A DNA stretch of 64,000 nucleotides from Oscillospiraceae bacterium (lineage in GTDB: Bacteria; Bacillota; Clostridia; Oscillospirales; JAVBNY01): assembly GCA_031551205.1 (NCBI GenBank), contig JAVBNY010000010.1:6113-70112 (forward strand), written 5' to 3'. The position numbers and the translations under genes are program-made. Shown here piece by piece: positions 1 to 64,000 of the stretch. Within the stretch, counting starts at the first letter, position 1. Each line of letters starts with the position of its first letter. The notes beneath the pieces were generated by a model that worked only from the letters and a program-made list of their open reading frames with translations, was not told the DNA's origin and did not search any database.

Positions 1-2680
1 CCTGACCGCCAAGTTCACCTATGGCGGCGCTTCTGCCAGTCGGACATTTGTCATTACGGTCTGGTCTCGGTCCGCGGCGGCTGAAGAGGCCAGCGGTAAC
101 GAGGCATATCTGCAAAACGCCGCGGCTTCGTTAGGCAGTTTTTACAAGCTGACACCTATTTACGGCACCGATAACAATGTCATTGATATGCTCTTGGCGA
201 ACCTTCTCGCGAAAGGCTATGGCGACATCTCCGTGGCGGTAACAACTGCCACCAAGGTATATGGCAACTGCGGTATTTCCTCAAACGGCGATATCACCTA
301 TTTCTACGCCGACCCCAATGGAACGCGTGGCGTCTGGTTTGGCCGTTATGACGTGACCTTTACCCTGAGCAAGGACGGCGCAAGTTGCGAGCTGCCCGCC
401 GTACCCGTCACCATCCATTGGGATGCGGACGCGGCAAAGCGGGTCATGAGCGACGAAATCCTCAGCGGCGTGAATGAGTCCGCTATTCTGGGGAACAACG
501 AAAGTCTAAACAGCGTCACCTCAGATTTGAACCTTCCCAAGATAGTGGACAGCAAGAAGTGGACGCTGGTTTCCTGGACCTCCTCCGACTCCGGCACGGT
601 CTTTATCAGCAACGAAAACCAGGGTACAGCCGACACTTTGTTTAACCCCTATGTGTGCAAGGTAATTCGCGGGGCTGTGGATAAGAAGGTCACCCTCACC
701 GCCGCCTTTACCTTCCGGCGCACCAGCTCCGAACCCGCCATTGTCCTGTACAAGGTCTTTACCGTCACGGTCAAAGCTCTGAGCGGCGCGGAGGCTGACG
801 CCGCCCGGGCGGCACTGCTGGAAAAGCTGGAAGCCGGTTTTTCCGCCAAAGGGCTGCGCGACTGTATAACCGGAGCTCCCCTCAGCCAAAACGGCGATGT
901 ATACCTTGCGGCCAATGACATTCAGTTCCCAACCACCCGGGACTTTGGCGTGGACGGAAAAAACTACCCCATTACCATTACCAGCAGCAATGAGGATGTA
1001 ATCGTTGCCCCCGATGTGGCCAACGCAGCCCGGGTCAGCGTCTATCGGCCGCTCGCGGGCCGTTCGGCCGAAACGGTTATCCTGACCGTGACAATTACAG
1101 ATAAAGAAAAGGGTATCTCCGCCTCCAAGGATTTTACCGTTGAGGTACAGCCCCTGACCCAAGGTGAAATCGATAGCGCGCTGGCCTTGATGACCTTGAC
1201 CAAAGATAGCTACTTTGACGGCTTGAACAAGGGACGCTATACGGACGCTTTTTCAGTAACAGGTGGTCTTTCCTCTTTCAACGAAGCGGTCTGGAATGAC
1301 AGCGCAACCGCCGTTAAATGGATTTATTCAAGCACCGAGATGACCGGGAACAGTATTATCGCCGATGAGCTTCCAGGCTGGGCAGAGCAGGAGGCCTGGC
1401 GGGCCTTCCGCTCCAGCAACCCCAAAATACTGGACCATGAAACTTTGAATCTCCCGGCAAAGCCCAATGAGGACACCTTCGTTGGCGTAAGCAGCGTGTT
1501 GACCCATGAGATTTTCGGAAAGTACTGGGAGCGGTTCGCCGGGGAACCCGGGTACGAGGCTTTTGAAACGCTCTATAAGCAGCCGGTTTCGGCCTATGTG
1601 ATGGTGGTTGGGAAAACACATCAGGAGCTGCCCCAAGAAGCTTTAATGGGCTTGCGCACTTTGGCGGTGGCCAGAATTAACGCCCCGATATCGGTAAGCT
1701 TTGTGTTAAAGGGGCCTGACGGAACCTTGATTGATACCCCCGTCTCGGGGCTCAGCTCGGGCGCTACGGTTTTTGAAGTGTTCCGTCAGGTGCTTGACCA
1801 GTGGGGTTACACCTATTCCGCAAAGGGCAGCTATGTGCAATCTGTTACAGACACCAACGGGATTACACTGGCAGAGCAAGACAGCGGCCCCAATTCCGGG
1901 TGGATTTATCGGGTAAACGGCGCTCTGCCCGGCGTGTACATGAATGGATTTTCTTTGGAAGACGGCGACGAGGTCATTGTAACTTTCACAAAAGATTACA
2001 CAAAGGAAGCGGGGCTTAACCCCGGAGGTTCAGGGGACGGGGGTTCGCCGTCGGGTACAGCACCTTCCGAGCCTGTCCCGGATACCGGCGTACCTCTTGC
2101 CGGGATACCCTTTGCCGATGTGGCCGAATCCGACTGGTTTTACGAGGATGTGGGCTTTGTATGTGAAAAGGGACTTTTTAACGGCACGAGCGCCGCAACT
2201 TTTGCGCCAAACTTATCTATGACCAGAGCCATGCTGGTAACGGTGCTGAATCGCATGGGGATAAATAACCATGATACTTATGGCGTGGAGGCCGAGCATC
2301 CCCGCAATTTTAACGATGTGCCTGCCGGAACCTGGTATACCGACGCAGTCCGCTGGGCGGGCGGAGCGGGGATTGTAAACGGCATTGGGGAAGGCAAGTT
2401 CGGACCGGAGCTTTCCGTTACCCGGCAAGACTTGGCCGTTATGCTCTGCCGTTATGCGGAGGCTATCGGGTTTGAGCTGCCGAAAACACGGGATACGGCG
2501 GCATTTGCCGACAACGTCCAAATTTCCGGCTACTCAAAAGATGCCGTTACCGCGCTATATCGGGCAGGCATTATCAACGGAAAAAGCAATAATATTTTTG
2601 ACCCAACCGGAACAGTGACACGGGCCGAGGTGGCGGCCATGCTGCATCGGTTTATGGAAGTGGTAGAAAAAGCAAGTTAA
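1..2680 (+). CDS. Large cell-surface protein with Ig-like repeats, DUF4430-like domain and three C-terminal SLH domains (5' end outside window)
   Basis: The frame is open from position 2 to the stop at 2680. It contains GPNSGWIYRVNG (DUF4430-like) and SLH motifs FADV..WFY, TRAMLVTVL, TRQDLAVML and TRAEVAAML. Confidence 0.85.
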   Translation, partial: LTAKFTYGGASASRTFVITVWSRSAAAEEASGNEAYLQNAAASLGSFYKLTPIYGTDNNVIDMLLANLLAKGYGDISVAVTTATKVYGNCGISSNGDITYFYADPNGTRGVWFGRYDVTFTLSKDGASCELPAVPVTIHWDADAAKRVMSDEILSGVNESAILGNNESLNSVTSDLNLPKIVDSKKWTLVSWTSSDSGTVFISNENQGTADTLFNPYVCKVIRGAVDKKVTLTAAFTFRRTSSEPAIVLYKVFTVTVKALSGAEADAARAALLEKLEAGFSAKGLRDCITGAPLSQNGDVYLAANDIQFPTTRDFGVDGKNYPITITSSNEDVIVAPDVANAARVSVYRPLAGRSAETVILTVTITDKEKGISASKDFTVEVQPLTQGEIDSALALMTLTKDSYFDGLNKGRYTDAFSVTGGLSSFNEAVWNDSATAVKWIYSSTEMTGNSIIADELPGWAEQEAWRAFRSSNPKILDHETLNLPAKPNEDTFVGVSSVLTHEIFGKYWERFAGEPGYEAFETLYKQPVSAYVMVVGKTHQELPQEALMGLRTLAVARINAPISVSFVLKGPDGTLIDTPVSGLSSGATVFEVFRQVLDQWGYTYSAKGSYVQSVTDTNGITLAEQDSGPNSGWIYRVNGALPGVYMNGFSLEDGDEVIVTFTKDYTKEAGLNPGGSGDGGSPSGTAPSEPVPDTGVPLAGIPFADVAESDWFYEDVGFVCEKGLFNGTSAATFAPNLSMTRAMLVTVLNRMGINNHDTYGVEAEHPRNFNDVPAGTWYTDAVRWAGGAGIVNGIGEGKFGPELSVTRQDLAVMLCRYAEAIGFELPKTRDTAAFADNVQISGYSKDAVTALYRAGIINGKSNNIFDPTGTVTRAEVAAMLHRFMEVVEKAS

Positions 2681-2684
2681 TAAT

Positions 2685-2718
2685 GAAGGGCGCAGGATGT
2701 AAGTCCAGCGCCCTTTTT
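2685..2718 (+). terminator. Intrinsic terminator
   Basis: AAGGGCGC.GGA/TCC.GCGCCCTT stem followed by a T-run, just after the SLH gene stop. Confidence 0.75.
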
Positions 2719-2776
2719 ATAGAAGACTGAGCCTCGCTTTGGGTGTAGCCATAGCTGCATTCTGTTATTTTTAATA

Positions 2777-3610
2777 TCACTTCAATGCCTTCACGGGACA
2801 TGACCTCACGCATTCATAGCACAAAATACACTCCGTCCCATTTTCTCTGCTGCGGCGGTTATCAAGCATATCGACATTCATCGGGCAACCCTTTTTACAT
2901 TTGCCGCACGAAATACAAGTCTCGTGGCTGACTTTGATTCGCATGAGTGAAAAGTAGCTGATAGGTTTTAGGAATATTGTGATAGGACAGATATACTTAC
3001 AAAATGCCCGGTTATCCTTGAACGCATAAGCGAGCGCAATGCCAACCGCATAATAAAGGATATTCCCCACAATAAAGCTGATAAAAACAAGGTCTTCCAA
3101 GTTGGATGGGCGCAGGATAAACAGGGTTAAGGTGTACAGCAGAGACAGCAGAAAGATGGCGAGTCTAAGCATTCCCAGTTTTTTACGGCGCGGCGCGGCG
3201 GGTATTTTATACGGCAGCAAATCAAGCACCATCGCAGTCCAGCAAGCATAACCGCACCAGCCGCGCCCAAACAGCAGAGGTCCGGCAATCTTAGCTACAA
3301 GATAATGAATGACAGCGGCTTGGAAAACACCTAAAAAGAGATAATACCAAAAGCCTTCTATCTGCATGTTTTCACGGCAGATAATCCCAAGATAAACCAG
3401 CATATATAAACCAACCGCGAACTGAACGGCCATTCTCGCGTGGCGAAAGCCGGAGAAATATAAAGACACGCCGATGGCAATCGCCGTTCCGATATATGTA
3501 AAGTTGAGCAGATAAAACAGGTTATCGAGTGAAAGCCATAAAATGACGGCTACAGCCTCAAAAGCGAGCCACAACAAGAACGGTATTCTATATTTCTTTA
3601 TGTTTTTCAC
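2777..3610 (-). CDS. Membrane polyferredoxin (4Fe-4S binding, NapH/YccM-like)
   Basis: Several TM helices, GRGWCGYAC, FCKYICP and two CxxCxxCxxxCP motifs. Confidence 0.85.
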   Translation of the reverse strand: MKNIKKYRIPFLLWLAFEAVAVILWLSLDNLFYLLNFTYIGTAIAIGVSLYFSGFRHARMAVQFAVGLYMLVYLGIICRENMQIEGFWYYLFLGVFQAAVIHYLVAKIAGPLLFGRGWCGYACWTAMVLDLLPYKIPAAPRRKKLGMLRLAIFLLSLLYTLTLFILRPSNLEDLVFISFIVGNILYYAVGIALAYAFKDNRAFCKYICPITIFLKPISYFSLMRIKVSHETCISCGKCKKGCPMNVDMLDNRRSRENGTECILCYECVRSCPVKALK

Positions 3611-3700
3611 CTCAAATCAATCTTATTGGGCAACCGCTAACTGCTCTGCAATAGCCATAATATACAGATTTCCACTTGGACCCACAAAGCGTTCCTGTAC

Positions 3701-3860
3701 TTATTCGTCCCCCGCATCCATTTGTTCGATTTTTTTGCGGTGTGGTTTGCTCGCCTTCAGGGCGGGCTTTTTTACGGGTTCTGAAGGTTTCTTCCCCGGA
3801 ACATATTCAATCAAATCGGCAACCGTGCAGTCCATTGCCAATACTGCTCGGCGCAAAGCA
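3701..3860 (-). pseudogene. C-terminal remnant of a Cro/C1 HTH protein
   Basis: Manual translation gives ..AVLAMDCTVADLIEYVPGKK.., a typical XRE C-terminal tail with no N-terminal helices. Confidence 0.4.
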
Positions 3861-3862
3861 TT

Positions 3863-4069
3863 TCAAACCTTTTCACCGGTGTCATTCATCACAAAGCTTA
3901 TGTCAAGGGTACAGTTCAAAGCCTCAGCAATTTCCCTGAGCTCACTTTCGCTAAAATTGTCACGTCGCAACTTATTGCTCAGGTTTTGTGAAGTACATTT
4001 CAATTTTTCTGAAAGTTCTTTGAGACTAATCTTACGCTTTACGAGTAGAATTTTTATTTTTTCAGTCAT
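3863..4069 (-). CDS. XRE-family HTH repressor
   Basis: ISLKELSEKLKCTSQNLSNKLRRDNFSESELREIAEAL; RBS GAGGTG precedes ATG 4069. Confidence 0.85.
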   Translation of the reverse strand: MTEKIKILLVKRKISLKELSEKLKCTSQNLSNKLRRDNFSESELREIAEALNCTLDISFVMNDTGEKV

Positions 4070-4091
4070 TAAGGACACCTCGCTTTGCTAC

Positions 4092-4187
4092 ATTGTAACT
4101 CTTTGGTGTAGATACGTCAAAAGGTTTTAATAAATAAACCCGAAAGTGAAAAAAGAAATTGACAAATGTAACCCATTGGTGTATAAT
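4092..4187. promoter_or_regulatory. Divergent sigma-A promoters, each with an operator copy over the spacer
   Basis: Minus strand TTGACG-17-TACAAT (4120-4092); plus strand TTGACA-17-TATAAT (4159-4187). Repeat copies TGTAACTCTTTGGTGTA (4094) and TGTAACCCATTGGTGTA (4167). Confidence 0.8.
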
Positions 4188-4240
4188 GAAATCGTAGGGT
4201 TAATTGATATCACATAACTTTTCAAAAGGAGGTGACCCCC

Positions 4241-4549
4241 ATGCCCACGCCAACACCCTACATCGATGCCCTGTTTATGGGCGAGCTCAGGCCGTTCGAG
4301 CGCCTGGAGCCTGCGTTTCCGGAATACAATGAGCTTTGTGAGTTCTCCGCCGCGATGGAGGGCCTGTTTGCCGAGCGGCTCACGCCGGAGTTAAGAGGCT
4401 TTTTCCAGGATGTAGTCGAGAACCGCAGTGAAATCGCCGGGATGCTCGTCCGTCAGGCCTTTGCCGACGGTTACCGCCTGGGCGTTAACCTGATGCTGGA
4501 ATCGCTCGGCCAATTTGCCCTCGACGAAGGCCGGGAAGTCCGGTTTTGA
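4241..4549 (+). CDS. DUF6809-like small protein
   Basis: LFMGELRPFE..EY..L...AFADGYRLGVNLMLE pattern; AGGAGG RBS. Confidence 0.65.
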   Translation: MPTPTPYIDALFMGELRPFERLEPAFPEYNELCEFSAAMEGLFAERLTPELRGFFQDVVENRSEIAGMLVRQAFADGYRLGVNLMLESLGQFALDEGREVRF

Positions 4550-4589
4550 CCATAATATCGCTGCCTAATAAATGAAAGGAGACATATTT

Positions 4590-5279
4590 ATGAATACAAA
4601 CAGCCTGAGCCTGTTGCGCGACCTGCGTCTGCGAGAAGGCCTTACCCAAGCCGACCTCGCCCGGGAGCTGAGATTGACAGAAAACGACATTTCCAGAATG
4701 GAAGGCACCGGCAACCCGACACTTGAAAAATATGAAGCCGCTGCCAACCGCTTCGGCATCCCATGCGACACACTCATCCGCAACGACTTTCCAACCGCCT
4801 ACGCAGTCCTTTTCATCCCCATGGAGGAGGAGCGTGATTGTCTCGATAGTCACATGCGGCGCATGAAGGCGCACAAAAAGGCCGGAAATGAGGGCGAACG
4901 CTGGGTTTACGAATGGGAGCGGCAAAAACTGGCCGGTACCAAGTATTACAGGATGGTGGACCTCAGTCCCTCAGAGAACATCAAAGCTGGGTATGATATC
5001 CGCAGTTGTGACCCTGATGGAGTGCCAATTTTTATCGAGGTAAAGACCACAGCCGACGAAATGGAAAAAGAGTTCTATATGTCATCGTTTGAACGGAGAA
5101 AGGCAATCGAGTTCCTCGAAAAGGGTCTCCGGTATGAGGTTCACCGTGTATTCCATCTTAATGACCCCAAGCGGCGTGGCCGCGAGATTATCACCGGTGA
5201 GGCGCTGCTGGGCGGCGACTTCATCTTTACCCCGAAGGACTATATTGTTTCGCGGAAGGAGGACATTTCTTATGACTAA
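4590..5279 (+). CDS. XRE-HTH fused to DUF3883 (NOV C-terminal) PD-(D/E)XK nuclease domain
   Basis: N-terminal LTQADLARELRLTENDISRME; C-terminal GNEGERWVYEWE..GYDIRS..IFIEVKTT..FYMS..E. Confidence 0.75.
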   Translation: MNTNSLSLLRDLRLREGLTQADLARELRLTENDISRMEGTGNPTLEKYEAAANRFGIPCDTLIRNDFPTAYAVLFIPMEEERDCLDSHMRRMKAHKKAGNEGERWVYEWERQKLAGTKYYRMVDLSPSENIKAGYDIRSCDPDGVPIFIEVKTTADEMEKEFYMSSFERRKAIEFLEKGLRYEVHRVFHLNDPKRRGREIITGEALLGGDFIFTPKDYIVSRKEDISYD

Positions 5280-5733
5280 GCTGGAACGCTGGCGCATTGA
5301 AGCAGGGCTCTCACAGCGGGAATTGGCTGCCCGCGCCGGTGTCGGCGTCTCAACTATTGGTTGTCTGGAGCGGGGAGACTGCAAAACCCGGACGCCGTCG
5401 CTATTAAAACTCAGCAATGCCACCGGGCTGCCCATCATGAGTCTGGCCAAAAAGGCGGAAGGCCTCAATCCCATCCGTAAACACCCCTATCGCTCCAAGA
5501 CCGAGAACCCCGAAAGCCCCATAACCTGCTACAAAAACGCACAGTCCATCACCTTTGAGGAACTGGCGCGGTGGCTGGGCAATACAACTCGCGAGAGCGG
5601 CCGCCAGGCCTGCGCGGCCATGCCCGCCAAAGCCGTGCACATCAAGGCGCTGGCCGCTTTTGAGGGTATCGGCGTTGAGGCCTACCTCCGGCAGTACGGC
5701 ACAGAGAACGGAGGACTTGAAAATGCTTCTTGA
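5272..5733 (+). CDS. XRE-family HTH protein
   Basis: GLSQRELAARAGVGVSTIGCLERG; overlaps the upstream stop (translational coupling). Confidence 0.75.
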   Translation: MTKLERWRIEAGLSQRELAARAGVGVSTIGCLERGDCKTRTPSLLKLSNATGLPIMSLAKKAEGLNPIRKHPYRSKTENPESPITCYKNAQSITFEELARWLGNTTRESGRQACAAMPAKAVHIKALAAFEGIGVEAYLRQYGTENGGLENAS

Positions 5734-6061
5734 GGTCTTTGTTCCGGAAGAGGGACGCTCATACAACGGCGGCACTTACCGGGCATACATTGCTCGGATT
5801 ACCGGCAGAGACGAGCGGTTTGACTTCAAACGACAGTTTCTCCGGCCGGTTTTGAAGGAGGGTGACCGGGTTTATGATATCGTGGCCGATGGGATTTATG
5901 AGGAGAGCGTTAAGTGCTTCGAGCAAGGAACCGGCCGCTTTCGCTGCCGCAACCGTGAGTTCTTTGTTTTTCATGGTGAAGAATACTATGTGATTTCCCC
6001 CAGTGAGGTGCTGGAATACGTGGACTGCCCGGAGGCTGCTGCGCTCCGGTATCCGGCTTGA
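5723..6061 (+). CDS. Hypothetical protein (112 aa)
   Basis: GGAGG RBS; coupled to the upstream gene; YRAYIARITGRDERFDFKRQFL. Confidence 0.65.
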   Translation: MLLEVFVPEEGRSYNGGTYRAYIARITGRDERFDFKRQFLRPVLKEGDRVYDIVADGIYEESVKCFEQGTGRFRCRNREFFVFHGEEYYVISPSEVLEYVDCPEAAALRYPA

Positions 6062-6075
6062 CGGGAGATGTGAAT

Positions 6076-6216
6076 ATGAGCAACAACAAGCACCCGCATC
6101 GAACGACTCAAGAACGGCTGGAAGCCTTTTATGGAAAGCCGCTCTATGAAATTGAGCCTATAGATGTCGAGGAAATCGCTGGAGCGCACCGAAAGACGAA
6201 AAAAGTAAAACCATGA
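6076..6216 (+). CDS. Small ORF resembling the C-terminal tail of AbrB/MazE-type antitoxins
   Basis: MSNNKHPHRTTQERLEAFYGKPLYEIEPIDVEEIAG..; GGGAG RBS; ATGA overlap with the next gene. Confidence 0.45.
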   Translation: MSNNKHPHRTTQERLEAFYGKPLYEIEPIDVEEIAGAHRKTKKVKP

Positions 6217-6395
6217 CCCAGATTAACTTTGTTTCGGTGGAGACTATCGCGGTGGATGATGCGCTGCTGGAAAAGGCGAAGGGAGTCTTCGCCGAAAACA
6301 ACCTGACTATCACGCAGGGCATTGAAATCTATCTTCGGTTTATAGACATGCATGGAAAGCTTCCCTTCGGGGTATTGCCCACGCCGGAGGGCTGA
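6213..6395 (+). CDS. RelB/DinJ-like antitoxin (RHH)
   Basis: VDDALLEKAKGVFAENNLTITQGIEIYLRFIDMHGKLPF matches the RelB/DinJ pattern. Confidence 0.65.
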   Translation: MTQINFVSVETIAVDDALLEKAKGVFAENNLTITQGIEIYLRFIDMHGKLPFGVLPTPEG

Positions 6396-6440
6396 GATGG
6401 AAAGACCCCGCCGGAAGATGTGAAGGAATAATGACAAGCG

Positions 6441-6466
6441 AGCCCGCTGCGATAAGCAGCGGGCTT
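6441..6466. terminator. Hairpin terminator after the accessory operon
   Basis: AGCCCGCTGC-GATAA-GCAGCGGGCT perfect stem. Confidence 0.55.
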
Positions 6467-6812
6467 AAATTTATAGAAAATATTTTTCAGTCCGTGTTGC
6501 CCAAAAAGAAGAGCCGGCGCGAAGCGTCGGCCCGCTCCCGAGCGGCGAAAATATGCAAAATTTCACGTAAAAGACTGCGAAGCACTTTGCCGCTCGAAAA
6601 AGGCCTGGAGGCCTTGTGCCGCAGGGCCTCGTCCGTTTATAACTTTGACCGCAGGTCAAATTATAAATGTACGCGACCGCGGCCGTTATCAATGGGCGGC
6701 AGGCATGCCGCCGACCTTTTTAAGCACCCGCTTAAGCTCCGGATTTATACCACATTTCGCTATAAAAGTAAAGCAAGTATGGTATAATGAAATAAAAAAG
6801 TTTTAAATTGGC

Positions 6813-6841
6813 TTGCGTTCGGAAAATATTTGTGGTACAAT
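6813..6841 (+). promoter_or_regulatory. Sigma-A promoter upstream of the structured leader
   Basis: TTGCGT-17-TACAAT with extended TG; a second TGnTATAAT lies at 6780-6788. Confidence 0.6.
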
Positions 6842-6889
6842 AAAGGCACCATAAAGAAGTATTTTTTAATTATATATAGATAAATATTA

Positions 6890-7800
6890 TGATGAGACAG
6901 GGCTACCCGCGAGGGGAACCTTGTCTTTTTTTATTTTCAAACCTTATACTCAATGGAGTTACTTTACCTTTGCCTGCGTCGCAACAAACCGCGCCTACCC
7001 TTGTGCAGGTACGCCAACGTTGAGATGGAGACAATTTTGGATGGGTGCAGAGTCGCCCAAGCCTTACGCTGATGTCTGGTCGCGCATAGCTGCGACTTGA
7101 TTCCAGCAAGGTAACCATTTTTACTAAGGCACGCTGTTATTCCGCCGTCGCAAAGCCGGGGGTGGGATGGCAATGGGTGGACGGATAGCAAGGCCCAACC
7201 CGTTTCATCATAGCATCGAAGGAGCTTATAACGAAGCCGGTCACCCGTTATGGGCCGCACCAAAAGGCGCGGCTGGTGATGAACTGTCTGGCATCTAACG
7301 ATGCGGCATGTACCCACATTGCCGCGGATAGAGAGAATCTGACTTGGACCGGGCGCATAGCCGCCCGTGTCACTGGTGTTTGCTTTGCAAAGTCAGGCTA
7401 ACGCCGTCCGGCCGCTGGAACCCCGCAAAACAGCGTCTACAGGTCGGATACAGGTCATTCCAACCGAGCATTTGCCGTTGGTTGCGTCAATCTGTTCCTA
7501 TGTCTTTTTTAGGTTTGTATTGGCTATCTGACAGCAAGTACAAAAGAGGAATGCCTCCCACCACACGGGTGGGGAAAGAGAAGGGTCTGGTACCACGGCG
7601 CATAGCCGCCGTGACACCGACCAAGGCCCGCGGCACACCGTTCGCATTTGGCAACGGTGTGCTGCCCGGGCAAAGGAGGAGCATGACCCGGCATTCGGCT
7701 GGGAGTATGCTCCTCCTTTGCGTTCCCAGCGACCAAAATCCTCGCAAGAGGTGGGTAAGAACCGAGTGAAAGAAATCGGTCTGGACTCAACACGTCCCCA
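6890..7800 (+). ncRNA. Candidate large structured ncRNA or leader (unknown family)
   Basis: No credible ORF; many stems with G-U pairs and GNRA loops on the + strand; three hairpins with an identical CATAGC loop. Confidence 0.55.
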
Positions 7801-7829
7801 ATAATTACAAAAATCAGGAGGGTTCAACC

Positions 7830-8897
7830 ATGAACCGCATTAAATACGCCAGCACCGAAGAACGCCAGCGTGTTACCAAGCTGGCACGCGGCATCAGCAA
7901 ATCTCTTCATGAGCTCAACGCTACTGGAACATCTAAGCGCGAAGCCCGCGCCGAGCATAACGCGAAGCTTCAGGCCAAGGCGATTGCCGAAGGCCGCGAC
8001 CCTAAAAAGCTTCGCTATGATGCTTCGCCGGGCATCCACAGTTTTGGCACAATGGACGGATACTGCAAGGACTGTGAGCGCGCCCTGCGTTGGGTGACCA
8101 AACGTCATCCCGAGGTTACAACCATACGCTTTGCTTACAAAAAGGGCTATCTTCGTGAGTACATTCAAGATTGCATCGACCGCGGGTTGGCTGCGCACAC
8201 AATTGACAAGTACGCCTGCGCCCTTGCGAAGCTGCTCCGGGTACACTCCTGGGAAATTCATGACAACAAGCCAAGGCGCGACTACCGCAAGTACACCCGC
8301 TCCCGTGGGTACAGCGAAGCGCGTTTCGAGCAGGACCGTTCCAAGTATTCGTCCAAATACGGGCCTATTATCGACCTCATGCGCTGTACCGGGGTTCGGA
8401 GAGAAACCTTTGAGACTTTGTACCCTGAGTCCTTTGTGGAGGGGCCGGGCGGCAAGCTTTATCTCCCTGTGGACGGCAAGAAGATTAAAACCAAGGGCGG
8501 TCGGCCCGGGCTCATCGAAATCATAGATGAGAATCAAGTTAAGCTTCGCGAGCTCTTGGCGTTGTTCCCCAAGGGGCAGCTCATCTGCCCCAAAGTCCCG
8601 AACCAAATCGACGAGCACGGGATTCGGTCGCTTTACGCGGAAGACTTTTATTTCGCAATCGCCCGGCCCATAGACAGCATCCCCCTGAACGAGCGTATCC
8701 CCCTCAAAAACCCCAAATTTGACAATCGTCCGGGCAGGAAGCCCCGCACATCCGTCCCCGGGATTTATCATCGCAAGGACGGCCGCCTCTTTGACAGGAA
8801 GGCGCTCCTTCGCATTTCAAAGTCGCTGATCCACGAGCGAGATGACGTGGTGGCTCAAAATTACCTCTGGCGTAGCGAGCCGCTGAGAAAGCGGTAA
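7830..8897 (+). CDS. Tyrosine recombinase-like protein (Integrase_1-like)
   Basis: Catalytic set R (TGVRR), K (TKGGR), HxxR (EHGIR), H (LIHER), Y (QNYL); AGGAGG RBS. Confidence 0.8.
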   Translation: MNRIKYASTEERQRVTKLARGISKSLHELNATGTSKREARAEHNAKLQAKAIAEGRDPKKLRYDASPGIHSFGTMDGYCKDCERALRWVTKRHPEVTTIRFAYKKGYLREYIQDCIDRGLAAHTIDKYACALAKLLRVHSWEIHDNKPRRDYRKYTRSRGYSEARFEQDRSKYSSKYGPIIDLMRCTGVRRETFETLYPESFVEGPGGKLYLPVDGKKIKTKGGRPGLIEIIDENQVKLRELLALFPKGQLICPKVPNQIDEHGIRSLYAEDFYFAIARPIDSIPLNERIPLKNPKFDNRPGRKPRTSVPGIYHRKDGRLFDRKALLRISKSLIHERDDVVAQNYLWRSEPLRKR

Positions 8898-8968
8898 TTT
8901 GCAATCAAACGCGGTTCATAACGGACAACCCGGGTGCCATATCTTAATATCAGAAGGGAGTGGGAAAA

Positions 8969-9223
8969 GTGCTGAATAAAAAAGACCTCGAAGTCATGAG
9001 CGGCTTCGATATCACCGCGCTTGACCCCTCCCGTCTGGTGGATATCACCGAGGTGAAGATTGACCCCGGCGCACCCGATGCCGACAGGCTGGACGATTTT
9101 TTAAAGCAGATAGAAAATCCCTATTGCTACCGTGTAAACAATACCCCTGTCAAGATACGGTTTGGTCAGGGGAAGCCATATCTTGACCAGGTTTTAGAGG
9201 ACTATTTTACCCAAAACAAGTAG
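8969..9223 (+). CDS. DUF6870-like protein (usually precedes large serine recombinases)
   Basis: LVDITEVKID..RLDDFLKQIENPYCYRV..VKIRF pattern. Confidence 0.7.
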   Translation: MLNKKDLEVMSGFDITALDPSRLVDITEVKIDPGAPDADRLDDFLKQIENPYCYRVNNTPVKIRFGQGKPYLDQVLEDYFTQNK

Positions 9224-9289
9224 CTTCTTTGCCCCTGCTCTGTTATAATGAGATTGTGATTATAAGGGGCAACGAAAGGAGATTTTGCA

Positions 9290-10975
9290 ATGCCCCGGAT
9301 ACGAAAAAACCGAAATATTGAACATCGGCAAACCTTGTTCTGGTCGGTCTGTCTTTACATCCGTTTATCCCGCGAGGACAATAACGACGATGAAAGCGAG
9401 AGCGTCATCAATCAGGAAAAAATCCTCCGTGATTTCATCGAGAGCCATTTTGAGCTCGGTACCTACGAAATTGTCGAGGTCTTCGCTGACGACGGACGCA
9501 CCGGCACCGACACGAACCGCCCCGAGTTTCAGCGCATGAAGGAAGCTATTATAGACAAAAAGGTCAACTGTGTGGTTATGAAGTCTCTGTCCAGAGGCTT
9601 TCGCAACCTCGGCGACCAGCAGAAGTTCCTTGAGGAGTTTATCCCCTTGCACGGCATTCGCTTTGTCAACATGAGCTCCCCATTCATCGACACCTACAAC
9701 GACCCGCGCTCGGCAACCGGCCTTGAGATTCCCATAAGGGGAATGTTCAACGAACAGCACGCCGCCACCACCTCCGAAGAGGTCCGCAAAACCTTTCGGA
9801 TGAAGCGTGAGCGGGGTGAGTTCATCGGCGCGTTTGCTCCCTATGGCTACAAAAAATCGTCCGACAACAAAAATGATTTGGTTGTAGACGATGAAGCGGC
9901 GCAGGTGGTGCGCGACATCTTTTACTGGTTTATAAGCGATGGGATGAGCAAGAGGGGCATCGCCCAGAAGCTCAATGAACAGGGCGTTCCAAACCCCAGT
10001 GAGTACAAGCAAAGGCACAGCCTGAACTATCAGAACCCCAATTCTGATAAAAACGACGGTCTTTGGAGCGCCAACACAGTTTCCCGCATTTTGCAAAACC
10101 CTGTGTATATCGGGAACATGATACAGGGCCGCTACCGCGTTATTTCCTATAAGGTGCACAAGCAGATTCGAACGGCTGAAGATGAGTGGTTTGTCGTGGA
10201 AAACACCCACGAAGCCATTATCGACAAGGGCACGTTTGACAAGGCGCAATCGCTCCATCAGCTGGATACCCGGGTCGCTAACGGCAAGCAGGAGGTTCAT
10301 TTATTCAGTGGTCTTATCCGTTGTGCCGACTGCGGAAAGGCCATGCACCGCAAGACCTCCCGGAATATTGTCTACTATTTCTGCCGTTCCTTTGTCGACA
10401 AAAAGGTTTGCAGCAAGCATTCTATCCGTCTTGATGAACTGGAAAACGCTGTGTTGGTCTCCATTCAAAAGCAGGTTGAGCTTGCCGGGTCGCTGGAAAA
10501 AGTCATCGAGCGGATAAACAATGCTCCCAATCAGCACCGGGAGTCCATGCGGCTGACCCATGCGCTAAGCGATGCGGAAAAACAGCTGGCCAAATACAGC
10601 AATGCCGCAGACGGCCTGTATATGGATTGGAAATCGGGCGATATTACCCAGCAGGAGTACCACCGCTTGAAAGGCAAGTACACGGGACAGATTACCCAAT
10701 TGGAGAACACAATCAGGCGGATACGAGAAGACATGCAGGTGATGGCTCATGGTATTGATACCGAAAACACCTACTTTACCGCTTTTCTCAAGCACAGAAA
10801 CATACAAAGCCTGAATCGCGGAATCCTTACCGACCTTATCGACACAGTTTGGATTTACGAGGGCGGCGAAGTGATGATTGATTTTAACTTTGCCGACCAG
10901 TATCAGCAGATTGTTGATTACATCGAGAATAACCGCAACAACCTTGTGTTAGTAGAGAATAAGGCCGCTGTGTAG
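9290..10975 (+). CDS. Large serine recombinase (resolvase, recombinase, Zn ribbon, coiled-coil/DUF4368)
   Basis: YIRLSRED, DDGRTG, RPEFQRM, KSLSRGFR, APYGY, SGLIRCADCG. Confidence 0.92.
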   Translation: MPRIRKNRNIEHRQTLFWSVCLYIRLSREDNNDDESESVINQEKILRDFIESHFELGTYEIVEVFADDGRTGTDTNRPEFQRMKEAIIDKKVNCVVMKSLSRGFRNLGDQQKFLEEFIPLHGIRFVNMSSPFIDTYNDPRSATGLEIPIRGMFNEQHAATTSEEVRKTFRMKRERGEFIGAFAPYGYKKSSDNKNDLVVDDEAAQVVRDIFYWFISDGMSKRGIAQKLNEQGVPNPSEYKQRHSLNYQNPNSDKNDGLWSANTVSRILQNPVYIGNMIQGRYRVISYKVHKQIRTAEDEWFVVENTHEAIIDKGTFDKAQSLHQLDTRVANGKQEVHLFSGLIRCADCGKAMHRKTSRNIVYYFCRSFVDKKVCSKHSIRLDELENAVLVSIQKQVELAGSLEKVIERINNAPNQHRESMRLTHALSDAEKQLAKYSNAADGLYMDWKSGDITQQEYHRLKGKYTGQITQLENTIRRIREDMQVMAHGIDTENTYFTAFLKHRNIQSLNRGILTDLIDTVWIYEGGEVMIDFNFADQYQQIVDYIENNRNNLVLVENKAAV

Positions 10976-11023
10976 CAAATGGCGCGGTTCTCTGCTTTCC
11001 TTTCATCAATGTGTTGTGTGTAA

Positions 11024-11728
11024 ATAGACGGCGCCACCGGCCCACAGGGGCCGCAGGGCACTCAGGGGCCGATAGGCCCAATCGGAGCGACCGGAGCAAC
11101 CGGGGCAACAGGCGCGCAAGGGCTTCAGGGCATTCAGGGCCCTATAGGCCCAATCGGAGCGACCGGGGCAACCGGTGCGCAGGGCCTTCAAGGCATTCAG
11201 GGGCCCCAGGGGCCGCAGGGACTTGCCGGCGTGCAAGGCCCACAAGGGCCGCAAGGGCCGCAAGGTGTTGCCGGCCCGCAGGGGCCACAGGGTATTCAGG
11301 GGCCGCTCTCAACAAATGATTACGCCATCGCGGAGAGCAACACGCCTCAGAGCGTGGTGTCCGGCGGGCTGATAGAGATATCAAACCAGTCTTATCTTTC
11401 GACGGCCTCCTTTGCGGACACCTCGCCCACCGTCATCACCATACTGGCCTCCGGTACCTACAGGATCGATTATAAGATCATGGCCGAGGGTCAGCGAGAC
11501 GCCGCCATCTATCTGAACGGTGTTTTGTTATCCACAAGCCACCACTTCAACGCACTCTCCGGCGCGCTTATTGGGACTGCGATAGCGGTAATCCCGGCGG
11601 GGCAGACGCCCTCCGCCCTGACGCTCAGGAACACAAGCGCCCTGCCGATGAACATTCCGATCTACGCCGGGAGCATTATTCCGGGCACCCCTTCCAACGT
11701 CTACGTCGTGATCACAAAATACGCCTGA
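11024..11728 (+). pseudogene. 3' part of a BclA-like collagen-repeat (exosporium-type) gene lacking its start
   Basis: Gly-X-Y repeats start at ~11030 directly after an in-frame TAA (11021), with no RBS or ATG; BclA_C-like beta domain (GTYRIDY). Confidence 0.75.
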
Positions 11729-11772
11729 GCGGCGCCTCTCATTTCCCCGTTTGACTAAAAGGGGAATACGAT

Positions 11773-11805
11773 GAAAAACTGCCTTCCAAACGGAGGGCAG
11801 TTTTT
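11773..11805 (+). terminator. Intrinsic terminator
   Basis: AAAACTGCCTTCC-AAAC-GGAGGGCAGTTTTT. Confidence 0.75.
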
Positions 11806-11806
11806 C

Positions 11807-11876
11807 TAGGGCGTGCCGACACTAATGGAAATGCTCAGATTTCAAGCATATTTTGCTCTCGTGTCAGCACTATCTA
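11807..11876. repeat. Short, internally deleted copy of the MITE-like repeat at 47873
   Basis: Its reverse complement CAAAATATGCTTGAAATCTGAGCATTTCCATTAGTGTCGGCACGCC aligns with 47986-48031. Confidence 0.65.
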
Positions 11877-11905
11877 AAATGAAAAGGGAATTTTTTATTT
11901 TGCCG

Positions 11906-11935
11906 GTATAATACGGAAAACATGGGGCAATAATA
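11906..11935 (+). promoter_or_regulatory. SigF-type promoter
   Basis: GTATA-15-GGCAATAATA matches the SigF consensus, upstream of the M23 gene. Confidence 0.6.
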
Positions 11936-11955
11936 CATGTCGGAGGTGCATTATA

Positions 11956-12804
11956 TTGAGCAAATACAATGAAAAGACGCGCGGCGTATCCGAATTTTTT
12001 TCTGGAAAGGGATTTTACATAATCCTGATCCTATGCGTCGCGGCAATAGGCGTATCAGGTTATGTTCTGTTCTTCACCGGAAACGACGGCCCATCCGCGG
12101 AAACGGCAGGCACGGAGCTTGTCGCTGTCCCGGACGATTCAGCGAGAGACTATGTTAACAGCGCGGTCAGGGACGAGCTCGGCGCGGCGGCCGGCAATAT
12201 TTACGACGCCTACGACCTTCCGGAGCCTGTGACAGCGCCGGAAAGCCTGATGGTCTCACCCTCGGCCTCTCCAAAACCTTCAGCAAGTCCTGAGGCAAAA
12301 CCGGGCGCGAAAACCGAAAAACCCGCCACGGATAAAAAGACGCCTTCCGGTGCGGACGAACCTGCCGCAAAAACCGCGGCAGTGGGCGGATCGTTCATCT
12401 GGCCGCTGAACGGCAAGGTTTCTCAAGCCTTTTCAAAGGACGAGCTCGTTTTCAACTCGACGCTTGACGACTGGCGGGTGCACACAGGGGTTGACATCGA
12501 GGCCCCTTCCGGCGCGAAGGTCGCCGCAATCAGCTCGGGTACTGTCGAGGACGTGTATGACTCTGAGCTCATGGGCACAACCGTTATCATCGACCACGGA
12601 AACGAGTTGAAAAGCGTGTATTCAAACCTCATGGCGAAACCGACCGTCAAAAAGGGCGACAAGGTCTCCCCCGGCGACATTATCGGCGGTGTGGGCGACA
12701 CGGCAATCGGCGAAACCGCGCAGACATCTCACATCCACCTTGAGGTCATCAGGGACGGAGCTCAGATCGACCCCGAGACAGTCCTCCCGAAAAAGCAGCC
12801 TTAG
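11956..12804 (+). CDS. M23 peptidase, SpoIIQ-like
   Basis: N-terminal TM GFYIILILCVAAIGV, HTGVD and HIHLE motifs, SigF-type promoter. Confidence 0.8.
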   Translation: MSKYNEKTRGVSEFFSGKGFYIILILCVAAIGVSGYVLFFTGNDGPSAETAGTELVAVPDDSARDYVNSAVRDELGAAAGNIYDAYDLPEPVTAPESLMVSPSASPKPSASPEAKPGAKTEKPATDKKTPSGADEPAAKTAAVGGSFIWPLNGKVSQAFSKDELVFNSTLDDWRVHTGVDIEAPSGAKVAAISSGTVEDVYDSELMGTTVIIDHGNELKSVYSNLMAKPTVKKGDKVSPGDIIGGVGDTAIGETAQTSHIHLEVIRDGAQIDPETVLPKKQP

Positions 12805-12819
12805 CTCATATAACACAAC

Positions 12820-12850
12820 CGGGCCCGCTGAAATAAATCAGCGGGCCCGC
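12820..12850. terminator. Bidirectional terminator hairpin
   Basis: CGGGCCCGCTGA/TCAGCGGGCCCG between convergent genes. Confidence 0.7.
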
Positions 12851-13006
12851 ATCAAATCTTTCCCCTAAATGCGCTAAAACAACTGTAAGGCAAATCCAAA
12901 ACAGGTTTACACCGATAGTATATCTCTTTATCTGTCGGTTGTCAACTTCTTTCTTCGCGGATACGTAAAAAATTGCGCGCCTGCCTACATACGGCCCGGC
13001 ATCGCC

Positions 13007-14974
13007 CTATGCGCCCGACCGGAGTTTGATAATCTGGTCGCGCAGCACGGCGGCGTACTCAAATTCAAGCATCTTCGCAGCCTTCCTCATGTCGGTCTCA
13101 AGCTTTTCAATCGCAACCTTGCGCTCCCTCTCGGTCATCTTCACACCGTCGCGCCCGGAGGCGCCGCGGGAGGCGGGCTTCGAAATCTCGATCAACTCGC
13201 GGATGCTCTTTTTAATCGTCTTCGGGGTAATGCCGTGCTCAAGGTTATGAGCCTGCTGGAGCTCGCGGCGCCTGTTTGTCTCGCCGATAGCGCGCTCCAT
13301 CGACGGGGTTATTTTGTCGGCGTACATGACGACGCGGCCCTCGGCGTTTCGCGCGGCGCGGCCGATAGTCTGAATAAGAGAGGTTTCCGACCGCAGAAAG
13401 CCCTCCTTGTCCGCGTCCAGTATCGCGACGAGCGACACCTCCGGCAGATCCAGCCCCTCGCGCAGAAGGTTTATGCCGACAAGGGCGGAAAACTCCCCGG
13501 CGCGCAGGTCGCGGATGATCTCCATACGCTCCATCGAGTCGATGTCGTGGTGCATGTACCGCACCTTGATGCCGACGGTCTTCAGATAATCCGTCAGATC
13601 CTCGGCCATCTTTTTAGTCAGCGTCGTGACGAGCACGCGCTCGTCACGCTCCGCGCGCATATTTATCTCCGCTATCAGGTCGTCGATCTGCCCCTCTACG
13701 GGGCGAATGATCACCTCAGGGTCGCAAAGGCCCGTGGGACGGATCACCTGCTCGACAATCTGCCCCGACCTGCTTTTTTCATAGTCCGACGGCGTGGCTG
13801 AGACGTATACGATCTGGTTCGTCTTGCCCATAAACTCGTCAAAGTTCAGCGGGCGGTTGTCGTAGGCCGATGGAAGGCGAAAGCCGTAGTCAATGAGGTT
13901 CGCCTTGCGGGAGCGGTCCCCGGCGTACATCGCGCGCACCTGCGGCACCGAGACGTGCGACTCGTCGATGATCAGGAGGAAATCCTTGGGGAAGTAATCA
14001 ATCAGCGTGTTCGGCACGCTGCCCGGCGGGCGGCCCGACATAACGCGCGAATAGTTTTCAATCCCGGAGCAAAATCCGAGTTCCCTGAGCATCTCCATGT
14101 CGTAAAGTGTGCGCTGCCTTATGCGCTGCGCCTCCAAAAGCTTGCTCTCCTCCTCAAAAAACCGAACCCGTTCCCAAAGCTCGCGGTCGATCTCCTGAAT
14201 GGCGGCGTCCATCTTTTCCCCCGACGTGATATAGTGCGACGCCGGGTAGATCGCGACGTGCGACACATGCCGCCTGAGTTCCCCCGTGAGCACCCCGATC
14301 TCCGATATGCGCTCGACCTCGTCGCCGAAAAATTCGACCCTGAGCGCGTAATCGCTGACATAGGCAGGGAAAATCTCAACCGTATCGCCCCGGACGCGGA
14401 ACTTGTTGCGCTCAAACGCGATGTCGTTGCGCTCGTAGCGTATCGAGACGAGCTTTCGCATAAGCGCGTCGCGCTCAAGCATCATGCCCTGGCGCAGGGA
14501 GATGACCATCGACGCGTAGTCGATAGGGTCGCCGAGGCTGTAGATGCACGACACCGACGCGACGACGATCACGTCGCGACGCTCAAAGAGCGAGGAGGTG
14601 GCGCTGTGTCTGAGGCGCTCGATCTCGCTGTTTATTGCTGAGTCCTTCTCAATATACGTGTCGGTGTGCGCGATGTAGGCCTCGGGCTGGTAATAGTCGT
14701 AGTAGCTTACAAAGTACTCGACCGCGTTTTCGGGGAAGAACTCGCGCAGCTCGGAGCAGAGCTGGGCTGCGAGAATCTTGTTGTGCGCGAGCACCAGCGT
14801 CGGGCGGCGCACCCGCTCGATGACCTTTGCCATTGTATACGTCTTGCCCGAGCCGGTCACGCCGAGCAGCGTCTGCTCCTCAAGGCCGTTTTCAATGCCA
14901 AGGGCCAGCTTTTCGATCGCCTGCGGCTGATCGCCTGCGGGCTCAAACTCGCTTATTACCTTAAATTCCGCCAT
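13007..14974 (-). CDS. uvrB: Excinuclease ABC subunit B
   Basis: [34 protein letters not shown]-terminal UVR domain. Confidence 0.97.
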
Positions 14975-16295
14975 AATCCCCTCCCGGCCGGATGGCCGCG
15001 TCATCGCCTGCTGAAACCGCTCCCATGAGAAATTCATCCCCGAAGTGCTCTATCCTGACGGGGAGAACTCTCCCCCGCAGGCCGCTCCCCGGCGCCCTGA
15101 CCTCCAAATAGTTTTCCGACGTGCCGGAGCAAACGCCGCCTTCCTCGCTCTCGAACAGGACGGAAAGCGTCCTGCCGGCCATTTTTGCGCAATAATCGCG
15201 CGACATCCCGAGCTTCACCGCCCCGGCGCGCGCCGCCCGCTCAGACCTGACCGCCTTCGGGATTTGATCCCTCATTGAGGCCGCCGGGGTGCCCTCGCGG
15301 CGGGAAAACGGGAAGATGTGCATCGAAGCGAACCCGCACTGCCTGATAAACTCGAGCGTCTCCTCAAACTCGGCCTCCGTCTCTCCGGGAAAGCCGACGA
15401 TCAGGTCCGTCGTAACGGCGCAGAGCGGGAAGTAGGTCTCCAGCAGACGTAAAGTTTCCAGAAAGCGCTCTGGCGTGTATCGCCTGCCCATACGCTTGAG
15501 CGTAGCCGCGCACCCGCTCTGGAGCGACAGGTGAAAGTGCGGGCAGAGGTTAGGCTGCTTTGATACCGCCTCGCAGAAGTCCTCGCCAACCGTGCGCGGC
15601 TCGAGCGAGCCGAGCCTCACCCTCACATCTGGCGCGGCTTCGCACACGGCTGTCACGGCTTCCGTGAGCTTCACGCCTCCCAGGTCTTTTCCATAAGACG
15701 AAAGCTCAATCCCGCAGAGCACAAGCTCGCGATAACCCTCTTTTTCGATCCCCTCGGCCATCTCTGCGGCATCTTTTGGCGGGAGAGATCGCACTCCTCC
15801 TCTGGCCTTCGGGATAATGCAATAGGTGCAGTGATTGTCGCACCCGTCCTGTATCTTTAGGAGCGCGCGCGTCCGCCCTCCAATGGACCCCGCGGGGAGC
15901 CTCTCAAACTCGGACGGAAAGCCCGAAATTTTTACGCCCAGCGAGGCGTCTCTCCCCGAAAGCAACGGCTCCAGCTCGCGCAGAAAATCTGCCCTTCCGG
16001 CGCTGCCCGAGATGAAAACCACACCGTCAAGCTCCGAGAGCGCGCCTCCGTCCAGCTGTGAAAGGCACCCGCACACGGCGACGCGCGCCCCCGGGTTCCT
16101 TTTCAGCGCCGCACGCACAGCTGTGCGTGACTTCCGCGCGGATTCTCCGGTGACGGCGCAGGTATTTATGATATAAAGCCCCGCAGCCGCGCCAAACGGG
16201 ACAATACTGTGCCCCTTTTCTCGCAAAATCCGCTCGAGCGCCTGAGTTTCATACTGATTGACCTTGCAGCCGAGCGTGTAAAACGCAATATCCAT
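14961..16295 (-). CDS. mtaB: tRNA t6A37 methylthiotransferase
   Basis: [31 protein letters not shown]. Confidence 0.92.
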
Positions 16296-16387
16296 GTTTT
16301 TCTCCAGAAGCGAATAAATATATGTTGCTTAAAGCTCAATAATGGTATATACTATTTGGCATTGACAATATTTTTGAGGTGTTTAAT

Positions 16388-16630
16388 ATGCGATCTTTTG
16401 AGGTTCTTCTGACTTCCATCAACGACGTGAAGCATTTTGTCAACTCGGCCTGCATGCAGCCTTGCGATATTGACATCGTATCCGGCAGGTATATCATCGA
16501 CGCTAAGTCCATTATGGGCATATTCAGCATCGACCTTGCGAAGCCCATTCGGGTTGAGGTGCAGGGCACCGATGCGGAGGCCGACGCCTTCATGGACTCC
16601 GTCAAAGACTTTATCCTGCCCGAGGCCTGA
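16388..16630 (+). CDS. HPr-family protein lacking His15
   Basis: IDAKSIMG (Ser46 motif); no GLHAR motif. Confidence 0.8.
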   Translation: MRSFEVLLTSINDVKHFVNSACMQPCDIDIVSGRYIIDAKSIMGIFSIDLAKPIRVEVQGTDAEADAFMDSVKDFILPEA

Positions 16631-16652
16631 TCCCGCTTATTGCGTACATTCC

Positions 16653-16690
16653 AAAACGGAGAAGCCGGCGGCTTCTCCGTTTTTGTTTTT
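16653..16690. terminator. Bidirectional terminator
   Basis: AAAACGGAGAAGCC/GGCTTCTCCGTTTT. Confidence 0.75.
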
Positions 16691-16721
16691 CAGTATACCG
16701 GGCAGGTGACTAAATCGCCTG

Positions 16722-18848
16722 TCAGGGCGTAAACTTGCCGGATTCAATATCCGCCAGCGCGTCCTTCCGCGAGAGGTTTATCCTGCCCTTGTCGTCAACC
16801 TCGACAACCTTGACCCACGTCTCGTCGCCGACCTTGACAACGTCCTCAACCTTGGCCACCCTGTGGTTTTCAAGCTTGGAGATGTGGATGAGCCCTTCCT
16901 TGCCGGGCGCGAACTCGACAAACGCGCCGAACGTCATAAGCCTTGTCACCTTGCCGTGGAAGATATCCCCGATCTTCGGGTCTAGCACGATGGCCTCGAT
17001 TATCTTCAGCGCGCGCTCGCAGTCGTCCCGGTTCGGGGCGGCAATGAACACCCGGCCGTCGTCCTCGATGTCGATCTTCGTGCCCGTTTCGGCCACGATC
17101 TTCTGGATGACCTTTCCACCTGGGCCGATGACTTCCCTGATCTTGTCGACGTCGATCGTGATCTGGATCATCTTCGGCGCGTAAGGTGAGAGCTCGGCGC
17201 GCGGCTCCGGGATGCATTTCAGCATAACATTGTCAAGTATATCATACCGTCCGTCGCGCGTGATCTCGAGCGCGGAGCGGATGATCTCCGGGGTGAGACC
17301 GTCGATCTTCAGGTCCATCTGGATTGCGGTTATGCCCTTCTTAGTGCCGGCGACCTTGAAGTCCATGTCGCCGTAAAAGTCCTCAACGCCCTGGATGTCG
17401 ATGAACGTCATCCACCTGTCGCCCTCGGTGATGAGCCCGGAGGAGATGCCGGCCACGGGAGCCTTGATCGGCACACCGGCGTCCATCAGCGCGAGCGTAG
17501 AGCCGCAGATAGCGCCCTGCGAGGTCGACCCGTTGGAGGAGAGTACCTCGGACACGAGCCTTATGCAGTAGGGGAACTCTTCCTCCGTAGGAATTACCGG
17601 CTCGAGCGCGCGCTCGGCCAGCGCCCCGTGCCCGATCTCGCGGCGGCCCGGACCGCGCGACGGCCTCGCCTCGCCGACCGAATAGGACGGGAAGTTGTAG
17701 TGATGCATATACCTCTTTGACTCCTCGTCAAAGATATTGTCAAGCTTCTGCTGGTCGCCGATCGTGCCAAGCGTCGCAACCGTCAGCACCTGCGTCTGCC
17801 CTCGCGTAAAGAGGCCCGAGCCGTGCACACGGCTGACCAGGCCGACCTCGGAGGCAAGCGGTCGGATCTCATCAAGGCCCCTGCCGTCGACGCGCTTTTT
17901 GTCGTCGAGCAACCAGCGGCGCACAACAAATTTCTGAATCTTGTAGATACATTCCTCAAGATGCTTTTCAACGTCGGGGTATTTCTCGGAGAAATGAGCG
18001 ACCATCTCGGCGCGGAAGGCCTTCATACGCTCCTCGCGCACGTTCTTGTCGTCGGTATCGAGCGCGCTTCTCATCTTGTCGACGGAATACTCCTTCATCT
18101 CGGCAAAGAGCTCGTCGTTAAACGACGCTCTGGCATACTCAAATTTAGCCTTGCCGATCTCGGCCTTTATCGCCTCAATGAACGCGACGATCTTCTTGTT
18201 CTCCTCGTGGGCGAACATGATCCCGTCGTACATGACCTCCTCGGACACCTGGTTCGCGCCCGCCTCGATCATGGCAACCTTCGTGGCGGTGGAGGCGACC
18301 GTGACATGCATCTCGCTCTTTTCGCGCTCGGCGTTCGTCGGGTTGATCACATACTGCCCGTCCACATATCCGACGACGCAGCCCGCTATCGGCCCGCCCC
18401 ACGGGATATCTGAGATCGAGATCGCGATTGAGGCGCCGATCATGGCCACCGTCTCGGGCGCGCAGTCGGTCTCAACCGACATCACCGTCGCGCAAACGGC
18501 AACGTCGTTGCGCATGTCGCTCGGGAACAGCGGGCGCACCGGCCTGTCAATAAGCCTCGACGCCAGCACCGCCTTCTCGGAAGGTCTTCCCTCGCGCCTT
18601 AAAAAGCTGCCGGGGATGCGCCCGACGGAATAGAGCCTCTCCTCGAAATCGACGGAGAGCGGGAAATAGTCGATGCCCTCGCGCGGGCGCTGTGACGCCG
18701 TGGCCGTAACCAGCACGGTCGTGTCGCCATACTTGATGAAGCACGAGCCGTTTGCCAGCTCGGCCATCTTGCCTGTCTCGACGGTGAGCTCGCGCCCGCC
18801 GAGCGTTGTCTTGTAGATGCGGTGTTCGTTAAACTCCTTAGCCTTCAT
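16722..18848 (-). CDS. pnp: Polyribonucleotide nucleotidyltransferase
   Basis: [30 protein letters not shown] and S1 domains. Confidence 0.97.
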
Positions 18849-18896
18849 AATACCTCCAAAAGCTTTGCTCTGCCCCCAAAAGGGGGTGTGTTCCGA

Positions 18897-18980
18897 GGCC
18901 GCGGAGCACTGTTTAGCACTTGAATCCGCCGTTTCGCCCGTAAAAAAACAGATTCAAACGCTAAAAAAGCGCCGCGGCCA
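18897..18980 (-). promoter_or_regulatory. Long leader hairpin upstream of pnp (probable RNase III site)
   Basis: GGCCGCGG..TTTAGC..TTGAATC / GATTCAA..GCTAAA..CCGCGGCC imperfect stem between rpsO and pnp. Confidence 0.55.
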
Positions 18981-19056
18981 TGACCGTTTCATTTAATTCG
19001 GGACGGGACAGGCGCACTTAAACGATGCCCCTGAGACCCCGCCCCGCAAATAATGA

Positions 19057-19323
19057 CTATTTCCTGATCCCGAGCTTCGCGATAATCGTGCGGTAACGCT
19101 CAACATCCTTCTTGGTCAGATAGTCAAGCAGGGAGCGGCGCGCGCCGACCATCTTCAAAAGGCCCCGCCTCGAGTGGTTATCCTTCTTGTGGATCTTGAG
19201 GTGCTCGGTAAGCTGGTTGATCCTCTCCGTGAGGATCGCGATCTGGACCTCGGGCGAGCCCGTGTCCGTCTCGTGGATGCGGTTCTGCTCAATAATGGAC
19301 GTCTTCTGGTCTTTAAGCATCAT
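19057..19323 (-). CDS. rpsO: 30S ribosomal protein S15
   Basis: [29 protein letters not shown]. Confidence 0.97.
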
Positions 19324-19706
19324 AGTTATCATCTCACCTTTCAATTTTTTGCCCTCAGAGCCTGGTTCAAGGCGGGTGAATACCGCAAAAACGCGGCTTT
19401 TTCCTTAAACTAAGCATCGGGGCCGTGACGACTAAGTAATACTAACATAATTGCCCCTTTTTGTAAAGAGGTCGGCCGATTAAATATTACTGCGGCAGAA
19501 GATTTTCCTCCCCTGTGCAGCCGCTGTTCCCTGAAACAGCCATCGACGAAAGTGCGGCTTCGATTATCAGGCGTGTGGTTTTATGGACTCTGTTATTATG
19601 ACCGAAATCCGGGTCTGCATCCGGGCGGCGGAAAAAACACATCTAAAAACGGGAGCTGACCGGAAAAATACCCGGCCGTTCCCCGTTTTTTCGTGCGCAG
19701 TCATGC

Positions 19707-22643
19707 TCATTGTGCGGCGAGGCGCCCGTTTATCTGCTCGATCTCCTCTTTCTTGGCAGGGGAGATCTCTGCGAGCTCAAACTTCGGCCTGGCAATGTAA
19801 TATCCCTGAAGATAGTCGACCCCAAGCGTGATGACAGTCTCCATCTCTTCCCGCGTTTCAACCCCTTCGGCGATTATCATTATGTCGCGCGCGGAGGCAT
19901 ACGTGATCGTGTTTTGTATAAGCTGCTGCCTGTCAGGGTCCTTGTCTATGCCGCTGACGATTGACATGTCAATCTTTATATAGTCCGGGTTTGTCGAAAG
20001 CAGAACCAGCTCGTTTGAATATCCGGCGCCGAAGTCGTCGATGGCGACATCGCCCCCCCAGCCGCGGACAAACTCAATCTTTTTAGCTATGCTGTCCTTG
20101 CTGGAGTATTCGTTCTCGGTGACCTCCGTGACGATATGCGGGAAAAGATGGCTGAAGCGCTCCTCAATCTCGCTCTGATCCGTCGCGAGAAAGTGCTGAT
20201 TAGGTATCGAGTTTATAAATACCTTTTTGCCATTTAGCTGCTCTAAGTTGTCGCCCATCCAGGAGAGCACCGTCAGATATGTAAGCCTTTCGATCTGATA
20301 GAGCTTTGCCTGCGCCCTCGCGAGGTACAAAACCTCCTTCGGGGACTTTAGCTCGCGCATCTGCGGCCGCATCAGCGCTTCATACGCGAATATATCCCCC
20401 GTCTTTGCGTTTACAATCGGCTGATACGCGTATTTGACGCGTACATCGTCAATCAGTATATTCAAAAGGTCGTTTTTGCGGACAAGATACGAATTTTCCT
20501 CATATGAAAGCACGTCAAACTCGCGTACACCGCCCTTAATCGAGTGCTTGACCTCATACATCGCGTAGTCGGCGTACTTCAGGAGCTCATCGACAGACGA
20601 TGAGTCCTCGGGATAAAACGCCAGGCCGAACGAAGAGCGGATCTTGTGGCTGTCCCCGTCCTGCGTGAAAAATCGGACATTCCCGAAAGACTCGTTGGCT
20701 GTCCTGAAGCATTCGCGCGCCTCGTCTTTCGTGGCAAAGCCGTGCATAAACGCCGCGAACTCATCACCCGAGATCCTCGCGACAACGGCTCCCATATCGC
20801 GGAATACAGAAAACGCCTCCGCCGCGCGCTGAATATACCTGTCCCCCATGTCATGCCCGAAGGTATCGTTAAAAAACTTCAGGTTGTCAAGGTCGCCGAA
20901 GATCATGAGGCCGATCTTGTCCGGCGATTCCTCAATCATCACGCTGGCGCGCATGTGAAAGGCCTTGCGGTTCAGCAGCTTTGTCAGCGGATCAAAATTG
21001 CGCTCATACTCCATGCGCTGCTTCTGGATTATCTCGTCGGTGACGTCAAGCACCGTGCCATACACCCTGTGATCCTCTTCGATCATCCTGAGGCGAATCC
21101 ATTTTTTGCGTCCGTGCGCGTTCTTTTCGCAGAGGCGCTCGATCTGCCCGTGGGGAGACAGCGTCTCATCCTTTATCTTGAGCTTCGAAATGGCGTCGTC
21201 CCATTTCTTCTGCTCGATGTAGGTCGCGCCCTCTTCCGGCTGGCCAAGCTCCAGGAGCCGGAAGGCAGATTCAGTGAGGAATACCCTGCCGGTCAGCCTG
21301 TTGACCTCAAAGCTGCCGATAGGCAGATCAACGAGTTCTACAATCTTCGACATCCTCGCGGCGGCCTCCATCGCGCTGTCAGACAGGGCTTCCAGCGCGG
21401 CCTCAAGCTCGTCAACCTCCGCGACATACGTCCTCTTGAGCCTTATCGGCTTTTCGGGGTCGAGCTCGCGCACGTTTCTCGCCAGCGACTTTATCGGGTT
21501 CCCCATATACAGCGCCAGCAGAAATGCCAGCACCGCACCGAGTATCATTATCGAGATTATCGCGATGTAAAGCACTCTGGCAACACCGTGCGGCGTGCTC
21601 AGCACATTGCCCGAAAGGTCATAATAACAGAGCGTCCAGCTGTTGATATTCGCCCATCTTTCGTCAAGCGACCGAAAGCGCACCTCGGTGTATGAGCCGA
21701 TAAAGTTTTTTGAAAAGCTGCCCTCGGTGAAAAAGTACCCCGTCCTGCCGGAAGGCATGTCCATAAGCGGCTGAAAGCCGAGCGCGCCCAATTCGCCGGG
21801 CAGCGCGACCTCCGCCGTTTTCTCTATCATAATACAGTCTTCAAACGGCGGAGGGCCGCCGGAATCGACGGAGAGCACATAGCTCCCGCTCTTAACCGCG
21901 GAATCCAGCGCGACAAAACGGCCAAGCAGCCCAAGATCAAGGCAGAATCCGAACGCGCCTCTGGCCTTGCCGTCGTCGCCCAAAAGTGGCACACAGTAGG
22001 CGACATACCTGTCCAAAATGCCATCCATCTCCAGGATTCCGCTCCATCTTCCAAAGCCCGCCGCCCCGGCTCCGCCGCGGGAGGCCTCATCCTCCGCCGA
22101 GTATACGGAGGCCAGCAGGCCCCCGTCCTCAATATTCGGCGTCCATCCGCCGTCCGGCTGTATGCCGGAGAGCCGCGCCAGCTCTTTCGGGCCGGCCAGC
22201 ATAGTGATGTCAGACCTGTCCGCGTGCGGCCCTCCCGCCTCGCCGTCAAGCAAGAATACGGACGCGCCGCCCACCGTGGATCCCGAGGCAAAAAGGAATA
22301 CTCCGCTCACCTCGTTATAGGTCATAAAATCCGCGAGGTCGGTCATCGCGCTTTCCAGCGCGATGACACCGGAGACACCCGGAAGGCGTCTGTTAATAAG
22401 AGCTGCGAGGTTGTTCGCGTTCTGCATCCTGATCCCGACCGAGGACATTATCTCGCTCGCCCGGCTTTCAACCTGGCTCTCAAGCCTGCTGAATGTCTCT
22501 CTGTTCAGGTCGTCAAGCGTGCCCGACCAGAGCATTGTGCACATGAAAACAACTCCCTGCAGCAATATCAGCACAAGGAGCGCGGCTATTGTTCTGCTGT
22601 ATAAAGTTACGTTGCGTCTTTCCTGCTTCATGTGAGGCAGCAT
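19707..22643 (-). CDS. Membrane-bound GGDEF-EAL c-di-GMP signalling protein
   Basis: Two TMs, HAMP/PAS-like linker, DLDNLK..ND..GH, SGDEF, YEALMR, DDFGAG. Confidence 0.9.
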   Translation of the reverse strand: MLPHMKQERRNVTLYSRTIAALLVLILLQGVVFMCTMLWSGTLDDLNRETFSRLESQVESRASEIMSSVGIRMQNANNLAALINRRLPGVSGVIALESAMTDLADFMTYNEVSGVFLFASGSTVGGASVFLLDGEAGGPHADRSDITMLAGPKELARLSGIQPDGGWTPNIEDGGLLASVYSAEDEASRGGAGAAGFGRWSGILEMDGILDRYVAYCVPLLGDDGKARGAFGFCLDLGLLGRFVALDSAVKSGSYVLSVDSGGPPPFEDCIMIEKTAEVALPGELGALGFQPLMDMPSGRTGYFFTEGSFSKNFIGSYTEVRFRSLDERWANINSWTLCYYDLSGNVLSTPHGVARVLYIAIISIMILGAVLAFLLALYMGNPIKSLARNVRELDPEKPIRLKRTYVAEVDELEAALEALSDSAMEAAARMSKIVELVDLPIGSFEVNRLTGRVFLTESAFRLLELGQPEEGATYIEQKKWDDAISKLKIKDETLSPHGQIERLCEKNAHGRKKWIRLRMIEEDHRVYGTVLDVTDEIIQKQRMEYERNFDPLTKLLNRKAFHMRASVMIEESPDKIGLMIFGDLDNLKFFNDTFGHDMGDRYIQRAAEAFSVFRDMGAVVARISGDEFAAFMHGFATKDEARECFRTANESFGNVRFFTQDGDSHKIRSSFGLAFYPEDSSSVDELLKYADYAMYEVKHSIKGGVREFDVLSYEENSYLVRKNDLLNILIDDVRVKYAYQPIVNAKTGDIFAYEALMRPQMRELKSPKEVLYLARAQAKLYQIERLTYLTVLSWMGDNLEQLNGKKVFINSIPNQHFLATDQSEIEERFSHLFPHIVTEVTENEYSSKDSIAKKIEFVRGWGGDVAIDDFGAGYSNELVLLSTNPDYIKIDMSIVSGIDKDPDRQQLIQNTITYASARDIMIIAEGVETREEMETVITLGVDYLQGYYIARPKFELAEISPAKKEEIEQINGRLAAQ

Positions 22644-22772
22644 CCTTTGAGAAATAATCTTGCTGAAAACAGGGTAATGTCTACCGTTGCGGTGTAATTA
22701 TACACTGCAATCCCCCATAAACGCAATAAAAATCAAACAAATAGCCTTATCCATTCGGATTTCGGCGCCGGA

Positions 22773-23168
22773 TTATGAGCTTCCCACCGAAACGGAGTAT
22801 CCTCGCCTTGAGAGCACGTCCACAGCCCTGAAAACGTCGTCCTCCCGGACGAGCAGATAATCCGTCAGAAAGGTGGAGATTACAAAAACGGGGATCTTTT
22901 CTTCCGAGAGCGCGCCGGATATGCCGGCAATGACGCCGGTGAGCGCAAAGTCGAGCCTGCCGTCTATACGGAGCGCTTTCCATCCGTCGGAGCGCTCGAG
23001 ATGCCCGGAGGGCGCCCTTTCCGCCGGACAAACAAGCGACAGCTCGCCCCTGGCCTTCGTCACGGAGACGAGCTCGCCCTCAATCCCGCCTAAAAACGCG
23101 TATTCCGGCATTTTCAGGATCGAGTATTCGTTCTCAAGCAGCAAAAGCTTTATATCGCCGGTATCCAT
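22773..23168 (-). CDS. ACT-domain protein (ACT_7/CASTOR-like)
   Basis: LDFALTGVIAGISGAL..IPVFVISTFLTDYLLV. Confidence 0.85.
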   Translation of the reverse strand: MDTGDIKLLLLENEYSILKMPEYAFLGGIEGELVSVTKARGELSLVCPAERAPSGHLERSDGWKALRIDGRLDFALTGVIAGISGALSEEKIPVFVISTFLTDYLLVREDDVFRAVDVLSRRGYSVSVGSS

Positions 23169-23329
23169 ACCCTGCCTCCTTATACCCTCTCTGTATGATA
23201 TTCCAATCGGGTCACATTGTCAACAATTGCGGCTCTCCGTCACAAAAGTCTTGGCAATTGAGATATTCGTGCTATAATGTTACGGGAGCCGGAAGAAACA
23301 GACGGCAAATAGCATGGAGAGGGACGCAG

Positions 23330-25546
23330 ATGGCATCTAAAAAAGACAGATCTATGAATTCGGCCGGCCTTACGGCAGTGGTCAGCGAGCAGCGGATTAC
23401 CGATACGCTGGAAAAAAACTACATGCCTTACGCGATGAGCGTTATCGTCTCGCGCGCAATCCCAGAGATCGACGGCTTCAAGCCGTCCCACCGCAAGCTG
23501 CTGTACACTATGTACAAGATGGGGTTGCTCACGGGCGCCAGGACTAAATCAGCGAACGTGGTGGGCCAGACGATGAGGCTGAATCCGCACGGCGAATCCG
23601 CCATATATGAGACAATGGTGCGCCTTTCAAGGGGATATGAGGCGCTTCTATGCCCGTTTGTGGACTCAAAGGGCAACTTCGGCAAGGTGTATTCCCGCGA
23701 CATGGCTTACGCCGCCTCGCGATACACGGAGGTAAAGCTCGACGCCGTCTGCTCAGAGCTTTTTTCGGACATCGACCGCGACACGGTCGACTTCTTCGAC
23801 AACTACGACGGCACTATGAAGGAGCCTGCGCTTCTGCCGTCCGCCTTTCCAAATGTGCTGGTGTCCGCAAATCAGGGCATCGCGGTCGGCATGGCCTCGC
23901 AGATCTGTGGATTTAACCTCGCCGAGGTCTGCAAAACAACGGTAAAGTTTATAAAAAATCCCAGCCTCGATATTATATCGACACTTCCCGCCCCGGACTT
24001 CAGGACAGGAGGCGAGATTGTTTATGACGAGGGCGCGATGCGCGATATCTATACCTCAGGGCGAGGAAGCTTCAAGGTGCGGTCCCGGTGGCGGTACGAT
24101 AAAAAAGAGAACCTGATCGAGATCTTTGAGATCCCCTACACAACCACTGTTGAGGCAATTATGGATAAGATCTCCGAGCTGGCGAAGCAGGGAAAGCTGC
24201 GCGACATAGCAGATATGCGCGATGAGACGGACCTCTCCGGTCTCAAGCTGACGATGAACCTGAGGCGCGGGGTCGACCCGGACAGGCTGATGCAGCGGCT
24301 TTTCAAGCAGACCCCGCTGATGGATGCCTTTTCCTGCAATTTTAACATACTTATAGGCGGATCGCCGCGCGTCATGGGCATTCGCGAGATACTCGAGGAG
24401 TGGTGCGCCTGGCGGTACGAATGTGTGCGCCGCAGGGTATTCTTCGACCTGGGCAGGAAGAAAGAGCGCTTCCATCTGCTCGCCGGGCTTTCAAAGATAC
24501 TGCTTGACATCGACAGGGCCATCGCTATCATCCGCGGCACGGAGGAGGAGAGCGAGGTCATCCCGAATCTTATGATTGGCTTTTTGATCGATGAGACGCA
24601 GGCGGATTACATTGCTGAGATTAAGCTCCGCAATATTAACAGGCAGTATATCTTAAAGCGCCTCTCCGAGAAAGATGAGCTTGAACGCACGATACGCGAG
24701 CTTGGGGATCTGCTCAAAAACCGCGCCGGGATTATGGACATAATAACCGGCGAGCTGACCGAGATCGCGAAGAAGTACGGCGCTCCGCGAAAAACCGGGC
24801 TTGTCTTTGAGCATGAGGTCGAGAGGTACAACGAGGAGGATCACATTGAGGACTATCCTGTCAGCGTGTTCCTCTCGCGCGAGGGATATCTGAAAAAGAT
24901 CACGGCGGCCTCGCTCCGCATGAGCGGCGAACAGAAGTACAAGGAAAACGACGGCCCGTTTTTATCTTTTGACGGCACTAACAAGTCGGAGATAATAGTA
25001 TTTACAAATAAGTGTCAGGCGTACAAGGCAAGGCTTTTCGAGTTTGACGACCACAAGGCGTCGCTTCTCGGGGACTTTCTGCCGTCAAAGCTCTCGATGG
25101 ACGAGGGCGAAAATCCTGTGTTCATGTTCCTTCCCGGGGATTATAAGGGAACGCTGCTCTTCTTCTTTGAAAACGGGAAGGTGGCCAGGGTCTCCGCCTC
25201 GGGCTACGACACGAAGTCCAACAGGAAAAAGCTCACCGGAGCCTATTCCGACAAATCGCCGCTTTCCGGCGCGCTGCATATCTCGGAGGACTGCGAGGTC
25301 GCGCTTTACTCCACCGACGGCCGTGTGCTCATCTTTAACACCGCTCAGCTTTCGCCGAAGACAACGCGCTCGACCCAGGGCGTAGGCGTGATGATGCTAA
25401 AGCCGCGCCACAAACTCGACAGAGCTATAAAACTCGCCGAAACGGGCATAACAAACGCATCGCGGTACCGCGCGCGTTCCCTTCCCGCCGCGGGAGCCCT
25501 GCTGCGCGGCGAGGACGTAGGCGAGGTGCAGATGTCTATAGACTGA
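23330..25546 (+). CDS. Type IIA topoisomerase subunit A (GyrA/ParC-like)
   Basis: DGFKPSHR, PHGE, AASRYTE with catalytic Tyr; short C-terminal domain. Confidence 0.9.
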   Translation: MASKKDRSMNSAGLTAVVSEQRITDTLEKNYMPYAMSVIVSRAIPEIDGFKPSHRKLLYTMYKMGLLTGARTKSANVVGQTMRLNPHGESAIYETMVRLSRGYEALLCPFVDSKGNFGKVYSRDMAYAASRYTEVKLDAVCSELFSDIDRDTVDFFDNYDGTMKEPALLPSAFPNVLVSANQGIAVGMASQICGFNLAEVCKTTVKFIKNPSLDIISTLPAPDFRTGGEIVYDEGAMRDIYTSGRGSFKVRSRWRYDKKENLIEIFEIPYTTTVEAIMDKISELAKQGKLRDIADMRDETDLSGLKLTMNLRRGVDPDRLMQRLFKQTPLMDAFSCNFNILIGGSPRVMGIREILEEWCAWRYECVRRRVFFDLGRKKERFHLLAGLSKILLDIDRAIAIIRGTEEESEVIPNLMIGFLIDETQADYIAEIKLRNINRQYILKRLSEKDELERTIRELGDLLKNRAGIMDIITGELTEIAKKYGAPRKTGLVFEHEVERYNEEDHIEDYPVSVFLSREGYLKKITAASLRMSGEQKYKENDGPFLSFDGTNKSEIIVFTNKCQAYKARLFEFDDHKASLLGDFLPSKLSMDEGENPVFMFLPGDYKGTLLFFFENGKVARVSASGYDTKSNRKKLTGAYSDKSPLSGALHISEDCEVALYSTDGRVLIFNTAQLSPKTTRSTQGVGVMMLKPRHKLDRAIKLAETGITNASRYRARSLPAAGALLRGEDVGEVQMSID

Positions 25547-25595
25547 GGCTTTGCGGGGCTTTTCGCCGCGAAGCCTTTTGAAAGGATGCTTGCCG

Positions 25596-26462
25596 GTGAA
25601 AAAACGTGTGATTGGACGCTTTCTGCTTGACGCGGCGTTCATTGTCTCGGGCAGCGCGCTGTACGCCGCGGCGTTCAATATCTTCCTCGACCCGAACAAT
25701 ATTGCGCCCGGCGGCCTGACAGGCCTCTCGATGGTTATAAGCAGATGGGCGCCGATCTTGCCCGTAGGCGTGTTGATTATTGCGCTGAACGTGCCGCTGT
25801 TCCTCGGCAGCCTCAGGCTCGCGGGGAAGGATTTTCTGCTGAAGTCGCTCGCGGGCATGCTCGTCTCCTCCGTTTTTATCGACCTTTTCGCCTTCCTCCC
25901 GCACTACACCTCGGACAGGCTGCTCGCCGCGCTTTACGGCGGCGTGATCATGGGCGCGGGTCTCGGCCTTATCATGCTGCGCGGCGCGACGACCGGCGGA
26001 AGTGAGATCGCGGGCAAGCTGCTGAAGTTCCTTTTTCCGCATGTGCCAATCGGCAGGATGGTCATGGCGGTGGACCTGCTGATAATCGCGCTGGCGGCCG
26101 CCGTTTTCAGGGATATCAACGCCGCGCTTTACGCCGCCATCTCGCTCTATGTCTGCACAATCGTGCTGGATGGGATTGTATATGGCCTCAATTACGCGAG
26201 GGTTGTGTACATCATCAGCTCAGAGCACGCCGCCATAACAAGCGCGATCAGCGAAAATATCGGCCGCGGGGCGACCCTGCTGCACGGCGAGGGCGCGATG
26301 GGCGACGCGAAAAAGGTCATCCTCTGCGCGATAAAGCCCCCGCAGATCGCAAAACTCAAGGAGCTTGTACGTGAGATCGACGAGGGCGCCTTTGTGATTG
26401 TCACCGAGGCACACGAGGTGCTTGGCGAGGGATTTCTCGATCACGGCAGGCAGCAGATGTAA
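25596..26462 (+). CDS. YitT family membrane protein
   Basis: GGLTGL, GATTGGSE, DEGAFVIVTEAHEVLGEGF. Confidence 0.88.
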   Translation: MKKRVIGRFLLDAAFIVSGSALYAAAFNIFLDPNNIAPGGLTGLSMVISRWAPILPVGVLIIALNVPLFLGSLRLAGKDFLLKSLAGMLVSSVFIDLFAFLPHYTSDRLLAALYGGVIMGAGLGLIMLRGATTGGSEIAGKLLKFLFPHVPIGRMVMAVDLLIIALAAAVFRDINAALYAAISLYVCTIVLDGIVYGLNYARVVYIISSEHAAITSAISENIGRGATLLHGEGAMGDAKKVILCAIKPPQIAKLKELVREIDEGAFVIVTEAHEVLGEGFLDHGRQQM

Positions 26463-26476
26463 AAAGGGGAGTCATT

Positions 26477-27136
26477 ATGAAAAACCGGAGCTTTAAGGCC
26501 GTGCTTTTCGACCTCGACGGCACGCTGCTTGATACAATAGAGGATATTACTGACAGCGCGAACCTGGCGCTGTCGGCCTGCGGGCTGCCCACCCACGGGG
26601 CGGACAGCTATAAGCTTTTCGTGGGGAGCGGCGTGGCCGAGCTGATAAACCGCTGCGTCGGGGAGGCGTCCGCCGATATATCCGTGCGAAACGAGGTCGA
26701 GAGGCTGTACCGTGAGCACTACCTCAAAAACTGCCGCAACAAAACAAGGCCTTACGCGAATACAGCCGAGCTTTTGGAGGAACTCTCCCGGCGCGGCGTT
26801 TTGTGCGCGGTGCTTTCAAACAAACCGGACGCGGAAACCGGGATTGTCGTGCGCGAGTTCTTCCCCGGGGCGCGCTTTGCGGCCGTGGCCGGGCAGAGGG
26901 ACGGCGTCGCGCCGAAGCCTTCACCTGAGGGCGCGCTCCTTATTTCGCGCGAGCTCGGCATCCCGCCCGAAGGATTTTTATACCTCGGCGACACATCAGT
27001 GGACATGCAGACCGCCATCTCCGCGGGTATGTTCCCCGTCGGCGCGCTGTGGGGCTTTCGCTCTCGGGAGGAGCTTGAAAAAAACGGCGCCAATGCCCTA
27101 ATAGGCGATCCGCTTGAGCTGCTGGAACTGCTCTGA
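26477..27136 (+). CDS. HAD hydrolase (phosphoglycolate phosphatase-like)
   Basis: FDLDGTLLDT, SNK, KPSP, GDTSVD. Confidence 0.9.
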   Translation: MKNRSFKAVLFDLDGTLLDTIEDITDSANLALSACGLPTHGADSYKLFVGSGVAELINRCVGEASADISVRNEVERLYREHYLKNCRNKTRPYANTAELLEELSRRGVLCAVLSNKPDAETGIVVREFFPGARFAAVAGQRDGVAPKPSPEGALLISRELGIPPEGFLYLGDTSVDMQTAISAGMFPVGALWGFRSREELEKNGANALIGDPLELLELL

Positions 27137-27454
27137 CGCTTACATACGGGATTTCGGGGGGATTGACCGGGCCGGTCAATCCCCCTTTTTGCCGCTCTCC
27201 GGCGTTTTAAAGGCCCGGTTTTCCTCCATTGCCAGACGCTGGACAAAAAAATGGCAGGCGCTGGACAGTTTGGTTATATATATGAAAAAAGTTGCAAAAA
27301 ATGCGCCTTATTGTTACAAACACGTTACTAATGCGCATAAATTGTTGACTTTTATCTTGCGCCGTCGTATCATGTGAAGCGTGGACGGCATATAAGCGGC
27401 GCTACAATCGGCGCCATGACAATAAGAGAAATTAATTAGGGAGGAATCTCGAAT

Positions 27455-30109
27455 ATGAGAAATCTCAAGAAAATCACATCCCTCGCGCTGGTGTGCGTTC
27501 TGGCTCTCGGCCTGATGCTGACCGCCAGTGCACGCGATTACAGTGACAGTACTGACATAAAGAACACGGAAGCGGTTGCGCTTCTCGGCGAACTCCAGAT
27601 CATGCAGGGCCACGAAAACGGCTCGTTCGAACCCAACGGAACGCTTACCCGCGGTCAGCTGGCGAAGATGGTCTACGTCGCGCTGAACAGAGGTATTGAC
27701 GACAAGGCCACAATGTTTGCCAGCGTCAGCGTCCCGTTTGTCGATACGAAGGCCATCTGGTCCGAGGGCTACATCAACTTCTGCTACATAAACGGCATCG
27801 TGTCCGGCGTCACGCCGACCAGGTTTAACCCCGAAGGCAAGGTCACGGGATTTGAAACCATGAAGATGCTCCTCACCTCGCTCGGATACGACGCCGACAA
27901 AGAAGGCTTCAAGGGCGAGCTCTGGCAGTCGAACGTACTCAGGGTTGCCTCCCGCGCCGGCCTGCTCGAAGGCTTTAACGGAGTCGACGCCTCCAAGGCG
28001 ATCTCGCGCGACAACGCCGCTCTCCTTACCTACAACATGCTCTCCTGCTACATGGTCACTTACAAGGACGGCGTCGCCACCGAGACCACAAAGACATACG
28101 CTCTTGATAAGCTCGGCCTCTACACGCTGACAGGCGTCCTCGTCTCCAACGACAAAGCCTCCCTCACAGGCACGCCGAACTCCAAGTCCGCGACCTCCAC
28201 GATAGTCGTTGATGGAAAGGACATCATAATCCCCGCTTCTTCCGATATTAACATGCTCGGCATGAACGTCACAGCCTACGTCAAGGCCAAGGATCTTGCG
28301 AAGGCCGACGACGGCAAGTGGGACGACAACGTCTCGAAGGTTTACGGCGCCATCATCGAGGCCGTGGGCAAGAACACCGTCTATAACGGCACCGCTTCCG
28401 ACCTCACGCTCAGCAACGGCGGCAAGACGCTCACCTTCAAGGTCAGCTCCAAGAAAAACATCTCGATGACAGTTACGGGAACACTCAATGTCACGAAGAA
28501 CTTTGACCAGATCGAGCTCACTCAGGCCGCCCTTGATGCCCTGAACAACAGCGTGAACGTCCGCGCCATTGACAACGATTCAGACGGCAAGCTCGACCAG
28601 GTTGTTATCATCGAGCGCGCCTACGGCACGGTCACTTACAACAGCGAAGCCTCCCAGAAGATCACCTTTGGCGGCATAACCCGCCAGGACGACGACTACA
28701 CCGCGATCGCCGGCGTGTCCTCCCTCCAGAAGGATGACCGCGTGCTCTTCTATCAGATCAAGAACGGCGCCTACGTCATAGAGAAGGCCCCGACCTTTGT
28801 TGGAACGCTCACCGGCACAACCAGCGATTCCGACGGCAAGATCTACGCCACGATCTCCGGCAGCAGCTATGTCAACTCCGAGATATCCAACTCGAAGGTC
28901 AAGCAGATGTCCGACCTCATCGCCTCCTCTAACCTGAACAAAGAGCTCACGTTCTATACGGACGGCAGGAACATCGTTGAGTTCAAGGCCCCCGATACTA
29001 CAACAACCGACAAATATCTTGTCATCATGGAGGCCGCGAAGCTCGGCACAGGCGCAGCGTTTGACCCGATCTCCTACAAGGCCAATGTCCTGATGAGCAA
29101 CGGCACAAAGGGCGAATACAAGGTGCACTCCATCAACAATGCCACCGACAGCGACAACGCCTTTAAAGACAAGTTCACGAACGCCGCTACCGATCTCGTC
29201 GGCAAGGTCTTTGCCTACACGATCAACAAGGACAATAAGCTTGTCCTGACGGACAACTCCAAGACAGTCAGCACAACGATCACCCCGGCAAACAACGTCA
29301 CCTTCGACGCAGCCGACAACGGCGCGATCAAGACGGCTGCCGGCACGAAGATCCTCGATTCTCAGTCCATCGCGTTCATCAAGAAAATTGGCGGCGACGT
29401 GGACGAATGGACAGTGTCGATCGGCCGAAACAACATCAAGAAGATCACCTCCTCCGACAATAACCCCGTTGATGTCAGCATGTACCTCGGCGACTACAGC
29501 AGCGACGGCGCGAAGGACAAGATCATCGCGATGGCTCTGACAGGCGACACCCGCAGCGAATCCAAGTACGGCGTCCTCGTCAGCAATGTGCAGCTCAGCG
29601 ACGACAACACCGGCGTCATCGGCAAGTTCCGCATGTTCAACGGAACAGAGGAAAAAGACATGACGACTGACTATGACGTTGTTAAGAACACAACAAACGG
29701 CAACGCGAAGCTCGGCGACACGGCGAACATCAAGGCCGGCAGCATTGTAAAATATGAGCTGTCAGGCGACAAGATAAGCTCCATCGAGCCTGTCAATCCG
29801 AAGATCGGCGAGTTCAAAGCCGGATACGCCACCACCCTGTCGAACAATCTCGTTGCGCTGAGCATGTTCAACAACGCCGCCGCTCCCACGCTCGACTACT
29901 ACACGCTCGCTGACGACGTCAAGGTTTACGCCATCGGCGACAAGGGCGAGAGCTGCTCGATCAGCGACACCGCCAACGTAGCTATCGACACCAGCGACGT
30001 CCCGGCCGACTTCACAAGCGGCGCTGCCTCCAGCTACAGGACCGTCCTCCACTTCAACGACAAAAACAAGGTTGACGCGATCTACACCTTCCTCAACGAC
30101 ATGAAATAA
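27455..30109 (+). CDS. Probable major S-layer protein (signal peptide, N-terminal SLH domains)
   Basis: TRGQLAKMVY and SRDNAALL SLH motifs; strong C-ending codon bias; promoter TTGACT-17-TATCAT upstream. Confidence 0.85.
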   Translation: MRNLKKITSLALVCVLALGLMLTASARDYSDSTDIKNTEAVALLGELQIMQGHENGSFEPNGTLTRGQLAKMVYVALNRGIDDKATMFASVSVPFVDTKAIWSEGYINFCYINGIVSGVTPTRFNPEGKVTGFETMKMLLTSLGYDADKEGFKGELWQSNVLRVASRAGLLEGFNGVDASKAISRDNAALLTYNMLSCYMVTYKDGVATETTKTYALDKLGLYTLTGVLVSNDKASLTGTPNSKSATSTIVVDGKDIIIPASSDINMLGMNVTAYVKAKDLAKADDGKWDDNVSKVYGAIIEAVGKNTVYNGTASDLTLSNGGKTLTFKVSSKKNISMTVTGTLNVTKNFDQIELTQAALDALNNSVNVRAIDNDSDGKLDQVVIIERAYGTVTYNSEASQKITFGGITRQDDDYTAIAGVSSLQKDDRVLFYQIKNGAYVIEKAPTFVGTLTGTTSDSDGKIYATISGSSYVNSEISNSKVKQMSDLIASSNLNKELTFYTDGRNIVEFKAPDTTTTDKYLVIMEAAKLGTGAAFDPISYKANVLMSNGTKGEYKVHSINNATDSDNAFKDKFTNAATDLVGKVFAYTINKDNKLVLTDNSKTVSTTITPANNVTFDAADNGAIKTAAGTKILDSQSIAFIKKIGGDVDEWTVSIGRNNIKKITSSDNNPVDVSMYLGDYSSDGAKDKIIAMALTGDTRSESKYGVLVSNVQLSDDNTGVIGKFRMFNGTEEKDMTTDYDVVKNTTNGNAKLGDTANIKAGSIVKYELSGDKISSIEPVNPKIGEFKAGYATTLSNNLVALSMFNNAAAPTLDYYTLADDVKVYAIGDKGESCSISDTANVAIDTSDVPADFTSGAASSYRTVLHFNDKNKVDAIYTFLNDMK

Positions 30110-30121
30110 GTCTTTTCCGCA

Positions 30122-30153
30122 AAAGGCGCCGGGGCTAAAGCCCCGGCGCCTTT
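30122..30153 (+). terminator. Intrinsic terminator
   Basis: AAAGGCGCCGGGGC-TAAA-GCCCCGGCGCCTTT. Confidence 0.8.
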
Positions 30154-30193
30154 ACGCGACTGAATCGCGCGCCCAAAATTTCTGCATTTCCTA

Positions 30194-30224
30194 TTGACAT
30201 TGACGTTACGTCATGGTTTATTAT
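30194..30224 (+). promoter_or_regulatory. MerR-type promoter with 19-bp spacer and dyad operator
   Basis: TTGACA-19-TATTAT with the palindrome TGACGTTACGTCA in the spacer. Confidence 0.8.
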
Positions 30225-30245
30225 GAGCATATGGGAGGTGGACAT

Positions 30246-31037
30246 ATGCCATACACTGTTTCTTTCCTCTCAAAGCTCGCCGGGGTCACCGCGCGGACTC
30301 TGAGATACTACGACAGGATAGGCCTGCTCTGCCCTGAAAAGCGTACCGCCTCGGGATACAGGCTCTACTCGGACGAAAGCCTCGAAAGGCTCCAGCAGAT
30401 ACTGTTTTTCAGGGAGCTCTGTTTCCCTCTTGAGGATATCGCCGCGCTTTTGGAGAGCCCGCGGTATGACCGCGCCCGCTCGCTCAAGGCGCAGGGCGAG
30501 CTTTTGAGGCAGAAATCGGAGCGCTACCTCGCGCTGGCCGTGCTTGCGGAGGATGCGCTGCGTTCAATGAAAGGAGAGTCCAGGATGGATCCAAAAAAGA
30601 TGTTTGAGAGCTTTGACGCCGGAGAGATGAGGCGTCATCAGGAAAAATACCGTGAAGAGGTGGAGAGCCGCTGGGGCGGGACGGAGGCCTATCGTATTTC
30701 AGCCGAGCGCACCGCCCGCTACAGCGACGAGGATCTGAAACGCATTGCGGCGGAGCAAGAGAGAAGCATGGCGGAGCTCACAGTATGCTATGAAAGCCGC
30801 GAGCCGGCGGGAGGCGATCGTATGCGCGCGGTATGCGGTGAGGCAAGAGCGCTGATCACGAGATATTTCTACCCCTGCACGATCGAAATCTTTGCGAGCC
30901 TCGGCGAGATGTATTCCGCCGACGAGCGCTTTGCCGAAACTTACAACAGCCGTGCGCCGGGTCTTGCGGCCTATTATTCCGAGGCCGTCCGCGCCTACTG
31001 CGAACATGAACTGGCCAAGGAAACACCGCCCGCCTAA
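30246..31037 (+). CDS. MerR regulator with TipAS domain (Mta/TipA-like)
   Basis: GVTARTLRYYDRIGLL, GYRLY, LGEMYSADERF. Confidence 0.9.
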   Translation: MPYTVSFLSKLAGVTARTLRYYDRIGLLCPEKRTASGYRLYSDESLERLQQILFFRELCFPLEDIAALLESPRYDRARSLKAQGELLRQKSERYLALAVLAEDALRSMKGESRMDPKKMFESFDAGEMRRHQEKYREEVESRWGGTEAYRISAERTARYSDEDLKRIAAEQERSMAELTVCYESREPAGGDRMRAVCGEARALITRYFYPCTIEIFASLGEMYSADERFAETYNSRAPGLAAYYSEAVRAYCEHELAKETPPA

Positions 31038-31196
31038 AACGGACGGCAAATCAACACACCCAAAAACAAAGGAACAAAAATGGGAACCCCATTCCTGTAT
31101 GGGCTCTCCATTTTTGTTCCTGTTCATTAGCATATGTGCTTATTTACTCTGGCCGGGGGACTTTGTTTTCCCGGCCTGTTTTCACGTAAAGGCTTA

Positions 31197-34100
31197 TTAA
31201 GGCTTGAGTGTAAATGTAAATGTGTAGCTCGGGAACAGCCTGGGGTACTTTATTCCTTTAACGACTATCGTGCCCTTAACGTCGGGGCTGACCCCAACCA
31301 CGGCGATCGCCTTGTCGCCGACTGGCGCGCAGTCTTTGACCGCGCCGTTTACCGTAACTGTTCCGTTAAACGCTATCACGTCGCCGAATGTGATCAGCAG
31401 ATTGTCGCCGCTGGCGCCCAGGGCAGGTGCCCAGAGGCCTACGGGGGCTGCCCCAACTGCGATGTCGGCGGATTTTGTGACGCTTGCGTCTTCAATGGAA
31501 GCCACTATTTTGTACGTTCCCGCGGGTATAGGCGCCCCAACTTTGATAAGCCCGTATCCTTCGGCGTTCAAAGTGGCGTTGCCCCACGTTTTTCCGCTCT
31601 CATCAACAAATTTGGCGCTTAAAACGCGGCCTTCGGCAAACAAAGTTGTGACCTGAACGGGTATATTCGCGGCGTAACCCGCCACAAGCGTTTCAATACC
31701 CGGCGTCGCTATGCTCACGATTTTCGGCCCGGCAGTGATGTCAGACCCTAATGTGAGCGCGCGCGCGTCGTTCAGATTTTTGCTGTGGAAGCCCATATTC
31801 AGGGCGCAGATCATGTTGCTCGAGCTTGGATAGTTGTAACTCATCGAGAACCACAGCTCATTGCCCTCCATAAGCGGGTCTGTCGCCGCGTTTCGCCTGA
31901 ATGAGCTGAGCGGAACGGCGATGGTGTAGATGAACGTATCGGTGCCTTCAACTCTTTTGATGCTGTAATTGTTATAGCCGGTCGGCAGCGCTGTGGTGCC
32001 CGTGCCGTTGGCCCATTGCCAGTGGGAGGGGCCCGACGCGGTCAGACCAAAGCCATATTCGCTTCTGGCGCCGGTCCTGCCGCTCCAGAGATTAAGCTGG
32101 AAGCCGCAGCCCTGCCAGAGGTTTGAGCCGGCTTTGGCGGCGGTCCAAAGCGGATCTGCAACGACCATGCCCAGATAGACATTAGAAGCGTCATATGCCA
32201 TATAGACGTCCGCTTTAAACCCTTCGGGCGGATACCCTGCCGCGGGGTTAAACTGCATAACCTCCGTGCCTTCCGCACCTGCGGCAAGGGTAAAGACCTT
32301 GTTGCCCCAATCCGCGGGATCCAACGTGCCGTCCATCGGGGGGGTAAACGCAAATTTACCTATGGCGCTTGTCTTTCGTGTGATTGTAATGACATAGTCC
32401 TTCGTTGTTACCTTGTCCTGCGCGGTTACTCTGATGTATCTGACATTGTCGCCTGAAAGCAGCGGGCTTACAATCTTCTGCACTTCAGTCGTATATCCCG
32501 GGTTGCTGTACATAACCCAGGTCGCGTAGTCGCTGACCTTAATCATATCGGTCAGGTCTATCCCGGTTGTGTGGTTCGACACAGTGCCCTTGATGTCCGC
32601 CCCGTCGACTGTAAACAGCGCGCCCGCGCTGACTACGTCGCATTTTGTGCTGGGCGGCGCGTTAACCCTCACTGTGGCTACGCCGCTTGTTGCCGTCGCT
32701 ATTTTGATGGGGCCGGTCGCGGCGTTATTTGTATTTGTGATGACGACGTAGTAGTATACTGTACCCACGTCTGCCGTCGGCAGGTTGAACACCGCGCTGT
32801 CGGCGCCGGGGATAGGTGTGCCGCCGGTGTTTGAGTTTATCGTGTTGCTGTACCACTGGTAGGACATCGTCCCGCTGTCTTTTACAATTGCTTCCACCGA
32901 GAGCTTTGCGTCAATCCCCTGTATCACTGTCACATCCTTGGGCTGGACATTGATGATCGGCCTGCGCGCGTTGCCCTCGTTATTAAAGATCGGTCTGATC
33001 TCCGCTTCGCCATAAGGCATGACGAAAGCGTTGTCGGCAATTACAAGTCCGGCCGGCTTGATGACTTCCCAGCCTTCGAATTCGCCCGTGCCCTCTTCGT
33101 ACGACAATGTGACCTTTGATCCGGCCGCCACGCTGAGGTTCGCGCCGGCATCCTGCAGGTTCCACTTGGCCGCGGCCGTGCCGCCCTGCACCTGGTCAAT
33201 TTTCAGGTCAAAGTACCCGGGAGCGGGAGTGGAGTCGTCAAGGGGAATGAGCTCGATATAGTTAAGATCCAGCCTTGTGGCAAGGTTGTATCCTCTGAGC
33301 TCAATGGTGTTGGTCTCGCCGGGGTTGAGCTTTTTCACGGTGAACTCGACCTCTGTATAGTAAGGAGATCCGCCGTTTTTCGGGAAGTTTATCGCTTTGT
33401 AATCAACGCCGTTTACAAACAGGTTGAGCTTCGGCACGGCGTCCGTCGTTGCATAACGGAAGACAAGCCTCGTGCGGCCGCCCGCTCCGCCGTTCACGTT
33501 ATCAAATGTGATAGTTGTGTTGTTCGCTCCGCAGCCTTTAAGCACTGCGCCGCCGTTGCCCGCCGCCGGGTCGTTTGCTAAAACCGGGGCGGTGCCGGTG
33601 CCGCCGAGAACAGCCTTGTCGGCGCCCAGTTTAACGCCGGTCGGCCTGACATAATCCGGCCCGTTTTTCGGAACGCCGTCAAAGGTTTTGCTGAAGCGTT
33701 GGATCGAGCCGTCTTCATTGAACACTACCTCGTCAATGCAGACAGACCTTTGCTCTCCGATATTCGAGAGATCCTGAGTGTGGTAGGCCCAATACCATTT
33801 CCCTTTGAATTCAAAGATCGAGCCATGCGAAGTTCCGCAGCCTGTGGGATTGAAGAATATCTGTGCGTCTTTCCACGGGCCGAGCGGGCTGTCGGCCTTG
33901 CAGTAATAGAAGCTGTCGCCCGAGAGGCCGTTATAGCTGCCTGCGCCGCCGGGATAGATCAGGTAGTATATCCAGTTGCCGTCTGGGCCTTTTCTTCTGA
34001 AAGCGGACGGGCCTTCGTGATAATTCGTCAGCCTTTTATAAGCGGCCGGGTCGCCGTTGGCGTTTGCAACGGACTGGCTGTCCGACGATACAAGCTGCAG

Positions 34101-34823
34101 CTTGCCGTCAAGCGTAACCATGTCGTCTTTAAGCTTGCCCTGCCAAAGTGTCTGCGCGGCGCCGTTATATATGTACGCCTCTCCGTCGTAAACGCGGACG
34201 CAGACGTCGTACATGTTGTTATAGCCGTCAAGCGATCCCGAATCCCTGATATAGCCAAGCCACGGCTTGCCTTCATTGGCATCCACAGCCTCCGCCGGGA
34301 TCTGCTCGAAGCCTCTGTCGGGATATCTGCTTCTCAGCGCGCCGGTCTCCCATGTTGAGCCCCAGTTATTAACATTGCGCACAACCGGGAAATAGAAATA
34401 ATACCAGCCGTCTTTATATGCCGCGTCGGGGGCCCACATAAAGCTGGAGGCATTTGTCGACGGAGTAATCCAGGGAAGGTCGTTGAGGTCCGAACGGCGC
34501 ACAACCTCGCCCTCGTCCACAAAATCCACCATGTTCTCGGTTGAATAGATATGATACATATCCATGTTGTTGCATCCGGCATACGGATACGGGTCATGCG
34601 ACGGGTAGATATACAGTTTATTGGGGTTGGTGGGCCATACATGCGCCTCCGGGTCAGCCGTGAAGATAGCTTTTACAACAGGGTTCTTCGGCTGGATAAA
34701 CGGCTCGGCGTCGGCCGCCACAGCATTTTGAAAATTGGGGAATACAAACAGCGACAAAACCATTATGAAGGTTAACATACAACTTAACAGTCTTTTGGAC
34801 CCGTATTTTATACTGCTCGACAT
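31197..34823 (-). CDS. Secreted multimodular GH43 glycosidase (GH43, CBM35/6-like, Ig, CBM9-like, unrecognised CTD)
   Basis: Signal peptide, FTADPEAH, WAPD, YHEGP, SHGSI; AGGAGG RBS precedes ATG 34823. Confidence 0.85.
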   Translation of the reverse strand: MSSSIKYGSKRLLSCMLTFIMVLSLFVFPNFQNAVAADAEPFIQPKNPVVKAIFTADPEAHVWPTNPNKLYIYPSHDPYPYAGCNNMDMYHIYSTENMVDFVDEGEVVRRSDLNDLPWITPSTNASSFMWAPDAAYKDGWYYFYFPVVRNVNNWGSTWETGALRSRYPDRGFEQIPAEAVDANEGKPWLGYIRDSGSLDGYNNMYDVCVRVYDGEAYIYNGAAQTLWQGKLKDDMVTLDGKLQLVSSDSQSVANANGDPAAYKRLTNYHEGPSAFRRKGPDGNWIYYLIYPGGAGSYNGLSGDSFYYCKADSPLGPWKDAQIFFNPTGCGTSHGSIFEFKGKWYWAYHTQDLSNIGEQRSVCIDEVVFNEDGSIQRFSKTFDGVPKNGPDYVRPTGVKLGADKAVLGGTGTAPVLANDPAAGNGGAVLKGCGANNTTITFDNVNGGAGGRTRLVFRYATTDAVPKLNLFVNGVDYKAINFPKNGGSPYYTEVEFTVKKLNPGETNTIELRGYNLATRLDLNYIELIPLDDSTPAPGYFDLKIDQVQGGTAAAKWNLQDAGANLSVAAGSKVTLSYEEGTGEFEGWEVIKPAGLVIADNAFVMPYGEAEIRPIFNNEGNARRPIINVQPKDVTVIQGIDAKLSVEAIVKDSGTMSYQWYSNTINSNTGGTPIPGADSAVFNLPTADVGTVYYYVVITNTNNAATGPIKIATATSGVATVRVNAPPSTKCDVVSAGALFTVDGADIKGTVSNHTTGIDLTDMIKVSDYATWVMYSNPGYTTEVQKIVSPLLSGDNVRYIRVTAQDKVTTKDYVITITRKTSAIGKFAFTPPMDGTLDPADWGNKVFTLAAGAEGTEVMQFNPAAGYPPEGFKADVYMAYDASNVYLGMVVADPLWTAAKAGSNLWQGCGFQLNLWSGRTGARSEYGFGLTASGPSHWQWANGTGTTALPTGYNNYSIKRVEGTDTFIYTIAVPLSSFRRNAATDPLMEGNELWFSMSYNYPSSSNMICALNMGFHSKNLNDARALTLGSDITAGPKIVSIATPGIETLVAGYAANIPVQVTTLFAEGRVLSAKFVDESGKTWGNATLNAEGYGLIKVGAPIPAGTYKIVASIEDASVTKSADIAVGAAPVGLWAPALGASGDNLLITFGDVIAFNGTVTVNGAVKDCAPVGDKAIAVVGVSPDVKGTIVVKGIKYPRLFPSYTFTFTLKP

Positions 34824-35107
34824 TATTAAATCCTCCTGTTTCTTCATTCTTCCATGTTCTTTTTCTTTGTAGTCATACGTTCCGATAGTCTTGCAGGGCC
34901 GCGCTCAAGCCGCATAGAGCGCCATTAAGAAACCATAGATCTCCCCTTTCTTTTTGATAGAGTAAGTTACATCAGACACTCCAAATGTAACCAATATATC
35001 ATAAATATTATATAACAAACTACCTGATTAAGCAAATATTTTTTTGTTTTTTTGCAGCATCCGTATAAATAAACAGGGCTGTATCCCGCGTTCAATTTCC
35101 ATCGCCG

Positions 35108-37669
35108 CTACTCCCGTTGTTTCAGCACCTCATCCGGCCCAACAGCTTTTAGCCTATGATCCAGCAGTGCGGAAATAACAACATATGAGAGAAGAATTAG
35201 CCCGAACATCGCGGCATATATCCAGGCGGGCATCGCCATTTCCGGCCCTATCGCTACGTTTGAAATCATATAGGGATATATGCGATCCATCACAAATTTA
35301 GCAAGCGGAACGCCGACCAGAGACGACGCCGCCACGGTAATGAAATTGCCGTCCAGATAGAGCATACGCACTTCGCCGTCATTGAACCCAAATATCTTTA
35401 TCAGAGAAATCCCAAAGGATGAACGGTCTGTCATCATCTTCATCATCAGATACATGACGATAATCAATACCAACACGCTCACTGAAATCATCATGACGAT
35501 CATCGGCGTCAGCAGCTTCAAAAATACATCGCCTGACTTCAGTATGTCGCCCCGCGCGGTGACCGCGTATATCCGTCCCGCGTCTATGTCGGGCATCTCA
35601 TCGGCGAGCAGGACGTTGTAGGCCTTCTCTTCCGCGCCGAATAATCCTCGTATGCTGTCGATGTCCATAAATGCATAGAGCCCCACGGAATAAGGGACGA
35701 CGCGGTCAATCTCAAACACATATCGCTTATCGTCTAGCTTATCTGTCAGGATCACGTCGTCTCCCGCCTTCAAATGAAACTTTCCCGCCATAGAGCTTGA
35801 TATGGTCAGCGTCTGCGCGCCCTTTGCCGGCGAAAAGCCAAAGTACGGGTTGCCCTCGCCGATGCCCAGCAGCGTGACCTCCAGTTCGTATCCATAGATC
35901 TCTTTGCTGAGATTTTTCATATAGCACGCCGCGGCGCCCGCCGGGGCCTCTTTCGGCGGATATTTCAAGCTGACCATATACTCGTATCGCAGATCCTCGG
36001 CGTTTTGCCTCTGCAAGGTTGTGATAAAGCTGTAGCAGTTGACGCCCAGGACAAGCAGCAGCAGCGCGATAAACATCCCGCCGAATACCGTCACAGATGT
36101 CCTCTTCTCGCGCAGAATCTGGCGCACGCGGAACAGGCCGATAAAGCCGAGCCCGTCAAAACGGATTTTTCCTGCCTTTATCTTGGCGTGTTCCCTGCGC
36201 AGCAGCATAAGCGGCGGGCGGCTCAGCCGCCTGCGGATCACATGGGTATTGACGGCGACCGCAATGACAGGCGGCAACAACAGCCCATAGATCAGCAGAA
36301 AGACGGGATAATAAGGAGTCGGATCCGGATATGAAAAGTAACTCGCGGTGTCGCTCATCTGATAATCGATTCCGAGAGGAGAGAGCCCAAGTATGGTGCC
36401 GGCAATGCCGCCCAACGCCGAGATGACAGCCGGCAGAGCGAGATAATGACGCATCAGCTCACCGTGGGATACGCCCATGGCATACAGCGTCCCTATTGCC
36501 TCGCTGTCCTTGTCTATGCCGTGGACAATGAACACCGAGATCACATAGGCGAATAATGCCAGCGCGATTACCCCCGCGATCATTCCCCCAAACCGATTGA
36601 TGGTCACGTCATCCTTTGACGCCGCAATGCGAGGATTATTTTCCGCTTCAATAAACGAGGTCAGGTTCTCAATTTTGTACCGGAACATCTCAAGGTTTGC
36701 CGATTTATCCTGCAATTCCAGCGTCCCCTGCGACAATTTATCAGCGCCTCCCGCCGTCTCATGTATACCGCGCGCATACGCGGCCAAGGCGGTTTGCATT
36801 TCTGCGGGCAGGCCGGAATTACTTAATGCAGCCATAAGCTCCGTCCCGCTGATATCCAGTTTATCCAAGGCGTCTTTCAGCGCCAGGCCGCCTTTCACCA
36901 GTTCTTCGATTCCGTTTAGAAGCTCGTTTTTTGGCGCTTCGAGGTCATCCAGCATTTCTAAAAAATACCGGTCTGTAATAGTCTCCCGGCGGGCGGAAAA
37001 TGCTTTCAATCGCTCTTTCAGCTCCGCTTGCGCCATGACCCCATTCAGGCGGTATGCATACAGATATTCTTCGCTCTGAATGCCGAGGCCGCCCGCCTCC
37101 ATCCGCCTGTAGGCCTTGGAATCCACAAACGCCGTGCCAAAATGACTTTTGTCGGCCGACACATCGGTGATGCTTTGAAGAGGCGAATCGTAGTCGGGCG
37201 AAGATCCGGTTCCCGATACCCTGAAAGATATGCCCCCGACGCGGATGTCGTCCCCGGCGGATATGTTGTGATCAGCGGCATAAAGCTTCTCAAGTAAGAT
37301 TTCTCCGTCATGTCGCGGCAGCGTTCCTTTGTCGGCCTGAGCAGTATCAATTTGCTTCCGAAGCTGAAAAACCCGCAAAACCGTGCCGTTATCCAATGAA
37401 AATTCCAAATAAAACATAGGCTCAATGCTTATCCCGGTCTGTGCAAGCTCATCCAACTGATCCTGCTCGAGCGGCGTAAGCATCGTAAATTGCCCGTCTT
37501 CGCAGAGATTTCGGTCAATGCCGGTTTCCACGGTATGTATAATGGTTTCCGCCGCGCCTACAAGCCCTACCACAACATACATTCCCAGAACGATAAGGAA
37601 AAACAGGGCGAGATATCTTAGGATGTTGGATCTTAGCTCGCGCAGTATTCTTAGCCCCATATTCTCCAC
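35108..37669 (-). CDS. ABC transporter permease (FtsX/MacB-like, duplicated)
   Basis: IGTLYAMGVS and ISLIKIFGF motifs, two TM clusters. Confidence 0.85.
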   Translation of the reverse strand: MENMGLRILRELRSNILRYLALFFLIVLGMYVVVGLVGAAETIIHTVETGIDRNLCEDGQFTMLTPLEQDQLDELAQTGISIEPMFYLEFSLDNGTVLRVFQLRKQIDTAQADKGTLPRHDGEILLEKLYAADHNISAGDDIRVGGISFRVSGTGSSPDYDSPLQSITDVSADKSHFGTAFVDSKAYRRMEAGGLGIQSEEYLYAYRLNGVMAQAELKERLKAFSARRETITDRYFLEMLDDLEAPKNELLNGIEELVKGGLALKDALDKLDISGTELMAALSNSGLPAEMQTALAAYARGIHETAGGADKLSQGTLELQDKSANLEMFRYKIENLTSFIEAENNPRIAASKDDVTINRFGGMIAGVIALALFAYVISVFIVHGIDKDSEAIGTLYAMGVSHGELMRHYLALPAVISALGGIAGTILGLSPLGIDYQMSDTASYFSYPDPTPYYPVFLLIYGLLLPPVIAVAVNTHVIRRRLSRPPLMLLRREHAKIKAGKIRFDGLGFIGLFRVRQILREKRTSVTVFGGMFIALLLLVLGVNCYSFITTLQRQNAEDLRYEYMVSLKYPPKEAPAGAAACYMKNLSKEIYGYELEVTLLGIGEGNPYFGFSPAKGAQTLTISSSMAGKFHLKAGDDVILTDKLDDKRYVFEIDRVVPYSVGLYAFMDIDSIRGLFGAEEKAYNVLLADEMPDIDAGRIYAVTARGDILKSGDVFLKLLTPMIVMMISVSVLVLIIVMYLMMKMMTDRSSFGISLIKIFGFNDGEVRMLYLDGNFITVAASSLVGVPLAKFVMDRIYPYMISNVAIGPEMAMPAWIYAAMFGLILLSYVVISALLDHRLKAVGPDEVLKQRE

Positions 37670-37670
37670 C

Positions 37671-38366
37671 TCAAAGCTCCAGCCGCGCTGCCGGAATTAA
37701 AATGTCGTTTGTATAGTCTTTGGCAATCAGCCCGTCCTTCAGTTGCAGCACGCGGTGCACCATGCCCTTGATCGCGTCGTTATGTGTTACGATCAGCATC
37801 GTGGTGCCGTATTTCCTGTTGATTTCTTCAAGCAAAACAAGTATCTCTCTGGACATCTCCGAATCGAGGGCGCCAGTGGGTTCATCACACAGCAGCAGCT
37901 TTGGATTTTTGACAAGCGCGCGGGCGATTGCGCAGCGCTGCTGCTGCCCGCCGGACAGCTGGCTTGGAAACTTGTGCTGATGCTCATCAAGCCCCAGCGT
38001 CCGAATCAGTTCGTCCATATCAAGCGGCTGTTTTGCCAGATAGCGGCAAACCTGTATGTTCTCACGAACTGTCAGGTTGGGTATCAGGTTATAGAATTGG
38101 AAGATAAAGCCGAGTGTTCTGCGGCGGAACAGCGACAGACTTTTTGCGCTGAGGCGGGTGATTTCTTCCCCATCCACCCGGATAGAGCCGCTGTCCACCG
38201 GGTCCAGCGCGCCGACCGTGTTCAAGAATGTGGATTTCCCCGATCCCGACGGCCCCGAAATCACACACATCTCTCCTCTTTCCATGCAGGCGCTGATGCC
38301 TTTCAACACCTGCACGCGCTGTCCGTTTTCATAGCTTTTCTTTATGTTCTCCACACGAAGATACAT
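37671..38366 (-). CDS. ABC transporter ATP-binding protein (LolD-like)
   Basis: GPSGSGKS, LSGGQQQR, CDEPTGALD. Confidence 0.93.
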   Translation of the reverse strand: MYLRVENIKKSYENGQRVQVLKGISACMERGEMCVISGPSGSGKSTFLNTVGALDPVDSGSIRVDGEEITRLSAKSLSLFRRRTLGFIFQFYNLIPNLTVRENIQVCRYLAKQPLDMDELIRTLGLDEHQHKFPSQLSGGQQQRCAIARALVKNPKLLLCDEPTGALDSEMSREILVLLEEINRKYGTTMLIVTHNDAIKGMVHRVLQLKDGLIAKDYTNDILIPAARLEL

Positions 38367-38475
38367 GGCGAATCCTCCTAAATAACAAATTAGTTAGATG
38401 TGGCTAACTTAACTGCCGAAAGTATGCCCTGTGAATCGCAAAGCCGTCAGACGCTCTCTGTGCGGTGTTGCCTTA

Positions 38476-39081
38476 TCATCCATCGCGCGCCTCCTCGCCA
38501 AACAGGTATCTGAGCAGCCCGTTTGACATTGCGGTGATGGTTTCGTCCATATGCTCCGGCATCATGCAGCCGTCGCTGACGGAGAAGTAGATCGCGTGGA
38601 TGTAGTTGTGGACGACATCGGGCTTAACCCTATTCACATCCAGCCCAGCCAGTGTAATCAGGCTTTCAAAAGCGCGGTATTCCATCTGGCTGAAATCCCG
38701 GATCTCTGAGGGTTGCACGATGGCCAGAAGCTGCTCAAGCTCCTGATGATTACTGAAGAAAAACGCCTTTTCTTTATCGCTGACAAGCGATTGCAGAAAC
38801 TCCCCAATCCTCTGCGGCAGCTTATCCTTTGGGCTGTCCTGAATCAGCTGCCTCGCCTGAGCCAGAATTCCCTGGTAAATCACCCACACAAGCTGCATAA
38901 GCAGATCTTCCTTGTTGGCGAAATAGGCGTAAAATGTGGCTTTACCCACGCCGGCGGCTTTGATCATATCGTCAACACTGACCCTTTTGATACCATATTG
39001 CAGTACAAGCTCTTGCGCCTTTGCAAATATTTTTTGTTTTTGCATTTCTTTTTGCTGATCGGTCAACGCACGTGGGCACAT
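38476..39081 (-). CDS. TetR/AcrR regulator
   Basis: GIKRVSVDDMIKAAGVGKATFYAYFANKEDL. Confidence 0.9.
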   Translation of the reverse strand: MCPRALTDQQKEMQKQKIFAKAQELVLQYGIKRVSVDDMIKAAGVGKATFYAYFANKEDLLMQLVWVIYQGILAQARQLIQDSPKDKLPQRIGEFLQSLVSDKEKAFFFSNHQELEQLLAIVQPSEIRDFSQMEYRAFESLITLAGLDVNRVKPDVVHNYIHAIYFSVSDGCMMPEHMDETITAMSNGLLRYLFGEEARDG

Positions 39082-39106
39082 ATATGTTTCTCCTTATATA
39101 GACCAT

Positions 39107-39159
39107 ATAATAATAACCGGTCTATATAAGATTATACAGACCGGTTATTATTATGTCAA
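39107..39159 (-). promoter_or_regulatory. Consensus sigma-A promoter overlapped by a TetR operator inverted repeat
   Basis: Minus strand TTGACA-17-TATAAT; inverted repeat TAATAATAACCGGTCT..AGACCGGTTATTATTA. Confidence 0.8.
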
Positions 39160-39433
39160 GGAAATTATTATAAGGGCACCTCGAAAACCCCAAAGAAGCA
39201 ATCAGGTGCCGAATGGAGATTGGCTTTATGATATTCTAACCGAAAGGCGGAGCGGAAAACGTCATACCAGTATTCTCACGGCACAGCCAAAAGCAGGTTG
39301 AAAGGCCATAATTGCAGCCGCGCGGACCGGACTGCCTTTTCCCGCATATAATGGTGTATTATGGGGCCGCCGGGCCGAATGGCCTTGCGTTTCACATAAT
39401 CCATTAGAGCGTAAAGGGAGAGAACATATAGAC

Positions 39434-40960
39434 ATGACTAAAAAAAGCGGGATTTGGATCGCTCGAATCGCAATGATTGCTGTCGCTGCGGCCGTATTTA
39501 TTTTTATTTTTGCGGGGTGCGGGCCGGACGAAGACTTTAACCTAACAATCGTTTATCCATCTCTCGAGCAAAAAACGATAGCTCCCGGCAGAGATTTTTA
39601 TGTTATCGGCAACATCGACCCTTCCGTTACCGTGCCGGATGACGCCGTCTTAACGGTCAAGCTAAAAAACAATGCGGGCGCGGTGATCCGGTCGGTATCC
39701 ACGTCGATTAAGGATAATAAAGACGGGCTGAACATTAATTACGAGCTGCTGAGTTATTATGGCAGCGACCGCGGCCAGCTGAAGGATTCCTGCATGCCGG
39801 ATCTGGTATATGATCCGGAGCGCCCGGAGAGCTTTAATGACACCTGGATCAAGTGTTATTATAACGACCAAAATTTCACAGCGCTGATCTATGGCGGAAC
39901 GTATGACAAGGATATAAACCCTTATGACCAAAACGGAAAGGCTTTGAAGCCGCTTAAGGAGGGGATGTATTACATAACGGTCACTCTGTCGGAATCCGAA
40001 GGGGGCAAGCCTCTCGGGACTATAACCCGCCAACAGAAAATCACGTATGCGGACGACAAGGTTCTCTCCCGTTTCACGCCCGCAGCGCATTTTGACAAGG
40101 TGCTGGAAGAGGCAAAAACGCATGATTACACCGTGTTCCTGGATCCGTTCCCGGGTTTCTGGAATCCGCACACATTTATAGGCACACTAAAAGACAGCGA
40201 CATGTTCTGTGAGATACTGCCGAAATGGCGGCTGGCCGACAGCCAGGAATATATCGGCGGGCGCGTACATTTTTATATCTATAACATGTCTCAGTCAAGC
40301 GCCACCTACAATGTCGAGGTGGGGCAGCTTGCATATGACAACGCGATCAACAACCGCTCACGCGTGGCGTACTTGTATTATGATATCGGCGAGCCCTTCT
40401 TGCCCAACGGCAATATTGAGGGGAATTTCAGACGATTTACTGCCGATAAGCCGGTTGCATTTACGCGCGCCGACTATCCAACCGGCAGCTCTGTAGACAA
40501 CTATGTGAATATAAGCGACCTTGAAAATATGAAGAGTGACACGGATTTGTCCGATGGAATCAGTGTCAAAGCCGAAGAAACTGTGTCCCTCTACGGTGTG
40601 TGCAAGCCGATACCGAGCGAAGTGACACGCGACGACAGCAATAAGTATACGATTTCCAACCGGATAACACAGATTCGCTATACGTATGTATACTGCGGTA
40701 CGAAGACCCAAATCTTCCGCCCGGTAACTCTCACGCGTGTTTACCCGGAAAGCGATTTCCATTCCAGGTTGGAGCTCATGCGAGAGGGCGTCTTTGATAT
40801 GAATGCCGCTGCCGTTTCCTCCTCGGTTCTGGAATTCAAGCACGATTTTGTTTTCCCCAGGGAGCTTAAGGGGCAGCAGGTGAAGCTCAGGGCATCCGCA
40901 ATGGACAAAAATTCAAATATTATTGGGGAGTATGCCACCGTTACCGTAAATGTAAAGTAA
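39434..40960 (+). CDS. Hypothetical lipoprotein
   Basis: Signal peptide with FAGC lipobox; 508 aa. Confidence 0.7.
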   Translation: MTKKSGIWIARIAMIAVAAAVFIFIFAGCGPDEDFNLTIVYPSLEQKTIAPGRDFYVIGNIDPSVTVPDDAVLTVKLKNNAGAVIRSVSTSIKDNKDGLNINYELLSYYGSDRGQLKDSCMPDLVYDPERPESFNDTWIKCYYNDQNFTALIYGGTYDKDINPYDQNGKALKPLKEGMYYITVTLSESEGGKPLGTITRQQKITYADDKVLSRFTPAAHFDKVLEEAKTHDYTVFLDPFPGFWNPHTFIGTLKDSDMFCEILPKWRLADSQEYIGGRVHFYIYNMSQSSATYNVEVGQLAYDNAINNRSRVAYLYYDIGEPFLPNGNIEGNFRRFTADKPVAFTRADYPTGSSVDNYVNISDLENMKSDTDLSDGISVKAEETVSLYGVCKPIPSEVTRDDSNKYTISNRITQIRYTYVYCGTKTQIFRPVTLTRVYPESDFHSRLELMREGVFDMNAAAVSSSVLEFKHDFVFPRELKGQQVKLRASAMDKNSNIIGEYATVTVNVK

Positions 40961-41042
40961 CGGTGAGCTCTGGGCCTGTCCGCGAGGCGCTCACCCGGAA
41001 CCATATATCCTGAACATATACGCTTTATTGGAGAATCTGACG

Positions 41043-42122
41043 ATGATCAATTTAAGTCTCTGTATGATTGTGAAGAACGAAGAAGCCGTGCTGGAAAGGT
41101 GTCTTGAGAGCGTCCACGGGATAGCCGATGAGATAATAATCGCGGATACCGGGTCAACGGATAATACGGTCTCCATTGCGAAAAAATTTACAGACCATGT
41201 CTATTCGTTTGAGTGGACAGACGACTTCTCCGCAGCCCGCAATTTTTCCTATTCCAAGGCCACCAAGGAATATATAATGTGGCTTGACGCCGACGACGTG
41301 ATTGACGAAAAAAACAGGCAGCTTTTAATCACGCTCAAGGAAACGCTGCCGTCCGAAACAGACGTCGTAATGCTGCCCTACAACACGGCTTTCGACGCTT
41401 CAGGGAACCCGACCTTCAGCTGTTTTCGCGAGAGAATAACGCGCCGGTCTCCAAGCTTCCTGTGGCGGGAGCCGGTGCACGAGCATTTGCCGATCTCCGG
41501 CGCAGTCGAGCAGCGCGACGCGGCCGTCTCCCATATGCCCGGGGTCCGCGCGCCCGGTCATTCCGACCGCAACCTACGCATATACCGCAGCCGGGTTTCG
41601 AAGGGGGAGCCACTGTCGACCCGCGGAATGTATTACTTCGCGCGCGAGCTCAAAGCACACGGTTTGCTGGATGAGGCGGCAGCTCAGTATGAGCTTGTAC
41701 TGCGTCAAAATGATATTTGGAAAGAAGACGCGCTCACCGCCTCCGCCGACCTGGCCGACTGTTACATCGCAAAAGAAACCCCGGAAAAAGCCCTAAGGCG
41801 CCTTTTTGAGAGCTTTGCTTACGATTTGCCCAGGGCGGAGATTCTTTGCAGAATAGGGCTGATATATGCTCAAAAAGATGACTCTCAAAAAGCTGTTTAC
41901 TGGTATGAGCTTGCGCTTAACGCTCCAAGGCCCAATGTTTGGGGATTTATTTCTCAAGATTACTGGGAATACATACCGCATATGCAGCTCTGCATGTTAT
42001 ACGACCGCAGCGGAAACCACGAAAAGGCTCTTTCCCATCACAAAGCCGCGAAAGCGATCAAACCTGAAGGCGCCGAAGTCAGGCATAATGAGGAGTACTT
42101 CAACAAGTGCGGCGCCGTATAA
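41043..42122 (+). CDS. GT2 glycosyltransferase with TPR repeats
   Basis: SLCMIVKNEE, DTGSTD, DDFSAARN, WLDADD. Confidence 0.9.
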   Translation: MINLSLCMIVKNEEAVLERCLESVHGIADEIIIADTGSTDNTVSIAKKFTDHVYSFEWTDDFSAARNFSYSKATKEYIMWLDADDVIDEKNRQLLITLKETLPSETDVVMLPYNTAFDASGNPTFSCFRERITRRSPSFLWREPVHEHLPISGAVEQRDAAVSHMPGVRAPGHSDRNLRIYRSRVSKGEPLSTRGMYYFARELKAHGLLDEAAAQYELVLRQNDIWKEDALTASADLADCYIAKETPEKALRRLFESFAYDLPRAEILCRIGLIYAQKDDSQKAVYWYELALNAPRPNVWGFISQDYWEYIPHMQLCMLYDRSGNHEKALSHHKAAKAIKPEGAEVRHNEEYFNKCGAV

Positions 42123-42309
42123 TCTGCCGTTCTTCCCGCCCGCGCATCTGCGCGGATTGTCTCCAATAACGCCATTTCGCGGCAAAAATTAAGGGGTTGC
42201 CTCCTGCTGTTCACAGGCGGCGACCCCTTTCGATCGCTTAAATGTATTTTGACAGTATTTACTAATAGATAGATTAGGCGTATAATGGTAGCAGAGAGGG
42301 GCTGTTACC

Positions 42310-42745
42310 ATGGCAGAATGTAAGAACTGCATCGGAGAAAGTAGTCAGAAACGGAATTGTTCGCGAGAAACAACGTTATCGCTGTAAGGAATGCGGATAT
42401 AACTTCGTTGAAGGCGATGGACGTACAAACGAGAAGATAGCCGCAAAGAAAGCTATGTGCGTTATTTTTTACTCGCTCGGCAAAGCTTCCTACAATATGC
42501 TCGCTCATATTTTTGACACGTGGCCCTCGCTTGTCTATCGGTGGATAAAAGAGGCGGGGGCGAAGCTCCCCGACCAAGAGATATCGGGCGAAATAACTCA
42601 AATGGAATTTGACGAGATGTGGCATTTCATTGGGAATAAAAAAACAAGCTTTGGGTCATCAACGCCGTTGACCGTGGCACACGGCGAACTGTGGCCTGGG
42701 TGCTCGGCGGTCGTGATACTGCAACCTTTAGGCGACTCTACTCAG
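42310..42745 (+). pseudogene. IS1-family transposase relic
   Basis: Zn finger (CKNC..QRYRCKECG, frameshifted), HTH, DEMWHF, A7 slippery site, then KLWVINAVDR..VLGGRD; truncated. Confidence 0.8.
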
Positions 42746-42809
42746 ACCGCTGCTCTATCTATCTTTAAGTGATAACTCTCTGTATTTTATCGAACCTTTT
42801 CGCGGCCGT

Positions 42810-43889
42810 TTATTGGCCCCCGGGATACGAGATCGGATATTTGTCAACAATACGCTGTATCTCCTCGTTCGTCTTTGCGAAGCGGCTCCATCTTTTCCAA
42901 AGAGGCTCGCCCTTGGCCACGAAATAGGCAAGCTCATAGCCGTTGTCGGTTTTAAGAAGGCTGTAATCACCGGGGTTTCGCGCTCTGTCAAAAATCCAGG
43001 ATTCCACCTCGTCAAATGACTCAATTTTATAGTTCTTGGGTGACAAATCGGTGAACAACCCGCCGCTTTCAATGTCCTGTTTATCGGTGGAGTATGTCTT
43101 GACCAGGTCAATAAATGAACTCTCCGACTTGTCGCCTCTCTCAAATTTTTGCATTACATCCTGGGCGGTCTGCCCGCTTGTAAAGTTAATCAGCCGAAGG
43201 GAAGCCGTGGTGCAGTCCGGAATGATGACCTCATTTTTATGCTGCTCATAGAACGCCTTGAGCTCCTCATCTGAATAGACCGTGCCGCTTTGCAGCTGTT
43301 TTTCGTAAGCTGTGCTGATAAATCCCCGTTCCAGGATATTATTGACCTGTTCGTGCGACATCTTAATCCCGTATTTTTTCAGGTACACCTCTTCTTCGGT
43401 GGCGCCCTCCTGCTTTATATAAGCGTCAAGGCTTGAGAAAAAGGAATTGATACTCTCTTTTTCCCACTCTCCCATCACATAACCGTTGGCCTTCGCCTCA
43501 AGGTATACGGCTATGGAATGGTGCAGGTCCTCTATCGCGCCCTGCTTGAAAATCTCCTCCATTGTAACGTCCGAGTCGGGATAATGCTGCTCGGACAGCG
43601 GCAATTTGGGGTCAAACCCGCTGGCCTTGCCCTCTTCGCTCTCGCTGTATGAGTTAATCTGCGAGACGACGTGAAAGTTAAATTCAGAGTTATAGACAGG
43701 CTCGTTGCCGATGGAAAAAGCTACAGAGTCCTCCTCAGAGGTCTTCACGTCGGCCCGCGTGCCGGAATCCTGCACAAAAGGAGCGGCGCTCCCGTCCGGT
43801 TTTGGAGAGGCTTGCTCCGGCAGTTTGCCGCAGGCGCTCAGCGCCAGTGAAAAGCATACGAGCAAAAAAAACAACCAGTATTTCTTCAT
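42810..43889 (-). CDS. PrsA/parvulin-like foldase lipoprotein
   Basis: LSAC lipobox; FIDLVKTYSTD..GG..WIFD..GD rotamase-like motif. Confidence 0.7.
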   Translation of the reverse strand: MKKYWLFFLLVCFSLALSACGKLPEQASPKPDGSAAPFVQDSGTRADVKTSEEDSVAFSIGNEPVYNSEFNFHVVSQINSYSESEEGKASGFDPKLPLSEQHYPDSDVTMEEIFKQGAIEDLHHSIAVYLEAKANGYVMGEWEKESINSFFSSLDAYIKQEGATEEEVYLKKYGIKMSHEQVNNILERGFISTAYEKQLQSGTVYSDEELKAFYEQHKNEVIIPDCTTASLRLINFTSGQTAQDVMQKFERGDKSESSFIDLVKTYSTDKQDIESGGLFTDLSPKNYKIESFDEVESWIFDRARNPGDYSLLKTDNGYELAYFVAKGEPLWKRWSRFAKTNEEIQRIVDKYPISYPGGQ

Positions 43890-44043
43890 AAAACAGTCCC
43901 TCGTTTTTATTTAAGCCTGCGGATACGGCAGGTTTTTCCACGCTCAGACGGCTGCACAGGCAGCGTAATTATAGCATACGTCTTTTTGTTAGACAACTCA
44001 AAATTCCGAAAAAAATATTTTATAAAATTTTTTTCGGAAGCTA

Positions 44044-44072
44044 TTGTATTGTGAATTTTGCAGTGCTATAAT
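44044..44072 (+). promoter_or_regulatory. Sigma-A promoter ~450 nt upstream of GH3
   Basis: TTGTAT-17-TATAAT with extended TG. Confidence 0.5.
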
Positions 44073-44521
44073 ACCTACTATCGTAAAATTTGTGTTGAAT
44101 AACTTACATATAATAACCCCTATTTTTGGGTATATTCGCTGCAATGAGTAAAGTGAGCGTATTTTTCGCCTCTATGGATCCCCCCTCGGTTTCTCAGGCG
44201 CGATGCTTTGGCGCGGCGTGACCCGGCGCCGCCTTTATCCCGCCTTGGTTGATTTCTTTTGCTGTTTCCGCCGGTATGCGGCCGCCCGGTGTCCTTTGGT
44301 TTTGCGGCCTTGTTTTTTTGCGCCCGGATTCGGCAAAAGTGTCATAAAATGGTGCCCATTCATCTTTTGTATCGGCGTAAATTCATCTAAAATGGGAGGT
44401 AGAGATTTTAGCTCATATGTTTTTCAAACTTCGCCGCTCTAAAAAAATTTGGAGTGACCCCTTCACGGTTTTTACGCGAAACGTAACGACAGATAAAAAA
44501 GTAGATTAAGGATGATGTAAA

Positions 44522-47500
44522 ATGAAAAAAATGCTATCGTTTGCAGTCGTACTCACGCTCCTTCTGGCCATGCTTCAGAACGTAGCCTTTGCAGGAACCG
44601 TTACGCCGGGCCCCACGCAGTACGACCCCGACCTGTGGGCAAGAAACGTCTCCATCTCCCGCGACAATGCCGCTGAAGGCATGGTTCTTATGGAAAACAA
44701 TGGCGTCCTGCCCCTCAAGGCCGGCACAAACGTGGCTGTCTTTGGCATCTGCGCCGAGAACACGATCAAGGGCGGCGGCGGCTCCGGTGACGTTAACACC
44801 GTCGATGCCGACCTTAAGAAGATCACCCCAGGACTGATCGACGCCGGCCTGAACGTCGACTCAACCGTTGCCGACTGGTACAAAACGTCTGCGGTTAAGT
44901 ATACTACCGGAACAACCCTGAGGCAGACCGACGTTGCCATTGAAGAAGGCATGGTTGAGGCCGCCGCCGCGCGCAACAACATCGCCATCTACGTTCTTGG
45001 GCGCACCTCCTCCGAGGGCGGCGACAGGACGATCGACGGCAGCAATCCTTATAACCTCACGGCGATTGAGGTTGCAAACCTCAACCGCGTCTTTGCCTCC
45101 TTTGACAAAGTGGTCGTCATCCTCAACGAGGGCGCCGTGTCCGACGTGGGCTGGATCGATACATATAAGCCCGACGCTCTGCTGTTTGCGGGTCTGGGCG
45201 GACATGCCGGCGGCAGCGCGGTCGGCGATATCGTGACCGGCATCAAAAACCCGTCCGGCAAGTTTGCCGACTCCTGGCCCTACAGCGTAAACGACTGCCC
45301 CGCCAGGAACAACTTCTCCTCGGCCGGTTCCACCGCTCAGGCTTTCTACACAGGCGTTATTTCGTCCAACGGCCTCAGCTCCACTTGGACGGCTTATCCC
45401 GGCGTGTGCTACACCGAGGATATATATGTCGGATACCGTTATTACGAGACTTTTAATATACCCGTAAAGTACGAGTTCGGCTACGGCCTCTCCTACACCA
45501 CATTCGCGATTTCCAACGTGTCTGCCAGTGTTGTGGGCGATAACCTTGTCGCCACCGCCACCGTGACCAACACCGGCGCTTACGCGGGCAAAGAGGTCGT
45601 GCAGGTCTACATGCACGCTCCTGACGGAACGCTTGAGAAGCCTTCCAAAGAGCTCAAGGGCTATGCCAAGACAGACGATCTGCAGCCCGGACAGAGCCAG
45701 ACCGTCACCATCACAACCCCGGTCAAATGGCTCACCTCTTACAGCGAGAAGCTGGAGGCATGGATTCTCGACGCCGGCAAGTATGACTTCTACGTCGGCA
45801 CATCGGTCAAGCAGGTTTCACTGGCCGGATCCTGGACACTGCCTGAGCTCCGCATTGTTGAGCAGGTCAAGAACAGAATCCAGCCTCAGAACGGCAGAGA
45901 GAAGCTGAGCTTCCCCGTGCTCTCGAAGTTTGATAACGACGAAACAAGAGCCGTGAAGCTTGCAAAGTTCGTATTCCCGACAGCGGTTAATCCCGGCACA
46001 AGCCGCCTGCCGCACTTCCCCGGCGAGAAATCTTTCGTCAGCGACGCAGCCGCCTTCCCGGAAGATTGGGGCACCTCTTTCAGCAATACAACCGAAAAAC
46101 TCGCTCAGAACCAGGCAGACTATAAGACGCGCACTGTCGTCGGCGACGAGCCGTTTAAACTTATCGACGTATACAACGGCAAGATTTCAATGCAGAACTT
46201 CATTAAGCAGTTCTCCGCTGAAGATCTCTGTGCCCTCTCCCGCGGCGGCGGCACAGCCAACCTCCTGCCCGGCGCGGCCGCTCACACGTATGACATCCCG
46301 TACTTCGGCGTTCCCCAGACCTCCGAGCCGGACGGACCTGCCGGCCTGAGAATCACCCTTAACGCCACGGGCGGCGTGACCCAGAAATCCACAATGTTCC
46401 CGCAGGGGACCCTTAACGCCCAGACCTGGAACACCGACCTCGTGTATGACGCCGGCCTGGCAGTCGGCTCCGAGATGGCCCACTTCGGCGCATCCTTCTG
46501 GCTGGCCCCCGGCATGAATATCCACCGCGATCCGCTGAACGGCCGTAACTTCGAGTACTATTCCGAGGATCCGTTCCTGTCCGGAACCATTGCGGCCGCT
46601 ATGACCAGGGGCGTTCAGTCTCTCGGCGGCGTGGCCGTTACGCTGAAACACTTCTTCGCCAACAACCAGGAATACAGCCGCACCAGCGTTGACACGCTGA
46701 TGACCGAGCGCGCGGCCCGCGAGATCTATCTCAGGAACTTCGAGTATGCTGTCAAGGAAGGTAACCCGAGGGCTATCATGACAAGCTACAACCACGTAAA
46801 CGGCGAGCATCCCAACCAGAATCCCGAGCTGATTAACGGCATGGTTCGCGGCGAGTGGGGCTTCAACGGCATCTTCATGTATGACTGGGGCGCATACGGC
46901 GACGGTTATCTTGATCAGCCGTCCGGTATCAACTGGATCATGGGCAGCGCCACAGGCGGCCGTCTCATCCAGGTTCAAAATTCCTGCTACTACCAGCGTC
47001 CGGTCGCTGAGCAGCGCACCGCGGAAATCTTGAACGAGATCATGCACCTCAGAGCCTTCACAGAGCTTAACAACCTGCCGGTGTATCACTATTCTGTCGG
47101 CGATCTCACGCAGACAGTTGTTAAGCAGGCTCCTTTCAGCATCCTTTCATCCTCTGTCAGCAAGATCGTGGCCGGTTACGCCGCCCATATCCCCGCAACG
47201 CTCAACGCCGCGGGCACCGTAGCGCTCAGCCTGTGCGACAACAGCGGCGCCGCGATCATGACAAAGACCGTTGCAAGTGGCAGCTACATGTTCGATCTTG
47301 CCAAGGCCGTTGCCGGCACTTACACAATTAAGGCTGTAAGCGGCGGGAATCTTGTGGCTCAGATCTCCATTGAGTGCGTTGCGCCCGTCGATCTGTGGGC
47401 TCCTACGCTTGACACAGGCTCCGACGAGACCACAGTAACCTTCGTATCAGCCGTCACCTTCAACCCCGCGAAGAAAGCCGTCACAATAAACGGAGTAGCC

Positions 47501-47647
47501 GTTGATAACAGCAAAGTATCGGTCTCCGGCAATGTTATCACAATTGAGCAGTTTGCCCCGGCGGGAGAATCGACCGTTGTTGTCTCCGGTGTGAAGTACG
47601 CCGACCTCTTCCCGAGCTACACGTTCTCCTTCACAGTCAGGAGCTAA
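44522..47647 (+). CDS. Secreted GH3 beta-glycosidase (C-domain, Fn3, N-domain order) with unrecognised CTD
   Basis: EGMVLMEN, EDIYVGYRYY, DGPAGLR, GRNFEYYSEDP, LKHF, MYDW. Confidence 0.9.
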   Translation: MKKMLSFAVVLTLLLAMLQNVAFAGTVTPGPTQYDPDLWARNVSISRDNAAEGMVLMENNGVLPLKAGTNVAVFGICAENTIKGGGGSGDVNTVDADLKKITPGLIDAGLNVDSTVADWYKTSAVKYTTGTTLRQTDVAIEEGMVEAAAARNNIAIYVLGRTSSEGGDRTIDGSNPYNLTAIEVANLNRVFASFDKVVVILNEGAVSDVGWIDTYKPDALLFAGLGGHAGGSAVGDIVTGIKNPSGKFADSWPYSVNDCPARNNFSSAGSTAQAFYTGVISSNGLSSTWTAYPGVCYTEDIYVGYRYYETFNIPVKYEFGYGLSYTTFAISNVSASVVGDNLVATATVTNTGAYAGKEVVQVYMHAPDGTLEKPSKELKGYAKTDDLQPGQSQTVTITTPVKWLTSYSEKLEAWILDAGKYDFYVGTSVKQVSLAGSWTLPELRIVEQVKNRIQPQNGREKLSFPVLSKFDNDETRAVKLAKFVFPTAVNPGTSRLPHFPGEKSFVSDAAAFPEDWGTSFSNTTEKLAQNQADYKTRTVVGDEPFKLIDVYNGKISMQNFIKQFSAEDLCALSRGGGTANLLPGAAAHTYDIPYFGVPQTSEPDGPAGLRITLNATGGVTQKSTMFPQGTLNAQTWNTDLVYDAGLAVGSEMAHFGASFWLAPGMNIHRDPLNGRNFEYYSEDPFLSGTIAAAMTRGVQSLGGVAVTLKHFFANNQEYSRTSVDTLMTERAAREIYLRNFEYAVKEGNPRAIMTSYNHVNGEHPNQNPELINGMVRGEWGFNGIFMYDWGAYGDGYLDQPSGINWIMGSATGGRLIQVQNSCYYQRPVAEQRTAEILNEIMHLRAFTELNNLPVYHYSVGDLTQTVVKQAPFSILSSSVSKIVAGYAAHIPATLNAAGTVALSLCDNSGAAIMTKTVASGSYMFDLAKAVAGTYTIKAVSGGNLVAQISIECVAPVDLWAPTLDTGSDETTVTFVSAVTFNPAKKAVTINGVAVDNSKVSVSGNVITIEQFAPAGESTVVVSGVKYADLFPSYTFSFTVRS

Positions 47648-47837
47648 GCATATCACCGAGCACCGCTTATTCGGAATGAATTTTCAATAAATCGTTCCGC
47701 GGCGGGGGATACGCACTTTATTCCCCGAACGCGGACAAGCAATGAAATCGCTGTGTCTTTGTCATTTGCCTTTTACCCGCAGCATTTTATGCGCTATGTT
47801 CGAAATTGATGGCTGTGTTGTTATAAATTGCTGAAAG

Positions 47838-47868
47838 TGAAGGCCGCCCGTATATCGGGCGGCCTTCA
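47838..47868. terminator. Terminator hairpin
   Basis: TGAAGGCCGCCCG-TATAT-CGGGCGGCCTTCA. Confidence 0.7.
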
Positions 47869-47872
47869 TTAG

Positions 47873-48031
47873 GGCTTGTTGACACTATCGCTTAACGCCC
47901 ATATTTTGGCGCATTTTGCGCCATACTACGTAAAAATTTCTTGCCATAAATCAATTATGCCTGCAAAATTTTACCTTGCCTGACACAAAATACGCTCGAA
48001 ATCAAAGCATTTCCAATAGTGTCAACAAGCC
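47873..48031. mobile_element. MITE-like element (~160 bp) with 16-bp terminal inverted repeats
   Basis: GGCTTGTTGACACTAT...ATAGTGTCAACAAGCC; a related copy lies at 11807. Confidence 0.7.
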
Positions 48032-48071
48032 TTCGTTTTATAAGAGCATGACACAGGATTGATCCCGGGAT

Positions 48072-48536
48072 TCACCTTCCAAAAAGGCTGCCGCTTTTTT
48101 TAACCGGCACGCCCAGCGTCTTAAGCTCACCTATCAGTGTGTCGAGCCCCTCAAGCGCGTCGCTTAAAAGGATATAGCGCTCGTCGAGCACGACATAGGC
48201 CTGCGAAGCGGGTCCCTTGTATACGACATGCCGGATGTCTTTAATCTCGGCCGAGATCTCCCTGCCGGATGAAAAAACCGTGAGCGCGCCGCCGCGCAGC
48301 ACAACGCGCATGGAAAGAAGCTCTTTTTCCTTTAATTTGTAAGAGAACAGCCAGCCAATAAGGATCAGCCCGAGCACGAGCGCGAAAAGGAGGAAAAGAG
48401 AAGGGTTAATCCCGCCTAAAAAGAAGAACGACAAGCCAAACGCGGCCCCAAAAACAAGGGCCGCGATAATAAGCATAACCGCGAGTATCCTGAGGTTCCT
48501 GCCCGAAAGCCTCCTGGCCGAGACAAAAAACTCCAT
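48072..48536 (-). CDS. Hypothetical membrane protein
   Basis: Two TM helices followed by a soluble domain. Confidence 0.6.
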   Translation of the reverse strand: MEFFVSARRLSGRNLRILAVMLIIAALVFGAAFGLSFFFLGGINPSLFLLFALVLGLILIGWLFSYKLKEKELLSMRVVLRGGALTVFSSGREISAEIKDIRHVVYKGPASQAYVVLDERYILLSDALEGLDTLIGELKTLGVPVKKSGSLFGR

Positions 48537-48537
48537 G

Positions 48538-49200
48538 CTATATCCTGTGCGTAGGAATAACGCCGATAACCTCCGTGTTCTCGAGGGCGGCAATATCCGC
48601 AATCCCGCGAACCCTTGTGTTAAAGAGCTCAAACAACAAGATCATTCCGACAGCGAGCACCGCGCCGATAACCCCGATAAGGATCTGCAGCATACGCTGA
48701 TCGGCGGCGCTGGACGAGCGCTTGTAAGAGGTTGTGGCCTCGTCGAGTATACCGAAGCCGCTCAGTGACGTAACAGAGCGCAGCTCCTGAATAAACGCGT
48801 TCGCCACAGCGTTCGCCACAGGAACGACTTCCCGGTCGTTAGACGAGGTGGCCTCAATCGTCATGATCGCCGAATCAGAAGAATACGTCGTCGTAATCAT
48901 GCGCTGTATACTCTCGGGTGTAATGCCGAGTTCAGATACGTTCTGCGCCGCCCTGGCGGCAATCTTGCGGCTTCCGATGATCTCCTTATAGTCCCTGAAG
49001 GCCTGACGCCCCTGGATTACCTCAGCGTAGGTGAGGTTCGCCGTGCTCAGCAACGTGACCCTGGCCGAATAGGATTCGGACACCGGCTTGTACGTCAGCA
49101 CAAACGAAAACGCAAAAAAGATGACTGCCATAAAAGCGACGAACCACAGCTTTTTAATCAAAGTATTGGCGAATCTGCGAAGAAATTTTGATTCAAACAT
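48538..49200 (-). CDS. Wzz/CpsC-like polysaccharide chain-length regulator
   Basis: TM-loop-TM layout, DYKEIIGSRK, C-terminal VIGVIP. Confidence 0.75.
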   Translation of the reverse strand: MFESKFLRRFANTLIKKLWFVAFMAVIFFAFSFVLTYKPVSESYSARVTLLSTANLTYAEVIQGRQAFRDYKEIIGSRKIAARAAQNVSELGITPESIQRMITTTYSSDSAIMTIEATSSNDREVVPVANAVANAFIQELRSVTSLSGFGILDEATTSYKRSSSAADQRMLQILIGVIGAVLAVGMILLFELFNTRVRGIADIAALENTEVIGVIPTHRI

Positions 49201-49343
49201 CAACATCGGCCTCCAAATCGAAGACTATTGCTATAATTATAGCATCTCCGTCAGTTTTTCGCAACAATAATATTTTTTGCGACGATAAAGGGCGGATTTC
49301 CCCGCCTTTTTATCAGATAATGCCTGGCATTGGGCCCGCGCGC

Positions 49344-49523
49344 AAAAAAAAATGCGGCAGCCTCCGCTGTCGCAAAAAGTAGGAAGGGGGGGATTTGGAA
49401 TCCGCAACCGGCCCGCAGGATTTGCAGCGGAAGAGATTGCGGCTGGAAATGAAATGCAATCGGGGGTTAACAGAGGAGCAAATCATAGAATGATTCTAAA
49501 ATTACGATAACACGTTTTTTACT
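49344..49523 (-). ncRNA. Candidate sRNA
   Basis: Promoter TTGACA-17-TAGTAT (49558-49530), internal stem, C-rich segments, terminator GCGACAGC/GCTGCCGC plus U-run. Confidence 0.5.
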
Positions 49524-49886
49524 CAAATAATACTACCCATAGGGATAGACTTTGTCAAAATGGCAGGTATACGGGGTAGTTTTGGGGTGGATTTCGCCTC
49601 CGCGCGCCAATTCCAGACGGGTTTTCGGCTTATTCGTTCAAATTTCGACAGGCTGCCTACAAAATCAGGATATCCCTCTGAAAGTTTCAATATTCGGGAA
49701 AAATTAGCAATATTATTTACATTTGTTAAATTATTGTGAATTGTAACCTTTTTGAGTTGAATTGCGCCCCGCCGGATGTTAAAATAATAATATCCAAAGA
49801 CGCATACGGAGGGGCGCTGCTGCGCGGCAGTCCGCCGATCTGATAGACCCTTAAAGAGACTGAAATTGAAAAGGAGGATCCCTGAA

Positions 49887-50309
49887 ATGGTTAAGCTTAT
49901 CATGGGACTCAAGGGCACCGGGAAGACCAAGCAGATGATTGATCTTGTCAACGACGCTGTCGGCAAGGAGAGCGGGTCCGTAATCTGCATCGAGCGCGGC
50001 AAAAAGCTGACATATGACATTAACTATAAAGTACGGCTTGTCGATTCTTCGCATTACAGCGTAGACAGCTATATGATGCTCAAGGGCTTCATCTGCGGGC
50101 TCTACGCCGGCAACTTTGACATATCGCATATTTTTATCGACAGTATCTACAAGGTGGCCAACAACACATCCTTGGACGAGGTTGCCCCGTTCCTGGAATG
50201 GCTTGAAGCCTTTTCGAAGGAAAACGAGGTCAAGTTTACGATCACCGTGTCGGACGACATTACATGCGCGACGGAAGAGCTTAAGCGGTTTTTTGTAAAC
50301 GCATCATAA
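49887..50309 (+). CDS. Conserved small P-loop protein
   Basis: GLKGTGKT, GFICGLYAGNFDISHIFIDS. Confidence 0.8.
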   Translation: MVKLIMGLKGTGKTKQMIDLVNDAVGKESGSVICIERGKKLTYDINYKVRLVDSSHYSVDSYMMLKGFICGLYAGNFDISHIFIDSIYKVANNTSLDEVAPFLEWLEAFSKENEVKFTITVSDDITCATEELKRFFVNAS

Positions 50310-50331
50310 TATATAAGGTAACGGGGGGCGC

Positions 50332-51069
50332 TCAGCGCCCCCCGTTACCTGCCTCAAACTCTGTCAAATGTCCTCTGTACCGCAGGGGCACGAACTTCTG
50401 CTGGAGCTTTTTGTTCTCCCGCTCCCTGATCGCGATCACGGAGAAGTACCTCCTCCAGAGCTCTTCAAACTCGCTGTCCTCAGGCAGCGGCGCGTTCTCC
50501 TCCGGGAGTGTTACAATCCGCCACCCGTTTTCATCAGAAACGACCGCTCTCCCGCGCACAAGGTCGCGTATGATAAACCGCTGACACGAGAATCGCTCAT
50601 GAAAATGCGGCCCGATAAGCGGCAGGATATCGTAGATGGGGCTCAGGTCGGCTACATAGATCCCGCCCGGCGCCTTCTTGAAGCGCACAAACTGTCTGCC
50701 TCTCTCCGCCTCATGGCCGACTTTGCGGAAGGCTGAGGCGACGTTTTTCGGCGCGGCCTCGTAAAGCATCGCAAGCGGGTCGCTGTTTCGGGCAAAGCCG
50801 AGCCTCAGCGTCTCGAGTATATCGCCGTCGATGGCCCGGATGCGCGAGAGCCACGCGAAATACACCCGCCGCTCGAGGTCAAAGCCGAGCCTTGCCATGC
50901 CGCCCGACACACGGTCCGCCCTCACAAGGTCGCAGGCAACCCGGCGCCGTTCAAGAAACGGATCGCCCTCGAGCTCATCCGCGTTCATCAAATACGCTCC
51001 GCTGTGCTTAAAAGCCTCAAAAATGCCCGTGAGGAACCCGTCGAAGCTGTTTTCGTAGATGAGCATCAT
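50332..51069 (-). CDS. DUF4130/TIGR03915 putative DNA repair protein
   Basis: YENSFDGFLTGIF, HFHERF, LWRRYF..IRERENKKLQ..VPLRY. Confidence 0.85.
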   Translation of the reverse strand: MMLIYENSFDGFLTGIFEAFKHSGAYLMNADELEGDPFLERRRVACDLVRADRVSGGMARLGFDLERRVYFAWLSRIRAIDGDILETLRLGFARNSDPLAMLYEAAPKNVASAFRKVGHEAERGRQFVRFKKAPGGIYVADLSPIYDILPLIGPHFHERFSCQRFIIRDLVRGRAVVSDENGWRIVTLPEENAPLPEDSEFEELWRRYFSVIAIRERENKKLQQKFVPLRYRGHLTEFEAGNGGR

Positions 51070-52409
51070 ATCAGAAGGTCTCCTCCCGAAGCGGGCAGCA
51101 TCCTCTGCGCCGCCGGCAGGGGCGCCGCGTGAGTGCTGGATTCCAGCAAAAATCCCGCTCCCGGCAGGGCTGGCGGTGCCTCCGCAAACATTGAAAGCTG
51201 CTCCATCTGGCCGCTCTCCGCAAGCACGCCGCGGAGCAGCGGGTTTGAAGGCTCATAGGGCGCGGAAAAGGCCCCCTTCGCCGTCACAAAAAACCGGGCG
51301 CGCTTCATCACGGCGCCGAGCTTTTTCAGATCCGGCAACTCAAGCCGCTTCGACCGCCTCGCCGCCACAATCCGCCTCGCGGACATCACGCCCACGCCCG
51401 GCACGCGCAGCAGCGCGTTGTAATCGGCGGTGTTCACGTCCACCGGGAAAAACTCGGGGTGCCTCAGCGCCCAAGCGCACTTCGGGTCAAGCTCCTGGTC
51501 AAGGCCGGGCGCATCCTCGCTGAGCAGCTCATCCGGGGAAAAGCTGTAAAATCTCATCAGCCAGTCGGCCTGATAGAGTCTATGTTCGCGCAGGAGCGGC
51601 GCGCGTACAGCGGGCAGGGCGGGGTGGGCCGCAACCGGGACAAATGCCGAAAAATACACCCGCCTCATGCTGTACCTTTTATAAAGTCCCTCAGAGAGCT
51701 TCAGGATTGCGAGGTCGGTGTCCGGCGTCGCGCCCACTATCATCTGCGTGGTCTGCCCAGCCGGTGCGAATCGGGGGGCCGAGCGGAATCTCTCGCGCTC
51801 CGCCCCGTTTTGGCGCTGAAGCAGCTTCACATGCTCCATAGGACTCAGGATGCCCTCCGGCGCCTTCTGCGGCGCGAGCAGCCTCAACGACGCGCGGGAT
51901 GGCAGCTCGATATTCACACTGAGCCTGTCGGCCAGAAGGCCGACCTTCTCAATCAACGCCTGGCTCGCCCCGGGAATCAGTTTTACATGGACGTAGCCGC
52001 AGAACTTTAACTCGCCGCGCAAAATCTCCAGCGTACTTATAAAAAGCTCCATGGTCCGGTCCGGCGTCCCGATAACGCCGGAGCTCAGAAAGAGCCCTTC
52101 AATATAGTTGCGCCTGTAGAATTCCACGGCGAGCGTGGCCAGCTCGCGCGGCTCAAACGACGCGCGCGGCGCGTCGGAGGACCGCCTGTTGGGGCAGTAA
52201 GCGCAGTCGTAAACGCAGTCGTTGGAGAGCAGCACTTTCAGAAGCGAGACGCAGCGACCGTCGGCGGACCAGGTGTGGCAGATGCCGGCTGAGAACGCGC
52301 TGCCGATAGACCCCTTTCCGCCGGGTCGCCTCGTGCTCCCCGAAGACGCGCAGGACACGTCGAACTTCGCAGCCCCACCCAAGATTTGCAGTTTTTGATT
52401 CAGTTCCAT
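51066..52409 (-). CDS. Putative DNA modification/repair radical SAM protein (TIGR03916)
   Basis: AKFDVSCASSG, CVYDCAYC, REHRLYQADWL, HhH motif. Confidence 0.9.
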   Translation of the reverse strand: MELNQKLQILGGAAKFDVSCASSGSTRRPGGKGSIGSAFSAGICHTWSADGRCVSLLKVLLSNDCVYDCAYCPNRRSSDAPRASFEPRELATLAVEFYRRNYIEGLFLSSGVIGTPDRTMELFISTLEILRGELKFCGYVHVKLIPGASQALIEKVGLLADRLSVNIELPSRASLRLLAPQKAPEGILSPMEHVKLLQRQNGAERERFRSAPRFAPAGQTTQMIVGATPDTDLAILKLSEGLYKRYSMRRVYFSAFVPVAAHPALPAVRAPLLREHRLYQADWLMRFYSFSPDELLSEDAPGLDQELDPKCAWALRHPEFFPVDVNTADYNALLRVPGVGVMSARRIVAARRSKRLELPDLKKLGAVMKRARFFVTAKGAFSAPYEPSNPLLRGVLAESGQMEQLSMFAEAPPALPGAGFLLESSTHAAPLPAAQRMLPASGGDLLI

Positions 52410-52524
52410 TATCCACGCCTCCGGAATTATGCCGTCCTCACGGCAGCACTTATAAAAAGAAACAAGAAAATTTGGTAAAATCTCAAAAAAAGGCTAAAGG
52501 TCACACGGATTACTCCGATATTAA

Positions 52525-52565
52525 GAGTATAACACGGGAGAACAAGAAAATCAAACGCTAGTTCG
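52525..52565 (-). promoter_or_regulatory. Promoter with a probable LexA (Cheo) box
   Basis: TTGATT-17-TATACT; AAAC-GCTA-GTTC (one mismatch to GAAC-N4-GTTC) abutting the -35. Confidence 0.6.
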
Positions 52566-52644
52566 AAAAAAATTATAAAAATTATTTTGAAAAAAGTGTT
52601 GACAAATGTAGAATACCTGTTATAATGAAAAGCGTGAAGTGAAT

Positions 52645-52735
52645 ACCGTTTCCGAGAAAGGCAAAGCTGCTGAAAGGCAGTGACGCAAAACTAGAGGGCC
52701 TTACCCATATGGGTTGGTAGCCAGTTGCCGAAGAA
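52645..52735 (+). ncRNA. c-di-GMP-I (GEMM) riboswitch
   Basis: GGCAAA..GAAA..GACGCAAAAC..GCCAGTTGCCG; promoter TTGACA..TATAAT at 52599-52626; terminator at ~52750-52782. Confidence 0.88.
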
Positions 52736-52842
52736 GTTTTTGCAGGATGCCTCTTTTTTGGTAATAAAAAAAGAGGTTTTTTCGCGTTCTTTGGCAGATT
52801 GTTGAGGGCTTGCCCCTGAATTATCTGAAAGGAATGAAAGCC

Positions 52843-53751
52843 ATGAAGAGGCTGATCTCCATGGTTGCGCTTATTGCGCTGGTCTTCTCTGTATCCATCC
52901 TGGATTTCACCCAGGTTAGCGCCGCGGGCAGCGAATCTGCAGCGGACGAAGCACAGGTTATTTACAAGGGAACCAAATCGCAGATTGACGCAACAAACAG
53001 CAATGACGCCTATCTCAGCATTAAACTGCTTGAGAAAAGCGCCAAGAAGTACAAGGTCACAATTGAGAAGAGCGGAGTCAAATATACATACGACTTGAGA
53101 AGCGACGGAACCGCCGACATTTACTCCCTGCAAATGGGTAACGGAAAATACACCGTGAAGGTTCTTGAGAACGTTTCCGGCACAAAATACTCCGTCGTTC
53201 AGACTCAGGACATTGAGGTAAAGTACTCAAACCCCAACGCGCCGTTCCTCGCATCAACGCAAAATGTTAGCTTCAACGCGAAATCAAAAGCAGTGGCAAA
53301 AGCGGCCGAGCTTTGCAAATCGGCCAAGACAACGCTTGAGAAGGTCGAGAAGATCTACGGATATGTAGTATCGAACGTCACTTATGACACCGAAAAAGCC
53401 AAAAAGGCCATAGACGGCCAGCTCAGCGGATACATCCCGGATGTGGATGTCATCCTCACCAGCAATAAGGGCATCTGTTTTGATTATTCCTCTCTGATGG
53501 CGGCAATGCTCCGCTCTCAGAATATTCCCACCAAACTCGTGATGGGTTACGTCGCCCCCGACAATGTTTATCATGCCTGGAACGAAGTCTTTATCGACGG
53601 GATGGGCTGGATAAAAATTCAGAGCAGCGTCTACTTTGACGGCAAGAACTGGTCAAGGATGGATTCAACGTTTGCTGCCGGGAACAAAGGGGGTGGGAAG
53701 ACGAAATTCATCGGAGACGGCTCGAACTATTCTAAGAAGTACGAGTACTGA
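52843..53751 (+). CDS. Secreted transglutaminase-like protein
   Basis: Signal peptide; GICFDYS, YHAWNEV and MD catalytic triad. Confidence 0.85.
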   Translation: MKRLISMVALIALVFSVSILDFTQVSAAGSESAADEAQVIYKGTKSQIDATNSNDAYLSIKLLEKSAKKYKVTIEKSGVKYTYDLRSDGTADIYSLQMGNGKYTVKVLENVSGTKYSVVQTQDIEVKYSNPNAPFLASTQNVSFNAKSKAVAKAAELCKSAKTTLEKVEKIYGYVVSNVTYDTEKAKKAIDGQLSGYIPDVDVILTSNKGICFDYSSLMAAMLRSQNIPTKLVMGYVAPDNVYHAWNEVFIDGMGWIKIQSSVYFDGKNWSRMDSTFAAGNKGGGKTKFIGDGSNYSKKYEY

Positions 53752-54225
53752 TTCCAGGTTAATACCCGTTTTGCACTACGGGTCTTAATAATTTAATTTG
53801 CTAACCTCTTTACTGCTTTTTTATCATCTGCTTAGTTCTTTTTCTTTGAGCGTGGCTTGTCCACGCTTACTTTTTTTGTTTTTTTATTGACAGTTGGAAT
53901 TTTACCACATTAAGATTAAAAACACAAGTCTTAAAACGAAGATTTTATGGGTCCATTTTTGTCTATTATTACAATAACCGGCTCAAAAGTTGCATTTTTC
54001 TAACGAAAACTCTTTTCATGCAGGGGCGCTTCAAGTGCGCAGAGTCTTTCCCGCTGGAAGAGGAAGCCATTGATATTTGCGGGATTTATGCTATAATGCT
54101 ACAGTCGTATATGCAGAAATAGTTTCACATTCAGTGTTTTTTCCTATATTGCAACCGGCACGAATCCGCGCGTAATATTGCGCGCGTTTGCATACATTCT
54201 TTACCTCTGGAAGGAGAAGATTTAA

Positions 54226-55101
54226 ATGACAAACATAATAGGCCCCGCTTTCGAGGGATTTATCTCCAGACTTGATCTCTCTGTTATATTTGAAAAAGCT
54301 CTTCACAGTGTTGTTGTGGTTTTGCTCGCCATGATAGTCACAAAGGTAATTCACGTGGTTATAAGGCGGGCGACAAGAAACAATACCCGCGTCGGTACGC
54401 GCGGCATAACGTTTGCAAAGCTTATGAACAGCGTTGTCACATACGCTGTCTGGATTATAGCGCTGCTGGAGCTGGCGAGGGTTATCTTCAACATCAACCC
54501 CACGTCTATCTTTGCGGCCGCGGGCATCGCCGGCGTCGCTCTGGGGTTTGGCGCGCAGAGCCTCGTCAAGGACGTAATTAGCGGTATTTTCATTATGTTT
54601 GAAAATCTCATGTCCGTCGGTGATCTCATTTCTGTCGGCGACACCACGGGAACAGTTATTGAGATTGGCGTGAGGAGCACAAAGCTACGCGACTATACCG
54701 GCGATTTTTTTGTTATACCGAACGGGGACATAACTAAGCTGGTTAATCACTCCAGATTTGACCGCTGCGTTGTGTGCGACGTTCAGATCGACGGGGGAAC
54801 GCCGCTCGAAAGCGCAATCTCAGTCCTTTCAGAGGTATGCGAGGCGGCGCGGACGGATATCGCGGCGCTGCTCCAAAAACCTGAGATACTGGGCGTCACA
54901 AATATTACCGACGGCAGGGCCACGCTGCGCGTAACCTGCATGACCCGCCCGGGCGAACAGTTTGGCGTCGAACGCGAGATGCTGGCCCGAATACGTGAAG
55001 GCTTCCGCGCCTCAGATCTGCCGCTGCCCGCCGACAGGATTGTAGTTATCACCGGCCCGCAGACGCCGCTTCAGGCCGCCTCCATCCCCCCGCTGACCTA
55101 A
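54226..55101 (+). CDS. mscS: Small-conductance mechanosensitive channel
   Basis: GFGAQSLVKDVISG, VGD, GVRST, IPNG. Confidence 0.88.
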   Translation: MTNIIGPAFEGFISRLDLSVIFEKALHSVVVVLLAMIVTKVIHVVIRRATRNNTRVGTRGITFAKLMNSVVTYAVWIIALLELARVIFNINPTSIFAAAGIAGVALGFGAQSLVKDVISGIFIMFENLMSVGDLISVGDTTGTVIEIGVRSTKLRDYTGDFFVIPNGDITKLVNHSRFDRCVVCDVQIDGGTPLESAISVLSEVCEAARTDIAALLQKPEILGVTNITDGRATLRVTCMTRPGEQFGVEREMLARIREGFRASDLPLPADRIVVITGPQTPLQAASIPPLT

Positions 55102-55254
55102 GCTTCCGGCCGCCAAAATGGGCACTTGCGCCCTTGCGAGCGGCCACATGTACGCATTTCAATAATTTGTTGCCGGAAGGAATATATCCATTGACAAGGC
55201 ATGTCCGTGATGCTATAATAAAAAAGCTGTTATTTTAGTGACAGGTGATCCTTT

Positions 55255-55276
55255 GGGGATATAGCTCAGCTGGGAG
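55255..55276 (+). pseudogene. 5' fragment of a tRNA-Ala-like gene
   Basis: GGGGATATAGCTCAGCTGGGAG, then diverges; lies just downstream of a TTGACA..TATAAT promoter. Confidence 0.55.
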
Positions 55277-55332
55277 CCCGAGTTAGCCTATTACGATAAC
55301 ATGAACTGAATATCTGCTCTTTCCTAAAATCT

Positions 55333-55408
<76 letters not shown>

Positions 55409-55474
55409 TATCAAGGGAAAGAGCTTATAGTACCCGATGAAATCACATGATTTTATCGGGTTTTCCATTTGCCC

Positions 55475-56302
55475 TCACGCGCAATAATCAAGCTGAATGT
55501 TAAAGTGCGACAGGTCGATATTGAAGTCAACGTGGATTTGCTAGTCAGTCCCGACCTCCACGCGGTTTATGAGGTTTGCGACTATCATTTTCTTTGCGGA
55601 TAAGTCTGCCGCGCTGTATAGCTATGTCCACGATATGACTTCATCGTACTGCGTCTGCATTTCCTCGGCCCGATATTTGCACTCGTCAAGCTCCTGCTTG
55701 GCCTTGCTTTGGGCCATCTCAAGCTCACTTACTGACTTTTCAGCCTGTTCAATCAGTTTGCTCAACAGCTCCGACGAAAACTTGCTCTCGCCCCGAATCG
55801 CTTTTAAAACCCCGCCCTTTAGCTCTACAAGGTCGGCGGCGGCCTTGGTGTACTCGCGCTGTGCGGTTTTGTATCGACTTTCAAGCTCTTTCCGCATGGC
55901 TGCAAGCCCGGAGTGGATAACCTCATCTTTTGGTATACTTTTCATACTGTCAAATATCTGCCGAATGATACCATCCACTACATCGTCAAGCCGTTTTGAG
56001 GAATAGCCTGTTTGTCCGTGACAATCGGTCTGTTTCCGCGATTTGCCGTAACACATATAACGGAGCTTTTTCAGCTTTTCGCCATTCTCATAGATGTACC
56101 TGCCGTTTGTGGCGACAACAAGCCGTGAGCCGCAGTCAGCGCAATATACCTTGCCATTAAGCAAGCAGCGGCTTTCGGTGTTCATGGGATAGGTGCGCTT
56201 GTCGGCGGCCTCGGTATGGCGCTTTTTCATAATGTCCTGCGCTTTTCTCCACAGGTCGGGAGGGATAGATTTCCGCTCCAAGATTCTGTGCGTTACTAAC
56301 AT
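55475..56302 (-). pseudogene. Large serine recombinase C-terminal relic
   Basis: LLNGKVYCADCG Zn ribbon, coiled coil, two in-frame TAG stops before KKMIVANLINRVEV..DFNID; catalytic domain missing. Confidence 0.8.
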
Positions 56303-56337
56303 TGCCTCTGGACCAAAAACCGGCGGCAGACCAGCGC

Positions 56338-56810
56338 CATGACGACACGCGTTTCGCCATCAAGGGACCGGATTAGAAAAACCAGCCGTTCAAGTTGGGG
56401 TTTCGAGTGCAGAAACTCACACGGCGTAATCACGACCTCATCCAGCGGCCGGAGCGCCGCCACCATGCTCTTACTCTTGGATACGTCAATGCCGATCGCA
56501 TTTACAGTGTATGTTGCTTCGTTGTGCATAGAAAACCTCCCGTTGATTGGATTATGTAATTGTAGACCGACCTTTTCTCGCTGCTTATACAATCTCCCGA
56601 GTAACCCGAACACGCCGGATCGGCGGTACAACCTGCGTAAATCGAACGCCGCGAATGAGAGGGCTGCTGACAGACTCCCGAGCGAACATGACAAAGTCAG
56701 TTCTTGGTGGCGTCGTCAGTCCAATTCTGATTCCATTTTAACAGCTTAAGCATGAGACAGAAAAGGACACGGCTGGTTGCCGTGCCCAAACCCGTAATTA
56801 TATTGTAGGA
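56338..56810 (-). mobile_element. IS110-family remnant (non-coding left end plus transposase N-terminus)
   Basis: ATG 56529 with GGAGG RBS; AIGIDVSKSKS..ETRVVM, truncated at the second catalytic residue. Confidence 0.75.
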
Positions 56811-56913
56811 GGGTGGCGAACCGTCCCAATCCTGCCTTCAACGGAATTTTATATTACCTCCGGACAAGCGTCAAGCCTTAAAAATGTCTATAAAATCTAA
56901 ACCTTCCCGCTAT

Positions 56914-57123
56914 CTAGAAAAGGTGATTTTGCTCATTCAATAACAATTCTCGCAATTTTGCGGCATGTAGCCCTTCATCCTCAGCAAATTCTTGAAAGAT
57001 TGCTTTCGTATTTCCGTCTTCTTCCTTTGAGTAGTTTTCAAAATCACGCACCAATTCCATGGAATTTTGCCATGATCTCATTAGCTTATCCCTTTTTGTT
57101 ATAACTACTTCGTTCTTATTCAT
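56914..57123 (-). CDS. Small ferritin-like protein
   Basis: ELVRDFENY..FAEDEGLHAAKLRELL. Confidence 0.7.
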   Translation of the reverse strand: MNKNEVVITKRDKLMRSWQNSMELVRDFENYSKEEDGNTKAIFQEFAEDEGLHAAKLRELLLNEQNHLF

Positions 57124-57840
57124 TTTAACACCATCCTACATTGCATTTTAGAGTATTATTTCTGGAAACCATATAATTTATTAGTGTAAAAATCTTACTT
57201 TAGTCCTGCTCCAGCCATTCGTTTATGGTGGGATGCACTCCCCAAGAAAAGGGTACTCCCCGGGCTGCATTTTTAGATTAACAAAAAGATATAGTAATAT
57301 TAAATAATTTAAGCAATAAAAATATAGCTAATTTTATATAAATATTATATAAGTTTCTGTTGCGCTTTTAAATTTGAAGGTATAAAATGTAAGTAAAGAA
57401 TGTGTCCTATTTTTGTAGTAATACGCTGAAAAGAAGGGACATTGGGGGAAATTCACCACGGAAAAGCGCATCTTATGCACTCGGCATTTAGGCTCATTTT
57501 CAGCGACGAGTGCCGCACTGAGTTGTCGATTGGAAAGGAGGCGATGCTTTTTTATAGTAGTAATCGGCTATTCGGGCAAAAAAGGGGGAAGGCCTATGGC
57601 AAATTGTGCCCGCGCACTGGCCTTGAGCCGCATCGAATTTCTTTTATTAACGGTTGGAAAATAGATGCGCCATATTTGGTGCAGTGACAGCAAGTGTCCC
57701 CTTAGCGGGGCGCACTGAGCCGAACGCTTATCGAGTCGCTTACAGTTCAGCGACAGGGGGATGGTCGCCTGCAAATGTGTCTGCTACAGATCTGAACGCA
57801 GAGCATTGATAGGTGCCTATAAAGAAAGGAGAAAAAGTAT

Positions 57841-60800
57841 ATGTTAAAAAAGCGCGTATTGGCTTTGACAACTGCCTTTACGATGGTAATAGCGTGTTTC
57901 TCGTTCTCCTCAATCGTGAATGCGCAGGAATCGAAAGAAGCGAAGGCGGAACTTAATGACAGCTATATGGTGACGCTGACCAATGATACCATCAACAATA
58001 TAGATTATAGTTACCTTACATACCCCGGTTTCGACGTGTTTATGTACAATAACGGTTACAACGGCATGTTTGGCGACGAACATCTCAGCGGCATCACCCT
58101 CACGCTTCACGGAAGCCGTGTTGCCGGCAACGGCGATATACACCTGCTTCCGGTGCCGGAGCAATGGGACGCGGCCGTTCCTGCCACGTCAATGCCCATT
58201 GACTCCAGAGTTCCGCGTAACTATGACCGTGTCAATAACATTATCACTCTGCCGATGAAGTACGTATACGACGCCAACTCATCGCCGCAGCTGCAGATGA
58301 ACTATGACCTCGTGGCGACGCCGGAACCAGGCGGAGTGGCGCTCAGCGTGGTTTTGAGGAGTGATCTGCCACGACAGCTGGAAGGTTCGGCAAGCTTTAA
58401 TCTGGAGCTTATCCCGTCTCTATACAAGAACAAGAGTTATCAGACGGACAGCGACGGAGACGGAAAGTATGACGTCTTCGGCGTATTCCCGCTCGCCCCC
58501 GAGGATCCCATGAACGATGAGTGGCCCCGCCCCGAGCTGGTGGGCAACGCATGGTATGTGGATCAATGGAATGAGGAAAAGGGGCCTTGGCAGCCACAGC
58601 CGTTCGTCCAGGGATATGAATACTCTTTTGCCCCGGAGGACAGCCTGCACCACCTCAGCATTACCTCCGATAAACTCATATCCATATACGACGGGCGCAA
58701 CCGCTCTCAAAACGGCTGGTTTACTATGTGCACCAAGATTCCCGCAGGAAGTAAAGCCGGCGAGACCGTTGTAACATGGCATATCAAGGCGCCTGTTAAA
58801 GCCAATTGGGTGAGAGAGCCCAGCATAGCGCACAGCCAGGCGGGCTATGGCACCGGACTCACAAAGATAGCCGTAATGGAGATAGACAAGAACGACACCA
58901 GCGATCCGGGAACAGCCAAGCTGCTGCGCGTGAACGCGGACGGTTCCCATACATCGGTGTTTGAAGCGCCGGTGGGCGAACCCAGGAGATGGACGAGATT
59001 CGACTACAGGGATTTTGACTTCTCTTCCATCAAGACCCCCGGACTTTACGTCATCGAGTATAAGGGAATTAAGACCGATGTATTCCCGATAGCCGACGAC
59101 GTCTATGACAACACCTGGCAGGCCGGCCTGAGCGGATTTTTGGCCACTGCGATGGATCACATGGAGGTGAGGGAAGGCTATCGCATATGGCACGGCGCGG
59201 CGCATATGGACGACGCCCGCATGGGTGAGCCGTTTGCCAATTCCGTAACCTCTACGGCGCCCAGCGGCGCGGAATACATAACCTGGTTCGACGGCCAGGG
59301 CGTAGCGATCACGCTTCCTGACGTAGTCAAAGAGAAGGGATATAAACCGGGAGACCGTATCCCCGGCCTTAATGTGGGAGGATGGTTTGACGCCGGCGAC
59401 TTTGACATCGAAATAGGCAGCAATATGAGCGTGCTCAGAAACCTGATCTATACTGCCGAAGCCTTCGACAACCTCGACGGCTACGACACGCTCTCCGTGG
59501 AATGGAATCCCGATACCGGAGGTACGGCGGAGATGCACCGTCCGGATGGTATTCCGGATATAGTCCAGCAGATAAAGCACGGCGCGATGCAGATACGCGC
59601 GGAGATCGAAAATGTGGGCGTCGTGAACGGAGCGATTGAGGTGCCCACGCTGCGGCAGTACACCCATCTGGGAGACGGAGCCACCGACACGGACGGCTAT
59701 ATATACGATCCCAGTCTCGGCGAGAACGATGTGGTCGAGAGGGACGGGAAGGTTTATTCCGGCAAGAATGACGACCGCATGTACATGATGTGGAGAAGTA
59801 CGGGCGCAAACGGCGTGGTTCCCACGGCGAAGCTCGGCAGCGCAAGCATAGGCATGGCGGGCGCCGCGGCTACGCTTAAGGAATACTATCCTGAGTTTGC
59901 GCAGCAGTGCCTGGAGACCGCCGAAAAGATCTGGGCTGAAGAAGGCCCCGCGGCCATGCAGTCCACCTCTCAGCGCGGCAACGCGTTCAACACGCTGATA
60001 CAGCTGATGTTGGCGACAGAGGGCACCGAAAAATACGATTATTATAAGAATCTGTACAGCAGCCTGCTTTCGCTTGTAGGCGGAGACAACCCGCTTATAT
60101 CCGCGTTCCCAATCAATAATTATTACGCGGCAGCGTTCATCAAGGATAAAATGGGCGCAGATTATAAGAAACAGGTTGAAGACGCGGCGGTAGCCGTGGC
60201 CGGAGCGTTTAATTTTGTGCCTGGCACTCCGTTCGGCTTCGGCGAGAGCCTTACAGCGACATGGGGGCCCGGATCCGGCAAGATAAGCTCCGGTTTCAAC
60301 GCGACCATGCTGCTTAAAACAGTCGGAGATATTCCGGGGCTTGAACCCCTGAAGGAGAATGTAATCCGCGCGATTAACTACACTTTGGGAACGCACCCGT
60401 ATAACGACACCTCGTGGATGACGGGCGTGGGCGCGAATTCTCATAAGCATCCCTACAACAGCAACCGCGCCGAGGAGGGCTTCATCCCCGGCTCGATAGT
60501 CCCGGGATACATCAATTTCAGGCCCGACTTCCCCGAATCGCTTGACAACTTCAGCTTCCTGTGGGCCGAGAACGAATGCACCATAGGCGTTGTGAGCTCA
60601 TGGATAGCGCCCGCTAAGATGGCCGCGGAAATTGCCGCCGAAGGCACGGCCGGGGCACAGCCGGTATCTGTAAAGGATTTCAGCAACGACTTTATTATGC
60701 AGGCCGAGAAAGTGGAAAATCCGCCCAACCCGTTTACAGGACAGCCTGGGCTTCCTTCAGCCAGCCTGAAGGCGCCGGGATTTGACCTGTTCATGTACAA

Positions 60801-63800
60801 CACCACATTTGACATGACCTTTGGGGATCAGCACTGCGCGGGCGTAGAGCTGATTCAGCAGGGAAGGCGCATAGCCACCAACGGCGATATTCGCTTGCTG
60901 CCCACCCCAGAGCAGTGGGACGCCACACCTCCCCCGACGCTGAATAACCGTGAAGCGGACCTGGCGGCCAACACGGTGAGCGCCAACCTGACCATGCCCG
61001 CCACGAAGGACGGGCAGAAGCCCGCCGTAGATTATACGATCAAAGCAGTACCCGAACCCGGCGGAGTGAAGCTTACCGTGACTCTCAAAGATCCGCTGCC
61101 TGCGGACCTTGTCGGCAAGGCTGGATTCAATCTGGAGTTCATCCCCTCGCTTTTCAGGGAGAAGAGCTATCAGGCCGACAGCGACGGAGACGGCACATAC
61201 GATTCATTCGGCGTATTTCCTCTGCTCCCCTTTGACGACATGGAGCTCAAGGACAGGGCCAGGACGGATGATCAGGCCTGGTATGTTAAGGAGTGGAACA
61301 AGGACAGGGGAGATTACCAGCCTGTTCTTTTCGCCAAAGGCTCAAGCATGGTCTTTGCGGCGGAGGACGACGACAACCGCATACGCATCGTCTCGGACAG
61401 CGGCGACCTTGAGCTGTATGACGGCAGAAGCAGGGCACAGAACGGATGGTTCGTATTGCGCACCCTGATACCCGAAGGTAGCAAGGAGATCGTATGGCAC
61501 ATAAGCCCCGATATTGACGGAACCTGGACGCGCGAGCCCAACGTGGCCCACAGCCAGGCCGGTTACGCGCCCTCGCAGAGCAAGGTGGCCGTGATTGAGC
61601 TTGACCCGAGATTCAACGCCCCCTCAACCGCCAGCGTGGAGCGTCTTAACGCCGACGGAAGCTACTCTGTGGTGTATACGGGAGATCTGGGCGCGGCCAT
61701 GAGATGGCTGCGTTACGATTACCGTGAATTTGACTTTTCATCCGTTGACGAACCCGGTATGTATGTTATCAATTACGACGGAAAACGCACCGACGTATTC
61801 CCGATAGCAGCCGGTGTTTATGACAAGAGCTGGCAGCAGTCGCTGAGCGGCTTCCTCGCCAAGCAGATGGATCACATCAAGGTCCGTGAAACCTACAAGA
61901 TAGTTCACGCCGCCTCACATATGGACGATGCCGTCATGTGGCCGCTAGTGGGCGAGGAGTTCCGCGACGAATCCAGTTTTGACGGGACATGGTTCGACGG
62001 ACAAAACTTCTACGAAACATCCAGAACCAATACCCAATACAAGTCGGGAGAACATATCCCCGGCCTCAACAAGGGCGGATGGTTCGACGCGGGCGACTTT
62101 GACCAGGAGGCCACAAGGATCCAGGGCGTGATTGAGGATCTGGCCTTTGCCTTCAAGGAATTCGGCCCGCAGTATGACACTCTCGCTGTGGAGTGGAGCG
62201 ACAAGACGGGCGGCTCCGTTGAGCTTCACAGGCCCGACGGCGTTCCCGACATAGTGCAGCAGGTAAAGCACGGCGCTATGCAGGTTTTGGCGCGTATTGA
62301 GGCCGTTGGATATAATTTCAAGGTTCTCGAAGTGCCGACCTTGAGGCAGTACACACATCTGGGCGACGCCTCCAAAGACACGGACGGCTTCGTCTACGAT
62401 CCAAGCCTCGGCGTAAACGAGAGAAGCGGCCTGCGTTCGGGGAGAAACGACGACAGACTGGCAATGATTGGCAAAAAGTCGCCGAGCTTGCAGTATGGCG
62501 CGGCGGCGGCGCTGGCGGCTGCCTATTACGTGGTGAAAGACTACGACAGCGACTTCGCTGAAAGATGCCTGAACGCGGCGAAGAAGATATGGGACGAAGA
62601 GGAACTTATTACATCTACGGAAGGCATACCCCCCACCGACTTCATGGCACTGTTCGCAGCTCAGCAGCAGATAGCCGCCGAGTGGAACGCAGCCCTGGAG
62701 CTGCTGATCGCTACAGACGGCGACGCGCAGTACAAAGAAGCCATAGAGAAGCTGTTCCCGCTCATGGAAATGCCGTCCGGCTGGTTTATGTCCTTCCAGT
62801 CAGGCGGATGGAAGGCCTCGGTCGTACTGCCGTATATGGATCAGGAATTTAAGACCAACTTCAAAGAAGCGGCCCAAAATTACGTGACATTCCTTGACGC
62901 CTCCCTCGCCTCCAATCCCTTCGGAGTGCCCTCCACCAACGGCATGTGGGGAGGAAGCACCGACGTTGTAGATATGGGCATGCGCATGTATTTCCTGAAC
63001 AGAGCATTCCCCGATATAGTGAGCACGGATTATACCCTCCGAGCCGCGAATTATATACTGGGAACTCACCCGTACAACAATACATCCTGGCTGTCGGGCG
63101 TGGGCACTCGTTCCGTGGAGCATGCATACGGAAACACCAGGGCGGATGATACTTATATTGCCGGCGGCATCGTGCCGGGCTATGTAAACATCGCGCCGGA
63201 CTTCCCGGAGGCCCTTGACGACTTCGGCATGCTGTGGTTCGAGAGCGAATACGTCATCGACACCGCGGCCAAGTGGGTCACCGTCGGCAACGCGGCCTCG
63301 AAAATTGTGGCGGAGCAGGACAATATAGTCGTGCAAGTAAAGAGCGATGTTTCGACCATCGTAGCCGGACGCGCCGCGAATCTCCCGATATCCGTCGTTT
63401 TGAAGGCGGGTGTCGAGGATGCCGACGTCACGGTTAAGCTGCTTGATCCTGCGGGCAAGATTGTGGGAAGCGTTAACGGCCTGTCGGGCCTTGTCAGAAT
63501 TGAAAAGGCCATAGAGGGCGTTTACAAATTTGTCGTCTATGTGGACGGCAAGGAGACCTCGAGTTCATGCACTGTCGATTGCGTCGCCGAGCCCGTCGGC
63601 CTGTGGAGCCCTAAGGCTGCCGCCGGCGAGCAGACCAAAATAACCTTTGGCGCCCCAATCAGCTTTAACGAGGCGAAAAAGGCAGTAAAAATTGGGACGG
63701 AAACCGTCGCAAACGACCTGTTGACCGTTTCAGGCAACGAGTTGACAATAGCGAAATCCTCCGCTGTCGGACAGACGATCGTCGTCACCGGCCTCAAGTA

Positions 63801-63852
63801 CTTGGAGCTTTTCCCGAGCTATTCGTTTGCCTTTACAATGACCGCCGAATAG
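57841..63852 (+). CDS. Giant secreted protein with two tandem GH9 modules and unrecognised CTD
   Basis: Signal peptide; duplicated HSQAGY (Ig), GGWFDAGDFD, NYxLGTHPYN and ENE/ESE motifs. Confidence 0.88.
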   Translation: MLKKRVLALTTAFTMVIACFSFSSIVNAQESKEAKAELNDSYMVTLTNDTINNIDYSYLTYPGFDVFMYNNGYNGMFGDEHLSGITLTLHGSRVAGNGDIHLLPVPEQWDAAVPATSMPIDSRVPRNYDRVNNIITLPMKYVYDANSSPQLQMNYDLVATPEPGGVALSVVLRSDLPRQLEGSASFNLELIPSLYKNKSYQTDSDGDGKYDVFGVFPLAPEDPMNDEWPRPELVGNAWYVDQWNEEKGPWQPQPFVQGYEYSFAPEDSLHHLSITSDKLISIYDGRNRSQNGWFTMCTKIPAGSKAGETVVTWHIKAPVKANWVREPSIAHSQAGYGTGLTKIAVMEIDKNDTSDPGTAKLLRVNADGSHTSVFEAPVGEPRRWTRFDYRDFDFSSIKTPGLYVIEYKGIKTDVFPIADDVYDNTWQAGLSGFLATAMDHMEVREGYRIWHGAAHMDDARMGEPFANSVTSTAPSGAEYITWFDGQGVAITLPDVVKEKGYKPGDRIPGLNVGGWFDAGDFDIEIGSNMSVLRNLIYTAEAFDNLDGYDTLSVEWNPDTGGTAEMHRPDGIPDIVQQIKHGAMQIRAEIENVGVVNGAIEVPTLRQYTHLGDGATDTDGYIYDPSLGENDVVERDGKVYSGKNDDRMYMMWRSTGANGVVPTAKLGSASIGMAGAAATLKEYYPEFAQQCLETAEKIWAEEGPAAMQSTSQRGNAFNTLIQLMLATEGTEKYDYYKNLYSSLLSLVGGDNPLISAFPINNYYAAAFIKDKMGADYKKQVEDAAVAVAGAFNFVPGTPFGFGESLTATWGPGSGKISSGFNATMLLKTVGDIPGLEPLKENVIRAINYTLGTHPYNDTSWMTGVGANSHKHPYNSNRAEEGFIPGSIVPGYINFRPDFPESLDNFSFLWAENECTIGVVSSWIAPAKMAAEIAAEGTAGAQPVSVKDFSNDFIMQAEKVENPPNPFTGQPGLPSASLKAPGFDLFMYNTTFDMTFGDQHCAGVELIQQGRRIATNGDIRLLPTPEQWDATPPPTLNNREADLAANTVSANLTMPATKDGQKPAVDYTIKAVPEPGGVKLTVTLKDPLPADLVGKAGFNLEFIPSLFREKSYQADSDGDGTYDSFGVFPLLPFDDMELKDRARTDDQAWYVKEWNKDRGDYQPVLFAKGSSMVFAAEDDDNRIRIVSDSGDLELYDGRSRAQNGWFVLRTLIPEGSKEIVWHISPDIDGTWTREPNVAHSQAGYAPSQSKVAVIELDPRFNAPSTASVERLNADGSYSVVYTGDLGAAMRWLRYDYREFDFSSVDEPGMYVINYDGKRTDVFPIAAGVYDKSWQQSLSGFLAKQMDHIKVRETYKIVHAASHMDDAVMWPLVGEEFRDESSFDGTWFDGQNFYETSRTNTQYKSGEHIPGLNKGGWFDAGDFDQEATRIQGVIEDLAFAFKEFGPQYDTLAVEWSDKTGGSVELHRPDGVPDIVQQVKHGAMQVLARIEAVGYNFKVLEVPTLRQYTHLGDASKDTDGFVYDPSLGVNERSGLRSGRNDDRLAMIGKKSPSLQYGAAAALAAAYYVVKDYDSDFAERCLNAAKKIWDEEELITSTEGIPPTDFMALFAAQQQIAAEWNAALELLIATDGDAQYKEAIEKLFPLMEMPSGWFMSFQSGGWKASVVLPYMDQEFKTNFKEAAQNYVTFLDASLASNPFGVPSTNGMWGGSTDVVDMGMRMYFLNRAFPDIVSTDYTLRAANYILGTHPYNNTSWLSGVGTRSVEHAYGNTRADDTYIAGGIVPGYVNIAPDFPEALDDFGMLWFESEYVIDTAAKWVTVGNAASKIVAEQDNIVVQVKSDVSTIVAGRAANLPISVVLKAGVEDADVTVKLLDPAGKIVGSVNGLSGLVRIEKAIEGVYKFVVYVDGKETSSSCTVDCVAEPVGLWSPKAAAGEQTKITFGAPISFNEAKKAVKIGTETVANDLLTVSGNELTIAKSSAVGQTIVVTGLKYLELFPSYSFAFTMTAE

Positions 63853-64000
63853 ATCGTTTCCGTCCTCGCAGGCGGACGCACTCCGCCGTCCTCCGTTTGC
63901 ACTTGCTCGAAAATAAAGGTGCAGGAATGTCACCGCATATAGGCAATCCGTGATTATTACGTCCCAGCCCCCAATCTTTATACCGGGTTCAAGTTGGTGA

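Follow-up and report, generated by a model that had tools for sequence, protein, structure and literature searches.

Three hairpins with the identical loop CATAGC lie in a long non-coding leader ahead of a recombinase-family gene. These hairpins are genuine, far beyond chance and maintained by selection, and their stems are held in pairing by compensating changes. They were studied in a 64,000-nucleotide stretch of DNA from an Oscillospiraceae bacterium, here called the window. We tentatively read them as repeated protein-recognition stem-loops, of the pseudotriloop type, on the sense (+) strand of a structured, untranslated leader RNA of ~0.9 kb, which heads a recombinase-DUF6870-serine recombinase operon.

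Three hairpins with one loop

The original prediction described three regularly spaced hairpins with a CATAGC loop and covarying stems, and each was found exactly where it had been placed on the + strand: hairpin 1 (GTCGCG-CATAGC-TGCGAC) at 7074..7101, with core 7079-7096 and loop 7085-7090; hairpin 2 (CGGGCG-CATAGC-CGCCCG) at 7347..7371, core 7350-7367, loop 7356-7361; and hairpin 3 (CACGGCG-CATAGC-CGCCGTG) at 7589..7618, core 7594-7613, loop 7601-7606. "Regularly spaced" proved a loose term: three hairpins do recur, but the loop-to-loop distances are unequal, 271 and 245 nt. CATAGC also occurs a fourth time, at 7213, where no stem flanks it. Folded as RNA, hairpin 1 alone is more stable on the + strand (-11.3 kcal/mol, against -8.4 on -), while hairpins 2 (-14.2 on +, -15.7 on -) and 3 (-14.8 on +, -19.3 on -) are more stable on the - strand. 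As this preference is mixed, the hairpins themselves do not indicate one working strand.

In the 64-kb window the pattern GCGCATAGCYGC is matched exactly three times, always on the + strand and inside 7082-7609; when one mismatch is allowed there are six matches against 1.26 expected, a number that none of 100 shuffles reached. Across the 2.13-Mb assembly it has six exact matches and its reversed-pattern control has 0, the three matches outside the leader lying within ORFs with stems of just 3-4 bp. At leader composition, the chance of a 6-bp stem around a given loop, G-T pairs allowed, is ~0.0027. The covariation was borne out by a three-row alignment of the hairpins, in which 20 of 21 stem cells are paired and four of the seven pairs change on both sides; such pairing with two-sided changes was attained by 5 of 500 shuffles, and slid controls were 29-52% paired. 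The 6-nt loop and the three inner pairs are identical in all three hairpins, and the outer arm bases differ with self-complementarity kept.

Hairpins 2 and 3 are not fully independent, because they belong to paralogous copies of a ~60-nt unit composed of a hairpin, an AGAGA-rich linker and the CATAGC hairpin. The front half of unit 2 (7302..7346, +) consists of hairpin X2 (7302-7326) and the purine-rich linker GATAGAGAGAATC, and that of unit 3 (7556..7593, +) of hairpin X3 (CCCACC acacg GGTGGG, 7556-7574) and the linker GAAAGAGAAGGGTC; unit 1, which holds hairpin 1, is divergent from both. This paralogy, the lineage-specific nature of the motif and the other hairpins that fill the whole leader would all suit a reading in which the hairpins were left behind by local duplication, or stabilise generically as stem-loops that have no specific partner. 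We consider this decidedly improbable, given that after duplication the stems diverged pairwise while the loop and three inner pairs stayed unchanged, even in divergent unit 1, and a neutral loop should drift faster than its stem.

Several known hairpin classes were tried and rejected. The CATAGC hairpins are not intrinsic terminators, as a U run follows none of the three; the loop C-A-U-A-G-C lacks the A1 and G4 of an ANTAR hexaloop target (criteria from PMC8934654); and the hairpin centre is not palindromic, as a telomere-resolvase-type target would be.

The original prediction also likened the TAGC loop to the CS-6 loop of ssoA single-strand origins and saw in the hairpins an array-like division into ~250-nt modules. 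It is extremely improbable that the hairpins are ssoA-type origins or units of a CRISPR-like or guide array, readings favoured only by the loop letters TAGC and the roughly 250-nt spacing. The CS-6 motif TAGCG[T/A] (as given in the accessible part of PMC4598088) occurs on neither strand in 6940-7830, where the CATAGC loops precede C or T; the best match to RS_B, represented by the single 17-mer published for pSELNU1 in that same part, has 6 mismatches in 17 positions; and a Pfam scan of 14 ORFs in 188-15037 showed no rolling-circle Rep. As for an array, there are three copies only, with unequal spacing, and the segments between the hairpins look like conserved hairpins themselves and not like variable spacers. 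No similar array was present near any homolog in 95 homologous loci, and none of the 14 loci that matched a two-site hairpin pattern is related.

A structured, untranslated leader

The leader (6940..7829, + strand, ~890 nt) is non-coding and highly structured, as judged from ORF codon scores and folding z. The codon scores of its seven ORFs (59-141 aa) all fall below zero, at -0.24 to -0.63 per codon, where 13 real genes score +0.17 to +0.61, and the GC2 dip is missing from all seven. The + strand folds with an MFE of -362.6 kcal/mol (z = -5.85 from 80 shuffles, 36 G-U pairs) and the - strand with -346.6 (z = -4.13, 80 shuffles, 27 G-U pairs). Many further hairpins occur throughout the leader besides the CATAGC set. 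It is present as a single copy in the assembly, and the covariance models of Rfam 15 gave 0 matches at E<=1 over 5500-9500.

Two extended -10-like elements were recognised by eye on the + strand (6782..6842): TGgTATAAT at ~6782-6790 and TGgTACAAT at ~6834-6842. The consensus promoter scan flagged neither of them and only TTGTCT-18-TATACT, at 6921-6950. Close to the promoter, at 6893..6935 (+), GAGACAGGG...CCUUGUCUU forms a terminator-like hairpin that runs into a stretch of U; its inner stem lies at 6909-6924, ahead of the T run, and the fold shows the hairpin as well. At the other end of the leader, also on the + strand, a long hairpin of -32.3 kcal/mol (7626..7671) is followed by a 15-bp perfect inverted repeat, GCAAAGGAGGAGCAT / ATGCTCCTCCTTTGC (7670..7721), in which a pseudo-Shine-Dalgarno is paired with an anti-SD-like arm and which may have a regulatory role. 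The sequence holds a Shine-Dalgarno AGGAGG (7816..7821, +) 8 nt ahead of the ATG.

RNA from part of the leader was detected. A 377-nt metatranscriptome contig from run X2 covers 7250..7626 with zero differences at a depth of 6.6; from such contigs the RNA's strand and ends cannot be told. The depth inside the recombinase gene is 2.1, although contig depths cannot rank genes. Over 5500-7250, whose leader-side part 6907-7250 includes hairpin 1, there is no RNA cover in run X2, and DNA depth is a flat 11.7. Contigs of RNA run X3 gave no match, which is not evidence of absence.

Because of the compensating changes, the non-coding status, the excess folding and the partial presence of RNA, the proposal that these are protein-binding or processing hairpins of a leader is a reasonable one. 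That part of the original prediction finds support, and the array idea attached to it does not. We hypothesize that one or more promoters near 6790-6950 start transcription, that the terminator-like hairpin at 6893-6935 stops or trims most of it, and that RNA reading through folds into a chain of hairpins. In the G-[CAUAGC]-C loops a possible cross-loop C-G pair would leave an AUA pseudotriloop from which a pyrimidine bulges, and the same small surface would thus be shown three times to one protein, encoded by the element or by the host. The bound protein could then govern how stable the leader and operon are and how they are processed or translated, and the downstream AAAGGAGGAG/CTCCTCCTTT hairpin could control access to the real ribosome-binding site. 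A pseudotriloop is determined by three features, namely a C-G pair across the loop, a bulged 3' pyrimidine and closure by a G-C pair (PMC3884659, in the sections available). Hairpins 2 and 3 carry them in the form G[CAUAGC]C; hairpin 1 reads G[CAUAGC]U, and its MFE fold is GC-AUA-GC with a bulged U.

The operon downstream

The first gene of the operon (7830..8897, +) encodes P0001, a divergent two-domain protein of 355 aa. Searches of P0001 against Pfam, PHROG and NCBIfam gave nothing at thresholds; there was no Pfam family at E<=0.01, and the gathering scores of PF00589 and PF02899 were not reached. When 24 members of its family were compared with Pfam, 15 showed weak matches to PF02899 and four to PF00589. 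The catalytic set R190, K222, H263, R266 and H335, with Y345 as nucleophile, is invariant in 24 homologs. The AF2 model (pLDDT 90.6) has an N-terminal, SAM-like helical core-binding domain and a catalytic domain. Among the matches listed by Foldseek against the PDB, all are tyrosine recombinases (XerA, XerH, Tn1549 Int, Cre, lambda Int, Brujita Int), with probability 0.94-1.0, E of only 1e-3 to 3e-2 (best 1.1e-3) and low TM. On its catalytic residues and modelled two-domain fold, P0001 is a member of the tyrosine recombinase superfamily.

Two further genes follow on the + strand, one for a small DUF6870 protein (8960..9223; Pfam E = 4.8e-23) and one for a large serine recombinase (9290..10975) with Resolvase, Recombinase and Zn_ribbon_recom domains, which starts 393 nt past the P0001 stop. 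The term DUF6870 is unmentioned in the searchable literature, and tblastn with this protein in the homologous loci gave nothing at 1e-5. The operon is most likely hosted by a small integrated mobile element; no att-like repeat joins 3000-6960 with 10940-11080.

Homologous loci

The original prediction had named absence of the motif from homologous loci as a result that would refute it, and for the CATAGC hairpin (stem of at least 5 bp) absence is what was seen, in 95 of 95 homologous loci, a comparison made without the contigs of the closest homologs of P0001 (P0002-P0009, 47-49% identity). A search of 185,579 species genomes for the two-site hairpin pattern matched 14 loci, none related by DNA or by recombinase; the sole match with good stems (L102) was rejected as a coding peptide repeat on the opposite strand. 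As the hairpin occurs in 0 of 95 homologous loci and no related element was found among the 185,579 species genomes, we regard it, from these sequence comparisons, as lineage-specific. The GTDB family of the source consists of this genome alone, and a single-protein search of genome contigs gave no relative. Comparing the leader with all loci by blastn gave chance matches only (26-32 nt, E about 9.5), and Rfam on six homologous loci gave nothing relevant, with one tRNA.

CATAG is not enriched family-wide: 42 were seen against 42.8 expected across the 50 upstream regions counted, in which a count of 4 was reached by only the window, pSC262 and L062. Same-loop hairpin pairs occur upstream of homologs in 6 of 60 loci, against 0 of 84 in coding DNA and 3 of 50 in other upstream DNA, which is not clearly an excess over the latter. 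Relatives carry other repeated or covarying hairpins upstream, and not CATAGC.

The general layout is shared more widely. The trio of recombinase, DUF6870 and serine recombinase and the long ORF-poor region upstream of it recur in relatives: in 20 of 49 evaluable loci the tyrosine recombinase homolog is followed, no more than 3.5 kb downstream and in the same orientation, by a large serine recombinase, and the upstream stretch without ORFs of at least 100 aa has a median of 626 nt and reaches at least 700 nt in 28 of 58 loci. The long ORF-poor upstream region is therefore a trait of the family. In each of the four lineages examined (the window, the L028 group, L004 and plasmid pATHE02), a long leader is accompanied by a promoter and by a terminator-like hairpin early on. 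Consensus-grade promoters stand at the equivalent place in L004 (12/12), pATHE02 (11/12) and L028 (10/12), and all three have a terminator-like hairpin with a U run at the equivalent position. AAGGAG...CTCCTT hairpins in L028 and L004 are the counterpart of the inverted repeat at 7670..7721. The 9-mer CGCATAGCC, common to the window and the L028 lineage, is predicted in L028 to run across a stem and not to form a loop.

In homologs of the Agathobaculum clade, a sister clade, a conserved structure of 33 pairs, 11 of them compensatory, abuts the start codon. Many of its pairs are G-U on the sense strand only. In some elements it occurs twice, each copy ahead of a recombinase paralog, and subgroup D of the clade has two hairpins with an identical UGCGUU loop and differing stems. 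Like the window leader, this structure immediately precedes genes for homologous recombinases (32-36% identity), and its hairpin, purine-rich linker and variable hairpin resemble window units 2 and 3 by eye; the loop sequences differ. The window leader was detected neither by an nhmmer profile nor by covariance model R1 of the Agathobaculum structure, whose best + strand window match was hairpin 3, at E = 1 only, on the variable hairpin, with shared flanks UACC...GA. Its best match in the window (5340-5473, - strand, E = 0.0017) is antisense inside an HTH gene and was treated as spurious. A second model, of the upstream hairpin-linker-hairpin domain, was dropped after RNAalifold gave just 4 pairs.

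It could be thought that the leader, or a piece processed from it, is a trans-acting RNA needed by the recombinase pair, like the sgm-sRNA of SGI1, with the hairpins as protein handles. Its layout parallels that of SGI1 (PMC9299015, in the text available), the Agathobaculum clade has a conserved structured core, and the RNA depth over 7250-7626 is above that in the recombinase gene, insofar as contig depths, which cannot rank genes, can be compared. We nevertheless hold it to be improbable: the leader RNA was seen only as a partial contig and not as a discrete species, the CATAGC motif is unconserved in relatives, and the Agathobaculum structure abuts the start codon, like cis-regulatory leaders.

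DNA sites as an alternative

Tyrosine recombinases need identical crossover regions. Their core sites have conserved arms of ~11-13 bp around an identical centre, and attC sites have R and L boxes and extrahelical bases. The hairpins might work at the DNA level, as GC-rich inverted repeats whose 6-bp centre is identical and on which the neighbouring recombinase-family protein acts by binding, nicking or recombination. They would serve either as part of an oriT for a MOB_M-type relaxase, with the serine recombinase as integrase, or as core-type recombination sites in direct orientation. We judge this, the strongest alternative, somewhat unlikely. The identical centre and conserved inner arm bases suit the crossover requirement, and the - strand folds better for hairpins 2 and 3; but the outer arms differ and yet stay self-complementary, which favours a folded strand over sequence-specific binding of a duplex. 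A canonical core site or integron attC was rejected, since only three inner arm bases are conserved and the whole hairpin is 18-20 nt. The DNA contigs showed no joint between the hairpins, which is not evidence of absence, as contigs drop rare variants.

For a transfer origin the gene context gives some support. In the accessible portions of the relevant reports, the oriT lies next to or upstream of the gene in the three known recombinase-like relaxases, and that of SGI1 is a 125-bp array of GC-rich inverted repeats in which the 7-bp perfect IR1 is essential (PMC6414798, PMC8152469). The order in SGI1 matches that of the window: its promoter is strong, a terminator-like repeat comes 66 bp past the start, and a primary RNA of 650-700 nt passes through oriT ahead of a recombinase-like gene (PMC9299015, available text); in the window, RNA of the leader was seen over 7250-7626 only. 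An integrase is found near 96% of MOB_M relaxases (bioRxiv 10.64898/2026.01.13.699239, from the part at hand); here a serine recombinase accompanies the homolog at 20/49 loci, and P0001 itself lies near a separate integrase. Relatives of P0001 are also found on plasmids of 3.5-5.7 kb, typed as non-mobilizable by MOB-suite, behind 660-870 nt without annotated genes. Against an oriT, hhalign of the family with TcpM of pCW3 was not significant (probability 0.8, E = 0.068), and P0001 has a core-binding (SAM-like) domain, which MobK, TcpM and MpsA are said to lack in the available text of PMC8152469. Moreover, three sites 245-271 bp apart exceed by far the known oriT spans of 125-151 bp, and the Pfam scan of 14 ORFs (188-15037) revealed no conjugation gene. 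We retain the repeated recognition stem-loops of a leader RNA as our preferred, if tentative, reading.

Implications

Taken by themselves, the three hairpins are a lineage-specific detail. If they are docking sites, they would offer a simple handle, through loop mutants and compensatory stem mutants, on the function of a very divergent recombinase family. The P0001 family recurs in gut Bacillota, on tiny plasmids and beside serine integrases, and the family-level pattern of structured upstream region, recombinase-like gene, small gene and serine recombinase looks like a minimal unit for excision and movement. Recombinase-like relaxases have been recognised as a class only recently, and this pattern may bring Gram-positive bacteria into their range, along with control regions of RNA and oriT. 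It is tempting to go further and propose that the leader is a new large structured RNA working with a widespread uncharacterised Bacillota operon, as an RNA cofactor that transfer or recombination requires, in the manner of a Gram-positive sgm-sRNA, or as a transcribed transfer origin, with the CAUAGC pseudotriloops as docking sites for the recombinase-family protein, but we regard this as quite unlikely.

Comparison with known systems

The ssoA of rolling-circle plasmids is, like the leader, hairpin-rich non-coding DNA with a TAGC-bearing loop, but its CS-6 and RS_B motifs (PMC4598088, accessible part) are missing from the leader, and the 14 ORFs scanned include no Rep gene. Parallels in shape are the pseudotriloop hairpins of the IRE, HBV epsilon and the BMV promoter, which combine a hexaloop, a cross-loop C-G pair, a bulged 3' pyrimidine and closure by G-C, as predicted here, and which are protein recognition sites (PMC3884659, sections available). 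Those are eukaryotic or viral RNAs, whereas the shape of the window hairpins is predicted from their letters only.

In layout, the window resembles mobSGI1, the module of Salmonella genomic island 1 that includes the P5 promoter, sgm-sRNA, oriT and mpsA-mpsB. There, a terminator-like hairpin is found no more than about 100 nt from a promoter, the long RNA needs to code for little or nothing, and GC-rich perfect inverted repeats of 6-7 bp are followed by a tyrosine-recombinase-family gene (PMC9299015 and PMC6414798, as far as available). SGI1, like the window element, has a separate integrase. The two have no detectable sequence relation, and the parallel rests on layout, transfer and sRNA being only putative in the window. 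P0001 is a complete two-domain recombinase, while MpsA requires a separate MpsB; unlike SGI1, the window has a Bacillota host and a serine recombinase as integrase, and three identical-loop hairpins over 530 nt in place of one 125-bp oriT. TcpM (pCW3) and MobK (pIGRK) also share features with the window, namely the tyrosine-recombinase catalytic set and a cis site of inverted and direct repeats just upstream of the gene, and, like the P0001 family, they are associated with small plasmids and integrase neighbours (PMC8152469, available text).

Results

The three stem-loops with a CATAGC loop lie exactly where the original prediction had placed them: hairpin 1, GTCGCG-CATAGC-TGCGAC, at 7079-7096, hairpin 2, CGGGCG-CATAGC-CGCCCG, at 7350-7367, and hairpin 3, CACGGCG-CATAGC-CGCCGTG, at 7594-7613. 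The 12-mer GCGCATAGCYGC has three exact copies in the 64-kb window, every one within the hairpin stretch; tolerating one mismatch raises the count to 6, where 1.26 are expected, and none of 100 shuffles reaches that number. Six exact copies exist in the 2.13-Mb assembly, the three outside the leader lying inside ORFs with stems of only 3-4 bp, and the chance of a 6-bp stem flanking a given loop is about 0.0027. Once the hairpins are aligned, 20 of 21 stem cells are paired, and the covariation first claimed for the stems is borne out: 4 of 7 pairs are changed on both sides with pairing kept, a score equalled by 5 of 500 shuffles, and slid controls were 29-52% paired. Each hairpin is extended at its base by three further pairs beyond a bulge or small internal loop. 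Hairpins 2 and 3 are parts of paralogous units of about 60 nt, in each of which an AGAGA-rich linker joins a further hairpin to the CATAGC hairpin; unit 1 diverges more. We conclude that the CATAGC hairpins are real and selected. Their distances, which had been proposed to be regular, are similar (271 and 245 nt) but not regular, and we found no support for an array. The suggested likeness to ssoA single-strand origins fails on the defining motifs of ssoA.

The hairpins sit within a stretch of about 890 nt (6940-7829) that is non-coding. Its seven ORFs of 59-141 aa all have negative scores (-0.24 to -0.63 per codon), whereas 13 real genes of the window score +0.17 to +0.61, and the ORFs do not show the usual GC dip at codon position 2. 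The leader folds strongly on both strands (80 dinucleotide shuffles each), with an MFE of -362.6 kcal/mol and z = -5.85 on the plus strand and -346.6 and z = -4.13 on the minus strand; earlier runs with 20 shuffles gave z of -5.6 and -6.1. Stability favours the plus strand for hairpin 1 and the minus strand for hairpins 2 and 3, so the hairpins do not settle which strand is the working one. Upstream of the leader, extended -10-like elements were recognized by eye, and 6893-6935 holds a terminator-like hairpin and its U run. Rfam gave no match for the leader region at E<=1. A perfect 15-bp inverted repeat at 7670-7721, with Shine-Dalgarno-like AAAGGAGGAG / CTCCTCCTTT, lies 95 nt 5' of the real AGGAGG and ATG and may gate translation; look-alikes are present in two homologous loci, L028 and L004. 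Separately, a near-perfect palindrome, TTTATAACTTTGACC gca GGTCAAATTATAAA, is found in intergenic DNA 5' of the promoters (about 6637-6668) and could be an operator or half of an attachment site.

A metatranscriptome run from the study to which the probable source sample belongs has contigs over part of this region. A 377-nt contig equals 7250-7626 with zero differences (depth 6.6), a 260-nt contig falls inside the recombinase gene P0001 (depth 2.1), and one of 1658 nt covers the serine recombinase (depth 10.1); these contigs carry no information on strand, ends or levels. Between 5500 and 7250 there is no RNA-run cover, although DNA depth there is flat at 11.7. This unevenness argues for the contigs over leader and genes stemming from RNA rather than carried-over DNA. 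No DNA contig joins across the hairpins. Directly 3' of the serine recombinase, a collagen-like / BclA_C gene with 9-nt-period repeats (11011-11728) has by far the highest RNA-run depth, about 240 versus 10 for the recombinase.

P0001 (7830-8897) had no Pfam, PHROG or NCBIfam match at the thresholds used. Even so, it belongs to the tyrosine recombinase family: among the 166 relatives found, the R-K-H-R-H-Y set is invariant in 24, AF2 models it confidently (pLDDT 90.6), the PDB matches listed by Foldseek are tyrosine recombinases throughout, at weak E-values (1e-3 to 3e-2), and family members have weak Pfam SAM-like and integrase matches. Downstream follow DUF6870 (8960-9223), for which a search of a limited literature collection found no paper, and a large serine recombinase (9290-10975).

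The original prediction took absence of the motif from homologous loci as grounds for refuting it, and the CATAGC hairpin is indeed absent: none of 95 loci (13 from genome contigs, 79 from metagenomes, 3 from viral contigs) has one with a stem of at least 5 bp. Across 185,579 species genomes a two-site pattern matched 14 loci, all of them unrelated; the best-looking was a coding repeat. The CATAGC motif is therefore lineage-specific. In one lineage at 44% identity (L003, L017, L028), CGCATAGCC occurs about 290 nt before the ATG, hairpin 3 being at 229 nt in the window; the predicted fold there has CGCATAGCC straddling a stem instead of forming a loop.

The architecture, unlike the motif, is shared with relatives. 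As in the window (7830-10975), 20 of 49 evaluable loci have a same-strand trio of tyrosine recombinase, small ORF and large serine recombinase, the last at most 3.5 kb 3' of the homolog and mostly 295-693 nt from its stop. The upstream gap free of ORFs of at least 100 aa has a median of 626 nt and reaches at least 700 nt in 28 of 58 loci. A consensus-grade promoter, a hairpin with U run within about 100 nt and a long leader recur in the window, L028, L004 and plasmid pATHE02. The family is also plasmid-borne, on pATHE02 (3.65 kb, RepL; hhalign of family versus plasmid protein, E = 3e-43), on rolling-circle plasmids of Streptococcus suis and on a 21.8-kb Flavonifractor plasmid, each homolog being preceded by 660-870 nt without annotated genes. 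The pATHE02 upstream region (380-490 and 780-800) holds at least six GTTAGC iterons and shares the 13-mer TTTAGCAGTTTGC with that of the Flavonifractor plasmid (4417-4433). Same-loop hairpin pairs were found in 6 of 60 regions upstream of homologs, 0 of 84 coding and downstream stretches and 3 of 50 further upstream; the number is above that of coding sequence but not clearly above that of other upstream DNA, and gives weak backing to repeated hairpins upstream of homologs. A further repeated-hairpin case at this position is L076, with three identical hairpins, ccgta-CACTTAC-tacgg, about 850, 790 and 565 nt before a homolog of 29% identity, without stem variation.

Homologs at 32-36% identity, mostly from Agathobaculum, have an upstream region 72-84% conserved between subgroups. 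Its core of about 165 nt has 33 predicted pairs, 11 with compensatory changes, several pairs being G-U in most if not all sequences when the sense strand is read. The structure lies directly 5' of the homologs (L013:4765-4932, L008:4542-4705, L019:3281-3445, L010:4703-4863, L009:1232-1390 and others) and has no Rfam match. Some elements carry two copies, separated by a TnpB gene and each located 5' of a recombinase paralog; TnpB (OrfB_IS605 / Cas12f-like) genes adjoin such units at L009:2976-4148 and L013:2342-3490. The covariance model built from this clade, R1, matches 21 places, all in the clade, and does not detect the window leader, where its best plus-strand match is hairpin 3 (shared UACC...GA flanks, E = 1). 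A weak minus-strand match at 5340-5473 (E = 0.0017, 16.4 bits) falls within a helix-turn-helix repressor gene in antisense orientation and is probably spurious. In subgroup D, two hairpins have a common UGCGUU loop and differing stems, paralleling the CATAGC hairpins.

Discussion

We tentatively regard the hairpins as recognition stem-loops repeated along a structured leader RNA, the most likely single reading. In G[CAUAGC]C a cross-loop C-G pair is possible, leaving an AUA triloop, a bulged pyrimidine and a G-C closing pair, which are the determinants given for pseudotriloops, described as protein recognition sites in IRE, HBV and BMV (PMC3884659). The MFE fold of hairpin 1 already takes this form; that the CATAGC loops are pseudotriloops is a prediction from sequence. 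ANTAR targets, as described, require A1 and G4 (PMC8934654), which the CATAGC loop does not have. When a limited literature collection was searched for RNA-guided or RNA-associated tyrosine recombinases, the papers listed all dealt with bridge RNA or seekRNA or were general reviews.

The serious alternative, somewhat less likely, is that the hairpins act at the DNA level, as inverted-repeat sites in a region that serves recombination or resembles a transfer origin. The conserved association with a serine recombinase speaks for it, as do the homologs borne by small plasmids that have no known Mob gene. Against it, the family shows no detectable relation to TcpM and has a core-binding domain missing from recombinase-like relaxases; moreover, the three sites are spread over 530 nt and their outer arms covary instead of being conserved.

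More interesting than the three hairpins is the wider pattern that recurs across Bacillota elements and tiny plasmids, in which a long structured region precedes the gene of a very divergent recombinase, a small gene and the gene of a serine recombinase. Recombinase-like relaxases are described as a small class of MobK, TcpM and MpsA (PMC8152469), and a preprint (10.64898/2026.01.13.699239) reports such MOB_M proteins as common in chromosomes, 96% near an integrase. By analogy with SGI1, leader RNA and DNA site could both hold at once. There, a strong promoter is followed, 66 bp after the start, by a terminator-like repeat that yields an abundant short RNA; the primary RNA of 650-700 nt traverses a 125-bp GC-rich oriT with an essential 7-bp perfect inverted repeat, and after the sRNA core comes mpsA, a recombinase-like relaxase (PMC9299015, PMC6414798). 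As far as these accounts describe SGI1, the order of parts appears to be the same in the window.
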